DNA from: Owenia fusiformis
Taxonomy: Eukaryota
DNA: 64,000 nucleotides
Direction of reading: 5' to 3'
Assembly: GCA_903813345.2 (NCBI GenBank)
Contig: CAIIXF020000001.1
Coordinates: 5,704,001-5,768,000, forward strand
The notes beneath the pieces were generated by a model. It did no database searches. It saw only the letters and a list, made by a program, of their open reading frames with translations, and was not told where the DNA came from. The translations under genes and the position numbers were made by a program. The number at the start of each line of letters is the position of its first letter. Positions within the stretch are counted from its first letter, which is position 1. Positions 1 to 64,000 of the stretch are shown one piece after another.

Positions 1-869
1 TTTTTACAGTTTATAATTGGCGTGAATACAGTCATATTCGAATATAAAATACAAAACGGAATTCCGTCATACTGTAAGCATGGCTGTAAGTATGGCAATT
101 ATAAAACTTTGAATTCCGACATTAGTCTATATTTTCCATGTGCTGAATACACAATTAGCGATCGTAGAAAAAGTTCTGATTCCTCTTCTCGGAACGTACT
201 GCATTTGTTTACTTTTAGCATATGAGCATACTTCATGCTTGAATCTTATCCAAGGTATTTCTTCAAGATAATACAAAGTAACGTACGTTCGCTCTTTTAA
301 TGCTATATTCTTGAAAAATTTGAGCGGTCATAGTTTTATCGGAACAGCTCTCTGAAGCACGGGCCAGAACACGGGAAGGTAAGAATATTACGAAATCACT
401 AGACGAAGTCTAATATCCAGCCAGATCTTTTCCCTTGGTTGATAACGTCTATATTATTAAGATAGAAATCGGGCCAGAACACGGGCTGAGAAGCCGAAGG
501 TAAGAATATTACGAAATCTCTAATATCCAGCCAGATCTTTTCCCTTTCCCATCTAAGATTTTCGGCATCTAAAAAGTCACTCAACTTTTTTGTGATTTTG
601 AATCACAGAAAGCATTCTGAAGTTTCAAATTGGCGCCACGTTTAATTTTTGGCATCCGCCTAATGTATACCACTTACCCTTTGTTGATTCTTTCATAAGT
701 TTCTGACATCATAAACTCAGTTTGACCAGAAGTATCTTTGTTGCTGCTCGATATTTTAAAAAATGTCCCTTTTCTATTTTCATACAAGGGTCATACATAC
801 TAGGCATTTCTTACTTCCTGTGTAAGCTATTTGGATTTTGGTATAATAGCTTTCCCACGGAGCATTTGG

Positions 870-1332
870 ACAGCTGAATGATTGTGACCTTTGAATTCGA
901 ATTAAGTTGATCCGCGGCTTACTTTTGGTCTCTAACTGTGTCTTACATCAGTATCATCAATCCGTGTAAGTATTAGAGCGCTGAAATACTTCTTTTTTGA
1001 TCAAGACTTGTAAATTGTTCATCGAGTGAATGTTTTTTAGACCTATTTCCAATATGGCGAGATACGCAACGAACGAAATGAATTTTGAGAATTAGTTAGG
1101 TTCAGACAACCTCTGGAGATTTACGAAAATGTCAGAGCAGAAAACGCCATATTGGAATTTGGCAGTAAAAGCATTCACTCGACTAACAATTACAAGTCTT
1201 GATCGAAAAGGAAGTACTTCAGCGCTCCAATACTTACACGGATTGATGATTCTGATGTAAGACACAGTTAGAGACCAAAAGTAAGCCGCGGATCGACTTA
1301 ATTCGATTTCAAAGGTTACTATTAATCAGCTG
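870..1332. mobile_element. Foldback/MITE-like element with ~160-bp inverted arms
   Basis: 870-1032 (…ccgcggcttacttttggtctctaactgtgtcttacatcag…) is the reverse complement of 1172-1332. Confidence 0.8.
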
Positions 1333-1397
1333 TTCACTTCCCCGAGCCATAAGTTTCAAAATCTAACATGGCTCTCGAAGTGAGTAAGGCGTTTCTA

Positions 1398-2015
1398 TAT
1401 TGCGGGACATTTCTTTCCTGGCCTGTCTACCCTACCAAATTCACACAAATGATAAATTAATTTCTTTGCTTCAACTTTAAAGTATTTAATCTTACCTTAG
1501 GTACGTAAAACGATTGGTAATTGAAGAAATATAAGCATGCCGCTTGAATTTTGAAATTTTTTCATTTCTGCCATACCAAGGTCACTTCCGGGTTAATCTG
1601 AGTCTAGCTGTAAAACTATATCAAAACGAAATCATAAATATTTGTTACACGAAGATTCAGTTGAAAGAGAAGCAGTGTCGTTAAGAAGAGAAGTTATTTG
1701 GAAAAGTTATTGTTTCAAAATGAGAAAAGTGAGTAGTATGAGAGAACGGCTTTCGAATCGATCTCTGTGTAATAAATAATTATGATTCCGTTTCGATACA
1801 TGTTTTCTTTAGACTAACGGAAACAACATTTAGCAGCATGGCGGGCGATAATGAAAATATAATTCAATTGATTATATTTCGTCAATTATCAAGCGTTTTA
1901 CATGTCTAAGGTAAGATTTAACACTTTGATATTGGAGCTAAATAATTACTCGATAATTTGTGTGACTTTGGTTAGTATGGTTACCCAGACAGGCCAGGAA
2001 AGCATTTCCCGCAAT
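1398..2015. mobile_element. Foldback/MITE-like element; second copy at about 20610-21375
   Basis: Ends attgcggga…ttcctggcctgtct and agacaggccaggaaag…cccgcaat; the same sequence recurs in NOP2 intron 1. Confidence 0.75.
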
Positions 2016-2169
2016 TTGTTAGCAATTATATCTACGGCAGTATATGCTTAGAAAATGATAAAAAATAAATATCCAAATAAGAAAAAGGAATATCGAAGAA
2101 CATCATACAATGGTCAGATTTATATGACTACTTGGCCTATGGTTTCTAAATTCCTTTCTTCCTGTTAAA

Positions 2170-2490
2170 CACCTGCCCCTGTGACACCCTTCCCTCATGT
2201 AACACCTTCTACTAGTGTGACACCCTCATCTTGTGTGACATTCTAAGCTTGTATAACATCCTCACCCTATGACATCCTTTTTGTCACCAACCCCTGTAAC
2301 ACCATCCTCTCATTTGACATCACCCCTCTGTGACATTCTCCCCTCCTTGTCACCAACACCTGTAACACCCCCTCCTTGTAACACTGTCTTGTTTCACACT
2401 TCCTCCCCTCTTGTCACACCCTTCCTGCGACATCCTCTGCTAGTGTGACATCTTTCTCTAATGTGACACCTCTCCTCCTGTTATACCCTA
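2170..2490. repeat. Degenerate C/T-rich minisatellite
   Basis: Recurring tgtgacacc/tgtaacacc motif at roughly 20-bp spacing. Confidence 0.7.
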
Positions 2491-3246
2491 CGCCTTTAAC
2501 ATATTTCTTAAGAACAGCTGTATTACTGACTCCAAATGCAGAATCCACTTGCTGAATATCCAGATCAGTGATACCACGTGTTATTATTTACAATTTCACA
2601 TGCTTGAGGGCTATCAGAGGACTGGTCGGCCTGTTACAACACTTTTCAAAATCTTCTACAAGTTCTCAGAAGTTCAAATATGACTTTAGATTTGAGATTT
2701 CACCTTCGATAACCTTCTCAGACTTCAAAAGGGTCTTTTTTCAACTTGCTTCAAATTGACCAATTTATTTTTTCAAAATCATTAACAAGTTCTCAGAAAT
2801 TCAAATCCAACTTAAGATTGAACTCATAATATTGTGAGCAATTAGATGGTGACATTTTGTTATGTTACAGTGCTTTCAGTAGGCTTGTCCAAAAGTGCTT
2901 CCCTGGGATGGATTGATTTTACAAAATTGCGTCCCCCTCAAAAAAGTGCGTCCCCATGAAAAAAGTTTCCTGGGAAATCAAAGTCACATTTTTGCACTGA
3001 ACGAAAAAATTGATGAAAAGTTTGCATGATCAGTTTTGTTATTTTTGGCCCAGATCAATGTACTACACACGTCTAGAAGGTCATTAAATGATGCAGATAC
3101 CTTCATTAGAAAGAGATAACTAATTTTCAACCTTTAAATACCATTTTTCTTTGCGTATTTCAAAGCAATTTGCTATTGATTTTGATCGCTCAGAAAGTTT
3201 CACTAGGAGCAATCTCCGTGAGGTTCCATTTCTTGGTTCAGTTTTT

Positions 3247-3420
3247 TGCGCATGCGCAGCAAATCCAGCAATTTGATTTGTTAAAATTATTAAGACGCAT
3301 GCGCGATCAATAATCTCGGCCAATCATAGGACTCGTACCGATTACCGCTCGGAAATCAACTACTAGTGATTGTCCAATCACATACCTCATACTATTTTGA
3401 TCAGAAATCAACTTCCGGGA
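3247..3420. promoter_or_regulatory. Promoter-like motif cluster (NRF1 palindrome, CCAAT boxes, ETS/GABP-like site)
   Basis: TGCGCATGCGCA at 3247-3258, a second GCATGCG-type site near 3296, CCAAT near 3320 and 3374, ACTTCCGG at 3411; lies upstream of the candidate microprotein gene. Confidence 0.35.
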
Positions 3421-4551
3421 AAGAAACTCGAAAGAAAATTCTATTTCTTTTAGAAATAGAATATCCTTCGTTTATTTAGCGGATTTTGACCAAATAAAAT
3501 GTCATTATTTAATCGTTGTCTAATTTAATAATGGTATAAAGATAAACCAGGTTGAATATAGAGATGTTTTTTTCTTAGTACATTATCTTCCTGGAAAAAC
3601 ACAAAGGGCAACATTGGTACAAAACAAATGCTTGGTTCTTGGCTAAGCAATGGTTAAATTGTGGCGTAAAGTATGACTACTAACTTTTATAGATTGATAT
3701 GTGTTTAATAAGTAGTCTATGATATGTTCTTAGATCTTCAATCCTTGAAATTCTATAACTTGACCTTTAAATTATAAGGCTTCAGAGCAAAATTGAATCT
3801 GATGGCATTTACCCAAGTGAGAGAGTTTATGTTATTTATAGGCTTTCATACTGAAAGTGGAATGTTGATATTGGTTTGAAGGTCAAACCAGGTTTCGTGC
3901 TTCTAAATAGAGATAAACAAGAGCAGAGGTTGAAATCTTTAGCTTTGTGGCTTCCAATTCAATGGCTTCTATAGACCAATATGTGAAAGAAGAAAACATG
4001 GTCATTAAAATACAGAGTGGTCTAAAAATATGTATACATTCTTGATTAAGTAGCATTTTCTATTCAATGGAAAACTTATAGACCTGCCTTACAGACATGT
4101 GAGTTTTATGTGGTGTAAGTTTTTTCCTTGTATACTGTAATTTTGTTTTTTACTATAACTCGGGGGTTTCATTAGCAGCAGGCAACAGGCGAAAATCAGC
4201 TTTTCCATGTTTTTATGATTTCCATTCATTTTGTCTGTTGTTTTCATTTATTCAGCTTGTTGTGAGAAATTCTGGTGAAACCCCTGATAACTGGAAAAGT
4301 AAACAAGCGATTTTGTTGAAATTTAATATGTGAATAATAAGAAGCATGTTACATTTTCTGATGACAATAAGGCTAGTGAGTAGATATTTTGAAACTGGCT
4401 TCCATTTTCATGTATGTTCGTCAGCCTAGGAGTTTAGGAATTGAAAACATGTTTTGCGTATTGTCGGGACAATATAGTTCATACTAATAATATCAAGTCT
4501 TTTAATTCCAGGTGTGACCATGATTCACAGACACAATCATCAACAGAAATT

Positions 4552-6331
4552 ATGATGTTTATTATCTCCAGGAGCTTTTCTCGAATAGGACTACCTTTGT
4601 TACGGCTTGGTCAGGTAGGGATCATGATTTAAATTAATAATTAATGTCACAGGATGGTAAATATATTTGGACAGGAAAAATCCATTTTGTGACAGAAGAT
4701 AAATACCATGCTAAAACTGAGCATATATTTTGGTATAATAATACCTGATATATGTATGAAGCCTCTTTTAGGCCATGGTTTGATCCATTTAAATGGACAG
4801 TTGACAAAAATATAGATAACATTACAGGTTGGCATTGAAATGGAATCAGTAAACTAAACTAAGGATTCCTATATGTAAATAATATGAATACATTTTGATG
4901 ACTTCATGGTTTGGATATATACTGAACTCCAGGTTAATTTTGCAAGTTTTACTTTCGTGTATTTTTGTAAATCACAATTTTGTGGCTCTTAAATTCACAG
5001 ATTTCACAGGTTTAAATTATTTTTTCTAAATCCTCAAGCTCTGTAAACTTACTTACTTACTCTGTAAAGTTATTAATGTTCATTAATTAAACATAATACA
5101 GGCAATTGCTCGCAGTACCTCATCACTTTTGGTTATTTGATCTAATAAGCCAGTGTAAAGCCCAGTTTACACTGACAGGTCTTTTTCACATGACTTTTTA
5201 AGTCCTCTAGAGACTGATGATGACCGAAATTCTATTTTCACGATAGCCCAATGTGTCCTCCTGAGACCTATCGAGTTCTGTTGAGACCGATCGAGACCGT
5301 TGGAGTCCTGTCAAGTTCGATGAAATCCCCTCTGACCATGTGACGTCATGTATGAAGGCCTCAGTTACCATGGAAGCACCACGTGATCAGATTTTAACAA
5401 AAAAAGACCGATCAAGACCGGTGAAAGAATGAAACTGCTCATTCCACAAAAAGACTGGCGGTCTTTTTGTAGAGGTCTCTATCGGACTTTACCGGACTCA
5501 CCAGAATTCCATCAGATTTTTTAATAAGAGCAAGCAAGACCGGCAAAAGTCCCGTGAAGTCCGACCTAAAAATCCTGTCAAGACTGGCAAAAGACTGCCG
5601 GTTTTTTCTCCCATTGGGAATAATACACAGGGGATCGAAAAAGGCCAGTCAGTGTAAATGGGGCTTAAGAGACATTGTTGGTAGTTTCCCATTTATTGCC
5701 CAATACCGATGGATGAATGTTTTACACAAAACAAAATGCATCAGGGTCCCAACAAATCTCCAGGGCTAAGTGGCAAATTTCATGAAGATTTTTTTTTGCG
5801 ATTTTACCACAATTACGAAAAGCGCGAAACTGAATCGCATGCAAAAAGTACTGGGAGTACAGTAAATAGTTTCAACTTCACTTGGTATGTGAGTGACCTC
5901 ACAGAAATGAAGTCTTATTCTATCATTTGATAATTCTTTATCTCTAATGATATGGAACTTCCTATTTGGATAGATAAATAGATGGAATTAGTAGTTTTGG
6001 TTGAGCTTGAATACTATAACTTTCTTGAAACAAACAAACAAACAAATAAAGGCGTCTCTATGGAACAGGGTTTATATTCTACAGATACAGGACATCTGTC
6101 AGATTGCAACATTAAGTCATTAAGACAAATCCTGAACCCAGATTTCTCAAACATAATTTTTGCTATTAAGTTGTATCTTGTATGTATTTTCAGGATAATA
6201 GCCAAGCTGTGCCAAAGGGTAGCAACAACGTTGTATTTCGATCTGCACTTCTAATGACAGTCCTAGGATTTAGCATGTCTGCTTATAGCATGCAGCAATT
6301 ATCAGGAACTTCACAACGCAAGTGGTGGTAA
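4552..6331 (+). CDS. Candidate 66-aa microprotein with a single hydrophobic segment, possibly mitochondrial; join(4552..4614,6194..6331)
   Basis: Acceptor ttaattccag at 4511, donor CAG|gtaggg after 4614 and acceptor gtattttcag before 6194 are phase-0 compatible. Translation: MMFIISRSFSRIGLPLLRLGQ DNSQAVPKGSNNVVFRSALLMTVLGFSMSAYSMQQLSGTSQRKWW*. The N-terminus is Arg/Ser-rich with no acidic residues. No family recognised. Confidence 0.5.
5159..5665. mobile_element. PIF/Harbinger-like MITE
   Basis: TIRs agcccagtttacactgac / gtcagtgtaaatggggct flanked by TAA on both sides; internal gaccg/agact repeats. Confidence 0.75.
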
Positions 6332-7189
6332 CACTTGGGTGTCTAGGAAATAACAAGAAATCCCATCAAACAGAACAAAAATATTTTAGAGAGCATAATG
6401 GTGGGATCACATTAAAAAGATTAGAATGAAAATATATGGAATATTATTAACATTTTAGTAAAAAATTAAAAAACATTGTATAATTTCAACAAATTTGAGA
6501 TGTAGAATGAAACCTGGAATTTGTATCCAAATTGTGCAATACATGTACAATTTTAGTTCAATTATATGTGTTTTAGTGTAGTCTATAACTTGCTGTGATC
6601 CCTATGCTGTCACTGCCACAATGGACCTAACTGTACATGTGTGAATTTCATAATTGAATTATTTTGCCTTTTTAACTTATGGCATTAAAATATTTAAACA
6701 TTTAAAATGGTCTATGAAATTGTGTCTATACAAGGATTTGCTCAGAATGGCAGAATGAACCATATGTGGATAAGTGGAGCCATATTATCTACTATTGACA
6801 ATATGCTACAACCAAAACAACAGCATGGATCATAACTATTATTATACAAAGAGGACAGAGTCAATGCAATATAAAGAACCAAGTATAAGGTTAAAAGTAT
6901 GCGTGGAAAAAATACAGAAATTGCACATAAAAATATTTGTATCGTAATACAGGGGTCAGGTCAAAACATTCATTTCCCACAAATGTAAATCCATACATCT
7001 TAAGGAATGGGGTTACAATGTATTTATTTTATTGTATGAACATTTAGTCTTGCTTTTACAAGGAAGGGTTTAAATCAAAGTGAAATTCATTATTCTTTGA
7101 CAGATGTTGATTTAATGACCCAACCCCTAATTTAATATTTATAAACCGTGAATATGAACTTTTATTTAAGACTGATGATATCTCACAGG

Positions 7190-7248
7190 TCACATAGTGA
7201 AGTTATATGTCACATAGTGAAGTTATATGTCACATAGTGAAGTTATAT
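7190..7248. repeat. 20-bp tandem repeat, 3 copies
   Basis: tcacatagtgaagttatat(g/a) repeated three times. Confidence 0.9.
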
Positions 7249-9489
7249 AAAATAAACTGTAAACAGTTGCATGATATTAAAACACACATCAGATGTAGTT
7301 TTGTTTACATGTACATGAAGTATGCTGCTATCTTGTGCCATTAGTAGAAATATGTTTCTTTGAAGCTTTACAATTACAGCTGTACTCTCACTAATATTTG
7401 ACGCTATATTTCGCTTTTTTTATTTTTATTTTGGAATTTTGCAGCTATTAATATTCACTAATTTTCAGTTTTTCAAAATTTTGCAGGTATTAATTTCTCG
7501 GATTTTTGATTCTCAAAATTTTTCTAGCTTCCTTTTTGATTTCATTGATTAAAATCGTATAGAACCTGAAATTAATTGAAGAAAACAGTACCTTCCTACC
7601 TTTTATCGCTCAGCAGTCAGTACTTGAAGGAAATATCATCAAGATTGAGTGAAATGAATTCCTGGGAATTTTGCGACTGATGTATTTTGCAAATTAGAAC
7701 TAGGCCTATTGGAATTTCATAGGTGTTATATCTTGTGAATTTTTCAAAACTCGCGAAAAGCGTGTAACTATGTAGTAAGAGTACAGTCGGTAAAACTTGT
7801 ATAAGTAGAAAGCCTTTCATACCTCAAAATAGTGTTACTAATGTGAACACATGTTCATTTTACAGTTTGAAGTTTATGGGTTTAACTGGACAAAAATGTG
7901 TGAAATGCAGAAGCGTTTCATCTTGCAGCTTGAAAAAAAATTGCAAACTGTTAAATAGAATATCTTGAAATGCCATTATTTTGCATTTCATATTAACTCC
8001 CAATCCAGAGTGCATAACTCTGTGACTTTATATTCTACATTGTATTTTAAGATATTCTATTTAGCTCAAAAATTCTGGAGAGTGTGCTATTGTAATGCTA
8101 ATTATTATGAAATGGCTGCTTGTCAAAGAAGGAATTTCCAAACATTTGGATTGTTCTTTTATGTGTATTGTCTGAAGAAATAAAGAATGTTAACAATTTG
8201 ATACCAATTTTTGACTTCTTTGACATGGATGAGCATGTAAATATAAATCTAATGTAGCGCTGTAAGTTATTAATTTGGTGCTTGGTGTTGAATCTTTACT
8301 TTAACACAAAGAACATGCAAATAGGCTGTTAATATTACACCTTAAAGTAGCAGTGAGGAGGGCAGAGTTAGGTCCAATGATCCTGGGCCTATTGTAAAGC
8401 GATAAGCTTTGAACATGTAATGACATTTAAAAATGTATTTATTTTTCATAAATACATATATAATCAGAATTTGTGCACATACCACGTGACACAATAAAAA
8501 TTACACCCATCCACACAATGTTTCATAACTGTTTTTCTGAAGAAATTCTGGCTTGTTTTTCACTCATTAAAACTGTACTCCATTTTGCAACTCCACAAGA
8601 AGTTCCGGATGACTAGCTCACCTAGAATAAATGCACATTTATGAGTGTTACAAAATGAGTCGTCTATTCCTTTGCTGGCACAACTGGATCTTACACAAAA
8701 AACGGCACCCACCTTTTGTAACATCATTTTAGAAATAAGTTCTGATGATTTTATCAATGACAACTACATTATTTTGTGTTTTATTGAATGGACTTCATTT
8801 CCTTGAAAGAACAAGCCAAAATCATTAGTATTTACAAAGTTATGTTACAAAAGCTGGGTGACATTTTTTATGTAGAATCCATGTTTGTCTCGAAAGAAAT
8901 GGCCAACATTTAGAGCAAATGTTGTAACGCTCATACAATTTGACCCAACTGAGCTACACATCTGAAATTTTTGGACATGCTTTCGCATTGTGTCTACTTA
9001 AATGTGCAAAAATACAAGTCTTTATGTTAATTCAACAACCGACCTCCAGAATTGAACACAATCAATTCCTCTGCTAGCGAGGGGAATCCCCATTGAGTCA
9101 CACAAGCGCCTTGAACCAGGCACCCAATCAGGTTCATGATAAACAAATTCAACGACCAATCAGATAACAGGAGGACTTTCCTGGTATATTCAAACTTCAG
9201 ATTAAATTAATTTCCACGAAAATAATTAGATTGGCCAGCACAATCGCATTTACACTGATAAAGGGGGATTTGGGACTTTTTCTATGGTAAGTAGATGGGT
9301 GAATTTGTGGTGAAACTCAATATGCAAAAAAGTCCAGAGTGGTCTTGATTGTGCTATCCTATGGAATAGAGCCTCTTTAAATAACCAAAAGTGGGTTATG
9401 GCCTGTATTATAATATTACTGATCTCAATATCCCCCCCAAAATATAACAAGATCACAACATATGACACAGGCTGATATTTCATCTTTAA

Positions 9490-9806
9490 CCCTTTCACGA
9501 CGATGGGCTCCATATGGAGCCCTATTATGTAATACCTTTCAGGACGATAGGCTCCTTTTGGCACCATAATTTTTATTTATATACATCGATGAAATGATAA
9601 TATCTCCAGTTCTATTCAGTATTTTTACACCAAATTTTGACAAGTTGTTCTAATACGATAGTCCTTACTAAAAAATGTATTTCAGTGATAAAATTCAAGG
9701 TATAGGTCCCTGGGCATAGATAATTTTCAGTTTTCCCCTAAAAATTGCTCTTACTTATCCGTCACCAGGGCCAACATTTTCTTCTTATATTCACGTCGGG
9801 AAAGGG
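9490..9806. mobile_element. piggyBac-like MITE
   Basis: TTAA|ccctttcacgacg … cgtcgggaaaggg|TTAA. Confidence 0.75.
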
Positions 9807-11334
9807 TTAACAGAATAATAGAGTAACAAGGCATTTAACATGCAAAATGTCACTACCAGCCATTTGTTGCAGATATAAACCATCAAACACCGTTCTAAAA
9901 AATATTGGAGACTTAACAATTGTCATCATTTGTGGTGATGACATAAAATCAAACCATTTCAGATTTATTTGAAATTGACCTTTATTATAAATCCTCATGA
10001 AGTCGTTCTTACTCCATAGGCCTCCATATTTTACATGAATTTTACACATGTCTCCTCTTATTTGTGGATATGAACTTTTATTATGTCACCACTGCAAGTG
10101 GTTCACCCAGTAGCCACATACATGTACTGAACTGCATGCAAATATTATAGGTTATCATATTCAGATGAAATGCATTTTAGAGTACATTGCAGAATGCAGA
10201 TATCAATTGATTTTTTTGATTCATGCCTTGCAAATCTACTAATTTCTTTTGAGATATATTTTAAGGATTGGATGGGTTTATGATGTATATTAAAGGCAGT
10301 ATCAGAGCTAGCAAGCTGGCAAGTAGCCAAGTGTTTCAGAATACTCTTGACGAAAATTGTTTCAATTTTAGAATATTTTGGGCTCATATCATTTTTTGTC
10401 GTGTCTATTTTCTAAGAATCCCCAAAGTGTATCCAGTACTTCATTTTAAGAAAACAGGATTTTTACAAATATGCATTCATTTATCTATAAATATGGTTAC
10501 CACATTTATCATTTGGGAGAATCTAAATATTTTTCCCCATTTTTGAAAGTGAAAGTTAAAAAACTTCACCAAATGATAACATATCATGGTCGTGGATTTG
10601 GTTTGTCAACAGCTGTACATGATGCCTGCTATTTCGTCACTCCCTATAGATCTGATTCTGCATTTAAATATTGAAGCAACAGTATTAAGTACTAAATCAT
10701 AGTACTAGGTACTTAATCATTTTGTATTATTTGAGCCTTGGAATGTCCAAATGGTCGCCCAAATTTGGAAAGGAGTATGGGAAGTATCGCAACAGATTTC
10801 AGACAGTCATATGTCAGATTTTGGCTATTTTCTGAGGATTTAAATAGGTGCAAATGTTAGGCCAATGCATTACCTCCAGGAAAAGCATTCATAGAGATGA
10901 TAAAATAATTTTCGACTTTGAGACGGGAAGATGCAAACAACCCACCAACATGTTTTTTCTGAAATGTCCTGATTTTCAACCCCTTCCACCCCTGCTTTTT
11001 CAATTTTTGTTGCATCAATTTGTTGCGTTTTGACACACAGTTAACCCCTTTAAAGAAATAATGCATTCCTTCAGGAGTTTTAAAGATATCCATTATGGGT
11101 GACCAAAATTAGGCTGAAAGCATGAGTTTTCCCTATGGGAAAATGACATGGGAAATATTGTTTTCCACTTTATCTAAAAGGAATTTCTTATTCCTTTAAA
11201 GGGGTTAAACTGTGTGTCAAAACGCAACATATTGATGGAGGACATGAAAGTGAAATTTGGAAGAAAGGAAACATGACATCATAAGATTGTCATGGTAAAA
11301 ATGCTTCGCTAGGTATGTAATACAGGGAGATATA

Positions 11335-11512
11335 CAGTAAAACTTGTGTATAGTGAACATTTTTTTGCCAAGAAAAAACGTTCACTGTAGGTAGGTGTTC
11401 ACTAGAGAGAGGGTAATTTATACAGAAGTCAGTGGACTATGTGCGTAGGAAGGGTGTCCACTAGGGATAGGTGTTCACTAGAGAGAGGTGTTCACTAAGA
11501 CAGGTTTTACTG
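11335..11512. mobile_element. Tc1/mariner-pogo-like MITE
   Basis: TA|cagtaaaacttgt … acaggttttactg|TA; internal gtgttcacta repeats. Confidence 0.75.
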
Positions 11513-12002
11513 TATATAAGATTACAAGGAAATTATAGGTAGGTCATTTGTGCATGATGCTTGGAATTTTGTCAGCCCCTATAGATCTGATTCTGCCTTT
11601 AATTACAAAATTTTAGTTTTTGGCTTGCATGGTTTAAAACTGGACCTATGACAGAGCTTTTGAAACATGCTAGGTTTGTTGAAAGACAGACATTTGGATG
11701 GAGGGACAGTTAAGTGAGTTATTGCAATAGGTAGATAGGTCACACCACATTCTTATTGTATGGATGTAAATGGTTTATTTGCCAAATAAACATTTCAAAA
11801 ATTTTACATCAAAATGGTTGGGGCTATATTCTGAACAATGTCTACATCATTATTATTATTGGTGGTAATTGTTACTAAAATAATTTACAATCAAGTAACT
11901 ATTGATCAGCTGGAACTATGTATTAAGTGGGATCTGGGAATAAACAAGTCCACAGATACTCTTCACACTTCAATAATTATTAAATATAAAGAGGAGCTCA
12001 AG

Positions 12003-12887
12003 TTACTGAAACAAGTCATTAAGATAATCATTCATTTCTTCCTCTCTTGATTTTTCCTCTTGTATTTTGACTGGGCCAGACCATATTGAAGTTATCTCCT
12101 GGCATTTGGGTGCTTCAGACTCCTTAGTGTTAGATATCTGAGGCTCAACCCATGTTGGACTGTAACGCCCACTCTCATGTCGATCTTTCTCTGAAGTTTT
12201 CATCTTTTTATGACTTTTCCTTTTAGTTACTTCTTTCTTTTTGTGATGATAGTTCAGTTTATATGAGCAGTCTGCACAAAGTCGCAATTTCACAAGAGCA
12301 TTTTTCTTTGTCCCTTTCTCTATATAACCAAAGTTCACCTCCCATGTCCTCAGACCTTCTTGCACCGTACACTTTTTATTTCCACATACGAACTGCCCTT
12401 TTCCTTCTATTACCTCCTTCTCTATGCACCATCTTAAAGCAACCTTATTTTCTTTATAGCGACTTAGATCACAGATGGCATATTCTTTGAAAAGTTTTGT
12501 ATAATATTTCTTAGCAAGTCTTCTATCCCATGTGTCATCAGCTTCACCTTCATCCTCATCCCAAAGGAACTGATGGTTTTCACGAATCACATCAATATCT
12601 CTTTTATCTTTACGTGTATCTCGATAAATGTCTTTCATAGAGCCACCATAATACTGTATATAATTGTTCACTAACTGTTTATGACGTGCAAATGCATCTA
12701 AAGATAAATTGTGGAATCTATGGATTTTTCCTTCCTCTTTATTGTACTGATCTGTTACTTCATGTTTGGAAGCTATGCCACTTGTTGAGTGCTTAGCTTT
12801 AGGGATCAGATCACTACGCTTTCTTTTTTTCCTTTCAATGTCACTATCATTTTCAAATTCAGACCCATAGTCTCCATTGTATGCCAT
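12003..12887 (-). CDS. FRA10AC1: Protein FRA10AC1 homolog (spliceosome-associated), 294 aa, intronless CDS
   Basis: Continuous ORF MAYNGDYGSEFEND...DYLNDLFQ with hallmark motifs DVIRENHQFLW, RLAKKYYTKLFKEYAICDLSRYKENKVALRW, GKGQFVCGNKKC and WEVNFGYIEKGTKKNALVKLRLCADCSYKLNY. ATG context tcaaaaATGG. Minus-strand AATAAA at 11774-11779. Confidence 0.95.
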   Translation of the reverse strand: MAYNGDYGSEFENDSDIERKKRKRSDLIPKAKHSTSGIASKHEVTDQYNKEEGKIHRFHNLSLDAFARHKQLVNNYIQYYGGSMKDIYRDTRKDKRDIDVIRENHQFLWDEDEGEADDTWDRRLAKKYYTKLFKEYAICDLSRYKENKVALRWCIEKEVIEGKGQFVCGNKKCTVQEGLRTWEVNFGYIEKGTKKNALVKLRLCADCSYKLNYHHKKKEVTKRKSHKKMKTSEKDRHESGRYSPTWVEPQISNTKESEAPKCQEITSIWSGPVKIQEEKSREEEMNDYLNDLFQ

Positions 12888-12952
12888 TTTTGAAAAATAA
12901 ATTTCAAATAAAATATGGAGATGATAGATGATAGAGTACTTGGGTGCAAATT

Positions 12953-15900
12953 CTACTCCAATTTGTTTTCTTCCTGGAATTTTTTCTCCCAATCTGCTTC
13001 TCGCTTTTTCTCCATTATTTCAATACACTTCTGAAGCTTCACTCTCTGAAACAGATTTAAAAAAGAAAATGTACATATATTTAGATGCAGGAAGCAACAT
13101 GAACATTTGGTAATCTTAAGTTAATAAAAACAATCTATGATAAATAATATCAGAAATTCATCATGTCATCTATCCCTGATCCTCTATGTTAGTTTCAAAG
13201 CACAGTGCTATAACCTTCTATGTAAATGATAAGTTATTAATATTACTGATTATTGCAGGATTCATACTTTTACAAGTAGCAGGAAAATTCAATTATATAT
13301 GTATATATATTACACGGCTTTGTATAAAAAACTTTGTACGTCATACCCACATACCAAGGTACGACAGGAGATTGAATAAGCTTAATATTTTAATAAAAAT
13401 TGAACCCTTCAAAGACTGTATCATGCACCATGTCTATGGGTAAGAGGTACAAGGTTTATTATACAAAGCCATATTACACTTACATTTTCTACACTATCTC
13501 CATGAAACAGTTCTTTCTGAAAGAAAAAATAGCATTTTTAATAATGTAATAATATAAGATCTATTTGCCAAGCTAAAGTACTTCATCAATCTTATGGGAT
13601 GCTCCCTTATTGACATTATTTAATAATAGGACTGAATCCTGAGAATAATATTTGAACACTTTTATCAGAGAATCCCAAGCCAACCAATCTGCAGTCTTTA
13701 CAGTGCTAGTGCACAAGTTACTTTATTTTTTCTTTCTGAGCAATATTCCTGACAACATTGATATGATTGGTAACAGTATAATATTCCAATAATAAATAAT
13801 TATAAATCTATATGATGATATCAGTTAAGTGATTTTTACACTGAGCACCAAAGACACTGGGATTAAAAAGAGCTTTCTATATGAAGAAAAGAATAATTTT
13901 ATACTTAATATTTAAAGAATTTGGGAAATAATCATGTGATAAAGGTCCATGTGCAGTATGGCAAGTGATTTTAGACTGTCATATCTTTCACCATGAGTAC
14001 TTTCTGGGCATAAATACAATGTTTTTTTATTAAAACAATGTTTTGTTTCAAGTGAAGTACCCATGATGATAAAAATATCAATCGAACATTTCGAAAAATT
14101 ACGAATAGGGACCCCATGTCAACAATTTTTTCAAAATGTTGAACATATTTACTAAAACGAGGATCTCCCTTTTCTGATTTTTATTGCATGAAAAGATCAC
14201 TTAAAAAGGGTTCTAAAACTTCTTCAAAAGTAGAATGGTATTTAAAGTCTAGTTTTGAAGATATCAATTTCCGATGACCAAAATTATGCTGAAAACAATA
14301 GCACAAGTTTTCCCTATGGGAATATAACATATGTGGTTTTTAACTTTAACACATTTCAATACCAATCCCCTTTTCAGAAGTTGTAAATATAGTGTAGAAG
14401 AAACTTTTTATATGGCTAAATCGTGAAAAACGAGATCCTCTTTTTAGAAAATAAGCCTAACATTTTTTAAAAAGTGCCCAGATGGGGACCTAAACCATAA
14501 TTTTCAGAGAGTTGGATTGATATTTTACTATCACTGGAACTTCACTTGAAAGAAAACATATTGTTTTTATATTTATATTTATTATTACAATATTTATGGG
14601 AAATGAGATAATTTATGCTTGAAGAAGACTAGATACTGACAAAGTATCATTTCTGTCATTATTACACTTTGACTTTAATTAGCTCTAGAGCTTCCAATTC
14701 TAGGCTGTTTCAAATCTAAAAAATTCTCAGTCATCCCCAACGCCCTCCCCCTTCTGACGCCAATGTATAGTATGGATATAGGATGAATTATAACAAACTA
14801 CACAATATACATACTCTTTTAGACATCATCCAAGACTCAAAGGACTCTGGCTGATTGAAATACCAAAACAAGGTTACTGGAAATGTCATGTAACATCCCA
14901 TCTGAAATAAAAGTTAAATTTTATGATTACTCAATTCACTATAGTCAAAACAGTAATGTTTGTGAGTACTTTGAATTTAAAAAATAAGAATTTAAAAAAT
15001 AAGCAATCAAATTACCAAATTGAAACAATTTATGTAAAAATAGAAACATTTATATTTATCCTAACTTTTGTATAGTTTTGTTTGTTTTCTAGTTTAGCTA
15101 TCATATCTGTGTCCTCTTATATTTTGATACTTCTCTGCCATGTTATTTTTGGAAAAATTAACATGGCTGAAACTCCCAAAATTACAAAAGGCCACAGCTT
15201 TGCTGCACATTATACATTACTATCTGAAATATACAAAAGTTAGGATAAATATAAATGTTTCTATTTTTACATAAATTGTTTCAATTGGTCATTTGATTGC
15301 TTATTTTTTAAATTCAAAGTACTCACAAACATTACTGTTTTGACTATAAATAGCATCTTAAAATCGTAAAATGTTCTAGGAAGTGGCCCACCCTCAAAAA
15401 TATGCTGAATTTTCAAAATGCCGTTCTGCCATTTTGAAATCTGTCACGAGTAAATAAGGTTACCTGATGTTGCTTTCTGGGAGTCAATCCTTCTTGGATC
15501 ACAAACATGGCGATTCATGAAAACATTCGTTTGATTTGGTAGGAATTTATCCATCATTTGCAGGTATGAAGCTTTGGATTCATTTATTGTGCTACTTAAA
15601 GTCAATGGGAATTATTTTTCTTCCGCTTGGGAGAGTTTGAGACACGAAACTTAGAATTTAGCTCATTGTGCCAACTTTTGAGGGTTGAGATTTATTTTTG
15701 CACCCCACTTTAAGGTGTACAGCTGGAAAATAACATTTTGGTAAAAAATTGCTATACCAGCACATGTTATTTTCTGGTACAAAATAAAGTATAAAGGCAT
15801 GTGTCAATTTCCTTGCTTTTTTCAGGAAAGTATCATTACATTGTCTTCTTTTATAATATCTGGGAGGAGTTCAATGGGAACTCCAGGAAATTCTGATATT

Positions 15901-18900
15901 TCACACTTTCTATTTTTCCAAATTTTCTTTCAAAGTTTCCAGACAACACAGAAGCTACCATTGACTTAACCAAACCCGTCTGGCCCAGTAATCTACTCCC
16001 GATTCTGAATTGTCGTAGATCTAGGGCCAGACAAGGTCCAATGCAAAAAAGGGGATATTTACTCCGGAAAAAACACACTGCTGAATCATCACTTATTATT
16101 CATTCCCTATTAGCCATCCAACCAAAACATCGGGTACCATGTAAACCCAAGTATTTATTTGAAATAAAGAGAACATAACTTACGCGTTAATGTGGTGTTT
16201 TGTTTGTTATATTGATGTTGAAATGGGCACAACATTTCGTCAATATTTTGTCAGTTCTCCGCACCGAATAAAGTCACGTAATACGAGTGTGACGCGATAA
16301 TTTTTAAACTTTCATGGAACGAAAATACATTTCCCGGGAATCAATACATTCCAAATATTACGATTTGTTCAGCAGATTTGTTATCAAAACATAGATTACT
16401 TTATAAAACAGACGTGTCTGTGTTGTATTTAAACTGGAAAGAAATATGGTGGGCATTAAATACGATTTTTCAATTTGTTGAACTGACGGAATGTAGTACT
16501 GAACGAAATAAGCAGCCAAGACTTCTCGATATTCTACGAGATCACGAACAGATTGCAGAAGAATTTTTCTTTTTGCTGCGTTTAGACGTTTCGTTCTTAT
16601 TTATTAGCCGTCATCCAGCGATGGAAACCTAATATAAATACAAAGTTTGATACAAGGAACAAACACGTAAGTGATTTTTATGATGTTTATTCATTTATCA
16701 GCACGTATTATACATTGAAAAACCAGTGTGTTTTTTCCGGAGTAAATACCCCATTTTTTGCATTGGATCGAGTCTGGCCCAGATCTACGACGTCAGGAGT
16801 AGATAACTGGGCCAGACGGGTTTGGTTACCATTGACTTACTCGAGTCTCTAGCCAATACTTGGCTAGAGGGGATTTCATCTGGAATACTGTGAACTCCAT
16901 TTGAAAAAAGCTGGCCGCCGTGTCATAATTTTATTGAATATTTTAAAAATCACCAGATAAATAAATCATTAATCAAAACGGACCCCGCTCAGCTCCTTAA
17001 TGAGATCATGGGCTAGTGATCTAGTTGAAAGCCCATGATGAGATATGACATGATTTCATCAGGATTTCGTCTAAAATTAAAACAAAATGGCTCCAAGAAA
17101 AATGGTGATGTTCGAAAACTGGACAAAATGTTGTTAATGTCTGATATTAGTAACTGGCTGTAAATTCTAAGTTAGCGATCCAGAAGATGTGAACTAATAC
17201 ACTGATCACTTTATTTGTGTTTTGGAATTTTTGGTGAGGTAATAAGACCAAAACTCGCAATTCAAATTGCTGCCCTGTCAACCCTCACGCATTAGGCGTG
17301 ATTGTCACGCATTTGCTGGAAAGATAGAAATCACGCATCAATTTAGCGTGTATGATCAAATATCACGCATTTTTATGATCAAATATCACGCAAATCACGC
17401 ATTTTGCTGAAATTTTAAAAATCATTTTTTGTGAAATGCCGATACGGTAAAATACTGAACGGCGAAAAAAAGCGAACGCATTCCGTTCAGTCTTTGCACG
17501 CGATTGCCGTTTATGTCACGCATTTGGTACAAAATATGTGTACAGACAGTGCTTGAGCAAAGCTCCATTTTTCTGCTGGTCATACGGACTGCCAATTTTG
17601 GGCATTTTTGATACTTCCGGTATTTCGGCCAATCAAATTCCTGGAGACATATACCCTAGCTGTTTCCTCGAGAAACTGATTTTAGACCAATCAAAATCTT
17701 CGAATTATATCATGTTAAATTACTCGCTTTAGCGAAAACGGAGAGGAAACTAAAAATGAAATTTCGTAAACTTTTTCATCAAATTGATGATTCAGAATCA
17801 TTGTATTCAAGGTAAGCAAATTGTACTTAAAGAAGCTACTTCGTTTTTGTGCCGGACATTCATAAGTTGGGGTAATCTGAGATATGGTGTCCATGCCGGT
17901 CAAATTGACCATCAGTTTTTAAACTCAGCTGGTCCGTTCTATGAATCTGTCAGTCATGACCGACGGACCGACGCTTAGTTCAAGCACTGTGTACAGTGGG
18001 GGACAAAAATAAAACTCAACGTTCACAAGTTGTCACAATGAGCTTATTTCAAATTGAATATTCACATGTTATGCCGACTCTTCAAATGTTGAGGTGATTA
18101 TTATTCAACTTTTGAAGTTCTTATTTGTCATTAGGGACACAAATTCCACTATATTTGGACTTACTAAGACGGAGAAAATAGAGCACTGAATACGCCGAGG
18201 TAAGAATTTATTACATGTGCGACAGCATGTAATTTTCATAGCTTTTGCAATTCTTTATGATCCCCACTGTAAATCACGCATTTGTTTCGAAAATATTCAA
18301 ACCTTCTGATTGAAAAACTGATTTCAGACTTGAAGTACAGTTGGGGACATAAATAAATGACAGGTGGATTTGCTGAAGTGAGGATTTCCCATGTTAAAAA
18401 TAAGAGAATTTACAAGAGGCCATAAATCAGTGGATGAGATTATACAAAATGTAAGATATACAAATTTTAAGGGATATGTATCTAGACAATATTTGAAATT
18501 ATGGGCTTTCAGACCACCATACTACTTTTTTCAAGGCCTGACTGCGCCGCTAACATGCTAAATATAAGAGTTAGCTGACGTTTGGGAGTCTGACTTACCT
18601 TCTAAAGGTTAGAACCCGAATCTTAATGAAACCATATCACCTTTGTTGCGTCGATGATGATGCATAAACATAGCATTTGATAGAAATTAGCGTAAATGCT
18701 TTTCCGACTTTTTCATTTTTCATCAATGTTGACTTCCGGGAAGGCGTTGTAGTTATCACGAAATAACGCATTGACCCTTGAACTTTACTTTGTTGACGTG
18801 TCAACCAAGCATGTCTGGTGTGAAAATTAAAAGAATATTAAGCAATGTTCTACATCCGCCAAGCTAAGTGAAGTAGTCAATATTTAAAATTACCAATTTC

Positions 18901-19492
18901 AAGTGAAGTACGCAACGAACGAAACTGCGTGATCTACACTCCCACTATTGGTCTGAATGAAATGCTACGTAGAAATATGAGCCGTCTGCTGTATTAGTCG
19001 ATTAATAGAGTAAGACCTGTTGGTGATGCTTTATAATTTAGACCAAAACATTGAAGAACGAACCTGTAAATCGTGAAAACAACGAACAAATATTCGGTTT
19101 TCACATATGTTCGATAATTTTTCGTATTGAAACTTCCGGAACTTACAAGGAAATCATTCATTTTCTCGATCCATGATTTACCTCTTGGATGTTGTGGCAA
19201 ATGCTCCATGGTTGACGGAACAAAGGTGATATGGTTTCATTAAGATTCGGGTTCTAACCTTTAGAAGGTAAGTCAGACTCCCAAACGTCAGCTAACTCTT
19301 ATATTTAGCATGTTAGCGGCGCAGTCAGGCCTTGAAAAAAGTAGTAATTAGGAAATGGTGATCGAAAATCGACCTGTCATTTATTTTTGTCCCCAACTGT
19401 ACCTTCCAAATCTTATGCTAGATCTATGTACTAATCTTAGTAACAACACAATTTATGATTACCTTAAATATTTCTAAAGCCCAATTCCCCAT
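12953..19492 (-). CDS. PET100: PET100 cytochrome c oxidase assembly factor homolog, 80 aa; complement(join(12953..13045,13484..13516,14815..14901,19463..19492))
   Basis: Four exons with GT-AG, phase-0 junctions: MGNWALEIFK | MGCYMTFPVTLFWYFNQPESFESWMMSKR | KELFHGDSVEN | RVKLQKCIEIMEKKREADWEKKFQEENKLE*. Matches recalled human PET100 (MGVKLEIFR MIIYLTFPVAMFWVSNQAEWFEDDVIQRK...). Absent from the ORF track because the exons are short. Confidence 0.9.
14940..15348. mobile_element. Foldback/MITE with ~120-bp inverted arms next to the PET100 exon 2 acceptor
   Basis: tatagtcaaaacagtaatgtttgtgagtactttgaattt… / …aaattcaaagtactcacaaacattactgttttgactata. Confidence 0.8.
15967..16828. mobile_element. Mutator-like non-autonomous element with 9-bp TSD
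   Basis: ~110-bp TIRs (taaccaaacccgtctggcccagt… / …actgggccagacgggtttggtta) flanked by CCATTGACT at 15958-15966 and 16829-16837. Confidence 0.8.
18338..19399. mobile_element. Tc1/mariner-like MITE (outer element) containing a nested insertion
   Basis: TA|cagttggggacataaataaatgacaggt … acctgtcatttatttttgtccccaactg|TA. Confidence 0.75.
18522..19344. mobile_element. Young TA-flanked non-autonomous element with ~125-bp apparently perfect TIRs (inner element)
   Basis: ctacttttttcaaggcctgactgcgccgct…atatcacctttgtt mirrored at 19219-19344. Confidence 0.85.
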
Positions 19493-20098
19493 TGCTTGAT
19501 ATATATCGTAAAGACTAGAAGATGATGAATTTTATTTTATTTCATAATGAAAACTCCACAGATGGCGCTGTTGAAAAGGCAGATGTATGATTGACTGAAA
19601 TAATGTTTTATCGATGCCATCCCGAGCTGTAGAACAGAATTTAAATTTTATTTGGTTTATCTTATATATACATAATTCTATAAAAATTATGAAACCGTAC
19701 AGGTTGCTTCAAATATCATGTTGATCTTGAAAGGGATCTTGAGTTTGAAATCTAGTGAAACATGTTTAAAATCCGAATAGATGGCGGAAAAAGTGGTCAG
19801 AATGCCGGGGTCAGAATATGGATTATTAAATCATATGTAATTTTAGGTACATATATATTTTTTTAACAACGGAAATACACGAACAAACAAATTGTACCAA
19901 GTTAGGATCCTAAAGATGGCTATGTGCAAATAAAGTAAACGTTTACCACCCTTGTTAGTTTCGTTCAGTGTAAATATACCTCGCTATAACCAACTTAGTA
20001 CAATTTGTTTGTTCGTGTATTTCCGTTGTTAAAAAAAACACACGTGAAAATCCAAAATATTAATATATCATTCGTTTACTCAAATAGAGAAAGAGAAA
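19493..20098. promoter_or_regulatory. Putative bidirectional promoter between PET100 (-) and NOP2 (+)
   Basis: The two start codons are about 600 bp apart, head-to-head. AGATGGCG (YY1-like) motifs near 19560, 19780 and a related AGATGGC near 19914. Confidence 0.6.
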
Positions 20099-23000
20099 AT
20101 GGGACAGAAGCGGGACTTTACAGAGAGACTAAAGAGAGGACCAGGCAGATCGTCAAAGAAGCAAAAACCGCCTCAGATGCCTGTTCAATTTCGTAAAGAT
20201 GAAGGTAAAAATTCAAATTCAGCTCTAGGGTTATCTTGTTCCAACACCATCCTCTTCGTCTCTGGTCTTGGAGGGGATCCATTGAAACATACAGTATTTT
20301 TCAAAAGTCGAAATTTAACGGCGTTAGGTACGCATATATTTTTTACCTCTATCGACTTTTACACCAAAAGAAATGTTCTCCCCAACGACGTTTTTTATTA
20401 TACATTTTATCAAAACATTCTTCTTTCCATTCTTTTCTAGCTACATTATTGCACAAAACTGGAAGATGTAGACAATATTGGGATAGTCATATAAATCCGA
20501 CTGTTGTATGCTGTTCTTCGATGTTCCTTGTTCCTTGTTCTTATTTGGATATTTTTAGATTTTACATCATTTTCTTAAAGCATACACGGTCGTAGATATG
20601 ACAGCTAACATATTGCGGGAAACGCTTTCCTGGCCTGTCTGGATAACCATACCAACCAAAGTCACACAAATTATCGACTTATTATTTTGCTCCAACATCA
20701 AAGTGTTAAGGTCAGGGTGCATGATGGGAAATTTTCTGCATCCTTCAATTGAGTCACATGTTATTTTTCAAACAAGAATCACTCCTTCCCCACATTGTCT
20801 ACACCTTCCAAGTTTGCACAAAGAGTGCACTTATGTGCCTAGAAAAGACTTGTGAGAAGATTTGTTTTGTAAAATGTATAAAAAACGAGAAAATTCAGTG
20901 AAAAAAATTTCTGAAAATTTTCTGAATTTTTTCACTGAATTTTCTTGTTTTTTATACACTTTATCAAAACATTCTTCTCACAAGTCTTTTCTAGGCACAT
21001 AAGTGCACTCTTTGTGCAAAAGTGAAAGATATAGACAATGTGGGGAAGGAGTGATTCTTGTTTGAAAAATAACATGTGACTCAATTGAGGGATACAGAAA
21101 ATTTCCCATCATGCACCCTGACCTTAAATCTTACCTTAGACATGTAAAACGCTTCATAATTGACAAAATATAATCAATTGAAGTATATTTTCATTATCGC
21201 CCGCCATATTGCTAAATGTTGTTTACGGTAGTCTAAATGTAAAACTATATCGAAACGGAATCATAATTATTCATTACACAGAGATTCAAAAGCCGTTCTC
21301 TCATACTACTCACTTTTCTCATTTCTGAAACAATAACTTTTCCACGTACCAAGCGTTTTACGTGCCTAAGGTTAAATGCTCCAGGGCTCAAGGGATAACC
21401 CCTGGTGCAGTATGAATGCTCACAGTGCTATTTGTTATGAAACCTTCACCACTGTTTTCCAGGGTCATAGACTCATAGAAACAGGTACTTATGGAATGAA
21501 ATTATTTTAGCCTGCACATGTTATTTTCTGGTACAAAATAAAGTAAGAATATATGCATGTTTTTCCTAGCTTTTTTGAGGAAAGTATCATTACATTGCCT
21601 TCCTTTAGTAAAACTATAAACAGGTCAATGGTAACTCCAGTGTTGTCAAGAAACTTTGAGAAAAAATTAGAAAGCATGAAATATCAACATTTCCTGGAGT
21701 TACCATTGACCTCTTATCACACACAACACAACCAATTAAGACATTATGGAATTTGCCAGATAATGTCCTGATCACTGAAGTGAAGAATTCTAACTTGATG
21801 GTTGGAGCAGCTGGGTATACTTGCTGACAGTTAGTTGTTCTGTTGATTTTTTCAATATACAAAATGTTTATAATATTCCATGTTTTTCAGATGAAGCACC
21901 TAAAAACCTTTCCAGTAGAGCCAAAAAGAGGTAATATTTAGTATACTCTGTGTTATCCATTCTTATTTATTATTGATGGGAAAAACTTACTTGCTGGGTA
22001 TATGAGGGGGGGGGGGTACTTTATCTTACACTTAGTTTTCACCTTATGAATCACAAGAAAGTGGTGTCACAGCTGGGACCTGGCACTTTTGGGTCTACTT
22101 ATCTAATTCCAAGACTTGAAGCCTTTAGAGGGTTTAATTTCCACCTACTTTATAAATGTTGAAAATTGACGGTGTTAGATATGCATATATTTCTAATATA
22201 AAGTGGGTTTGATTTTATGTTTATATATATTTGACATGTATCAATTATGAGGATTGTAACTTGATATTAGTATAAACTTAATTATCCCGACAATACACAA
22301 AAGCGTGGTTTTAAGGTTGGGAGAATTTGGCGGCAGGGCACGCCTTAAGCGTCGGACAGCTGGTCATTATCTGGTTACTTTTGATACTGACCAGTTGATT
22401 TTTTCACTAGGTATAGGAAAATAACATTGCAACTGGTCAGTAATGCCTTTTTGACCAGCAGCTCTGGAATCCTTAGGGCATACACTGTTTGGCGGACCAA
22501 TGAAAATTTGTCCCATTTAATGCGATGCATAGAAGAAGATATTTATGTTAATTTCCATGTCTTTGTCGCGTAAAAATCTATTGAAGCAATGTTACTTCTG
22601 CAAAATTCAAGACTGAGTGATGGTACCCAAAAACCTTGAACAAAAGTCTATTAATGCAAGTTACTGAGATATAGCTTGTTGCAAGGGTTCACATTTTTTG
22701 ACCATCCTGTAGATCATTTTTGAAGTGAATGTGTTTCCGTTTAACTTTCTAGGATGAAGAATCGTTTAAAGAAGAAAGCCTCACTTGAAGCAGGAAAAGC
22801 CAAGAAGCCAATTAAGAATGTAGTAGACCTTGGCAGTGGAGGAGAGAAGAGTGATAGTGGTAAAAAATGTTTTCAACTAACTTGAAGTTCATTTTCTCTT
22901 TGTCTTTGTCTACTCCCAGAGGCCTAAGATGATATAGTTTGATTATTCTCACTACTGACCATTCGTCAGTCAAGGTGAAAACACTTAATTACCAGTTGAT

Positions 23001-26000
23001 GGATTAGGTCCATATTTTAGCTGATGGGCATCGGACCTCTGCTTAAGAGAATTATCTAATACCCTGCCATTTTATTTACCACGAATCAGTCACCTGGTGG
23101 TGAAAATGGTAACTACCAACTTTCATCTTTGTAATTCAAAGTGGCCACCATTTTATGTGATTCTCCGATACCATTTGACAGATTTGGTTCTAATTAAGGA
23201 CCTTCTTCTCAAGGAGACATTTTTAAGGTGGACGTTGCATTAAAAATGTCCACTATTTTCATGAAATAATGTACTCTTTAATAATTTATCTAATTTTCTA
23301 TGCTGATTGATGCCTTATGCCTCAGTTGCATTTGATCTATAGCAACCATACAGCTGCCAACCCTTCCAATATCGAGAGAAGTATTCAGCATAAAATATAG
23401 AGATAAGCAGTACAATGTAGAATTTGTAGAGTTATTTTGTGAAGCTATACATGTTCGCCATATGCACCCCGTAGATCAAATGTGACTCAGGGACTTTAGG
23501 CATAAAGAAGAAAATTTCAAGATGGCTGCCTAATTAAAGATTGACACTATTTTTCATAATAAAATGCAATTTTTACAACTGAGATACCAATTATCAGATT
23601 TGGTCTAAATTTTGAATGCAGATGTGTTGTGGGAATAGGACTTCTTCGAGAAGGAACTCCATATAAAGTATGGCTTCTCAAAATGGCTGCCACTATTTCA
23701 TGCATTTTCATACATTATTCGTAGTTCAAATGCTGTCTGATACTATACATATTTGAAATACTCTCCCACATTTTGCATACTGTTATACATACATGAAATG
23801 TACCCATGTATGCTTATAGATTTAAGTGCTTTTTCCTCTGATGATGAAGATCTATTCCCTGACCATGATGAAGTAGAAGCTCCATTGGGTGAATCTGACA
23901 GTGATGCAGTTGAAAGTGATGAGGAAGATGTTAGTGGAGAGGAGGAGGTTGAAGACAGTGATGAGACAGAAGAAGCACAAGGGCCTGCTAAGAAAAAGTC
24001 CATACAGAAAGGATATTCTGGTATTTTATGAAACAAAAAATAATACATTACGATTTTTGTGATTTACGTTAATTTTTGTCATTCCATCTATCCTCTCCTT
24101 TCAACCTGACTTTATGACACTACATAGGTCACTTCTACAGATTTCAGTTGAAGTCAGTTTAGTTAATGATATGATTGAAATCTGGAAATACAAGTTTATT
24201 TTTCAATGTAGGAATCTGGCGTGATCTACTTTATATTTATCTACTGAAAAAAAATTATTATCAATATTGTGTGTGAGTATGTAGTCATGGACTTGTTATT
24301 GTAGATGACAACAAGTCTTGGTTGACACCTTCCAAGAAATCCAGTTTGCCTATGGATGATGATGAGTCTGAGGATGAAGATGAAAGTACGGATGATGAAG
24401 ATGATGACATGGTAGGCATTCATCTCGAGAAAATACTTCGATTAATTTGTCATTTTTGAAATATTTCAGTGTGATTCTGTTGAACCACAAGTGGGTGACA
24501 CAAATATTTCATTCTATTAAGGGGAATAGTGCAACAGTGCACAAGTGGTATTTCATGAAGCATGAAGAGCTAGTGGAATATTATATTGTGAAAGTGCCAC
24601 ATGTATTCCTCAAAACTAAGATTAAATATTTATTTTGTTATATTACTGTCTAGCTCACTATCCTTAATATTATTACAAATAAATACAATCATTTATATAG
24701 GTAAAAACTTGAATATTACAGTGTAATTCTGCTAAACCTTGGTTAAATTTCAAGCTAAAGTTCCACAGCTAATTAATTTGTGGGTGACCATGTTGTTTTC
24801 TGGTTGCCATTTTAGAAGTGTTTTCATTGTCCTTTCAGGAAAATTGCTCACTGTTTCTTATATCCATTTTGAATCATTAGGGATGCTTTTTAGTACGACA
24901 TTCTGCAATTGATTAGTTTTTGGGCATTCTCTGTAAATCTTGGTAACATTTGTCAGCCGTTATGAAGATTCCATCAAAAACTTGCTAGTAATGTCTTGTC
25001 TATGCATTTATTGCCAAAACCGTTGATGGGTTAATTTGAAATTTTTGGGTATGCTTTGATATCAAACTCTACAACTTAATATTTTTGGGCATACTCAGTA
25101 AATTCTTTGATGGCCATTTTGGATTTTTCGTCCTAAAATCTTGTCTCTTCAATTGATTATTGTTGGGCATTCAGGATGAAAAATCTCTATACCTATGGGG
25201 ATATATTGCAAATGTTTGTGTCCTTGTCATATTATTTGAATTGTGTTACAGAAAGATGACTTTAGTGACAAAGAGGAGAGTTCCAATTCAGAGGACAGTG
25301 ATGAATCAACTGATGGAGACAATGATGAGGATGGCGACGATGATGAAAAGGTAAAGTTGGAATGAATAGTTAATGTGTCCTCAATAGCTCTTGTAAAATA
25401 CATTTATTACATCGTGCTGGCTATAAAGGTTATAACTTAATATTTAGACACTGTCTATCATAAATGCAGTGCTCCCTCAACATTAATTTAGGCATCATCT
25501 TTTATTTGAAGGACCATGCCTGGACAAGGCCTTTTGTTCCTTCTAGAAACTCGAAAGCAAACAAATTTGCAAGAATTAACTAATTCTAAATTCAGAACTC
25601 TGAGATTAATAAGGCCACCATCAAACATGTGAGAAATGGATGCACTTTAAAATATACATTTAATTTTGAGTGAATTCATTGTACATCTCCTTGATAATTT
25701 CAGTTTGCTATTATCAACTCCAAATTGTGAATATATTTGAATTTGTTTAAACTATGATTTTGGGACAAAGTTGTCAAATGTGAACCCCTTGGTATTTTTA
25801 AAAAGTGAACCCCAGTTGTCAAAAGCTTGCTATGGGCTTGGAAGTTCACTGTACTCAGGTTTACATTTTGTACTGGACAAAATTAATTTTGCCAAGTTTT
25901 GTTTGAGGTTTGGGTATATTTGTTTGGGTATATTTGTATATAAAGAGTTACACCTTTAGTTGAAAATGAAACTATGAAATAACATATCTTCTATAATTGG

Positions 26001-29000
26001 CAGCTGCTCCCCATAGAGAAGGCCACTAAAAGACTGAGAAAGAAGCAGAAGGAAGATGATAAACTGGCAGAGGAAGAGCTCCAGACCAACATTGCAGAGA
26101 CTGAGACATTTATTCTCCCCAGTGGACAGGAAATTGAAAAAGAGTGTATCCTTTATGAATTCCAATGAATGAACTTGTGTTGTATTGTTTATTTTATTGG
26201 CAGTAGCTTTGTTTAAGATGCTTTCAAAATAATTCCTGATTTATTGTTGAAATAAGGTTTTATTCCTTTGATCATGCAGCAGTGCTCCCTCAACATTGTT
26301 TTTATTTTGACATTGTCTTTCACAAGTATTATTGTTCTTTGATTATCCATCACAAACAAATTTATTATTGGCTGTTATGGTTATGCTATGTTTCTTTTCA
26401 TTCTTTGTGTTTGTTGTCTGAGGTTTTCCATCCTCTTATGTTGTATATGTAACTTAAAAACATTTTTCAACTGATGAAAATGCATGGATTTGCATCAAAT
26501 GTCTTAAAATAAATAGAAACATCAAATTAAATATATTTGAATTGATAACAAGGAAATACAATACATCAACCCTCTGTCCCTTATAAGGTCCCTCGGATTG
26601 ATATATTGTATTTCCCTCAGATATACCCTGTATCAAAAACCTCCCATTAAATAACCTCTATTTGAAATGTTGTCTCATGAAATATTGTAACAGGAAATAT
26701 GATTCTATAAATATGTCTTTGATTTCTTTTGGTATTAAAATAAGATGATGACATTCTGTCATGTTCATATCTTGATTATTTGAGTTGTTGTTTATTGTTC
26801 CCTAACTTAATCAGTGGTGCAAGCTGCAGATCTGACACTGGTGCAACAGAGGATCAAAGATGTCAAGGGGGTCCTTGGAGACTTCACCAACAGGCGGCAA
26901 GATGGCAGGTAGGACAACATGTTTGCTTTGGGGCTGTAGGTGAATGTAGATTAACAGTGCAAGTGCTAGAGTGCTTCAACTTTTGTTTTCACAATTCTTC
27001 AATTTTGTTAAAAATTAAAAATGTATAAATGATAAATATTTGCAATCAAGTGGTACAAACTTTGGTGTTGGTGTTGTCTAGTTAGATATGGTCCAATTTC
27101 TATATGCTAGTGCATATGGTGTTAAGTCACATCATAATGTGATTACGTGTCGATTTGACAAATGAGACAAATTCCAAAATGTACTGTGGGGCTACTTTGT
27201 GGAGTTGCTGTTTTTTCTAGTTTGTTGCTGTTGTAGATCTTGAAACAGACCCTGCTCATCATTATTTGTTGTACTTTTAGGTCTAGGAAGGAGTATCTGA
27301 GACAATTAAGAAAGGACCTATGTACTTACTACAGCTACAATGACTATCTAATGGGAGAGCTCATGGAACTATTTCCTAATGAGGTATTTTTTCTATTCTA
27401 TGTTCTATAGTTATTAATATTAGTGGTGGAACCCGCACTCAAAATCTTACCCAAGTCAGAACTTGCCAGAGAACTTTGAAATCAAGTAATTCATTCATTC
27501 TCTGTGGCAGTGCTAGTCTTCAACATACCACCACTAAATGTTTTTGTCATATATGATAATGTAATTGGAATATGAGGCATAACTCCCAAGTTTTTCTGAA
27601 TTTCCAAGTAAAATATAAAGGACAAGTTGAAATACTGCACAGGAATATTTTTAAACAATTTATTTATCCTGTTTCAGATTGTTGATTTCCTTGAGTCTAA
27701 TGAAGTCCAAAGACCAGTCACCATAAGAACCAACACATTGAAGACTCGCAGGCGGGACCTGGCACAGGTATGTTCTATAACATCAATGCATTCATTATTT
27801 TAAAAAACAATGGAATTCTTTTAATCGCCTTGGGTACTGTATTGTGATCAGTTTGCTGGGTGGGTGGGCAGCCAGTCAGTCGGATGGGTGGTCGGTCAGG
27901 TGGGACAGTGGGCGGCAGTCCCGATTAATTTTGTCTTCAGGTTTCCAGCCAAACCATTTCAGAAATTCTTCTGAAATATTCAGGGATCTAGGAATGAAAG
28001 TTAACAACTGAATAGTTTTTGGGCATTCTGGGTTAGGTGGCCATTTTGTAAGTTCTATGTTCTAAAATAATGTCTGTCTAGGTTTGTCTACAGGTTTCCA
28101 GCCAAACTGTTTTATGGATTAATCTGAAATTTTCAGGGATGTTTCTAAGTGTGAAATTTTAGAACTGATCAGTCTTTGAAGTGTACATGAAGGCTTTATT
28201 CTCCCACTTCAATCTGTCCAAGGTTGGTCTCATGATGGAGAATCTTTTTCTATTGTACCATGTGAGCTAACCATATGTGAATTTCATGATATCCTCTGTT
28301 TTAGGCATTGATCAATCGTGGAGTGAACCTGGATCCCATAGGCAAGTGGTCAAAGGTTGGCCTTGTGGTGTATGATGCACAAGTTCCCTTAGGTGAGTGC
28401 CCTTACTTTAGGATATATATACACCTACATAGGCAACTGGTCAAAGGTTGGCCTTGTGGTGTATGATGCACAAGTTCCCTTAGGTGAGTGCCCTTACTTT
28501 AAGATACATATGCGCCTACATAGGCAACTGGTCAAAGGTTGGCCTTGTGGTGTATGATGCACAAGTTCCCTTAGGTGAGTGCCCTTACTTTAAGATACAT
28601 ATGCGCCTACATAGGCAACTGGTCAAAGGTTGGCCTTGTGGTGTATAATGCACAAGTTCCCTTAGGTGAGTGCCCTTACTTTAAGATATATATGCGCTTA
28701 CATAGGCAACTGGTCAAAGGTTGATCTTGTAGGTGAGTAACTAAAAAAGTATATTCATTTTTTAGTCAAGTGCTGTTTTCTCATTGTAAATGCATGTTAT
28801 ATAGTTCTTATATAGTTCTTATACAGTTGAAGTTTTTAAGGTTCAAACTCACAATAATATTCCTAGAGAGGTGTAAACAGCTCTTGATTTCTGTATTTTG
28901 ACTAATGGCCTAGTCACATAGCCCGGCCGATGTCCGGCATCGGTAGAGCTCGGTGGATTTTTTTGGTGCCACCGAGCTCTCCTCATCGGAAGCAGAGCTC

Positions 29001-32000
29001 GGTGACGTGAACGGACTCCGTCCGGACATCTTCAGGCGACCGACCGAACACCGGCTGGTGACCGTACGGAGTCTGTCTCAAAATGGTAGTTTTTTTCTGC
29101 CGATGTGGCAGCAACTACATCGGAAGGAATACGGCCGGTACCCGAGCAGGTAACAGGACACCGTGCGATCGCCGGCCGGGTTGTTAACGGGCTTTGAACA
29201 GTGACTGGCCGATGCTCTGTCCCACATCGGCCGGAGCTCGGCCGCTGTCCGTTAAAAAACCTCGTCCTCTGGTTGTCTCAGATGCACGGGACACCGGCCG
29301 ATACTTGGCCGTGCACTGGCCGACGTGTTTTCCGATGTGGTTACGATGGGGCTGCGATGACATGATGAGGGAGCTCGGTGAGAGCCCGGTGAAATTTAAA
29401 CTCGAAGTTAAAATTTCACCGAGCTACCACCGATGCGGTTTTAAGCAACAAACGCCACGGATGTCCGGCCGGTGTTCGGCCGAGTTCGGTGAAAATTGCA
29501 TCGCTGGCTCATCGTAACATTATCGGCCGGGCTATGTGACTAGACCATAAGTAACCATTTCTTACCCCTTCCATTGAAGAGTACAATGGGTCTCTACAAC
29601 ACATTGTGGGGTGCTGCCAGCATGGGTTGGCATGGCACAATGCCATGCATATCCTATTGCATAGTAGTTGGTAAACTATTTTGAGTCAGTTTTTATCATG
29701 CATAAAAAGGATATTGTTGTCAGGTTGGCGGGTGGGTGGAGTCTCAATTTAACTGTCATTGTGATTCCAGGAAATCACTTCACAGAATTACTTCAAATCA
29801 CTACATACAATGTTACATGGTAAGAAGTTCTAGAAACTTTGTTGTAGGTTCAAAGTTTGAAGGATTATGGGTCACAAATTCATGTGGATTGGATACTGGC
29901 CAAGAAGTTTACAGCTAGTACTTTGAAAATTTATATGTATCTCATTTTATTTCATTTTAGGTGCCACCCCAGAATACCTAGCAGGACACTACCTTCTACA
30001 GGGGGGCTCCAGCTTTCTCCCAGTGATGGCTCTAGCCCCACAGGAGAATGAGAAGCTACTTGACATGTCTGCAGCTCCAGGGGGGAAGACAACATATGCA
30101 GGTAAATTGTTAGGGCCAAATGCAGGTCTTACATTCATAAATGATGTCATGTGTAATATTACAGCTGTATTAATGAAAGCACAGGTCTTATATTTGCTTA
30201 TGATGTCATGTGTTATATAACAGCTGCATAAATGAGAAACAGGGGTCTTACATTCATTAGTGATGTCATGTGTTAAATTACAGCTACTTTAATGAGAAAC
30301 ACGGGTCTTATATTCATTAATGATGTCATGTGTTATATTACAGCTGCTTTAATGAGAAACACGGGTCTAATATTTGCGAATGATGCCAATGAAGACAGAG
30401 CCAAGGCCATAGTGGGCAACATACACAGAATGGGTATTACCAACACTGTAGTGACCACATATGATGGGAGGAAATTTCCCAAGGTACTGTAATATGTACA
30501 TTTACTTAACATGCTGTTTATGCATACTTTAGTCACAGATTTACAACTTGAAACATGAGATGTTTTGTTTTTAACATACATTATATCATTTTTTGTGTGT
30601 ATTATTTCAAGGAGGTCTCATGAATTGATGTGATTTGAGTTTATAATTAAGATGTGATCTGAGTTCATAATTAAGATGTGATTTGTAGGTTTTTTCCCTG
30701 TTATTGATCAGTTTCTAGTAGGACCATAGTAGCTGGGACAGAAAGTTCCAAGTCTGTATATTTTCTTTCGTTTCTTCACTTTTCAGAGTTAAGTCACTAC
30801 ATTTTGCATACATATTCCATGGAGGAATCCTAAGATAGAATTTATTTGGTGTTAATTATAATTTATTTGTTAAAAATAGGGAAACATTTGATTCTGACTG
30901 GTCTATAATCAAAATTTGCCATTTTGTGCGACAAATGCAGCATTTTGACGTAATTAATAAAAATCACTACTTTTGGTATAATAATTCCAAAATAAGCACA
31001 TGTCTTCTTATTCAGCACACGTGTAACTGTTTTTAGGTAATTGAGGCATTACCGAGAAGAATGGTATACAGAAATTTTATATTTTGAATAAAACAACCTC
31101 TGAAGATGCTTGCATTATTTGAGATTTTGGTGTTTCAATGGCTTGAAAAAATGGATTGGGTAGGGGAGTGGCATACATTTTGGGCTTATTCCAGTTACCA
31201 TTTCAATCAAATGAACAGTGACACATTTAATATCATTTTAAAGCTTGTAACGTGTGCTTCAATTTGGTACCCATATTATAATGTCAGATGCTGTATTGTG
31301 ACACCACAGTCGTACCAAATGACTAAAAAATGGAAAAATAAGCACAAAATGCGGCAAAATAATGGTTTTATTCCATCATTGTTTTGCCAATTCACTACTT
31401 GCCACAATCAATGAATGCATTTCTCATGAAGTACACTTCCAATGCACGATCTGATGACTGGCAAAAAATAACTAGGATGATAGAGAGTAGGATGATTAGA
31501 GACAGCATATTGTATATGTCATTTATAACTTGGATTTTTATTAATTACGTCAAAATGCTGCATTTGTCACACAAAATGACAAATGTAGACCAATCAGAAT
31601 CAAACGTTTCCCTATATTTAACAAATTGATTATAATTAAAACCAAATAAATTCTATGTTAGGATTTCTCCAGGGAATATGTAAATATACAGACTTTGGAC
31701 TTGTTTTGTCCCTGCTATTATAGTCCTTAGATTTTAAAGTTAAAAGAAAAAGTTAAACTTGCTAAGGAGCTACTGCATTTTCCAATTCTCTCAGAGAACA
31801 TGTGAAGAACATATGGTTCTTTGTACTTTTTAGCTCACATGGTGCGCTTTTTAGAATGAGCCTTATGGTTTTATTTTTTGATTTGGAAGGTATAGTTATT
31901 CCGAGAGAACTTATGCCTTGTAGGTAATGAGGAACTTTGACCGTGTGTTGCTAGATGCACCATGCAGTGGTACAGGTGTTATATCAAAAGACCAGGCAGT

Positions 32001-35000
32001 CAAAATTAACAAGGATGAAAAAGACATTGCCAGGTAAATATCAGAATGTACTTTTCATAACATGCACAGTTGGTATATTTATTACATACACACGCCAACA
32101 TACTTCATATCAATGTATTCACTAGTATCTATTGCTGATGTTGAAAGGTTCAGTGTCCACTTAATCATTTACTGTAATTTACTCATAATCATCACAGTTG
32201 TCATCTCCACATGGGGGACATGCATCATACGGACTGAAATCAAACATGTTAAGCACTTGGGATGATGTTTCATTAGTATCACACAATTACTATCAGAAGC
32301 ATAGCCCAAGAATCTTAAAAGTAGTTTGGCAAATGATGGTTACTAATTGACGACTTTGAGATGATGGGAAAAAATACTCTCATAAGACTTTATTTTTAGT
32401 TTAAATCGAAAAGATATCTGAAATAAAAAACTTCTGTATGTTTTCTTTGCAAAGCACTGGTGGCTTGTCTGATGCCAATGCATGAGTAGACTATACAGTG
32501 TGTCTCAAAAAATGTTACACTTACAAAAAAATTCAATATCTTTCAGGATTTTGACTTTTCCCCTAAAATATACTTAAATACCAAAAGAGCTGTCTTTTCT
32601 CGAATAAATTCACACCATCAGATTCAAAATTGGTCCATGGTTGGCTGCACAGGACAGTGGTTGGACATGTAGAATGCTGTGGACTTTGATAACTTGATAC
32701 GATCAATGAAGCAGTTGGGTCTTTCCTGGATAGAATTCCAAGATTTCGTTGTCAGAGTGGTCAATTTTGTTACATATGATGACAACAGGATGGTGCCAAT
32801 CAAGGACAGATTTTGAATCTGATGATCTCAAATTATTTGAGAAAGATTTGTCTTTTGGTAGCCAAAGTATATTTTAGGGGAAAAGTTCTATGAAAGATAT
32901 TGAACTTTTTATAAGTGTAACATTTATTTTGAGACACACTGTAGAGAGAGATAAGATTCATTGAACAGTTGAAGCTATAAAAGTTGACCAATTGAAGCAC
33001 TAATTGCTTTCCTATCATAGCAACTTACTCTACACATCTCATAGACCTGACATCTACAACATCATCTGTATCACATGTGACACGTACAGTCTGTCCCCCT
33101 CTGCACTCGAGGTAGGCAGTGCAGCCAATGTAACACCTGTAGTAGTTAGTTTGGTTAGAGAAATCATCCCAAAGGGTGCTACCTCCCTGAGTTCTCATGT
33201 AAGGAGGAACTTTACATTTAGCTGGTGAGCCTATGGAGTCAAACTTTTTAGCACACCCTTGGCTGTTATACTGTGATCAGTTTGCTGAGCAGGCAGATTT
33301 TGTCCCACTTAATTTTGTCCGTGCATTTCCAATGAGGTTTTAAAGTCTAGACAAAAATTCTTAGATGAATTTTGACACCAAAATCAGGAATTATTATATT
33401 CGGTCTGTGTTTAGTGTGTAGGTTTCAGTTTTGAAATCTTGTTATAGCTAAGAAATTAATACAGTAATTGTTTGGATAATTACAAAACAACTCCCTCACT
33501 TAATAGGAAATGAAGATGAAGGTATAGGAGCTTATCTGTTTTATTTATGTATTGCCACACTTGAATTTTTCCATTTAGCCACTGTTAAAAATGTTTGGCA
33601 AATGAATAAGAAAAAGAATTGTAGTGAACTACATGTAATGATACTGATATGTGTTTGTGATACAATATAAGAACTCCTAATTTGTTGTGGTGTAATAAAT
33701 ATAATACCTGAGGTAGTCTGGTTGACCTGCGCAATTATCACATTGTGTCTGTCCATACACACCAAACTGCTTCGCTGGAATTTCCAGTCCAATGGATTAT
33801 CTCAAAATTGTTAACCAGATAACAACAATGCCAAAGTGTAGCAAATGCCATGGAACATCTAATGAGTTTCAGACAACACTGCTAGAGATCATATCTCAAC
33901 AATTGGCTCCCATGAATGTATTGCCAAAAGAAAATGTGTCTTTCATGCATGTACATGTACATATAAAACATGTAAAATGAAACCTATAATAATGTCCTCC
34001 ATTTTCCAAAATGGCCGACTTTTTGAGCAAACTGAGATTGTAACTGCCATCATTTTTATTTATTCTGACAGCCTGTTTTTTTTATTAGACAAAGTTAGAT
34101 TTTGAACTAAATTAATATTCTACATAACATTTTGCATTAAAACATAATGAGATAACAGTTTTATATATTGTAACTACAGTACTATAAAATCTTCACTAAA
34201 ATGGTTGCCATTTTGAAACCGAGAGCCATTTTCAGAACTTTCATTTTCAACTTGTACTCACAACAGGCAGACATAATATGTAACAGATATTGTACCTATG
34301 GTATTTGAGTAATTGCCTGAACAGATATATGGATAGATTGAGGCATTTTTAGCAAATATTAACATTAGATAAAAGACCAGATATGGTATGGCAAATGATT
34401 TAAGACAGTCATATTTTTTAACATCTATATTCTGACCACTTATACAGCATTTTAAAACAATTACACCTCACTTGTGGAATTCTTCAAACTGATTACGAAA
34501 CCATTCTGGTTTCAGATGCATTTTTTACTACAATTTGAAGAGTTCTACTACAATGAACATGTTTTCCCTGAAGTTATCAGGATAATAAAAATATGAATAC
34601 AACTATCTGAAAACCCCTTGTTTAGGACTCCATCTCAACGCATTTTTCAAAATGTCTGACTTAATTTCTAAAAAGAGGACCTTACTTTTCTCATTTTAAC
34701 ATTAAAAGTTTCTTTTGTTTTGTACTTGGAAACTATAATACAGAGTAATGTTATTTATTGTGGTAAAAGATATGACTATCTGAGGTCATTTGCCAATTAC
34801 AATAGCTGGTTCTTTTCCCAAAAATTGTAAAATTACTTCTTGCATAGTTTGTAAGTTTGTGAAGAGGTATTATATTTTCCCAATGATAAAATTCCATTTA
34901 CCTGTTAGAATGCAAAGCACAAGCAGCATGCAAGTATATACATGTAGTTTCTCCATTTTGATAACCTGACAGGTGTTGTTTATAGTTTATAAAGTGTTTG

Positions 35001-38000
35001 GTTGTGTAAATCTCATGTTATCATTAGTTAAAGGACATATTATTTAAAATTTAGATAACAGTCATGTGTTTGGTGTTGTTATATTATTTAAAATATTCTA
35101 GATATTCCATTTAGCTTTGCAAGTGAGTTTTTTAGGTAGTGTCTCCTCATTCCAAATTTTAGAGTTTTGGAATGAAAAAATAAATGAGATTATGGAAACC
35201 AGATTTACAGTAGTTTTTTCTTGGTTAGTTTTTATCTTGTAAAATTAAGAGTCCAGTACTACCCAATGTTTTGATATATAAGCAAGTAACATGTGTTAAG
35301 CAGGTCAGTCTTTCTCATGTATTCTATTTACCATTTTATAGAACTCCATTATTGTACTAATAGTATGTACAGACACACCCACAGTATATGACACACCCAC
35401 AGTATATGACACACCCACAATATGCCATGTCCAAATGTCAGCATTTGTCACATATTCATACACATTTTCAGGATAATTTTTATCAATATTTACGAAAAGT
35501 GTTCATCAACTTTAAAAATTGAATTTTCTTTTGAAAATGTGACTTCTAGGTTGGGTAGATTCCCCATATTAGAAAATCATAAAAAGTGTAATTAGATGGA
35601 TAGTATTTCTTGGAACTGGACGTATTTTCATTTCATAACTATCAGACATATATTAGTAATATGAAAATTTATCCACTAAATTTGATGAATATTCAAATTA
35701 AAGGGAACTTTCTATTTGGCCTCTATTATATATGCCATGTTATCTGACCCAAATTAGCCACCTGGTGGTGAAACTGATAACTACTATACTGGCATCTGGG
35801 TTATTTCATCGTCTATTTCTCCACAAAGGTTACACAATCTTTCATGTTCAGGTTTTGGGTGTGGTATTACATGTATACCCAGCTCTATTTGCTATTAATG
35901 AGAACTTAACCTCAGTCGGGTAAAGGATTGCCTATGATTTTTGTTCTGAAGGCTCAGATATTGCTCTAGACCTACTTTGTATTATTTATATATTAGAGCT
36001 GACGTGTTTACACAATCAAACGCTTTTCTGAAGTCAATCATAATACAATATATCGATTTCTTTAATCGTCTAAAGTGAGATATAAGCGTACTTAATAAAT
36101 TGTTACTTGTAATATAAGTTCTACTCGAAGGCAAATTTTGAAAATGAATGCTGGTTTCAAGATGGCTACCATGTTTAGCTTATTAAGTACTAATGAAGAT
36201 TGAGCAAAAAATATAGGATATTTAATTAGGTCCAAATTTAAATTTAAAAAACAGAACATAAACATAAAATTAATTTATTGTATTATTTTTCTCTAATCAG
36301 TCTTTGAATCAAGAAAAGGACGGGGTGCATTGTCGGGCAGATATCCCACGGTCAAAATGGAACTATTTATGTGTAAAATGAAGACTACAATGTTCGATAA
36401 TACTTTGGAAAATATAAGTGTTTGGACACACATAGGATGGGATTGGGATCATTAAGATCAGCAAGGGTGTATTGCTATTGACATAGGGATATGCACCATT
36501 GACTTAACATGGGAATTTCTTCATATCCCAATATAGGCGGTCATTGGTTTCCATCGATTATCATAAAAATACCGAAAATACACTATAACCTGAAGAGACA
36601 AAGTAAATAATTTTACAATCTGACACAAATGTTATATCACATCAGATGGGATAATAGAATCTGCACCCGGTTGTTTATTAAGTTGTACGCAATGTCTTTG
36701 AAATCCAGGACAGTAAAGTGAATTCCTGCAACACAGTTTCATATACAGTCTTCTCAATCCGGAAGTGAAGTCTGTCCATATTATATTACACACGTACAGT
36801 AGCACTAATCCTGGCCCCCAGTTAAGTTGTTAATGTCAAAGTCATCCTCGTGTATTTGTGGACATTCATCTTCATAATCATTTTCCCCACATGGAGGACA
36901 GACCTCTTCGATGCTGGAAATAATCAGGAAATTATTGATATATTTTGTTCATTGGGATTTGCTACTCTATGGAGTTTAATAGATGGTACCTAGTGTGATA
37001 TACCATTGGAAAGATCATCCTGAGTTATATTAAATCACCAACTCTCAAGTATTTTGGATGAAATTTACTTATATTTTCATGATGTATTTCATAGTTAATG
37101 TACCCTCCTTCAGCATCTTTTATTGCATCAAAATGAGAAGGATATGACCTCAGCAATATGTCAAAAATTTTGTTTGCATTCCACTTCTTCTTCTACAAAA
37201 ATATCTTCACCACTACTGACTTGCCCCTCTATATGCTACACATCAAACCCTATCCAAAAATTGGTTCAATTCACTGCCATACTTATGTTGTCATCTTGAA
37301 TTCCTTTGTCTTTTCTGATCCTTGATGCCTTATTTGTAAAATTCTGCCTAATATGTCAGATCACCATGTTACTAGGCGGGGGGGGATTAACTCCAGAGTT
37401 CAAAGATGACATTCGCTTATTATCATGTAAACCTGTATTGAGATGATGTATACCTCTGATGGTCCAAATAGATAAACAAAAATGGCGGAATCAAAATAAC
37501 ACTTCGAATAATATCATGTTAATTTCTGGGGTGTTAACCAATATCATAACTTGTTATTTCTCATCAAGAAAAAAAAAGATGTAAGGAGTATGCATTGATT
37601 AAAACAAGAGGGGGCAAGACTTATTAACACCCTGATACAGGGTGACTAATATATTTTATATTTATTGTTATGACATGAGACGTGACAGTCATTAAAAATA
37701 TACAGGGTGTCAAATAAGATCCATTCCATTGCTACAGAAAAGTCAATCAAAAGATGACAACATACATACACCATTGAATTATGTTGGTTCCACCCAAACC
37801 ATGGTTCTCACAAAGCGAATATTGATTCTTTAGTCGTGAACCACACGTTCCTCTCTCCAAAACATATTTCTCCACTCACTCAGCAAATTCCAACATAGCT
37901 TTGTAATGGTTTGCAATGTTCGTGAGTAGACAAATATGATCAGGAAAGAGGAATTGGTGGTTCACGACTAAAGAATCGATATTCATGTTGGAGAACTGTA

Positions 38001-41000
38001 AATGAATGTCTGAATACATATTTCCAAACTTTACATGGGGACTTTAAGGTTTGACCTGTAACAGGGGGACAGGACTTATTTGACACCCTATATACTGTAT
38101 ATACATTGTATATTGCTTTACTTACTCCTCACAGCGTACTGTTTTGGGGTCTACCACCATATCATCATTGGTGTCACAATTCACACGTTGAGGTTGGCCA
38201 TTTGTGCAAGTAATGTAGGAGTTACAATCTCTGAAGCATCTGATCCCATTTGGTTGGTTGGGGCAGTCATCACAGGGTGAGACAGCCACTGTAGAGGGAA
38301 CTTGTGTAGCAACTGTAGAGGGAACTTGTGTAGCACAGTTGTCTCTTGTACCACAGGGTGGACAGACATCTGGTATACTACAAACACAATGTATATGAAG
38401 AGGCTAATTGCACTTTCTACTGACAGCGTGTGAGTGAAGAGCTGTTGCTGAAATGTTGCCTTTTTACTGTAATATTGTCCTTTGTGTTTTTTTTGTGGTT
38501 TTTGTACTTTCAAAGGGAATGATCGGAAAACTGGTCTGTATCAGAATACATTGCCATCTGTTACCATATCTTTCATAATGGTAGATGGGAAATGGGAATC
38601 GTCTTGAACTTTTTATTTTCTATGAATTCAGTATGTGTTTGTGTAAGTATGTTCACAGCACATTTATCTTCGATAAAGATTTTTTCCATTTTCACTTGAC
38701 TTTATAGTGGTGTGGTGCCAAATCACACCATGAGTGCAGATTTTGCCAAAAGGAGACAATACTTACTACTTCCTAATAATCTTTGTCATGTTATGTACAA
38801 AATGATGAGGTTTTATAAAATATATTTTGTTTTGTGGGATTTGCTACTCCAGGGAGTTGCTGTTTTTCTAGTTCTATAAATATTAATGGTAAATGTCATA
38901 CTATACATTCATTTTAAGTAAAAATACTTACAGTGCACATTCCAGGGTGTCTGGGTCTACTACGAGGTTAGCGTCACATGTCACTCTGATAAGAAGACCT
39001 TCAAGACATTCATGATACTCCTTACAGTTGATGAAACACTTAGTTCCACTTGGTGCATTGGCACAGTCATCACACAATGATGGACGTTGGGATGTAGCAA
39101 TTGTTGGAGCACTTGTTGTAGTAGTTGTGGTAGGGGGTGGAGGTGGCTGAGTGGTGGGCTCAGGAGGAGTGGGGGCCTCTGTTGTTGTGGTTGGTTCTGC
39201 AGGGGGGGTAGTGGCAGGTATGGCTGTTGAGAGACTGGCTGTTCCACATGGAGGAAGTACCTCAGCTATCCTATATATTATGAATATATCAAAACTTACA
39301 GGTTCATCTACATCAATAATCTGCAAAAGGCTAACAGCCCATTTAAAGCAGATATATATAGCAGGTTATATTTCAACTTTCTAGTATGATTTATTTTTCC
39401 AATGAACAAAGTTCAGGTTCAAAAATGTGTCCTATCAATCTGTTCATCTGGCCAGACATTCTTTGCAAACTGAATGTGATTTCAGTAGGTAGATCTGCTG
39501 TTGAAGAATAGTTTTTAGTAGATATAGAACTGTCTGTATTCATTGATTTTGAATGAGCTCATGTGTTGAAGAGCATAAGCTCATATTGGTGGATTATCAA
39601 ATTACCAACCCAAAATATATCAATAATGGCTCATGTCTAGAGACATGAAGTTAAATTGTTAGTAATTAGATTATTTGTCAGGGGGTCATTAACAGAACTT
39701 TCGCAAAGTTACAAATTCATAATGCGTTACTTTATGAAATTCGTAAATATTTAAAAAATTACGATTGACTTACGAATTCGTAAAGTTACGAATCAGCCAT
39801 TAACAGAATGCTTTCGTAAGTCATTCATAAGTTTTATCGTTTGTAAACAAATTTAAAATTGTGACGTCATCTTATATCATTATTTAGCACAAATAAAAAT
39901 ATGATGTCATTTGATATCATTGCGCGTTGTGATTAAACCTGTCTCCGCGATTTCAAAGATTCCCAGCTCAGAAACATATTTGCTTATCATGTAAGAATAG
40001 GTGGATATTTTAGCTTGAAACTTAACATGCATATAAAGAACAATTTCTTTTTGCCAACCTGTATACCTTACATAAGAACTTGATGAGAAATTTGCCATTC
40101 GCAAAGTTATGAAAGGGTCTGAGGTGCTATTTAAGTTACGAACGAAAGCATATGTGACGTCATTTTTTCGTAACTTTGCGAATCGTTCGTAACTTTGCGA
40201 AAGTTCTGTTAATGCACATTTACCAAATTCGTAAAATTAACAATTGACTTGCGAATTCGTAACTTAACAAAAGTTCTGTTCATGGCCCCCAGATTAATTA
40301 AAACCAATTTGTGATAACATTTGAGGTAATATCCTTTAGATTCAGAGGTCTCTTCTGAGTAATTGTAATTAAGATATCTGCAACTTTATTATCCCATCGA
40401 ACGAAGTTCGGAGGGATATAGGGAACGCCTCCGTCCGTCCGTCCGTCCGTCCGTACGTCCGTCCGTCCGTCCGTCCGTCCGTCCGTCCGTCCGTCCGTCC
40501 GTCCGTCCGTCCGTCCGTCCGTCTGTCCGTCCGTCCCGATTTTGTTCATATTTCGTACATATATACCCTATGGGGGTAGAAGTTCTGCTCGAAAGCCGGT
40601 TTTCAAAATGGCCGCTCATTTCAAAATGGCGGCCATTTTAGTGCCGATTTTACAGTAATTTAGGTGTAATATGTAAAACTGTAATAGCAATATGTTTTAA
40701 ATGTAAAAAAATTATAAAGGACATTAATAATGCTACAAATGTAGATATTAAAGAAGCACATGGCAGCCATCTTGAAAAATGGCGGCCTTTACTCGTCATT
40801 TTACGATTTTTGCTATAACTCAAAAAATAGTGGAGCGATTTTGTTCATATTTGGTATGTGAATACTATAAGCATTGCACACTGTCTAAAGACACTTTTGG
40901 TAGAAGGCGGCCATTTTTCAAAATGGCCGCCATTTTAACATATTTTACTATAACTCGAAAAGTAGTGGAGCGATTTTGTTCATATTTGGTATGTGAATAC

Positions 41001-44000
41001 TATAAGCACGGCACACTGTCCTATGACACTTTTGGTAGAAGGCGGCCATTTTGAAAAAAAATGGCCGCCATTTTAACGTATTTTACTATAACTCGAAAAG
41101 TAGTGGAGCGATTTTGTTCATATTTGGTATGTGAATAATAAAAGCATGGCACACTGTCCTATTACACTTTTGGTAGAAGGCGGCCATTTTGAAAAAAAAT
41201 GTGAAAAATGGCCGCCATTTTATTAATGTATTTTACTATAACTCGAAAAGTAGTGGAGTGATTTTGTTCATATTTGGTATGTGAATACTATAAGCATGGC
41301 ACACTGTCTATTTCTAATGACACTTTGGGTAGACAGTGGCCATTTTGAAAAATGGCCACCATTTTAACGTATTTTACTATAACTCGAAAAGTAGTGGAGC
41401 CATTTTGTTCATATTTGATATGTGAATACTTTAAGCATGGCACATTGTCTAATAAAACTTAGGGGAGTAGTCGGCCATTTTGAAAAATGGCCACCATTTT
41501 TATGTGTGTTATTTTACAAGTACGTGTGCGATTTTTCAAAAATTTTAGAGGTGGCTACTTAAAAGCATATTATTTCTTCTGATAACTTGGCTAGTGAGCA
41601 ACCATTTTGAAAATGGTGGCCTTTCTGGTGTGTTGTTTTATGATATTTGCTATTCGTTTGTAAAAATGCCAGCCATTTCTGTTCGATGGGATTCGCTACG
41701 CTTTGGCGTTGCCGTTGTTCTGGTTTCATTTTGTTATATCATGATTCATTTATCTCTAAATGAGTAAAGTTTTGGATATGCTCAAGAAGAAAACAAATTT
41801 TGTTGTTGAGATTTGATCTCCTTGGAGTTGCTTACATTTCGTAATGCTATAAGTCACAGATATTTTAAATAAGTCACAGATATTTTACTTTTGGATTACA
41901 ACTTGAAAATGATTGAGATCATGATGTTTGTACATTTCATATGTTGCATAAGTGAGAATAAGTACAATGAACTCACGGCCTGCATGTTCCGGTTGTTGAA
42001 TCCACCACTGTACCAGCTTCACACACCAATGTATTACTTTCTCCATTCTCTGCACATATCACCAACACCTTATATGGTTGAAGATTTTCATATTTTAATA
42101 CAAAGGCCTTGAATTGAACATGATGCAGAACTGCCAAATTTGAATTGAACGATCGTGAACAGTCAAACTGTACATAATATTGTAACTATGTCTCAAACTG
42201 CTTTTGCAAAATTATTCAGAAACATTGTGATACCTCATAAATAAGTCATTATTTCATACTTTAATGTAGAGTCTGTTTAAAAATGCTGATTTAAATGTGA
42301 AGCTATGATTGGAAGGGAAGTTAACTCCACCATGTTTATTATTATTATTACCTGGCAATCTGAATAACACACAGTACCAGGTGTTGCGTTTGTACAGTTA
42401 CATGGATTAGGGTCTGTGGGGCATAGTCCTACATTCTCCCCTGTACCACATGGAGGGCAGACATTATATGGCCAGTCACAAACACCATTGTTCACATTAA
42501 AGACAAGACCTGAAAATGAAGCATGATTTGAATTGCTGTTTGTATCATTTTTATAGCAAAAGTGCTATATTGCCGTCATTTTGTGCTGATGGGTAGGTGG
42601 ATGGACAGATGTTCAGGCAGGCAGCCAGGCGCTACATAAATCAAATCTTGTCATCAACTTTCCAGGATAACCGCTTACCTATTTAACTTGAAATTTGTAG
42701 GCCATGCTGGGTAAATTGTGTTATGTTATATGGTAAGAAGTTCTAGAGCTGATTAACTTTTCGGCAGCCATCTTGCAGTCTGGTGGCCATTTTGGAAGTT
42801 TTTTAGATAAGTCTTGTCATCTCGATTTCAGGAAAACCAATAAACAGATTAACTTCAAATTTTTACACATGTTACATGGTAAGAAGTTCTAGCCCACACT
42901 GCTATGTTTTAGGTACAATATTGTTCGCCCTGTGCCTTGTTGTAACGGTAATTTGGTGTTTTTTCTAGTTGTTACGTTTAAAGAAAACTATTCTTTGCCA
43001 TACATGGGAGGAAATCGTAAATGAGCTAAAAGAGATGCATCTTTTTAAAGCAATAATGATGTGATATTTCTACTGACTCTTATATTAGTCTCTTTGTGTT
43101 TAGATAGATGGCCTACCATCAGGGCAGAATTGTCTGGTTGCAAAGTTTCCATTGCTGCATAAGTAGTATGTTGTACACCCTGTCTCTATATCGGGGTAGT
43201 AACCATCTGCTCTCCCTGTGCAATTCTTGTCTGACCCAGTTCCACATGGTGGAGGAGCTTCTGCTTCCCTATATACACAAGTTGTGTGGTTTCAGGATAA
43301 CTAAATATATTTTAAGTAATGTAAGAGGTTATTGTCTGATACTTATTTAGTTTGATTCACAGTGGTTTGTGTTTAAATGTTGGTTGGTTTTGGAATCTAA
43401 AAACAGGGCATTAACATGACAAAATGTCATCTCCTAGTTGCTCACAATATTATGAGGTATATCTTAAGTCAGATTTGAATTTCTGAGAAAAAAACCTTTT
43501 TGACCTTGAGAAGGTCATTGAAGGTCAAATCTTTTTTCACCTTGAGAATGTCATTGAAGGTCAAATCTATAGTCAGATTTGAACTTTTGAGAAATTGTAG
43601 ATGATTTTGAAGTCAGATTTGAACTTCTGATAACTTGTAGGTGATTTTGAAAAAAAATTGTCAGATTTGAATTTCTGAGAACTTGTAGGTGATTTTGAAA
43701 AAAAATTGGTCAATTTGAACAAGTTGAAAAAAGAACTTTTAACCTTTTTTCACCTTGAAAAGGTCATTGAAGGTCAAATCCTAAATATTCTGGTAGTCAG
43801 ATTTTAACTTCTGAAAACTTGTAGATGATTTTGAAAAAATTCAAGTCTGTCTAAACAGTATTTGTTAAGTTATTGGAAGTTGTAAGAATTTGTTACAGAC
43901 GCCGATCACCAACCACTGATTGCCAATCACCAACCACCAACCACCAATCACCAACCACTGATCGCCAAACCACCTACCGCCATCAAAAAACGGAGACCAT

Positions 44001-47000
44001 AACAATATGTCACCACTTTTTGTTGGTGACATAATGAAGAATTAATTACAGAATTAGTTATTAGATATGGATGCTTGACTTACGGGACACATCTTGCATT
44101 TTCAAAGTCAATAACTTCATAGTCTCCACAGGTTATTACGACTTCTACCTTGTTGAAACACCTAATTAATTCTTTACAGCCCACAGTACAGACATAACCA
44201 TCTGGTCGATTTGTACAATCACATTGCCCACACACCAGCTGTACACCTAAGTTATAAACAATTTGGTGCTGTATTGCTCATAGATACTCAATATCTCGTA
44301 CAAGTAATAGCATACTTTTGAGCAATAAGACAGATTAGCTTTGTGAGTTTAGAGGTTTTTCTGTAACATACAGAGTTTGAGACAAAACTAATTATTTATG
44401 CAAATAATATATAGAATGGTAATTACACTTGCACATAATACTGCATCTTAGAATGATAATAGTAACATGTTGGGAGTTATTGAATCTCAACCACTCTTTA
44501 TATTGCTGCGACAATTTCTGGGCTGTTTATACAACCCGCAATATTCTAGGTATTACTTAAAGGTGTTGTTATAATTATTAATTATTAAATTAAGACTATT
44601 ACGTGACAATATGAATGTGCTCACCTGTAACTGCCACCAAAATCAGTAAAAAACAGGTGTTGGACATCTTCATTTTGCAGTGACGTATTTTAAAAGGAGT
44701 AATGCTGCTTGTCAGTTTGTCAGTGTTAAAGGTCTCATAAAGGGGATTTGGGATGGGCTGAAAGTGTGGCATCTCTTTATAGTAAAATATCTTGAGGTTT
44801 ATATGAAACTTGTTTAATGGTAAATTGTATAAAAGGCAAATTATTTTAAGGCATAAACTAGAAGTAGTATTTGTTTATATTATATCTACCATGAGGTTGA
44901 TAACTTGAATGTTATGTATCAGGTATGCCCCTTATAGAGGCCTCATCTGAATTCTGTAAAGTACAATAGAATCTTGACTTTTTAGATAGCATATATGGGT
45001 CAAATACTGTCGAATATGCATGCTTGTTGCAATGCTTGACTCAATAGACTAAATGCCATTAAAAGTTGTTAATCAGCTTTAGTATCTCCCTAGAGTACAT
45101 GCTATCAAATCATGAAAATTAGAATATCTTCAAGACAAGATCTTATAAAATGACATAACATTGTGGGTCAGTTTAAACTTGAGACACCTGTTATCAGTAT
45201 GTTGTTTTAACAGTGGACAATGAACTTTGGCAACACACAATGGACTCTCTTGAAAGCCCATGAACATACTTAATCATGATAATTCATAGACTATTGTCTT
45301 TTAAAAAGAACAACTTCATTAATAATTAGTTATTTATTTCTATATTTTAATTTTAAAATATAATATAGGTGTCATATCTCATGCTCTTCAGTCTGTTTTC
45401 ATGACAAGCATCCAAGTTGTAAGTTACAAGTTCTACAATTTTATGTTTATAATTTAGAATTCATACATTCTTACAGATGTGCCCATCTACAGAAGGAGCT
45501 GCTCCTAGCTGCTATTGACTGTTGTGATGCCAAGTCTAAGACTGGAGGATACATCATCTATTCTACATGCTCTGTTATGGTAAGTTATTATACCAAGGAA
45601 TTACTCTTCGTTTTCCTGTCTAACAGAAATTAAAATAACTTAGAATTCAAAATCAGTTTAATACTGGGTTCTCCCCAGAATCTAATTGCATGGCGCTCCC
45701 CCCTGCTCACTCAATTTACCCCCCCCCCTGTCCCCCCCCTGCTTGCTTCACCCATCCAGGTTCCTCAATATAATCATAAACAGGCCAAGGGAAGAAGTCT
45801 TCGATTTTGAGGCAGCATGGGGGAGGTGGTTTGACATGCACCCCAGAAGATGCAGGGACAGGAGGCTTTAAGGAAATTGAACAATGAACACTACAACCAT
45901 ATTATCATGTAGTATTATTAAATAAAAGGTTTTCTAAATGAGATTTTGCAAGTGAAGAAATAATCCTGGGGAGCTCACTGTAATGAGTAATACATGTATT
46001 TTTTATGTTTTCAGTACCAGGAGAATGAAGATGTTATTGAGTATGCCTTGAAGAAACGCAATGTTAAATTGGTGTCTACAGAGCTGGACTTTGGCAGGGA
46101 GGGATTCACTAAGTATGTGCTTTTGTTTCATTTTATCTTGTATTAAGGTAGTTCTATGCTCAGAGGCCTAAATTTAATCAACAATAAATCATTCATCTAC
46201 AGAAATGGTCCTGATTTCTGTTTTTATCAGTATGTGTAGAAACTCCATCACATAGTATGCCCAAAAACTAATCAGTTCTTCATACCAAAAGACATCCCTA
46301 AAGATTTCAGATCAATATACCTAACGATGGCTTTAAACATGTAAAAACACTTTACACTTACAGACAAGAATTTAGCACAGAATATCAAAAATTGTCCCTT
46401 CAAATTTACCCGATTGCCCCAAAACTCAAAGACACCAGTAACAAGGACCAAATCAGGTGATTAGTCCTTGTCATTTTCCCACGGAACAAAGCTTCGAGAC
46501 GGATATAGAAAAGCTGTCCGTTTGTGTGTCTAGGGCAATTCAATTAAGTACATGTAATTCAATGCCACTAAGTGACCCCCATTTGTGGTAATGCCTCATG
46601 CAGAAGTGTGATTCTCATATTTTTCTAATCCTACAGCTCACATTTTTCAGGATGCAAGGCAAGAGGTTCCACCAGAACATGAAGTTGACTCGCAGATTCT
46701 ACCCTCATGCACATAACATGGATGGCTTCTTCGTGGCTAAACTGAAGAAATTCTCCAACAAAATCCCTGGACAAGGTACAGGTTCTTCCATTTGACATCT
46801 ATACAGCTACAAAGCTAAGAATTGCTACTAAAATGATGATACTGAGAAATGCACTGATTTGGGTTCAAGCACAATTTTTGATAATATAAAAAATATTAGA
46901 ATGTGTAGAAGTACATTTAACATTTGACTGAAAAAAATCATCCTATAAGTTTTTTAAGATAGAGCATTCAAAGCATTCAAGTATAGAGTAAATATATTGC

Positions 47001-47373
47001 TGTTTCAGAATCTGCAGGAGCAGAGGAAGAGAGCATTGACACAGAGGATAAGAAGGAATCTGATGATGAAACCACATCATCGCCTATATCCTCCACTACA
47101 GATAAAGCACAACAGAAAGGACAGAAAAATAAAAATAATCAAAGAGATAATTCAAAACCAAGAAGTAATCCCAAGAAACGCAAAATAATTGAAAGTGAGA
47201 CTGCCGATAAGGAAGAGAATAGTGAGGATGTTTCAAAATCTGAGTCAGTTAAAAAACAGAAAATGAAAAAGTCTCAATCATCTCTCTCTCCAAGTGGTAA
47301 ATCTAAAGTGAAGAAAGGTTCTACTCCAAGAAAAAATAAAGGAAAGATTTTTAAGAGGAAGAAAAAGTATTAA
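20099..47373 (+). CDS. NOP2: NOP2/NSUN1 (p120) 28S rRNA cytosine-C5 methyltransferase, about 752 aa, 18 coding exons
   Basis: join(20099..20204,21891..21930,22753..22859,23820..24020,24305..24411,25252..25350,26004..26145,26815..26908,27281..27383,27678..27767,28305..28392,29961..30101,30344..30483,31924..32033,45477..45579,46015..46112,46651..46775,47009..47373), total 2259 nt in one frame. Motifs: [92 protein letters not shown]. Confidence 0.96.
20710..21123. mobile_element. Kolobok-like palindromic MITE with TTAA TSD, inserted in another MITE
   Basis: TTAA|ggtcagggtgcatgatggg … cccatcatgcaccctgacc|TTAA; nearly the whole element is an inverted repeat. Confidence 0.85.
26146..26814 (+). other. 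U12-type (minor spliceosome) intron of NOP2, GT-AG subtype
   Basis: 5' splice site GTATCCTTT at 26146; branch site TTCCCTAAC at 26798-26806 just before the AG at 26813-26814; no polypyrimidine tract; removal restores the NOP2 frame (EIEKE-L-VQAADL). Confidence 0.9.
28337..28740 (+). repeat. 91-bp tandem array (4 full copies plus a partial) duplicating the 3' end of NOP2 exon 11 and its donor site
   Basis: Units beginning cataggcaa at 28337, 28428, 28519, 28610 and 28701; the four full units contain cccttag|gtgagt. Confidence 0.95.
28906..29547. mobile_element. GC/CpG-rich PIF-Harbinger/ISL2EU-like MITE
   Basis: TIRs tggcctagtcacatagcccggccgat / atcggccgggctatgtgactagacca; TAA flanks (or AT if the TIRs start one base inward). 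Confidence 0.85.
30120..30386 (+). repeat. ~60-bp diverged tandem array duplicating the acceptor and first codons of NOP2 exon 13
   Basis: acag|ct acceptor-like sites ending at 30164, 30223, 30283 and 30343; recurring ggtctta...tgatgtcatgtgt. Confidence 0.9.
30720..31728. mobile_element. Diverged ~1-kb foldback element
   Basis: aggaccatagtagctgggaca… / …tgtccctgctattatagtcct, with inner arms at about 30829-30960 and 31540-31662. Confidence 0.7.
32179..34956 (-). CDS. Nested antisense gene B: 94-aa secreted Cys-rich protein with one CBM14/peritrophin-A-like variant domain; complement(join(32179..32233,33029..33136,33708..33774,34902..34956))
   Basis: Phase-compatible GT-AG exons give [94 protein letters not shown]. 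Signal-peptide exon, minus-strand TATAAA at 34979-34991, AATAAA at 32078-32083. Clear paralog of the repeated domains of nested gene A. Confidence 0.85.
32496..32941. mobile_element. Tc1/mariner-like MITE in the last intron of nested gene B
   Basis: TA|cagtgtgtctcaaaa…tgttacactta … taagtgtaaca…ttttgagacacactg|TA. Confidence 0.8.
35960..36150 (-). pseudogene. Degraded non-LTR retrotransposon (LINE) reverse transcriptase fragment
   Basis: Minus-strand translation [44 protein letters not shown] contains the LINE RT DFxKAFDxV motif and an in-frame stop. Confidence 0.75.
36805..44673 (-). CDS. Nested antisense gene A: 437-aa secreted chitin-binding (CBM14/peritrophin-A-type) multidomain protein with a Pro/Thr mucin-like linker
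   Basis: complement(join(36805..36913,38126..38377,38932..39270,41977..42068,42352..42509,43117..43268,44084..44246,44625..44673)), 1314 nt in frame. Signal peptide [17 protein letters not shown]; canonical domain [53 protein letters not shown]; four variant domains ending in PPCG; minus-strand TATAAA at 44776-44781. Confidence 0.9.
39679..40292. mobile_element. MITE-like element with internal ttacgaa/ttcgtaa repeats
   Basis: gggggtcattaacagaacttt … aaagttctgttcatggccccc. Confidence 0.65.
40386..41727 (+). mobile_element. Helentron-associated (HINE/DINE-1-like) non-autonomous element
   Basis: Subterminal inverted repeats atcccatcgaac (40391) and gttcgatgggat (41681), (GTCC)n at about 40431-40535, about six ~120-bp central tandem repeats (40810-41500), 3' stem-loop gctacgctttggcgttgc. 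Confidence 0.8.
43410..44035 (-). repeat. Dispersed repeat with internal tandem units; related copies at about 2640-2865 and 47725-47905
   Basis: Shared agtcagatttgaacttctgagaacttgtag…ttttgaaaa units and a caccaaccac microsatellite. Confidence 0.7.
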
Positions 47374-50181
47374 TAGAGAACTATCTGATGTTGGAATCAG
47401 CCTTAAAATAAGAATAAGAGAAAAAAATAAAATACACATTTTTGCATTTGAATCATCACCATTACATTAGATATCATGGACATTTCTTGACATTTTTTTC
47501 TTGGCGTTTTTTTTTGGCCCACCCTGTAAATACAATTATATTTGTAAAGGCATAGTTGTTCATCCCTTCTTGCAAGATTCTACCCTCAAGGTGTCATCTT
47601 GCATGATGTCCAAGTATAAATACCATATGTACAATATTATTATTTAAATTACATTAAAATAAAGATGAATTAGTGAATAACTGGTGTTGTAAATGTTTCC
47701 AATAAAAGTTAGATGGATGCTGTCATTTTTATGTCACCGCCACAAGTAGTAACATATTGTTAGTCTCCAACTTTTTTGTGGACGGTGTTGGGCAGTTGGC
47801 ATTCAGTGGTCAGTATGTAAAAAATTCTAAAAACTTCTAAAAAGTGCTTTTTAGACTGACTTCATTTTATTTTCAAAATCACCTACAAGTTCTCAGAAGT
47901 TCAAAGGATGAGTCTGGGAATGAGTCTGGGTATAGACTTAGAAAATATTGAAAATTGTAATGTCTGAAAAACCAACTCAATCACACATATTATTAAACCT
48001 CAATATCTTATCCTTCTTCTGAGATTACAAAAATATCAATTTGTATCACAATTGATGAAGAATATTGGCATCAAAGGCAGTGCATATCACTTTGTCAGAA
48101 CTGAAAAAAAATCAATGGCAAATATTAAATGAATTATTTATGCAAAAAGTTTGAAACATATCTTCCAAAACATTGGTTACTTTCTTTGTATAGACATTGA
48201 ATGGTATTTCTGGATAAGTGAATTGGTGTTTATCTGGGTAATCAAGGGATTATAGTCACTCAAAGTTACTGAGCATCCAGTTTTGAGACTTCAATTGTGT
48301 TGGTGATGTTACACATATTTCAGTCAAATTCATGCTGAGCACAACATTTTGGTTTCAATTTTATAATCTCTATACATGACCCTGGTGATGAAGAGTCAGA
48401 ATCAGTGAAAAAACCTAAACCAGAAAACTGTGCTCATTGTGAAAACTAAAAGTGAAGCAACTTTTTTTCTGACATTTCTTACATCAAATGGCAACCATCT
48501 TGTTTTTCCCCCTTCAAATTAAACTGGCGGGAAATTCAAAAATTTGAAAAGATTTTAATCCTTAAATATATTTCAAAAATATGATTTTCTCTTTAATTCT
48601 TCATGGGTCTTAATTTTTTCTATGATAATGACTATATTTTTGTTTGTTAAGATACTTATTCCGACTCTCAGCAGGGGGTTAATTATGCATCAAAACTCGT
48701 GAAAAAGTAAATATACTTATCAAATATAACTAGGACAGTAATAAAAACCATATTTCACATACATTTGACTGAGAGACCAAAAGGGCATATACCCGGACAC
48801 ATCCTTTGACTTAGGTATGAACTTTGACCTTCAGTGACCTTCTCAAGGTCAACCAAAGAGGTCAGATAAACTAGTTTTATGTACAGTAAACCTGTGAGCT
48901 CTTGTAATCTATGGAGTTTCAGCCAAGTTAATTTTTTTGAAAATAACATGTCAGAAAAGCATCAAAATACAAGGGCCCACACAATTTATTAGCCAACTAC
49001 AAGCAATCCAAGATATACAAGATATGACGCAGAACTCAACTGACTCCTATTGCAATGTAGCAAATCAGAGTAATCTGCTGAAGTGACAGTGACTTCAAAC
49101 TATATGATAGTTTATAAGTTGTATATGCAAATCATCTTACTATAGAATATATTTATTTTAATATGTTACTTTTCATGTAATCATGATGAATGTTTTTGTA
49201 GTACAGTAAAGAATGATCAACAAAATATGATTATTTCAATTTAGATATTTTATTCCATACTGAGTTTTCATTTCCATTCTCTGAAATATGAAACACTGAA
49301 GGCAATTCAAGTGAATGTGTCACTAGAGTGAAGACTTTACAGACGTTAGATGTACACAAGAATATACTTTTAAGTTGAAATCCCTCTAAGTTGAACACTA
49401 AAAGTGTTTTGCAAGTATTCATCTTGAAGAGGTCGGTTTAACAATCAGAATTGAAATTGAATTGAAATTAATAATAAAAAGTGACCATGTGAAATATTCA
49501 CATAAGTGTTCATCTCGGAGGGTATTGAAAGGTTTTATTGGATGTTAAAACTACAATACATGAATTATAATGTATAACAGTGATGCCATCTAAAATGATA
49601 ATGTACAGGAATATTGATCCCGCGTATTAGAGACCTTGAAATTGCACTAAAAGGTAAAACCTGCAAGTGAATGTGAAATTACACATACACATACAGGTGG
49701 CATGTGTTTTTTAAGGTCTCTGAGTATATGACAATATCAATCAGGCATCATAGAAATCATTCGCTTAATACCATGATTTCTGTTGAATTGGAATTACAAG
49801 ATCGCAATAACCAAAATAAACTGTCTAACATGGAAATTATAAACAGTAAAGCCTGTATATCCGAAAACCTCTCTAATCTGAACAACTCTCAATGTGACTG
49901 CTTTTGTCAGTCCCATTTATTTTACCTTCCATGGTTTTTCATGTTTAAAACTCAAAATGTGAACACCTTCTTCAGTGATGTTCGGATTAGACAGATTTTA
50001 CTCTTTGTGTTAAAGTTAGCACAAAAACAATTTATTTAATTGATAATAACCACACCAGTCAATATAAATAGTGCACAAATGCATAAAATTGTAAAGTAAT
50101 AAGTACTATAGTATTTGATCAATGTCTTGTCAAACTGGAGATTTAAATCCTCAAAGTCAATCTGCTCCTTTTTGAAGAATT

Positions 50182-53100
50182 TCAATATTTTAACTCGGAA
50201 TGATCTTTGGTTTCTGCATCTGCCCCTGAAAATATAAATTATCAAACAATAGTACCAGGCGACTACTCGAACATAATGTCATGCTGGAAATAGCGCATAT
50301 TTGAAAAATGACATCGCAAAATGTTGGTCATTGGCATCAATTGAGAGGTAATTATAATGCTAAAAGTGATTTTTGGCTTTAGATTTAGAAAATCTGTGAT
50401 GTCATAAATTAAGCCTTTCATAACTTGGCAAAAGACATAAATGAAATCTTCTCCTTGGTCACATTTGCTCCGATTCATCGGCTGGCGCTTGGCCGATTGA
50501 GTATTTTGTTCAAAATTGTATTCAACCAATCTCACCATTAGTGTCATGTGTCTGGCATTGTGTGTCATGTGTCTGGTCTTGTGTGCCATGGGACTCATCT
50601 AGTGTGTCAGAGTTTTCAAATGTTTGATATGTTCTCCTTGATGCCAATTTTAGTGAAATTTCCAGGATACCAGCATTCTGATAAACTGAAACATGAAATA
50701 TTGCAAAAAGAGCACATATATGTAAACAGAAAGGACCAATTAACCTACTTATTATACTCATAGTTGCCATGTATATTGTGTATATATAATTGTTACCAGC
50801 CAACAAGTCGAAATGGACCTATAGTCCTATACATGAACTTATTTTGTTAACTCTTATTCTTAACTAGATAATAGCAATGCCAAAGCGTAGCAAATCCCAT
50901 CGAACAGCCATAACTGCCATTTTTACAACATCCTTCTTCTACTAGTAGCAAAAATTGTAAAATGACACACATAAAAATGGCCACCATCACTAGCTTTGTT
51001 CTGTAGTAGCACATATAAAATTTCAACAAAATCATGCACGTACAAATACATTCTATGTTTATGGGTATTCATATATCAAATGTGAACAAAGTTGCTCAAT
51101 TACTTGTAAAGTTATAGTAAAACGTAAAATAACACAAGTAAAAATGATGGGCGTTTGTTCGTATGTACGGAGACATTCCCTATACCCCTCCGAACTTCAT
51201 TCCATTGAATAATTATTAATTACAGGGTTGCTATGCATATTGCACTGGTGATCCACTCGATTACGCTGGTTACCGAAGCTGATCGTTTCGGTAACAAAAT
51301 GTTGGAACGTCGGAGGTACGATTTTTCTTTTTCCCTATTTCACGCATTGTAGGCAGAATCCCCACAACGTTTTTCTCACAAACGTGTATCAGTATCATAT
51401 GTTTTAGAAAATGTACATGTTTGCGAAAAAATACCTCAGAAGACAACAGAATCGTCGATTTAATTCCTCACTCAAGTTACAGAAACGGTTTGGGTTAAAA
51501 GTGCAGATCTTAACTGTTTTTCGAAATACCGTTTCTGTAACTGAAGTGAGGAATTAAATTGACGATTCTGTTGTCAACCAACCCATGTGAGGTGACATAA
51601 TAAATGTTAAAGCCCAAGTACCTTAATGTATAAATAGTATTTTTTTGTTATTACATTCATGCAATTATGAAAGCCCAAGTACCTTAATAAGCACTAAAGT
51701 AGAGTCATTACATCAAGAATGACAAAGCATCAAGTTTCTGTTACGTTCTCCGATACACCAAAATTCCCTCAAACTGAAAGCATAGTCATTATTTACAGTA
51801 GTTCAATACAATCATGCAGCATCTACTTTCTACATTAGATATAATAAAAAGATTGAACTATTAAAGTGTCAGCTTGACTCATGTGAGATCATAGAACTCA
51901 AAATTCATGCGTCATGGAAGAGTCAAAATTCATACGTGATTATAGAAGAGTCAAAAGTTACTCCACATTCATTATCATTGGAGAGTCAAAACATATATGT
52001 GATCAATTGGAGACTCCAGTCTGATTTCAGAAAAGTTAAAACTTATGAAATAGTTAAAACTTTGTGATTTATTGAAAAGTCAAAATATTTAGAAAGATTT
52101 AAAAGAAAAAAACAACACTAAATCACAACATTATCGATTTTTATACAACGTATAACTATAACGAAAAATAATATCTTTATGAGTGTAGGGTACCTTTTTC
52201 TTTGAGTCCTTTGTCAAAGTCTCTATATGTAATTACACTTGTTGCATTCAGAGCGACCCGGGTAAGGAGGGCAAAACATCCAAATGCATTTACTACCCCC
52301 GTAAGGTGGCTATCAGGGATAGATAAATCATAATCAAACTGAGCCTGAAAACAAGAAAAAAAAACTTAATAACAGCAACACCAAGGCTTAGCACATCGCA
52401 TCAAACAGCGATAAAAATACTGTAGATTGGGTTAATTTGGCGATACTTAATTTGGCGATTTTGCCATATTTGGCATATTGGCGGCTATTTAATTTGGCGG
52501 ATTGCAAAAAGAAATTTTTTTTTTAAGGACCACTGGCGATATTCACCACGTTTGTACATTTTTGTGAGATCATCCTTTACATTTTGTACCTCGATCTATG
52601 CTGCTACCATACTGCCTGAGTATTAATGAGTGACTGACCAGTTCTGAGCCAATTTATGAGAGACATTTTTCATATTTTTGGAAAAAGCTAAACCGGAAGT
52701 GACCTAAATACACTGGACCAAATACCCTAGATAATTCCCGGGGATTCATTCTAAATTGCTCCTATTAATTTTTTTTATGTAAATCATTTTATTAAACCTA
52801 CAAATCCAACAAATTGTCTTAAGAAAGTGTGGTATCCATATTTCATATTTAATTAGAAACCCTTGTCCTCCACTGAACAAACATGTAAAATTGGCCAAAT
52901 AGAAGTTATGTTGCAATTATCTTATAATTTCATATTCTGCCTGTACCTATTCATCAAAACTTTCACCCAATGATGTCATCGATTGCAATTCACTCATACA
53001 ACCAAACCAAAAAAAAAAAAAAAAAATACAACCAATCAGTGCAGAGAAAATTATTGATTTTATATGCTCCGTGGAAGGGTAATTGATTTGGAAGACAAGC

Positions 53101-56100
53101 ACACATTTCTTATTAAGTCTTACCTCTCTAATTTTGTAGATGACATATGCTGGCTGGATTATGGCTGTGCCCCAGAATATCCACATTAACTGAGACTTCT
53201 CTAAACGACTCTGAAAATAATGTGAAATTATTGTATGTTGTATATTGTGAGACAGGAGGCACATTCAATTCGATGTTTTCAATTCAATTTATGTATTTTA
53301 AGTTCAATGTAAACAATCAATTATTGATTTTTTCAATGTCTCTGTATTCAGAACTTACTGCTAGATAGGCAAGGAGAGTCCATCCTATAACAAAAACAAT
53401 CCCTATGCCAAGCACGAGCTGTTCTTTAGTGCTTATAGCCCTACCATGCCTCAAAGTAAGAATCAACATTGTCACCTGAAATAAAAATTGAGAAAATGTG
53501 AAGAGAGTAAGATATATGTTTGTCTAATAAAATTATCACTGTTGATTTTAAAAATAGTACCATGGGTACTGGGCTCACATGGTGTTGCTCAGAAAGAGAA
53601 AAGTGAATGATGGCTAAAATGGCAGACAATAAAAAAAGCAGATATAAATTTTTGCCAATTCTTTTACAAAATTATCCCATTAAACTACTCTTTACAGTGA
53701 CATGTGTTTTTACAATACAGGACACCTGAAATAAGCAGGGTCCACTTATTTGTTGCCATGGTAACATTTCAAGTCAATGTGACTGCATTCTTAAGTTACA
53801 GTAGGTAAGAAATGTGAGAAATTTATTAGTGTCACTATGTATCAAGAACTTCACATGAAGGGTAAAAAAAGTTACATGCATCTAAAATGTCCAAAAGCCT
53901 CCTGAGCACTCTTGATTAATGACAAGGAATTAAATAAATTATAAACCCCAAACAATTTTACGTGGAACATATACTCACAGATAAATGGAAATCTAGTTTT
54001 AATGTTGCTAAATAAAGCTGTCTGTTTTTACAGATGACTTTCAGGTTGTCATTGTGTCCCACAAGTCTCAAGACAGAGTTCTCTGATATGGCATAATCGC
54101 TGAAAATATAAATTATGGCCTTAATCATGCTTTTCAGTCTAAAGGTACTTGCCATTTGTTTCTGGCACAAACTGAAGTAAGACTCTCCCAATCTCTAATG
54201 TTCTGTTATGTTGAGTCTGATACATGTACGTAAAGCCACTTACAGTACTTTACTTGTTTAGATACAGCCCTATATATGCCTAGAGACAGAACTTACCCGC
54301 CAAGATCGCGGGGAATTTTATTATATATATTATATGTATTCCATACCTGCTGAGGTTCTAGGTACATAACGAGCGCGAATATATAGTGTATCTATGGAGC
54401 GATCGCCAAGGTTCGAGACTGGGATGGATACAAGACGGAAGTGTCCATCCCAGTCCCGCTTGTGAAAGGTGAACTCAATTTACATTTTACTCCATTCGCA
54501 AAACAGAGATTGTATTTCAAACTTATGCTGCATATTTTAACTTTTTAGTATCAATTTATTAATCCGCTCCAGCAATATATGAATTTAAAAATTACACAAA
54601 TTTAAAAACTACTTTTTAAGACTAAGAAAGGAGGAGGGAAATTAAACAGGTGCATATGTTAGGCGAATGCATTACCTCCAGGAAAATCACTTCTAGAGAT
54701 GATAAAATAATTTCGACTTTGAGACAGGGTAGATGCAAACAACCCACCCACATGTTTTTTCTGAAATATTTTCCTGATTTTCAACCCCTTCCATCCCTGC
54801 TTTTTTAATTTTTCTTGCATCAATATGTTGCGTTTTGACACACAGTGAATCCCTTAAAAGGAATAAATGATTCCTCTTAGATAAAGTGGAAAACAATATT
54901 TCCCATGTTATTTTCCCATAGGGAAAAATAATTGCTTTCAGCTAAATCTGGTCACCCATAATGGGTATCTTTAAAACCCCTGAAGGAATCACTTATTCCT
55001 TTAAAGTGGTCAATTATGTGTCAAAACACAACATATTGATGCATGAAAAATTAAAAAAGCAGGGATGGAAGGGGTAGAAAATTAGGAAAACATTTCAGAA
55101 AAAACATGTGGGTGGGTTGTTTGCATCTACCCTGTCTCAAAGTCGAAATTATCTTTAGAAGTGATTTTCCTAGAGGTAATGCATTGGCCTAACATATGCA
55201 ATTGTTTAAATCCTCAGAAAATGGCCAAAATCCAACATATGACTGTCCAAAATCTGTTGCGCTAATTTCCCTCCTCCTTTGGGCCCAAAATTTTTTTTCT
55301 TAAATTTGCTTAAATATAGCCCATTACCTGCCTAGATACATACTGCATGGCACCAGAAATACACCAGCTGCCCCAAGTCCAACAATTCTCACCTGAAAAT
55401 AGATAAGGTAAGATAGAGAGCAGAGACATAGAGAAAAAAATTAGAGGTTCCATGCAAAGTTTGAAAATATGGTTTAACCATTCAAATACTACTTTTCAGG
55501 ACTTGAAAAACTATTTGAGACTCTTTTGAAAATTTTGACTTCCGAAAAAAAGTTCTTAATCTTATAATTTTCAAATATTTGAATTTCCCGTCATTTTACA
55601 AACAAAAATTTAGTCTTTTTAGATCATCAAATTCAACAATTAACACTGTAACCACATTATTTCTCTACTCCATTGAACAGATCAGCAAAAGTCATATCAT
55701 TTCAACCATTCAATCAATGATTTCATGCATAACTTTTAAAGCCCAAAAACACAGAGTGTATGTCAAATAGATATGTTATGGATAAACAAAATTTCAAACA
55801 GTACTCCTCTTTTTTTGGTTAGAAATGAAAAAGTGTAAACTGTTTACCAATAAACATCTTTGAAACAAATATGAAGAAGATCCATCTATTAGTATTCTAG
55901 TTATTTTCTGGACAGATGGACATACAGATGGACAGAGGGTTTCATTATATTTGTTGTATTTACAGAACACAAGATTTGCATTAATCTATTGATGCTGAAA
56001 TTGCCGGTTGTTATGAATTTTGGGAATATATGGGGTCTGAACCAAAAAGTGATGAAAATGAACAATTTGGCAGATTGCTTTTTAGAAAGTTTTATAATTT

Positions 56101-57483
56101 TGTTGAGTAAGATATGTCTTTTAAAAAGCGCGATAGTAGAGCTTTCCTACAGTTTGCATCAAGTTTAAAGTTGTTTTGTTTGATTTTTGTATTTTGCCTA
56201 ATTAAATATATTCCACCACATGGAAAAACTGTTAAATAATTAAATAGCCGATTATTGACTATTTCAACATTATTTCAAATGAAAGAGGTAATATTAATAT
56301 TTCTGTTTTTCATTTTAAGTAACCCAATAACTATTTTGATTAATGAATTATAAGTTAACTAAAGAAATAACATTTTGCTAAGTGAAAATGCTTTTACCTT
56401 TACCTATAGTTGTGTAAAATGGAAACTACATGTATATAGGTCAGTTCAAATGGACTTTTGATAGGATCTCAGAGATTTCTTCTACTTTCATGGGTGAGAA
56501 GGTTCTATAAAGAAACAACCTTATTGTTTTCTAAAAACATGTGAGCAGTGACAAGATTTTTAAACATCTCCAATATGTAGCCCCCACATAGAGAACGCCA
56601 TGACTGAGCAAAGCGAACGAGCTTTGAGGGGGGTTTGGTTTGGTTTCTTTCCCCCAAACAAATTTGAAAATGAGATTGCATTTGAAGCGTTCTGGGGCAT
56701 TTTAAAATACGAAATTTTGGGTAATATTTGATTAATGAAATGTAAATTATTGGCCATTTTTTCAGAAAATCCAGTATTTTTAAAGTGTGGGGCAATTCAA
56801 TATAAAAAAATCAACTTTTCTCTGAGAGTACGCCATGGCGTTTTATGCATATATGACACTACGCCATTGGGATGATTCATATATGGTCACTTACCCACTT
56901 AGCAGGTGTTGTCCATTCAGTCATCCCAACACTAACCATTAATTGTAGAACAACTTCAGCCAAGCAATACAGGAATATGTCATAGTGTAACTCTTTCAAA
57001 GTCCCATAATTTTGATAAAAAGTGCAGAAACCTGTAAATAGAAAATAAAAGAAATATTAGATAAAAACAAGAAACACTGCTGAATTTTCACTGACAGGGG
57101 TCATTGTGATAACAAGTGTAAAACACTGAAAAAGTGTCCCATTTTTGCCCAGGTCTCCCCTACCTTGTCTGAAAACAAACATGCAACCAACTGGATTATG
57201 ATAAACTTGAAGAATAAAATAATAGTGCAATAAGAACTGTGAATAACCAAACTTATGGAATAAAAAAAAACTGAACCAAGCCAAACATTTTGAAATTGTG
57301 ACCTCAAATAAGTAGATGTTTATAAATACCTGCCATGGTGAGTACAAGCAACTCAACAGTGAAGTCATCTTCTATACTAATGGCAAGCTGGTACACACAC
57401 ACTACCATAACCAGAACAGCTTGTAACAATCCAATGACCATATACAAAACCTCTTTCTTGCTCAAATCATTCAGATGACGTAT
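50182..57483 (-). CDS. Uncharacterised multipass membrane protein, 5' end unresolved
   Basis: Phase-compatible exons complement(57330..57483,56895..57031,55328..55392,53979..54099,53359..53475,53124..53210,52194..52344,50536..50685,50182..50225). About 7 hydrophobic segments. Motifs LRLVG, TLKLDFHL, QPAYVIYK and DFDKGLKEK recall the LLKFD and NFGKGLK motifs of UPF0658-like proteins (from memory). Without the last intron the CDS ends at 50522. Confidence 0.8.
50862..51212 (-). mobile_element. Shorter copy of the same Helentron-like family
   Basis: Reverse complement has both ends: gaagttcggagggg…tatagggaa and gttcgatgggatttgctacgctttggcattgc…CTAG|TT. Confidence 0.75.
54627..55281. mobile_element. 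Foldback element; partial copy at about 10768-11240
   Basis: tgcatatgttaggcgaatgcattacctc… / …gaggtaatgcattggcctaacatatgca; explains the near-identical spurious ORFs at 10857 and 54659. Confidence 0.8.
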
Positions 57484-59061
57484 CTATAATAACAAAAACA
57501 CAGATGTACATTGTACATGTATGAACATGTAGAAGATCTTTTATCGCAGAACATAACCGTCGCCATGGTTTATTACAGGAGTGGGAGTTCACTTTTTAGG
57601 AACAACCTTGAAAGGGATCCTTGGTACACATGGGGCATCTTTTTAAATATTTGGTATGGCAATTCAGCCAAATTTTAGGATCCAGTATGAGAATGCACAG
57701 AAATATATGCTTCTGAGGTATGATTTATTTCTGGTATGAGAATGGTCATGAAAGATATGTTACCTCACACTTGGGGTATTATGGCATTGGTACTGTGCAG
57801 AAAGTACTTACACATGTCCTTAATTGTTGGTTTTGATAGTTTCGTCCTTGTTTGGACCATGAGCTTTCAATTAGAAAGCCCATGTTTAGACCAATCATAG
57901 GCTTGAATCAAGCTATTGGTCTTATGATTAGACACCTGGCATGGTACATGTATATTGGTCCAAGGATCAAGGGCTCGAGAAATTAATTTCAGTGCAAAAG
58001 TGGCCACTGGAGCATGTTTTTTAAAGTGCTGTAACATTGTGACTATCAGTCTGATGGTCATGAAATATAGTAGGCTGGTAGGAAATTGAATGATGTACAA
58101 ATGTGTAAAATATCAGGGACAAAAGGAGTGTAACTACATACTGAATACTGAATCTGTAAAACAATACCATAATTGTGATCTACTTCAAAATTGAGTATAG
58201 TATATCCATACATTGAAGAGATCAGAAAATTTCACAAGGCCCGAATCGGAAAAACGTTAATAGGGAGGGGGGTACAAAATATTTTGAGGAAAATGTGTAA
58301 CATATACAGTATCCGCGTGAAAAGTCGGAATTGAACGAAAATCATTCGTTTTTTCAGAGTTAGTTTTTTTCGGCATTCATTTTTTGCTGTATTGGCGATC
58401 ACTTTATTGAAGATTTTCTACAGAAATCATGCAAAAATCAGGTACATGTAATGCCCATTTGCGTGTTGCGGTGTTCGCTGGTTGGCATACGGCATCTGTA
58501 AAAAATAGCAGGTAAAATAGCAGGTTATATTTTGTATAGTCGTGTTTGCCTAACTAACCCTACACTACTATCTGCACATAGAGAGATACATGTACATCAT
58601 TCCCACAGATTTGGTTATCATTGAATGCAGATTGAGATTTTAGAAAATTTGAACCTGCGAATCATTAGATGATGAGATATCAACAACGACCAATGGGATT
58701 CAGACTATTGCGATTCAGACGGTTGGGATTCGGACAATTGGTATTCGGACCAATGTGTTATGATGTGTCCTAGAAAAACTAAAATAAGAACATTGTGGGT
58801 GATAATAGACAAATCAAGAAATCTCCTATGGCAGCGTATACCGCTACACTAGCCGTATAGAATTTCCATATCATCAGTGATTAAGCCAGTGTGTTTGCCA
58901 TCTGATACCTCTGCAGTAGGAATCTTGGAAGAGTGTAGCTACTAACATTGATAAGGCATAAACATGAATACTTAACTGTTAAAATGTCTAATGGATAAAC
59001 ATAGAAACGTCTTGTGTTAATTGAATGTAAAGCTGTGTATAATGCTACATTTTCTAGTCAC

Positions 59062-59569
59062 TAGTACCCCACACAAGTTTTCGATAATAACTTTAACCCT
59101 TGATTTGAACACTCGAGATCTACTATTTGTTATTGAATTTAGCACACATGAACTCGAGGCAATTTCCACATTGGAATTTATTTTTATTTTACTTCAATAA
59201 CAATAAAAAAAGCAACTGAACCAAGGATGTCATTAATCCTTTTTAACAAATTTGATGTCATAAAATCAAAATTAAGAATTGTTAAAGTATAAGTCTTTAT
59301 GGTCTTTTTGAATAGTCTATTGGTAGTCTGTATATAGACAGCTAAGCTTTGTCTATCAACAAAGCTTTATTTATGAAATATACTTGCCCTTGATATCTAG
59401 TTGTCCCGGTCATAAATGTACTACAATTTCAACATCATATTCATTGAAACAATGTAACGATGGTAATATGTGTAGCATATGGCTAGATTTAATTTAAATA
59501 GTAGGCTTATAGGGGAGAATGTTCAAATCATGGGTCAAAGTTATTATCAAAAACTTGTGTGGGGTACTA
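59062..59569. mobile_element. MITE-like inverted repeat element
   Basis: tagtaccccacacaagttttcgataataacttt / aaagttattatcaaaaacttgtgtggggtacta. Confidence 0.7.
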
Positions 59570-60338
59570 TAATACTGATCCTACAGTAAACTCACACTCT
59601 ATGTACAGTACTTGTAAAATGTCTAAATATGACAAAAAATTTGCAACCGAAAAGGATATAAAGATCACAACAAAAGTTTGCAAAGATAACTATCCCGTAT
59701 ATTCTAATCAACCCCTACTGAAATCAAATTTGTCACTCAAAATAGATTAAAAAAACGGTTGGAAATATTTGAGATAGCAGCATTCTTTCACAGTACTCTA
59801 CATTAAAATTACTGATAGATCCAAGGCTTTAGATGGATTCGATAAATAGTACTATTAAATGATAAAGTTTGCTTCATTTAAAATGTAAAGTGTAACGTAT
59901 TCTCTTAAAAGCAGTTTGGTTTCTTCTATTACTGTAAACTCTTTATATTAGCTTAATCTTTCAGAAATAAATCAACAAAATCTCATCCTTTTAAATAATC
60001 TAACGATGATTTTTTAACAGTATGCATTCTATTTATTTATAATTTGTCAAAAGACTAACGGGAAATAAGATAAATAACATGATTATCTCAAAAACCTAAA
60101 AGATGAGAAATGAAATATATTTCCCTGTGTACAGTAACACAGATCTGAGTTCTACCAAAACCCTAATTCTGCTTTGAGAAGCAACTTCAGCAACTTGCTG
60201 GAATATGAGACCACATTAATGTTTGCGTTGACAGCTTAATGGGCCTAGATAGGGATTTAACATGCAGCATAGTTATACTGGTAGCGGTATACGCGTTTCT
60301 TGATTTGCCATCGAAATTTATCAATCAAATTTACTTAC

Positions 60339-60386
60339 TTCACCTTCTTTCACATTGCTCTCAAAAAATTCATTGCTATCATCCAT
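60339..60386 (-). CDS. Possible first coding exon of the membrane-protein gene (MDDSNEFFESNVKEGE)
   Basis: ATG followed by a phase-0 donor GAA|gtaagt, compatible with the phase-0 acceptor at 57483; intervening exons not excluded. Confidence 0.4.
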
Positions 60387-60626
60387 TATGCTGCTTGACG
60401 CAGAGATAATGTCAACGTCGGTACTAAATCTTTTTATTATTATTACATCATGATAATAGCTTGAGCTTGATCTAGATCTAGTCTGTATGCTTTTTACACT
60501 TTTTATTTTCAATGACTTTCTACACTGTACGAAAAGTATGACAAAAACAAAAGCGGGAACAAAAGTTAGAGGGGCCTTTCCCGGGGGGCCTTATTTCTAA
60601 TCTAACATATCTTGTGTGCTTTCGAC

Positions 60627-60699
60627 CATAGGCCAAGGGAAAAGTAATAGTAAGCTGTATATATACCACGGCTTACTATTACTTTACCCTTGGCCTATG
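60627..60699. mobile_element. 73-bp hairpin micro-MITE with 8-bp TSD (hAT-like)
   Basis: CTTTCGAC at 60619-60626 and 60700-60707 flanks cataggccaaggg…cccttggcctatg. Confidence 0.8.
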
Positions 60700-62699
60700 C
60701 TTTCGACTAATCTGTGAACCCGATATAATCAGCCGGATTAGCTTAGACTAAACTTGTTGAACTACCCGAAAACCCCAAGGATGGGAAAAATTGGGTCCTA
60801 ATAAATTTTGCCGAGCAAATAAAGGCCTCAAGGCCCAAAAAGTGGGCCTTTTTGATCATTACTGTGCCTTTTAAGCCCTTATTTTTTAATTTCAGGCCAT
60901 ATTTTGAAGAAAATTGGCCTCAAAATTTCAAAATTTGGGCCCACTTTGGGGTTTTGGGCTTTTTTCTCTCACCTGAAATTTGCCCACCCCCCTTGTTGGC
61001 TCCCAGATCCGCCCGGCTGGGGGCAGTTCTACCATTGCGGTAACAAGTATAATACTTACATCCATGGTTCTCATGGTTCTAGTTCTTGCAGAATAAGCTT
61101 ACAGTTACACCTACAAGTACATGTACATGTAGGCCTAGGTGTTCCTAGTTGTGCCTATTTAGCCTACTTTTACGGCCTCAAGTTACCGTCCTCGCATTAC
61201 TTAAAGGCCCCCGGTAAAGGCCCCTAAAGTTTGAAAATATGTTTTTATCATACTTTTACTATTTTTCATGACTCTAAAAATTATTTTAACAGCGATTTTT
61301 GAAAAAAATGAAGGGAAAAAAGTTGTCTGATTTTTATTTTTCAAATGTTCACATTTCCCGCCATTTTTAAATAAAAGTTGAACTTTTTGAAATAATTAGC
61401 TTTTAACATGGGCTTTTAAACCAGTTGAAAGCCCATGCTTTTTAACACCACTGCGAAGATTAAACAAAGGATGTACTATTTGAATAATAAAATGTCATAC
61501 CTAATGTGCAACTTAAATGTTTTAGCATATTAAAAAACGTTTGCAATCTCAATTTGATTGTCTTACTAGGTGGAAAAGAATAATAATTGTGCTTTAGATA
61601 TATTGTACCACTGGTTTCTATGAGAACTAGAATCAAGTTTTGAAAAGGACTTTCATTCATAGATGAGTTCATTTCTCGCTTATTTATCAACCGATTTTCT
61701 TAATTTTTTCTACAAAAGACACGCTAGGATGAATGCTATGCATTGATATGAATTATCGCTTATTAAAACATGTGTGAGCTCTAAAATTTAGTTGAAATAA
61801 ATTCATGATTTTTCGAACAAAAAGTCTTTCACTTTTTGAAATTTAAAAAACGAAAGTTTCATACTTTTGAAAACACGGATCAGACTACAATATAAGCCAA
61901 AGTGGTTTCAACTTTATATAGAAATAAGCAGGGACGTTTATTGGAATCTTGTTTTCTAGCTTTAAAAATTAACAGAAAAAACTATTGAATCACAAATTCA
62001 TTTTGGATAGAGGCATTCTGTTTGCAACATATTGCTGTTTTGTGGATGAATTTTTTTCTATTGCAAATTAAAGCAAAAATGCTCATTTCTAATGCATTGA
62101 CCGTAGTATTCATTTTTGATGGGACTCGAGCCTTTTGAAGCCCTTTGAAGCCGTCAAATCTGTGATGCACTCTGCCCTGTTTCAAAAATAATGCAACTCT
62201 AGCATGAAACTAAAGTTTAAAATAAAGGCAAATGAGTTAATTGTTTGAACATTTGAAACGGAGACATTTCAGGGTTTCGGTTAAGCACTGCCTTAGAAAT
62301 CCAGTTCAACAGTCTGAGTCTAACAGAGGTGTGCCAAAAGGCAACAAGGCCATCAGAGGAACGTTTGGCTAACATCTTCTTTGTCAGACTCTATTTTCTT
62401 GAAATGTTCGGACATGCCTATTTCAGCATTTAGAAATGTGAATCAGTTTAAAGTTTCCATAAGAGGAAGCCCACTTATACAATGCGTATCAAAAAAAATC
62501 GACACCGTGGCACTTAGGCGACAGGGGAACTGTGTATTGGAAGCTTGGTGCAGAAGAGGTGGTTTAAAAATCACTAAGGAGCGCATTTTACATGCATTTG
62601 TATTGTAATTGTAAATAGACTTTGTGTACAATTCGATATATTGTAAGTATTTCCGGAGATGACCAATCAAGGTGCAGTTTTTTTTCATAAAGACATTAA

Positions 62700-63301
62700 A
62701 GGAATATTCCTTGCCAAACCATCTCTCTCCTCATATGGTAGCTATAACCATATGTATGCTTGCCATGTTTAGCAAAACATGCAAAAATGTTTTGATATGG
62801 TCAAATTTGATCACTTAGAAATGTGATGCTCAATTCCAGTAAGCTGCCATCTTTTAAAATTTCACACAGGAAGTGATGTCATCGACTCTCAACTTTGCAT
62901 ATAGAATTAGGTGAGGAGCTATTAAGAATTACAAAACCAGCTAAATATTCTTTTTCAACTTTGTATCTTATTTAATCCTTCTGAAAGTCTCTTCTTTTAT
63001 TCTAAGTTGACAAGCCCTGAAAATATTTTTGCACAGAAAGTAATGATCACTTGTCTAGAAGTAATTTTGTGCTACTTTCCCATACTGTTATGGGCAAGGT
63101 TATAGAAGTTGAGAGTTGATGACATCACTTCCTGCAAGAAATCTTAAAAGATGGCAGCTCACTGGAAATAAGCACTAGATTTTTAAATGATCAATATTGA
63201 CCATATTAAAACATTTTCCCATGTTTTGCTAAATATGGAAACTATATATATGATTATAGCTACCATATCAAGAGAGTAAGGGTCTGGCAAGGAATATTCC
63301 T
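62700..63301. mobile_element. Kolobok-like foldback MITE
   Basis: TTAA|aggaatattccttgcca … tggcaaggaatattcct|TTAA with ~200-bp inverted arms. Confidence 0.8.
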
Positions 63302-64000
63302 TTAAGAAAACTTCATAAATTATTTTTTAACTCATATGTTTCGTTATTCCAAAATAAATTAACTTCTCCATGCAACATGTGCAATGGGTACTTATAACAT
63401 TTGCGGATGACCTACACTTCTGTTTGAAGTCAAATAATGCTAGGCTTAAAAGTTATTGAAAACGGCGCTAGAGTAGGCCTAAAAACTGCTCCATCAAGCT
63501 GGACAAAAAAGTAAACATAAACATTTTCTATAAAAAGTAAAAAGACCCAATACATCTAGATCTCTGTGAAGTTTTCTTAGTGTTTTTATGAAAAATAGTA
63601 TGCTCTATCAAGCTGGACAAAATTTTCGATGGCAACTTCATTTCCTATACCTCTAAATCTTTTCCTCAATTACAATAGGTCGAAAATTGACGACTTTGAT
63701 GAATTTTTGAAAATCGTCATTCCAATGTATACCAATGGGAAATGGTGGGTTCGGGGCAAATCAGAATTCAGGATATCTATTCAAGAAAACATCTATCAAA
63801 AATTATTTTCATATAAAAAAATTAAATTTTCTAACTTTTTTCATGCTAAGTGTTAAGATAAATGTGTGAACATTAAAGTTACAGGGCTACAAAGTCAATT
63901 ATGGAAATCATTTTTCACATCCTTTGTTATTTCTATGGGAGAGGTTTCTTGAAAATTATTTTGACTTCTTGGAGACCTATAACTTTTTTAAACCAGAAGA

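What the first reader, a model, noticed from the sequence alone, without database searches (positions are those of the whole stretch)
12003..19492. Candidate bicistronic PET100-FRA10AC1 transcription unit
Seen: the PET100 stop (TAG, 12953-12955) is followed after 65 nt by the FRA10AC1 ATG (12885-12887), same strand, different frame. The U-rich spacer has no ATG, no AATAAA and only one AG (cccaag, no pyrimidine tract before it), so there is no obvious polyA site or cis/trans-splice acceptor between the ORFs. A plausible polyA signal lies about 225 nt past the FRA10AC1 stop (11774). All PET100 introns are phase 0, so exon skipping cannot fuse the frames. Known: in human these are separate genes, for a complex IV assembly factor and a spliceosome-associated protein. 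Inference: one mRNA encodes both. With eight AUGs in the PET100 CDS, simple leaky scanning is unlikely, pointing to reinitiation after an 80-codon functional ORF or internal initiation on the spacer.
Basis: partly seen in the sequence, partly recalled or inferred. Interest (0 to 1): 0.9.

Follow-up and report, generated by a model that had tools for sequence, protein, structure and literature searches.

The report
Two-gene PET100–FRA10AC1 messenger RNA in a mollusc
In this mollusc-like animal, one spliced messenger RNA carries a small mitochondrial assembly gene (PET100) and, 65 bases later, a complete intron-free copy of the splicing-associated gene FRA10AC1, a rare two-genes-on-one-message layout that raises the question of how the second protein is made.

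Summary
On the minus strand, a 4-exon PET100 gene (80 codons, stop 12953-12955) is followed after 65 nt by an uninterrupted 294-codon FRA10AC1 ORF (ATG 12885-12887).

Stranded RNA-seq of the same species label (2 raw runs), plus transcript contigs from 2 other studies, confirm all three PET100 splice joints. Read depth is unbroken from PET100 exons 2-4 through the spacer into FRA10AC1. Intron 3 is essentially empty, and no start or end cluster lies between the ORFs. One mature bicistronic mRNA is therefore the main form (about 0.9).

FRA10AC1 looks like a working gene. It matches Pfam over the full domain, and 7 of 11 listed polymorphisms are synonymous. It lacks the introns seen at recurrent positions in 34 of 80 related loci, so it is probably a retrogene lodged in PET100's last exon.

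How ORF2 is translated was not tested. Nine upstream AUGs argue against leaky scanning. An indel in the spacer rules out a fusion protein. The spacer shows no structure or IRES family match. My best guess is low-level termination-reinitiation. Conservation in relatives could not be shown.

The parts
19463..19557 (-). PET100 exon 1: 5'UTR of about 62-65 nt (holding a 2-codon uORF ATG at 19545) plus the first 10 codons (ATG 19492-19490).
   Evidence: Sequence. Molecule ends cluster at 19554 and 19557 in both raw RNA runs, and 111 and 61 reads support the joint 14901/19463. ATG list.
14815..14901 (-). PET100 exon 2 (29 codons, the conserved membrane-helix core).
   Evidence: Pfam PF09803, E 2.8e-10. 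Joints 14901/19463 and 13516/14815.
13484..13516 (-). PET100 exon 3 (11 codons).
   Evidence: Joints 13516/14815 (119 and 55 reads) and 13045/13484 (103 and 60 reads) in X19 and X21, with the same joints in X1 and X5 contigs.
12953..13045 (-). Coding part of PET100 exon 4 (30 codons plus TAG at 12955-12953). It is the start of the terminal exon, which runs on through the spacer and FRA10AC1.
   Evidence: Sequence. End-to-end profile match of the spliced 80-aa product. No splice joint downstream of 13045.
12888..12952 (-). Inter-ORF spacer: 65 nt in the window and 64 nt in the commoner RNA allele. It is 75% A+T with 3 G, no ATG, no AATAAA and no significant fold.
   Evidence: Fold z-score -0.85. 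No Rfam match. Depth 211-219 (X19) and 90-100 (X21). Four SNPs and a 1-nt deletion.
12003..12887 (-). Intron-free FRA10AC1 ORF, 294 codons plus TAA. The AUG has A at -3 and G at +4.
   Evidence: Pfam PF09725, E 8.8e-53. 1452 homologues, with mollusc names at the top. 7 synonymous and 4 conservative changes among 11 listed SNPs. It is the longest stop-to-stop ORF in the 64-kb window.
11711..12002 (-). 3'UTR with unsettled end(s). Depth falls about 5-fold within about 100 nt after the stop. A small cluster of molecule ends lies at 11820. AATAAA is at 11778-11773. Contigs reach 11711 (X1) and 11576 (X5).
   Evidence: Part of the drop may come from the 95% likeness filter acting on a divergent haplotype (8-nt deletion at 11990 in the X5 contig).

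Best explanation
This is a natural bicistronic nuclear gene of a lophotrochozoan; the best protein hits are bivalve and gastropod molluscs.

**Transcript.** One promoter, with starts near 19554-19557, drives a transcript that is spliced three times. Its last exon carries the end of the PET100 ORF, a 64-65-nt unstructured, U/A-rich, AUG-free spacer, and a complete FRA10AC1 ORF.

**Origin of ORF2 (inference).** FRA10AC1 is most likely a processed, retroposed copy that came to lie in PET100's terminal exon. With no intron behind the PET100 stop codon, the message carries no exon junction that would mark it for nonsense-mediated decay.

**Translation (inference).** PET100 would be made by ordinary cap-dependent initiation at the first well-placed AUG. 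FRA10AC1 would be made at a much lower rate. A fraction of 40S subunits would stay on the mRNA after terminating at the PET100 UAG, scan the spacer and start at the next AUG, which is the FRA10AC1 start in a strong context. This would give a high-PET100, low-FRA10AC1 ratio.

**Odds by step.** The single mature mRNA is the main form: about 0.9. FRA10AC1 here is a working coding gene: about 0.85. Its protein comes mainly from this bicistronic mRNA: about 0.6. The route is reinitiation rather than internal entry: about 0.6 of that share.
For: **Shown**
- Anatomy.
- Family identity of both ORFs.
- Three exact splice joints: 103, 119 and 111 reads in X19; 60, 55 and 61 in X21.
- Strand: almost all exonic reads have the first mate on +, as expected for a minus-strand RNA in a dUTP-type library.
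- Depth, by my arithmetic from the bins and position rows. In X19: exon 2 about 165-185, exon 3 about 150-165, exon 4 about 178, spacer 211-219, ORF2 199-278, intron 3 0.5. In X21: 84-126, 64-84, 87, 90-100, 109-148 and 0.6.
- No start or end cluster was listed between 12800 and 13100.
- The X5 contig (833 nt) covers 12334-13045 and then the joints to exons 3 and 2. The X1 contig (313 nt) covers 12854-13045 and the same joints. With the raw runs, that makes three studies (P7, P1, P3).
- ORF2 is under constraint. 7 of 11 listed SNPs are synonymous, where 19% of sites are synonymous (P = 0.0014; P = 0.02 if 30% is assumed). The four replacements are K>Q, T>S, V>I and T>S. ORF2 holds all 75 columns that are invariant in an 18-sequence alignment that includes it. 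Its tree branch is 0.72 against a median of 0.44, within the range of other lineages.
- Leaky scanning is disfavoured: 9 AUGs lie upstream and the PET100 AUG has G at -3 and G at +4.
- The ORF2 AUG is the first AUG after the PET100 stop, with A at -3 and G at +4.
- Retrogene reading: 34 of 80 related loci show intron-like breaks at recurrent positions (near residues 90, 120, 150-155, 160 and 200), and the window ORF crosses all of them unbroken. PET100 next door has three introns, and ORF2 is the longest ORF in 64 kb.

**From the literature**
- Reinitiation after long ORFs exists. It gives 3-20% efficiency in caliciviruses and is used by some retrotransposons (PMC10275272, section 9 read in full).
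- Human LINE-1 has a 63-bp inter-ORF spacer and low-frequency reinitiation for ORF2 (PMC4091050, passages).
Against: - Short reads and unitig-like contigs do not prove single molecules. The tool itself warns that a contig across two genes shows no single transcript.
- Depth rises towards the 3' half of ORF2 (1.3-1.6 times that of the PET100 exons). This is ordinary 3' bias, but it could hide ORF2-only RNAs with scattered 5' ends. Start clusters below a fifth of local depth are not listed, so a monocistronic isoform of up to about 10-20% is not excluded.
- There is no translation evidence of any kind.
- Reinitiation normally falls off after ORFs much shorter than 80 codons. Known long-ORF cases need a nearby element and a stop-start distance under about 20-30 nt (PMC10275272). 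Here the distance is 65 nt and no structure was found.
- The spacer is the most polymorphic stretch listed: 4 SNPs and 1 indel in 65 nt, against 11 SNPs in 885 nt of ORF2 (P = 0.015) and 0 in 243 nt of PET100 coding sequence. No specific sequence element seems to be kept there.
- No conservation was shown. None of 80 related loci carries a PET100-like ORF (best tblastn E 1.1). In the only named species found in both tables (Lineus longissimus), the two genes sit on contigs of different length (21.7 and 25.6 Mb).
- The organism's own genome could not be searched, so a second, intron-bearing FRA10AC1 copy cannot be excluded.
- No poly(A) remnant or convincing target-site duplication flanks ORF2.
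Confidence: 0.4

Rival explanations
1. The bicistronic RNA is real and abundant, but FRA10AC1 protein comes mainly from a minor monocistronic isoform. This isoform would start inside exon 4 or the spacer, or from a tissue- or stage-specific promoter not sampled here. A start just upstream of 13015 would leave only a 20-codon uORF ending 65 nt before the FRA10AC1 AUG, a layout that allows efficient ordinary reinitiation.
For: - Spacer depth slightly exceeds exon 2-4 depth in X19 (211-219 against about 150-185).
- ORF2 depth rises towards its 3' end.
- Only start clusters of at least a fifth of local depth are listed.
- The last PET100-frame AUG, at 13015, opens a 20-codon ORF.
- Only two raw runs of one study were laid.
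Against: - Intron 3 depth is 0.5-0.6, so there is no start upstream of exon 4.
- In X21 the depths of exon 4 (about 87), exon 2 (84-126) and the spacer (90-100) are equal, which leaves little room for such an isoform.
- No start cluster was listed between 12800 and 13100 in either run.
Confidence: 0.25
2. ORF2 is translated from the bicistronic mRNA by internal ribosome entry on the unstructured, A/U-rich spacer, independently of PET100 translation.
For: - The spacer is 75% A+T with 3 G, and its fold is no stronger than shuffles (z -0.85). An open landing pad of this kind fits the idea.
- The AUG lies in a strong context directly behind an A-run.
- IRES activity has been claimed for mouse LINE-1 inter-ORF regions (PMC4091050, passages).
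Against: - No Rfam IRES family matched.
- The spacer is highly polymorphic, including an indel, so no defined element seems to be conserved.
- By general knowledge, cellular IRES claims based on short A/U-rich spacers have often failed stricter controls.
Confidence: 0.17
3. ORF2 is a transcribed but untranslated passenger. It would be a fairly young processed copy of FRA10AC1 sitting in the PET100 3'UTR, while the working FRA10AC1 gene lies elsewhere in the genome.
For: - It is intron-free and lies in a 3'UTR position.
- It has 9 upstream AUGs.
- The own genome could not be searched for a parent copy.
- The end branch in the tree is somewhat long (0.72 against a median of 0.44).
Against: - The 294-codon ORF is intact and shows only 62% identity to the nearest other protein in a 5.8-billion-protein set. 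No closer paralogue turned up. That depth of divergence with an intact frame is not expected of a pseudogene.
- It keeps all invariant columns of the family alignment.
- Polymorphism is skewed to synonymous sites (7 of 11, P = 0.0014).
- No poly(A) remnant or target-site duplication is left, so the copy is old.
Confidence: 0.1
4. The locus is an operon-type unit that is resolved into two mRNAs by spliced-leader trans-splicing or cleavage. Alternatively, the two ORFs are fused by frameshifting or readthrough.
For: - The ORF2 frame stays open for 44 codons upstream of its AUG, into PET100 exon 4.
- A-runs lie in exon 4.
Against: - Depth shows no step at the spacer.
- There is a single AG with no pyrimidine tract.
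- No loose-end cluster at the spacer appears among the rows shown, although 669 rows were not shown.
- The commoner allele has a 1-nt deletion in the spacer, which changes the frame relation of the two ORFs from -1 to +1. A fixed frameshift or readthrough fusion is therefore excluded.
- No indel at 10% or more was seen in the exon 4 A-runs.
- The open upstream frame is explained by the low T content of exon 4. The spacer alone is open in 27% of shuffles.
Confidence: 0.03

Closest known systems
Mammalian SNURF-SNRPN and other cellular bicistronic mRNAs of animals, such as the Drosophila dicistronic genes (recalled, not read here; only lists papers that use the term)
   Same: One mature, capped and polyadenylated nuclear mRNA carries two non-overlapping, independently conserved ORFs. 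The upstream ORF is small (about 70-80 codons). The downstream ORF is longer and, as in SNURF-SNRPN, encodes a splicing-related protein. There is no trans-splicing.
   Different: The phylum differs (mollusc-like) and the gene pair is not in print: one paper holds both names and it is unrelated. ORF2 is an intron-free, probably retroposed copy lying entirely in the terminal exon. Translation of ORF2 has not been shown here.
Human LINE-1 bicistronic RNA (PMC4091050, passages read)
   Same: A long ORF1, a 63-bp inter-ORF spacer (64-65 nt here), and an ORF2 thought to be made at low frequency by unconventional termination-reinitiation. No IRES has been identified there, and the spacer is dispensable. 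Here too the spacer is variable and unstructured.
   Different: LINE-1 is a retrotransposon, whereas this locus holds two cellular genes. ORF1 there is far longer than 80 codons. LINE-1 ORF2 initiation does not depend on its AUG, whereas here a strong-context AUG is present. Nothing was tested here.
Calicivirus and influenza B TURBS termination-reinitiation (PMC10275272, section 9 and passages read)
   Same: A second ORF is translated after a full-length first ORF, giving a fixed low ratio of 3-20%.
   Different: TURBS needs stop and start within about 20 nt and a structured element with 18S complementarity. Here the distance is 64-65 nt and no significant structure was found. A UGGGA pentamer lies 32 nt before the stop (12991-12987); I recalled this motif, and a pentamer is expected by chance.
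Green-algal polycistronic loci translated by leaky scanning (PMC7896298 and PMC11892635; listing and start of abstracts only)
   Same: Transcripts that are exclusively polycistronic and carry conserved ORFs.
   Different: Leaky scanning needs a weak or skippable ORF1 start and few AUGs. Here ORF1 has a strong start and 9 AUGs precede ORF2.
Spliced-leader operons of nematodes, tunicates and others (recalled)
   Same: Closely spaced genes on the same strand under one promoter.
   Different: Those are resolved into monocistronic mRNAs. Here the mature RNA stays bicistronic, with no acceptor site and no step in depth.
Orphan retrogenes and retrogenes hosted in other genes (PMC3548309; listing and start of abstract only)
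   Same: An intron-free functional copy of a gene that carries introns in most other lineages, borrowing a host gene's promoter.
   Different: Hosted retrogenes usually sit in introns or gain their own promoter. Here the copy lies in the host's terminal exon and is expressed as a second cistron. Loss of the parent gene could not be tested.

Membership tests
PET100 (Pfam PF09803) | Profile match above the curated cut-off | tested here: met
   Exon 2 alone scores 40.8 bits against a cut-off of 24, E 2.8e-10.
PET100 (Pfam PF09803) | Full-length small protein (about 75-90 aa) with the conserved FPV..F..FNQP..W core and a charged C-terminal tail | tested here: met
   The spliced 80-aa product aligns over positions 1-78 of an 80-position profile built from 99 PET100 proteins, 98.9 bits. 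The invariant columns of A2 are present in that alignment.
FRA10AC1 (Pfam PF09725) | Profile match above the curated cut-off over the whole domain | tested here: met
   177.9 bits against a cut-off of 27, profile positions 2-118 of 118. 1452 homologues at E <= 0.001. 75 invariant columns shared with 17 relatives.
Cellular bicistronic (dicistronic) mRNA of animals | Two non-overlapping conserved ORFs on one strand with a short spacer | tested here: met
Cellular bicistronic (dicistronic) mRNA of animals | One mature, spliced transcript spans both ORFs, with no major internal 3' end or 5' start | tested here: met
   Even depth from exons 2-4 through the spacer into ORF2. Intron 3 depth is about 0.5. 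No start or end cluster between 12800 and 13100. Bridging contigs in two more studies. The limit is that these are short reads only, so isoforms below about 10-20% would not be seen.
Cellular bicistronic (dicistronic) mRNA of animals | Both ORFs are translated from that mRNA | not testable with these tools
   No ribosome profiling or proteomics was available. The only indirect evidence is constraint on ORF2.
Spliced-leader trans-spliced operon | A trans-splice acceptor before the downstream cistron, and mature monocistronic mRNAs | tested here: not met
   One AG without a pyrimidine tract. No step in depth, and no loose-end cluster at the spacer among the rows shown, although 669 rows were not shown.
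TURBS-type termination-reinitiation | Stop and restart codons within about 20-30 nt, with a structured upstream element that pairs with 18S rRNA | tested here: not met
   The distance is 64-65 nt. The fold z-score is -0.85. The criteria are taken from PMC10275272. 18S pairing was not tested.
Leaky-scanning polycistron (green-algal type) | A weak ORF1 start and few or no further AUGs before ORF2 | tested here: not met
   The ORF1 AUG has G at -3 and G at +4, and 9 AUGs precede ORF2.
Known IRES RNA families (Rfam) | Match to a curated covariance model | tested here: not met
   Only two weak miRNA-model hits elsewhere in 11400-20400, and nothing in the spacer.
Retrogene (processed gene copy) | Lacks all introns of the parental gene structure | tested here: met
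   Uninterrupted ORF. 34 of 80 related loci have intron-like breaks at recurrent positions. The taxa of those loci are unknown.
Retrogene (processed gene copy) | Poly(A) remnant and target-site duplications at the borders | tested here: not met
   The only flanking direct repeat is a 23-nt, 74%-identical A/T-rich pair (11777-11799 and 12886-12908), and there is no A-tract. This is expected if the event is old.
Retrogene (processed gene copy) | An intron-bearing parent gene elsewhere, or evidence of its loss | not testable with these tools
   No whole genome is held for this window.
Programmed frameshift or readthrough fusion | A fixed frame relation between the two ORFs | tested here: not met
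   A 1-nt deletion in the spacer is the commoner allele (181 of 211 and 73 of 91 reads). It changes the relation from -1 to +1.

The most novel reading that the evidence does not exclude
The only FRA10AC1 gene of this mollusc is an orphan retrogene with no promoter of its own. Its protein, needed by the spliceosome, is made solely as the second cistron of the PET100 mRNA. Ribosomes would finish an 80-codon ORF, scan about 65 nt of variable, unstructured spacer and restart, without any TURBS-like element. That would be a natural cellular case of long-ORF reinitiation at a distance, one that fixes the ratio of a mitochondrial assembly factor to a nuclear splicing factor.
Probability: 0.3. Interest if true: 0.8.

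Novelty: new member of a known kind. Interest (0 to 1): 0.6.

Why it matters
Mature bicistronic nuclear mRNAs that are not resolved by trans-splicing are rare in animals, and most were found by chance. I found no report of one in a bivalve or other mollusc (one search used the term mollusc, another the term bivalve; both returned only mitochondrial, viral or bacterial cases). I also found no paper that links PET100 with FRA10AC1.

The case is unusually clean:
- Both ORFs are full-length members of well-known families.
- The first ORF is long (80 codons), starts strongly and holds eight AUGs.
- The spacer is short, unstructured and polymorphic.
- The RNA evidence shows that the bicistronic form dominates.

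If ORF2 is translated from this message, the locus is a compact natural test bed for how eukaryotic ribosomes reach a downstream cistron after a long ORF. The reinitiation review calls the distance rules for cellular mRNAs unknown (PMC10275272).

The locus also shows a plausible way for such genes to arise: a processed copy lands in the terminal exon of a host gene, where it adds no exon junction behind the host stop codon. A human survey proposes immunity to nonsense-mediated decay as a common property of polycistronic transcripts (PMC3951408, abstract start only).

On the practical side, gene predictors may miss or mis-join such pairs.

Tried and rejected
1. **Own genome.** Not held, so there was no test for a second FRA10AC1 copy or for other bicistronic pairs.
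2. **Conservation in relatives.**
   - The scan of metagenome contigs gave 80 loci with FRA10AC1 relatives. tblastn with the spliced PET100 product found nothing (best E 1.1).
   - I checked 19 of the 80 loci, those whose match starts near the N-terminus, for upstream ORFs. None was PET100-like. Nine of the 19 have fewer than 180 nt upstream, so they are uninformative or too short.
   - The taxa are unknown and PET100 is short and divergent, so this negative is weak.
3. **PET100 searches.**
   - The 41-aa stop-to-stop frame around exon 2 shared too few words with any protein of 73-2000 aa.
   - HMMER over 1.84 billion representatives gave 24 hits, mostly intron read-through ORFs on short contigs.
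4. **Synteny from contig lengths.**
   - Cluster look-up of 8 PET100-like hits and 2 FRA10AC1 hits gave no shared contig length.
   - The profile search for PET100 listed mainly arthropods. Only one species (Lineus longissimus) appears in both tables, on contigs of different length.
   - No mollusc PET100 was among the 120 rows listed, so this test is uninformative for molluscs.
5. **Tree of 30 FRA10AC1 proteins** (chosen from the 120 listed). The window protein is unresolved among lophotrochozoans, so it gives no close sister and no dating.
6. **Retrogene borders.** No poly(A) remnant and no convincing duplication.
7. **Frameshift fusion.** Rejected because of the spacer indel.
8. **Earlier findings of the scan.** Nothing for this genome, sequence or relatives. 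The two retrogene notes from primate genomes have no bearing.
9. **Mollusc genome paper PMC10875847.** Its 'bicistronic' passages concern mitochondrial transcripts only.
10. **Supplementary files.** None was consulted, so lists of polycistronic loci in the supplements of the cited surveys were not seen.

Full report
**1. What is in the sequence**

The unit lies on the minus strand.
- PET100 has four exons: 19492-19463 (ATG at 19492), 14901-14815, 13516-13484 and 13045-12953 (TAG at 12955-12953). All three introns have GT..AG ends and are phase 0. The ORF is 80 codons.
- Exon 2 alone passes Pfam's Pet100 cut-off (40.8 bits against 24).
- The spliced product aligns from end to end with a profile that I built from 99 PET100 proteins of 74-90 aa (98.9 bits). 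The stop at 12953-12955 is therefore the authentic end of the protein.
- After 65 nt comes an ATG (12887-12885) that opens an uninterrupted 294-codon ORF ending at 12005-12003. It matches Pfam Fra10Ac1 over the whole domain (177.9 bits against a cut-off of 27) and has 1452 homologues. The top named ones are bivalve and gastropod FRA10AC1 proteins at 54-62% identity.
- The spacer has 28 T, 21 A, 13 C and 3 G. It has no ATG, no AATAAA and one AG.
- Eight ATGs lie in the PET100 CDS and one in the 5'UTR. The PET100 AUG has G at -3 and G at +4. The FRA10AC1 AUG has A at -3 and G at +4.

**2. Is it one RNA?**

No genome is held for the window, but public runs with the same species label exist. I laid two raw, stranded RNA-seq runs (X19 and X21, study P7) and the contigs of two runs from other studies (X1 from P1, X5 from P3) on 11400-20000.

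- **Splice joints.** The three joints appear exactly as predicted: 13045/13484 (103 and 60 reads), 13516/14815 (119 and 55) and 14901/19463 (111 and 61). Both contig sets hold them too, except that X1 lacks the exon 1-2 joint.
- **Transcript start.** Molecule ends at 19554-19557 mark the start.
- **Depth.** My arithmetic, from bin means scaled to exon length and from the per-position rows, is below.

| Feature | X19 | X21 |
|---|---|---|
| Exon 2 | about 165-185 | 84-126 |
| Exon 3 | about 150-165 | 64-84 |
| Exon 4 | about 178 | about 87 |
| Spacer | 211-219 | 90-100 |
| ORF2 | 199-278 | 109-148 |
| Intron 3 | 0.5 | 0.6 |

- **Internal ends.** No cluster of molecule starts or ends was listed between 12800 and 13100. 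The listing threshold is 5 molecules and a fifth of local depth.
- **Bridging contigs.** An 833-nt X5 contig runs from 12334 across the spacer and exon 4 into exons 3 and 2. A 313-nt X1 contig does the same from 12854.

The dominant mature RNA therefore carries both ORFs.

There are limits. These are short reads, and the tool warns that a contig across two genes does not prove one transcript. Depth rises towards the 3' half of ORF2, and a start used by fewer than about 10-20% of molecules would escape notice.

The 3' end is not settled. Depth drops about 5-fold within about 100 nt after the stop. Part of that drop may come from the 95% likeness filter acting on a divergent haplotype, since the X5 contig has an 8-nt deletion at 11990. 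A small end cluster lies at 11820, and contigs reach 11711 and 11576.

**3. Is ORF2 a working gene?**

- Of the 11 best-supported SNPs that one search lists inside ORF2, 7 are synonymous. The other 4 are K>Q, T>S, V>I and T>S.
- Only 19% of sites are synonymous, so P = 0.0014, or 0.02 with a generous 30%. These 11 are among the 40 rows shown; 286 more rows were not shown.
- The protein keeps all 75 invariant columns of an 18-sequence alignment that includes it.
- Its terminal branch in a 30-protein tree is 0.72 against a median of 0.44, inside the range of other lineages.
- No closer paralogue than 62% appeared among 5.8 billion proteins. That is only weak evidence that this is the sole copy.

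**4. Origin**

Among 80 loci from metagenome contigs that encode relatives, 34 show intron-like breaks. These recur near residues 90, 120, 150-155, 160 and 200 of the window protein. Another 14 are uninterrupted and full-length, most of them on short, transcript-like contigs.

The window ORF crosses all of these positions unbroken. It sits next to a gene with three introns, and it is by far the longest ORF in the 64-kb window (338 codons stop to stop; the next longest is 145). Loss of all introns at once is the signature of a processed copy. No poly(A) remnant or convincing target-site duplication survives, so the event would be old.

Because the copy lies wholly in PET100's terminal exon, no exon junction follows the PET100 stop. 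The message should therefore escape junction-dependent nonsense-mediated decay. This is my inference. A human survey proposes such immunity as a general property of polycistronic transcripts (PMC3951408, abstract start only).

**5. How could ORF2 be translated?**

- **Leaky scanning** is very unlikely: 9 AUGs precede ORF2 and ORF1 has a strong start.
- **A fusion by frameshift or readthrough** is excluded. The commoner allele in the RNA lacks one T at 12948 (181 of 211 and 73 of 91 reads), which changes the frame relation of the ORFs. The long open frame upstream of the ORF2 AUG is explained by the low T content of exon 4, and the spacer alone is open in 27% of shuffles.
- **Trans-splicing** is not supported. 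There is no acceptor and no step in depth.
- **A structured element** was not found. The spacer region folds no better than shuffles (z -0.85) and matches no Rfam family.
- **A conserved sequence element** is unlikely. The spacer is the most polymorphic stretch listed, with 4 SNPs and 1 indel in 65 nt.

Three possibilities remain.
- **(a) Termination-reinitiation.** Some 40S subunits stay on after the PET100 stop and scan to the next AUG, which is the FRA10AC1 start. The precedents are viral and retrotransposon cases (PMC10275272, section 9) and human LINE-1, which has a 63-bp spacer that is itself dispensable (PMC4091050). Against this, 80 codons is long for ordinary reinitiation, and TURBS-type systems need the stop and start within about 20-30 nt.
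- **(b) Internal entry** on the open A/U-rich spacer.
- **(c) A minor monocistronic isoform.**

I rank them (a) about 0.4, (c) about 0.25 and (b) about 0.17, with a silent passenger copy at about 0.1.

**6. Conservation**

This could not be established.
- No PET100-like ORF lies beside FRA10AC1 in any of the 80 loci (best E 1.1; upstream ORFs of 19 of them).
- Word-based and HMMER searches for PET100 gave no usable mollusc entries.
- In the one species named in both tables (Lineus longissimus), the two genes lie on contigs of different length.

The layout is therefore probably specific to this lineage, but its age is unknown.

**7. Comparison and verdict**

In form, this is a member of the small class of animal cellular bicistronic mRNAs.
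- From recall, SNURF-SNRPN has a similarly small upstream ORF and a splicing protein downstream, and Drosophila has many dicistronic genes.
- In likely mechanism it resembles LINE-1 more than TURBS viruses or the leaky-scanning polycistrons of green algae.
- The gene pair is not in print: one unrelated paper holds both names.
- I found no report of a nuclear bicistronic gene in molluscs.

The transcript-level claim is well supported. The translational claim is open and can be tested directly. The finding is real and moderately surprising, and I score its interest at 0.6.

Noticed in passing
window 11400-11686: A repeated element just beyond the 3'UTR. RNA depth is about 95-101 on both strands in both raw runs, contig depth is very high, and hundreds of reads have loose ends at 11469-11471 and 11514-11518. 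It looks like an abundant transcribed transposable element.
   Followed up: no
window 18520-18665 and 19201-19346 (PET100 intron 1): A 146-nt inverted repeat, 96% complementary. Many reads on both strands join 18519 to 19345, skipping 825 nt (70+131 reads in X19, 45+68 in X21). It is either a foldback or MITE-like element with shorter copies elsewhere, or a deletion polymorphism.
   Followed up: partly
window 14940-15348 (intron 1, directly upstream of exon 2): Nested inverted repeats: 57-nt arms at 95% and 133-nt arms at 77%, typical of a MITE. Another 57-nt pair lies at 16024-16080 and 16724-16780.
   Followed up: no
window 14901/15464: An alternative joint from an upstream donor at 15464 to the exon 2 acceptor. 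It was seen only in an X5 contig (depth 211, against 869 for the canonical exon 1-2 joint) and in no raw read. It may be a rare alternative first exon inside intron 1.
   Followed up: no
window 12888-12952 and 12948: The spacer carries 4 SNPs and a 1-nt deletion. The window's own allele (65 nt) is the minority form in the RNA data. The variant at 12921 creates a second AG, and none of the variants creates an AUG (my reading).
   Followed up: yes
window 12987-12991: A UGGGA pentamer lies in PET100 exon 4, 32 nt before the stop. I recall it as the core of the calicivirus TURBS motif 1. A pentamer is expected by chance in about 9% of 90-nt stretches, and the stop-start distance does not fit TURBS.
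   Followed up: partly
window 20048-20440 (+ strand): An open frame that includes a methionine followed by a basic, lysine- and arginine-rich stretch. It points away from PET100, about 540 nt upstream of the PET100 start. It may be the first exon of a divergent gene sharing a bidirectional promoter.
   Followed up: no
window 38928-39365 (- strand): A 145-aa open frame with a long Pro/Thr-rich, mucin-like run followed by a cysteine-rich block. It resembles an exon of a secreted mucin or chitin-binding-type protein. No search was made.
   Followed up: no
window 18052-18106: Reads join opposite strands here (20+18 and 10+4 reads in X19). This indicates a short hairpin or palindromic repeat in intron 1.
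   Followed up: no

Follow-up and report, generated by a model that had tools for sequence, protein, structure and literature searches.

In Owenia fusiformis, whose lineage is the sister group of the majority of annelids, the essential ribosome-biogenesis gene NOP2 carries one intron of 13,443 nt, and this locus raises the question of what that intron holds and whether its contents affect the host gene. The first-pass annotation had proposed two antisense genes for secreted chitin-matrix proteins inside the intron, whose expression could interfere with NOP2 transcription. We addressed this question in a window of 64,000 nt, meaning the whole stretch of DNA that was analyzed, using three runs of raw stranded RNA reads (X14, X15, and X16) and one run of assembled RNA contigs (X13). 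The coordinates of the features are collected in table 1.

Table 1. Features of the NOP2 locus (positions in the 64,000-nt window)
Feature	Position	Strand	Remarks
NOP2, RsmB/F-type rRNA cytosine-C5 methyltransferase	19762..47373	+	19 annotated coding exons
NOP2 exon with motif IV (LLDAPCSG)	31924..32033	+	P0002 mapping, RNA joints
Long NOP2 intron	32034..45476	+	13,443 nt, GT..AG, longest of NOP2
NOP2 exon with motif VI (IYSTCS)	45477..45579	+	P0002 mapping, RNA joints
Gene 1 exon 1	44625..44673	-	ATG at 44673; hydrophobic signal-like N-terminus; phase 1; X13 joint 44243>44622
Gene 1 exon 2	44084..44246	-	Domain 1, variant CBM14, 17.5 bits; X13 joints at both ends
Gene 1 exon 3	43117..43268	-	PPPCG linker and start of canonical CBM14 domain 2; X13 joints at both ends
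Gene 1 exon 4	42352..42509	-	End of domain 2, CPPCG, start of domain 3; RNA joint at acceptor
Gene 1 exon 5	41977..42068	-	Remainder of domain 3; donor backed by X13 joint 39269>41976
Gene 1 intron 5	39271..41976	-	2,706 nt; repeat-rich (TRF): (TCCG)n at 40430-40536, 138-bp satellite x4.9 at 40797-41487
Gene 1 exon 6	38932..39270	-	LPPCG, linker 63% Thr/Ser/Pro, domain 4; X13 contig unbroken 38935-39269
Gene 1 exon 7	38126..38377	-	CPPCG, 24-nt repeat linker, domain 5; P0121 100%; X13 joint 36913>38126
Gene 1 exon 8	36808..36913	-	CPPCG, acidic tail, stop TAG 36810-36808; AATAAA at 36679
Gene 2 exon 1	34902..34956	-	ATG at 34956; signal-like N-terminus; phase 1; TATAAA at 34991 and 34984
Gene 2 exon 2, four-exon model	33708..33774	-	C-x2-C pair; predicted from frame, splice sites, and cysteine spacing
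Gene 2 exon 3, four-exon model	33029..33136	-	84% identical to P0122 over 45 aa
Gene 2 last exon	32179..32233	-	CPPCG, acidic tail, stop TAA 32181-32179; AATAAA at 32083

The host gene NOP2 and its long intron

The NOP2 exon query 29960-30100 matched the O. fusiformis protein P0002 (784 aa) at 100%; all 19 blocks of this protein were placed exactly on the plus strand (19762-47370), and the PF01189 profile matched it with 245 bits (cut-off 27) over profile positions 1-199 of 199. The long intron is number 15 in the annotated model, or number 14 if translation starts at the methionine of MGQKRDF, in annotated exon 2, and the remaining 17 NOP2 introns measured 233-1,686 nt each. The contrast drawn earlier between one intron of 13.4 kb and others under 2 kb was thus confirmed, with the boundaries agreeing exactly. 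The long intron is removed normally: it was spliced in the RNA of all four runs, with 48, 36, and 56 reads in X14, X15, and X16, respectively, plus one X13 contig, and, from position 30102 on, six NOP2 introns were spliced in four of four runs. As had also been noted, the intron lies between the exons for DAPCSG and YSTCS, which are motif IV (PC) and motif VI (TC), both catalytic cysteine motifs of NOP2. This separation has no functional meaning after the intron has been spliced out of the RNA.

The long intron might also be an assembly artefact, in which a foreign segment was placed between two NOP2 exons; the join was judged on the RNA and the contig record. However, the contig is of chromosome scale (62.2 Mb) and also encodes P0121, an annotated protein of gene 1, and the intron ends are canonical. 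Moreover, the bin at 42802-43392, which covers gene 1 exons 3-4, showed a depth of 1.6-1.9x for the NOP2 strand and of 0.08-0.39x for its opposite in the stranded runs, and such low NOP2-sense coverage inside the intron fits read-through of NOP2 pre-mRNA. We therefore considered an artefact extremely improbable.

Gene 1 and its expression

Gene 1 consists of eight coding exons on the minus strand, which give an open frame of 437 aa with GT..AG at all seven introns. At least five of these introns had RNA joints with CT..AC ends (GT..AG on the minus strand), found in X13 only, and neither 42351/42069 nor 38931/38378 was present among the RNA joints listed, besides which there were 197 more. The exon 4 donor at 42351 was inferred from GTAATA, the frame, and the cysteine spacing, and the exon 5 acceptor from the C-x3-C-x5-C spacing common to the other domains. 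The 3' part of exon 6 and its junction to exon 7 were found in P0121, which also contains the junction between exons 7 and 8. This shortened model of 179 aa is the only representation of gene 1 in the public gene set; it has the wrong starting frame and omits 139 nt that the RNA contig retains.

The expression of gene 1 is conditional, being strong in X13 and nearly absent in X14-X16. Within X13, its contigs had a depth of 119-204 compared with 9.7 for the NOP2 contig, although assembled contigs are a poor guide to strand or level. No reads of X14-X16 crossed the five gene 1 junctions supported in X13, though NOP2 was expressed in these runs, and the depth on the gene 1 strand in nonrepeat exon bins was at most about 1x in the three stranded runs. 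The X13 pieces of gene 1 showed 0-3 differences each from the locus, and it is unlikely that they derived from a paralogous locus. The RNA depth over intron 5 of gene 1 was very high, and about half (0.54) of the sequence placed on the locus in each raw-read run continued into unlike sequence, which suggests copies of this region elsewhere.

The predicted protein combines a signal-like N-terminus with five peritrophin-A/CBM14-like domains, a recurrent PPCG motif between them, and a Thr/Pro-rich linker. The hydrophobic N-termini of both nested products were judged by eye, and on that reading the proposal of cysteine-rich products with secretion-like N-termini stands for both. The CBM_14 profile (PF01607; cut-off 22.1) matched gene 1 exon 3 alone with 32.9 bits and the annotated C-terminal half, P0121, with 32 bits. 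According to PMC10619976, the six cysteines of peritrophin-A/CBM14 are spaced CX15CX5CX9CX12CX5-9C. Domain 2 of gene 1 (C-x14-C-x5-C-x10-C-x12-C-x6-C) is a close, inexact fit and the one canonical domain, and domains 1, 3, 4, and 5 are variants that retain C-x5-C-x9/10-C-x12/14-C-x6/9-C with further cysteines ahead. Unlike in peritrophin-A, these variants, and likewise the domain of gene 2, start with an extra cysteine (C-x1-C or C-x2-C), two being present in domains 1, 4, and 5, and have an added cysteine between the canonical C1 and C2. A further difference from peritrophin-A is C-P-P-C-G-x4-8-C, which follows domains 4 and 5 and the gene 2 domain and is partial in domains 1 and 3; C-P-P-C-G also follows the canonical domain 2.

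For structural comparison, a fold of P0121 was predicted, with low confidence (mean pLDDT 53, pTM 0.32). In a Foldseek search with this low-confidence model, 9 of the 16 top-ranked rows were peritrophin-A or CBM14 structures; the best matches were to Aplysia EHEP (8in6, E 3e-5; 8in3, E 2e-4), and chitotriosidase CBM14, Avr4, Der p 23, Blo t 12, and tachycitin followed at E 0.1-1.1. In overall design, gene 1 resembles insect peritrophins and intestinal mucins as well as EHEP in its N-terminus, its tandem six-cysteine domains, and its Thr/Pro-rich linker.

Gene 2, the protein family, and its possible ligand

Gene 2 can be modeled on the minus strand with four exons, which yield an open frame of 94 aa with GT..AG at all three introns; an alternative with three exons shifts an exon start from 33136 to 33209. 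It has a paralogue of 108 aa, P0122, on another chromosome, with which exon 1 shares 12 of 15 N-terminal residues. The cysteine spacing in the four-exon model (2-8-3-5-9-12-6-2-4) is, by a hand count, the same in P0122, and its first eight intervals are those of gene 1 domain 4. Profile evidence was weaker: the gene 2 open reading frame reached 12.5 bits with CBM_14 (E 0.17, below the Pfam threshold), and P0122 had no Pfam match at E<=0.1; the Atlas look-alikes of P0122 were all CBM14 clusters (score 0.88, TM 0.40-0.46), under the bars stated for that search. By profile, a CBM14 domain was recognized in gene 1, where CBM_14 exceeded its cut-off, but not in gene 2.

In the RNA of the four runs, no gene 2 intron occurred among the joints listed, and the X13 depth over gene 2 (0-3.8) was not above the intron background. 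The earlier description of two complete minus-strand genes holds for the open frames and the GT..AG ends throughout. We gave a minor share of our confidence to a tentative alternative: gene 2 might be a decaying P0122-like copy, either a pseudogene or a duplicate that was never expressed. Besides the background depth and the missing joints in all four runs, a search of annotated proteins of 80-2,000 aa for a gene 2 exon turned up none for gene 2 and returned only P0122 (one of three candidates). The three-exon splicing, as in the P0122 alignment, would swap two conserved cysteines for W and F; similarity to P0122 extends beyond the early stop of gene 2 through two in-frame stops; and a stop-bearing, eroded domain fragment lies at about 33748-33662. 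However, the four-exon model is open and has canonical splice sites, its mature part regains the full set of ten cysteines, spaced as in P0122, the 45-aa core shared with P0122 is well conserved, and the signal exon is retained with its phase; moreover, four runs cover few tissues and stages. We thus prefer to view gene 2 as a single-domain counterpart of gene 1, with its activity and exon structure being predicted.

The two genes belong to a lineage-restricted family with few members in databases. Among 1.84 billion representatives, phmmer identified six matches at E<=1e-3, with only two at E<=1e-10, both from Owenia, and database searches for the variant domain found no sequence relatives outside Owenia. 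Within the window, all six PPCG occurrences found on translating the 64 kb in six frames were on the minus strand within the long NOP2 intron, as were, by position, all 29 tblastn HSPs of the gene 1 model. TATAAA and AATAAA were present where the first-pass annotation had placed them; these signals carry little weight, because the window is AT-rich and contains both often (0.88 and 1.35 per kb per strand, respectively). The chief value of the locus lies in annotation, namely the models of 437 aa and 94 aa, which define a small Owenia-restricted peritrophin-A variant with extra disulfides and the PPCG motif; such a variant might serve as a marker of a secreted matrix, whether chitinous or not.

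The product of gene 1 would be secreted, with its Thr/Pro-rich linker probably O-glycosylated. By analogy with peritrophin-like mucins, its most likely role is that of an extracellular matrix or lining component binding a polysaccharide such as chitin, a binding predicted from the CBM14 domain alone. Several CBM14 domains plus a mucin linker form the classic peritrophin layout. Chitin binding is unsafe to infer from the peritrophin-A fold, because Aplysia EHEP, a digestive protein with three peritrophin-A domains, is reported to bind phlorotannin and not chitin, and Der p 23 is likewise reported as a nonbinder of chitin (PMC10619976). A less likely reading is that the fold serves a nonchitin use in Owenia, such as the binding of dietary polyphenols or further gut ligands, or a function as tube cement; EHEP is the nearest structural match to P0121, and four of the five gene 1 domains are noncanonical with extra disulfides. 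On the other side, domain 2 has the usual six-cysteine spacing, gene 1 follows the peritrophin layout described above, and Owenia larvae are described as having conspicuous chitinous chaetae and early expression of chitin-synthesis genes (10.1101/2022.02.05.479245). A polysaccharide-binding role for gene 1 thus remains our preferred reading.

Nesting and duplicated splice boundaries

Nested genes are a common layout in animals. The locus very probably represents such an ordinary arrangement, with NOP2 as host to a pair of independent genes on the other strand, both from a single lineage-restricted family. Like other host-nested animal pairs, both units are fully contained in one intron and run opposite to the host, which splices normally, and a separate start and stop, separate introns, and putative promoter and poly(A) signals can be assigned to each; the layout is usual, but the pairing of a NOP2 host with a lineage-restricted CBM14 family is new. 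The ATG-to-stop spans of gene 1 (7,866 nt) and gene 2 (2,778 nt) fill 79% of the long intron and largely explain its length. The nesting itself adds nothing new on NOP2.

As for the proposed interference, antisense transcription of the nested genes in secretory cells would collide with NOP2 and lower or truncate its RNA. The geometry permits this, with opposite strands over most of the intron, and transcriptional interference in mammalian host-nested pairs has been described (PMC3192792 and PMC13309782). Transcription was found for NOP2 in four of four runs and for gene 1 in one of four. However, X13, the run with high gene 1, also contained a NOP2 contig correctly spliced across the intron, and in Caenorhabditis elegans host genes are reported to be induced, not repressed, by opposite-strand nested genes (PMC12274878). 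X13 is a bulk run, and the joint presence of spliced NOP2 and gene 1 in it is no evidence for or against an effect at the level of individual cells. We regarded interference as very improbable and proposed that NOP2 and the nested units are probably transcribed independently of each other, in different cells or at different stages.

A separate observation was that several exon-intron boundaries at the NOP2 locus are tandemly duplicated. Nearly all of NOP2 intron 13 (30102-30343) is a tandem array of 4.2 copies, each comprising the acceptor of this intron and the first bases of exon 14, and the donor end of NOP2 exon 12 is repeated 4.4 times with 96% identity (28337-28735). In gene 2 intron 2, the putative donor AG/GTATTA (33708/33707) and acceptor ACAG/G (33137/33136) both lie at an AGG-T arginine codon, which is the homologous point of two partial domain copies, each decayed on its would-be intronic side; gene 1 has no intron at the homologous point of its single-exon variant domains 1, 4, and 5. 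Intron gain via the tandem duplication of a piece of exon that contains AGGT has been described (PMC3265369 and PMC4974935). Gene 2 intron 2 agrees with this route in having AGG/T at both ends and complementary decay of the copies at the protein level; it differs in that the DNA similarity of the copies (23 of 36 nt by hand) was insignificant by blastn and the junction is predicted, and it is thus a resemblance and not a demonstrated case. Under this scenario, a domain-exon segment would have been duplicated, splicing would then have joined the AGG/T of the first copy to that of the second (33137-33707), and the intronic side of either copy would then have decayed; NOP2 would show this process less far advanced. 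We tentatively suggest that the locus records how introns arise or are remodeled when exon-intron boundaries are duplicated in tandem, both in gene 2 intron 2 and in NOP2. If true, Owenia would provide exceptionally recent examples of a way of gaining introns that has seldom been documented, and these duplicated splice boundaries are the sole feature here of possible interest for research on intron origins.

The NOP2 host gene and its long intron

The annotated protein P0002, an unnamed 784-aa Owenia fusiformis product on a 62.2-Mb contig, showed a 100% match to the translated exon 29960-30100, and the other top matches to this exon query were NOP2 proteins from further animals, molluscs and annelids among them. 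Each of the 19 P0002 blocks was placed exactly on the plus strand (19762-47370), and the protein matched the RsmB/F methyltransferase family (PF01189) with 245 bits in Pfam. The long intron described by the first-pass annotation was recovered at exactly the same coordinates, 32034-45476 (13,443 nt, GT..AG ends), whereas the remaining 17 introns of the annotated model span 233-1,686 nt. As also described, this intron splits the catalytic motifs, with DAPCSG in the upstream exon 31924-32033 and YSTCS in the downstream exon 45477-45579. It is number 15 in the annotated model and number 14 if the start is the MGQKRDF methionine of annotated exon 2, the start that was probably assumed in the earlier numbering.

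Four RNA runs were mapped on 29800-47500: X13, which consists of assembled contigs with unreliable strand and level, and the stranded raw-read runs X14, X15, and X16. Stranded RNA supported the long intron, with 48, 36, and 56 reads across the junction in X14, X15, and X16, respectively; a spliced contig in X13 also crossed it. Five further NOP2 junctions within 29800-47500 had reads in all four runs.

A conditionally expressed gene nested on the minus strand

The minus-strand open frames of the NOP2 intron, where two secreted-type genes, gene 1 and gene 2, are nested, share a recurring cysteine-rich pattern that includes a PPCG motif. Five canonical minus-strand joints (CT..AC on the plus strand) were observed within gene 1 in X13, and the other two introns were placed by frame, GT..AG ends, and domain spacing. 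Gene 1 thus comprises eight exons with an open frame of 1,311 nt encoding 437 aa, from the ATG at 44673 to the stop at 36810-36808.

Introns of gene 1 placed on RNA joints (window positions)
Feature	Position	Strand	Basis
Gene-1 intron	44247-44624	-	X13 joint, cut placed
Gene-1 intron	43269-44083	-	X13 joint, cut placed
Gene-1 intron	42510-43116	-	X13 joint, cut placed
Gene-1 intron 5	39271-41976	-	X13 joint 39269>41976, cut placed
Gene-1 intron	36914-38125	-	X13 joint, cut placed

The proposal that the intron-5 joint fuses the two nested genes was rejected, as it is an internal joint of the eight-exon gene 1; gene 1 stops at 36808, and the second gene lies further downstream.

The sole public model of gene 1, P0121 (179 aa, CAH1772592.1), is partial: it starts at an out-of-frame ATG (39249) within exon 6, skips 39210-39072, and thereafter follows exons 6, 7, and 8. 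The X13 contig is unbroken over 38935-39269 and runs on into exon 5; thus, that RNA conflicts with both the start and the skip in the annotation. The junctions between exons 6 and 7 and between exons 7 and 8 are independently backed by P0121. The skip removes 139 nt of the Thr/Pro-rich linker from the P0121 model.

In X13, whose levels are unreliable, the contig depth was 119-204 over gene 1 versus 9.7 over NOP2. No reads were found in X14-X16 on any of the five gene-1 junctions seen in X13; the gene-1-strand depth in these runs was 0-0.7 in the non-repeat exon bins 36301-36891, 38074-38664, and 42211-43392 and up to 1.3 in bin 38665-39255, and NOP2 bins reached 10-53. The strong signal in X13 versus the near absence of signal in X14-X16 indicates that gene-1 expression is conditional.

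These results confirmed the observation of nested minus-strand genes in the NOP2 intron, and the layout of NOP2, gene 1, and gene 2 is a fresh instance of a well-known arrangement. Nested genes are described as common in mammals. Interference has been documented at some nested-gene loci (PMC3192792, PMC13309782), and in Caenorhabditis elegans hosts are reported to be induced by opposite-strand nested genes (PMC12274878). The first-pass annotation had interpreted the nested genes as secreted chitin-matrix genes that could interfere with NOP2 transcription. This interpretation was partly supported: the assignment to secreted CBM14-type genes held, whereas the chitin matrix and the tissue are hypothetical and interference found no support in the data analysed. 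NOP2 was correctly spliced in X13, the sole run with gene-1 RNA. In the runs with gene 1 silent, its exons were crossed by low NOP2-sense coverage.

The hydrophobic N-terminus of the gene-1 protein extends up to the exon-1 donor; after it come five cysteine-rich domains and a linker of 63% Thr/Ser/Pro. Nine minus-strand frames were searched against Pfam: five matched CBM_14 at E<=1, of which the exon-3 frame, with 32.9 bits, exceeded the 22.1-bit cut-off; P0121 as a whole scored 32 bits. The cysteine spacing of domain 2, C-x14-C-x5-C-x10-C-x12-C-x6-C, is the classical one, and domains 1, 3, 4, and 5 carry one or two extra cysteines N-terminally and one more in the first loop. A C-P-P-C-G motif comes after domains 4 and 5 and likewise after the canonical domain 2. 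AlphaFold gave only a poor model for P0121 (pLDDT 53). With this low-confidence model, Foldseek gave two significant matches, both to the Aplysia protein EHEP, and ranked chitotriosidase CBM14, Avr4, Der p 23, Blo t 12, and tachycitin below it; given the low confidence of the fold, these matches are supportive only. EHEP consists of three peritrophin-A domains, and chitin is reported to be unbound by both EHEP and Der p 23 (PMC10619976). Thus, the modeled fold supports a secreted peritrophin-A protein but does not by itself point to a chitin matrix. In Owenia, chitin-synthesis genes are reported to be expressed early and larval chaetae to be conspicuous (10.1101/2022.02.05.479245), which makes chitin a reasonable but unproven candidate ligand.

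Gene 2 and duplicated splice boundaries

The domain exon of gene 2 is preceded by a signal-like exon at 34956-34902 and followed by the last exon at 32233-32179, which encodes PPCG and an acidic tail. A phmmer search with the domain frame against 1.84 billion representatives gave six matches at E<=1e-3, of which only two reached E<=1e-10: P0121 and P0122 (71% identity). P0122, an Owenia protein of 108 aa, is encoded on another contig (40.8 Mb), which makes it a paralogue from a separate genomic site. An Atlas structure search with P0122 scored below the stated thresholds and provides a lead only.

Alignment to P0122 places the start of the domain exon at 33209, giving a three-exon gene in which two conserved cysteines are replaced by W and F. 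About 550 nt upstream, a partial copy retains both cysteines, but directly after an AGG arginine codon its sequence is decayed and contains a stop. Splicing from AG/GT (33708/33707; slash, cut) to ACAG/G at the homologous arginine codon (33137/33136) yields the four-exon gene of the first-pass annotation, with 94 aa. Its cysteine spacing (2-8-3-5-9-12-6-2-4) by manual count equals that of P0122; the first eight intervals are those of gene-1 domain 4. Judged from the sequence, the four-exon model is favoured over the three-exon model, which is less likely because it loses the two conserved cysteines. Several results speak against an active gene 2: the joints listed for the four runs include none in gene 2, the depth in X13 was only 0-3.8, a search of annotated proteins of 80-2,000 aa found none with its exon, and residual similarity to P0122 persists downstream of the stop.

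The two partial copies of the domain exon (33137-33774, minus strand) show complementary decay, with AGG/T at the homologous point of each, and this region may represent a candidate intron born by tandem duplication; blastn between the two copies gave nothing significant. Duplicated boundaries also occur in NOP2. At 28305-28735 (plus strand), a tandem array (period 91, 4.4 copies, 96% identity) is built from the last 58 nt of exon 12, the GTGAGT donor, and 33 nt of intron, with further near-identical donors downstream of the annotated donor; splicing at a later donor would cause a frameshift, as 91 is not divisible by three. Within 30102-30374 (plus strand), intron 13 (242 nt) consists almost entirely of 4.2 tandem 60-nt copies containing its own TTACAG acceptor and the first bases of exon 14. 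The last acceptor was used in RNA (54, 47, and 65 reads), and an earlier one would add 20 residues because the unit is in frame. The boundaries of NOP2 and gene 2 fit a tandem-duplication route to new introns described in published work (PMC3265369, PMC4974935), although their creation by this route is unproven. These duplicated boundaries are a more unusual feature than the nesting.

Surroundings of the nested genes

PPCG occurs six times in the six-frame translation of the window, and tblastn with gene 1 gave 29 HSPs; every one of these motifs and HSPs maps to the minus strand within the NOP2 intron. TATAAA and AATAAA were present at the positions assigned to them by the first-pass annotation but carry no evidential weight, given a background of approximately one per kb per strand. 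The remainder of the intron consists of repeats, including a (TCCG)n tract, a 138-bp satellite, and further short arrays, and a weak reverse-transcriptase fragment is located at 35982-36179. RNA depth over the repeats was very high, and approximately half of the mapped RNA (0.54) in each raw-read run continued into unlike sequence, which indicates repeat copies elsewhere in the genome. At 38834, in gene-1 intron 6, many alignments started or ended exactly in all three raw RNA runs; a dispersed repeat with expressed copies elsewhere probably has its edge here. No Rfam family reached the gathering score in 19000-48000; thus, no intronic snoRNA was detected there.

The G+C content was 44% in the 2-kb bin 28001-30000 versus 31-37% elsewhere in the window, and long open frames occurred on both strands at 28800-29600 in NOP2 intron 12, with no Pfam match among the three frames scanned. 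Upstream of NOP2, an unbroken frame of 338 codons (12006-13019, minus strand) matched Pfam Fra10Ac1 at E 1.2e-52 and is apparently an intronless FRA10AC1-like gene or one large exon of such a gene.
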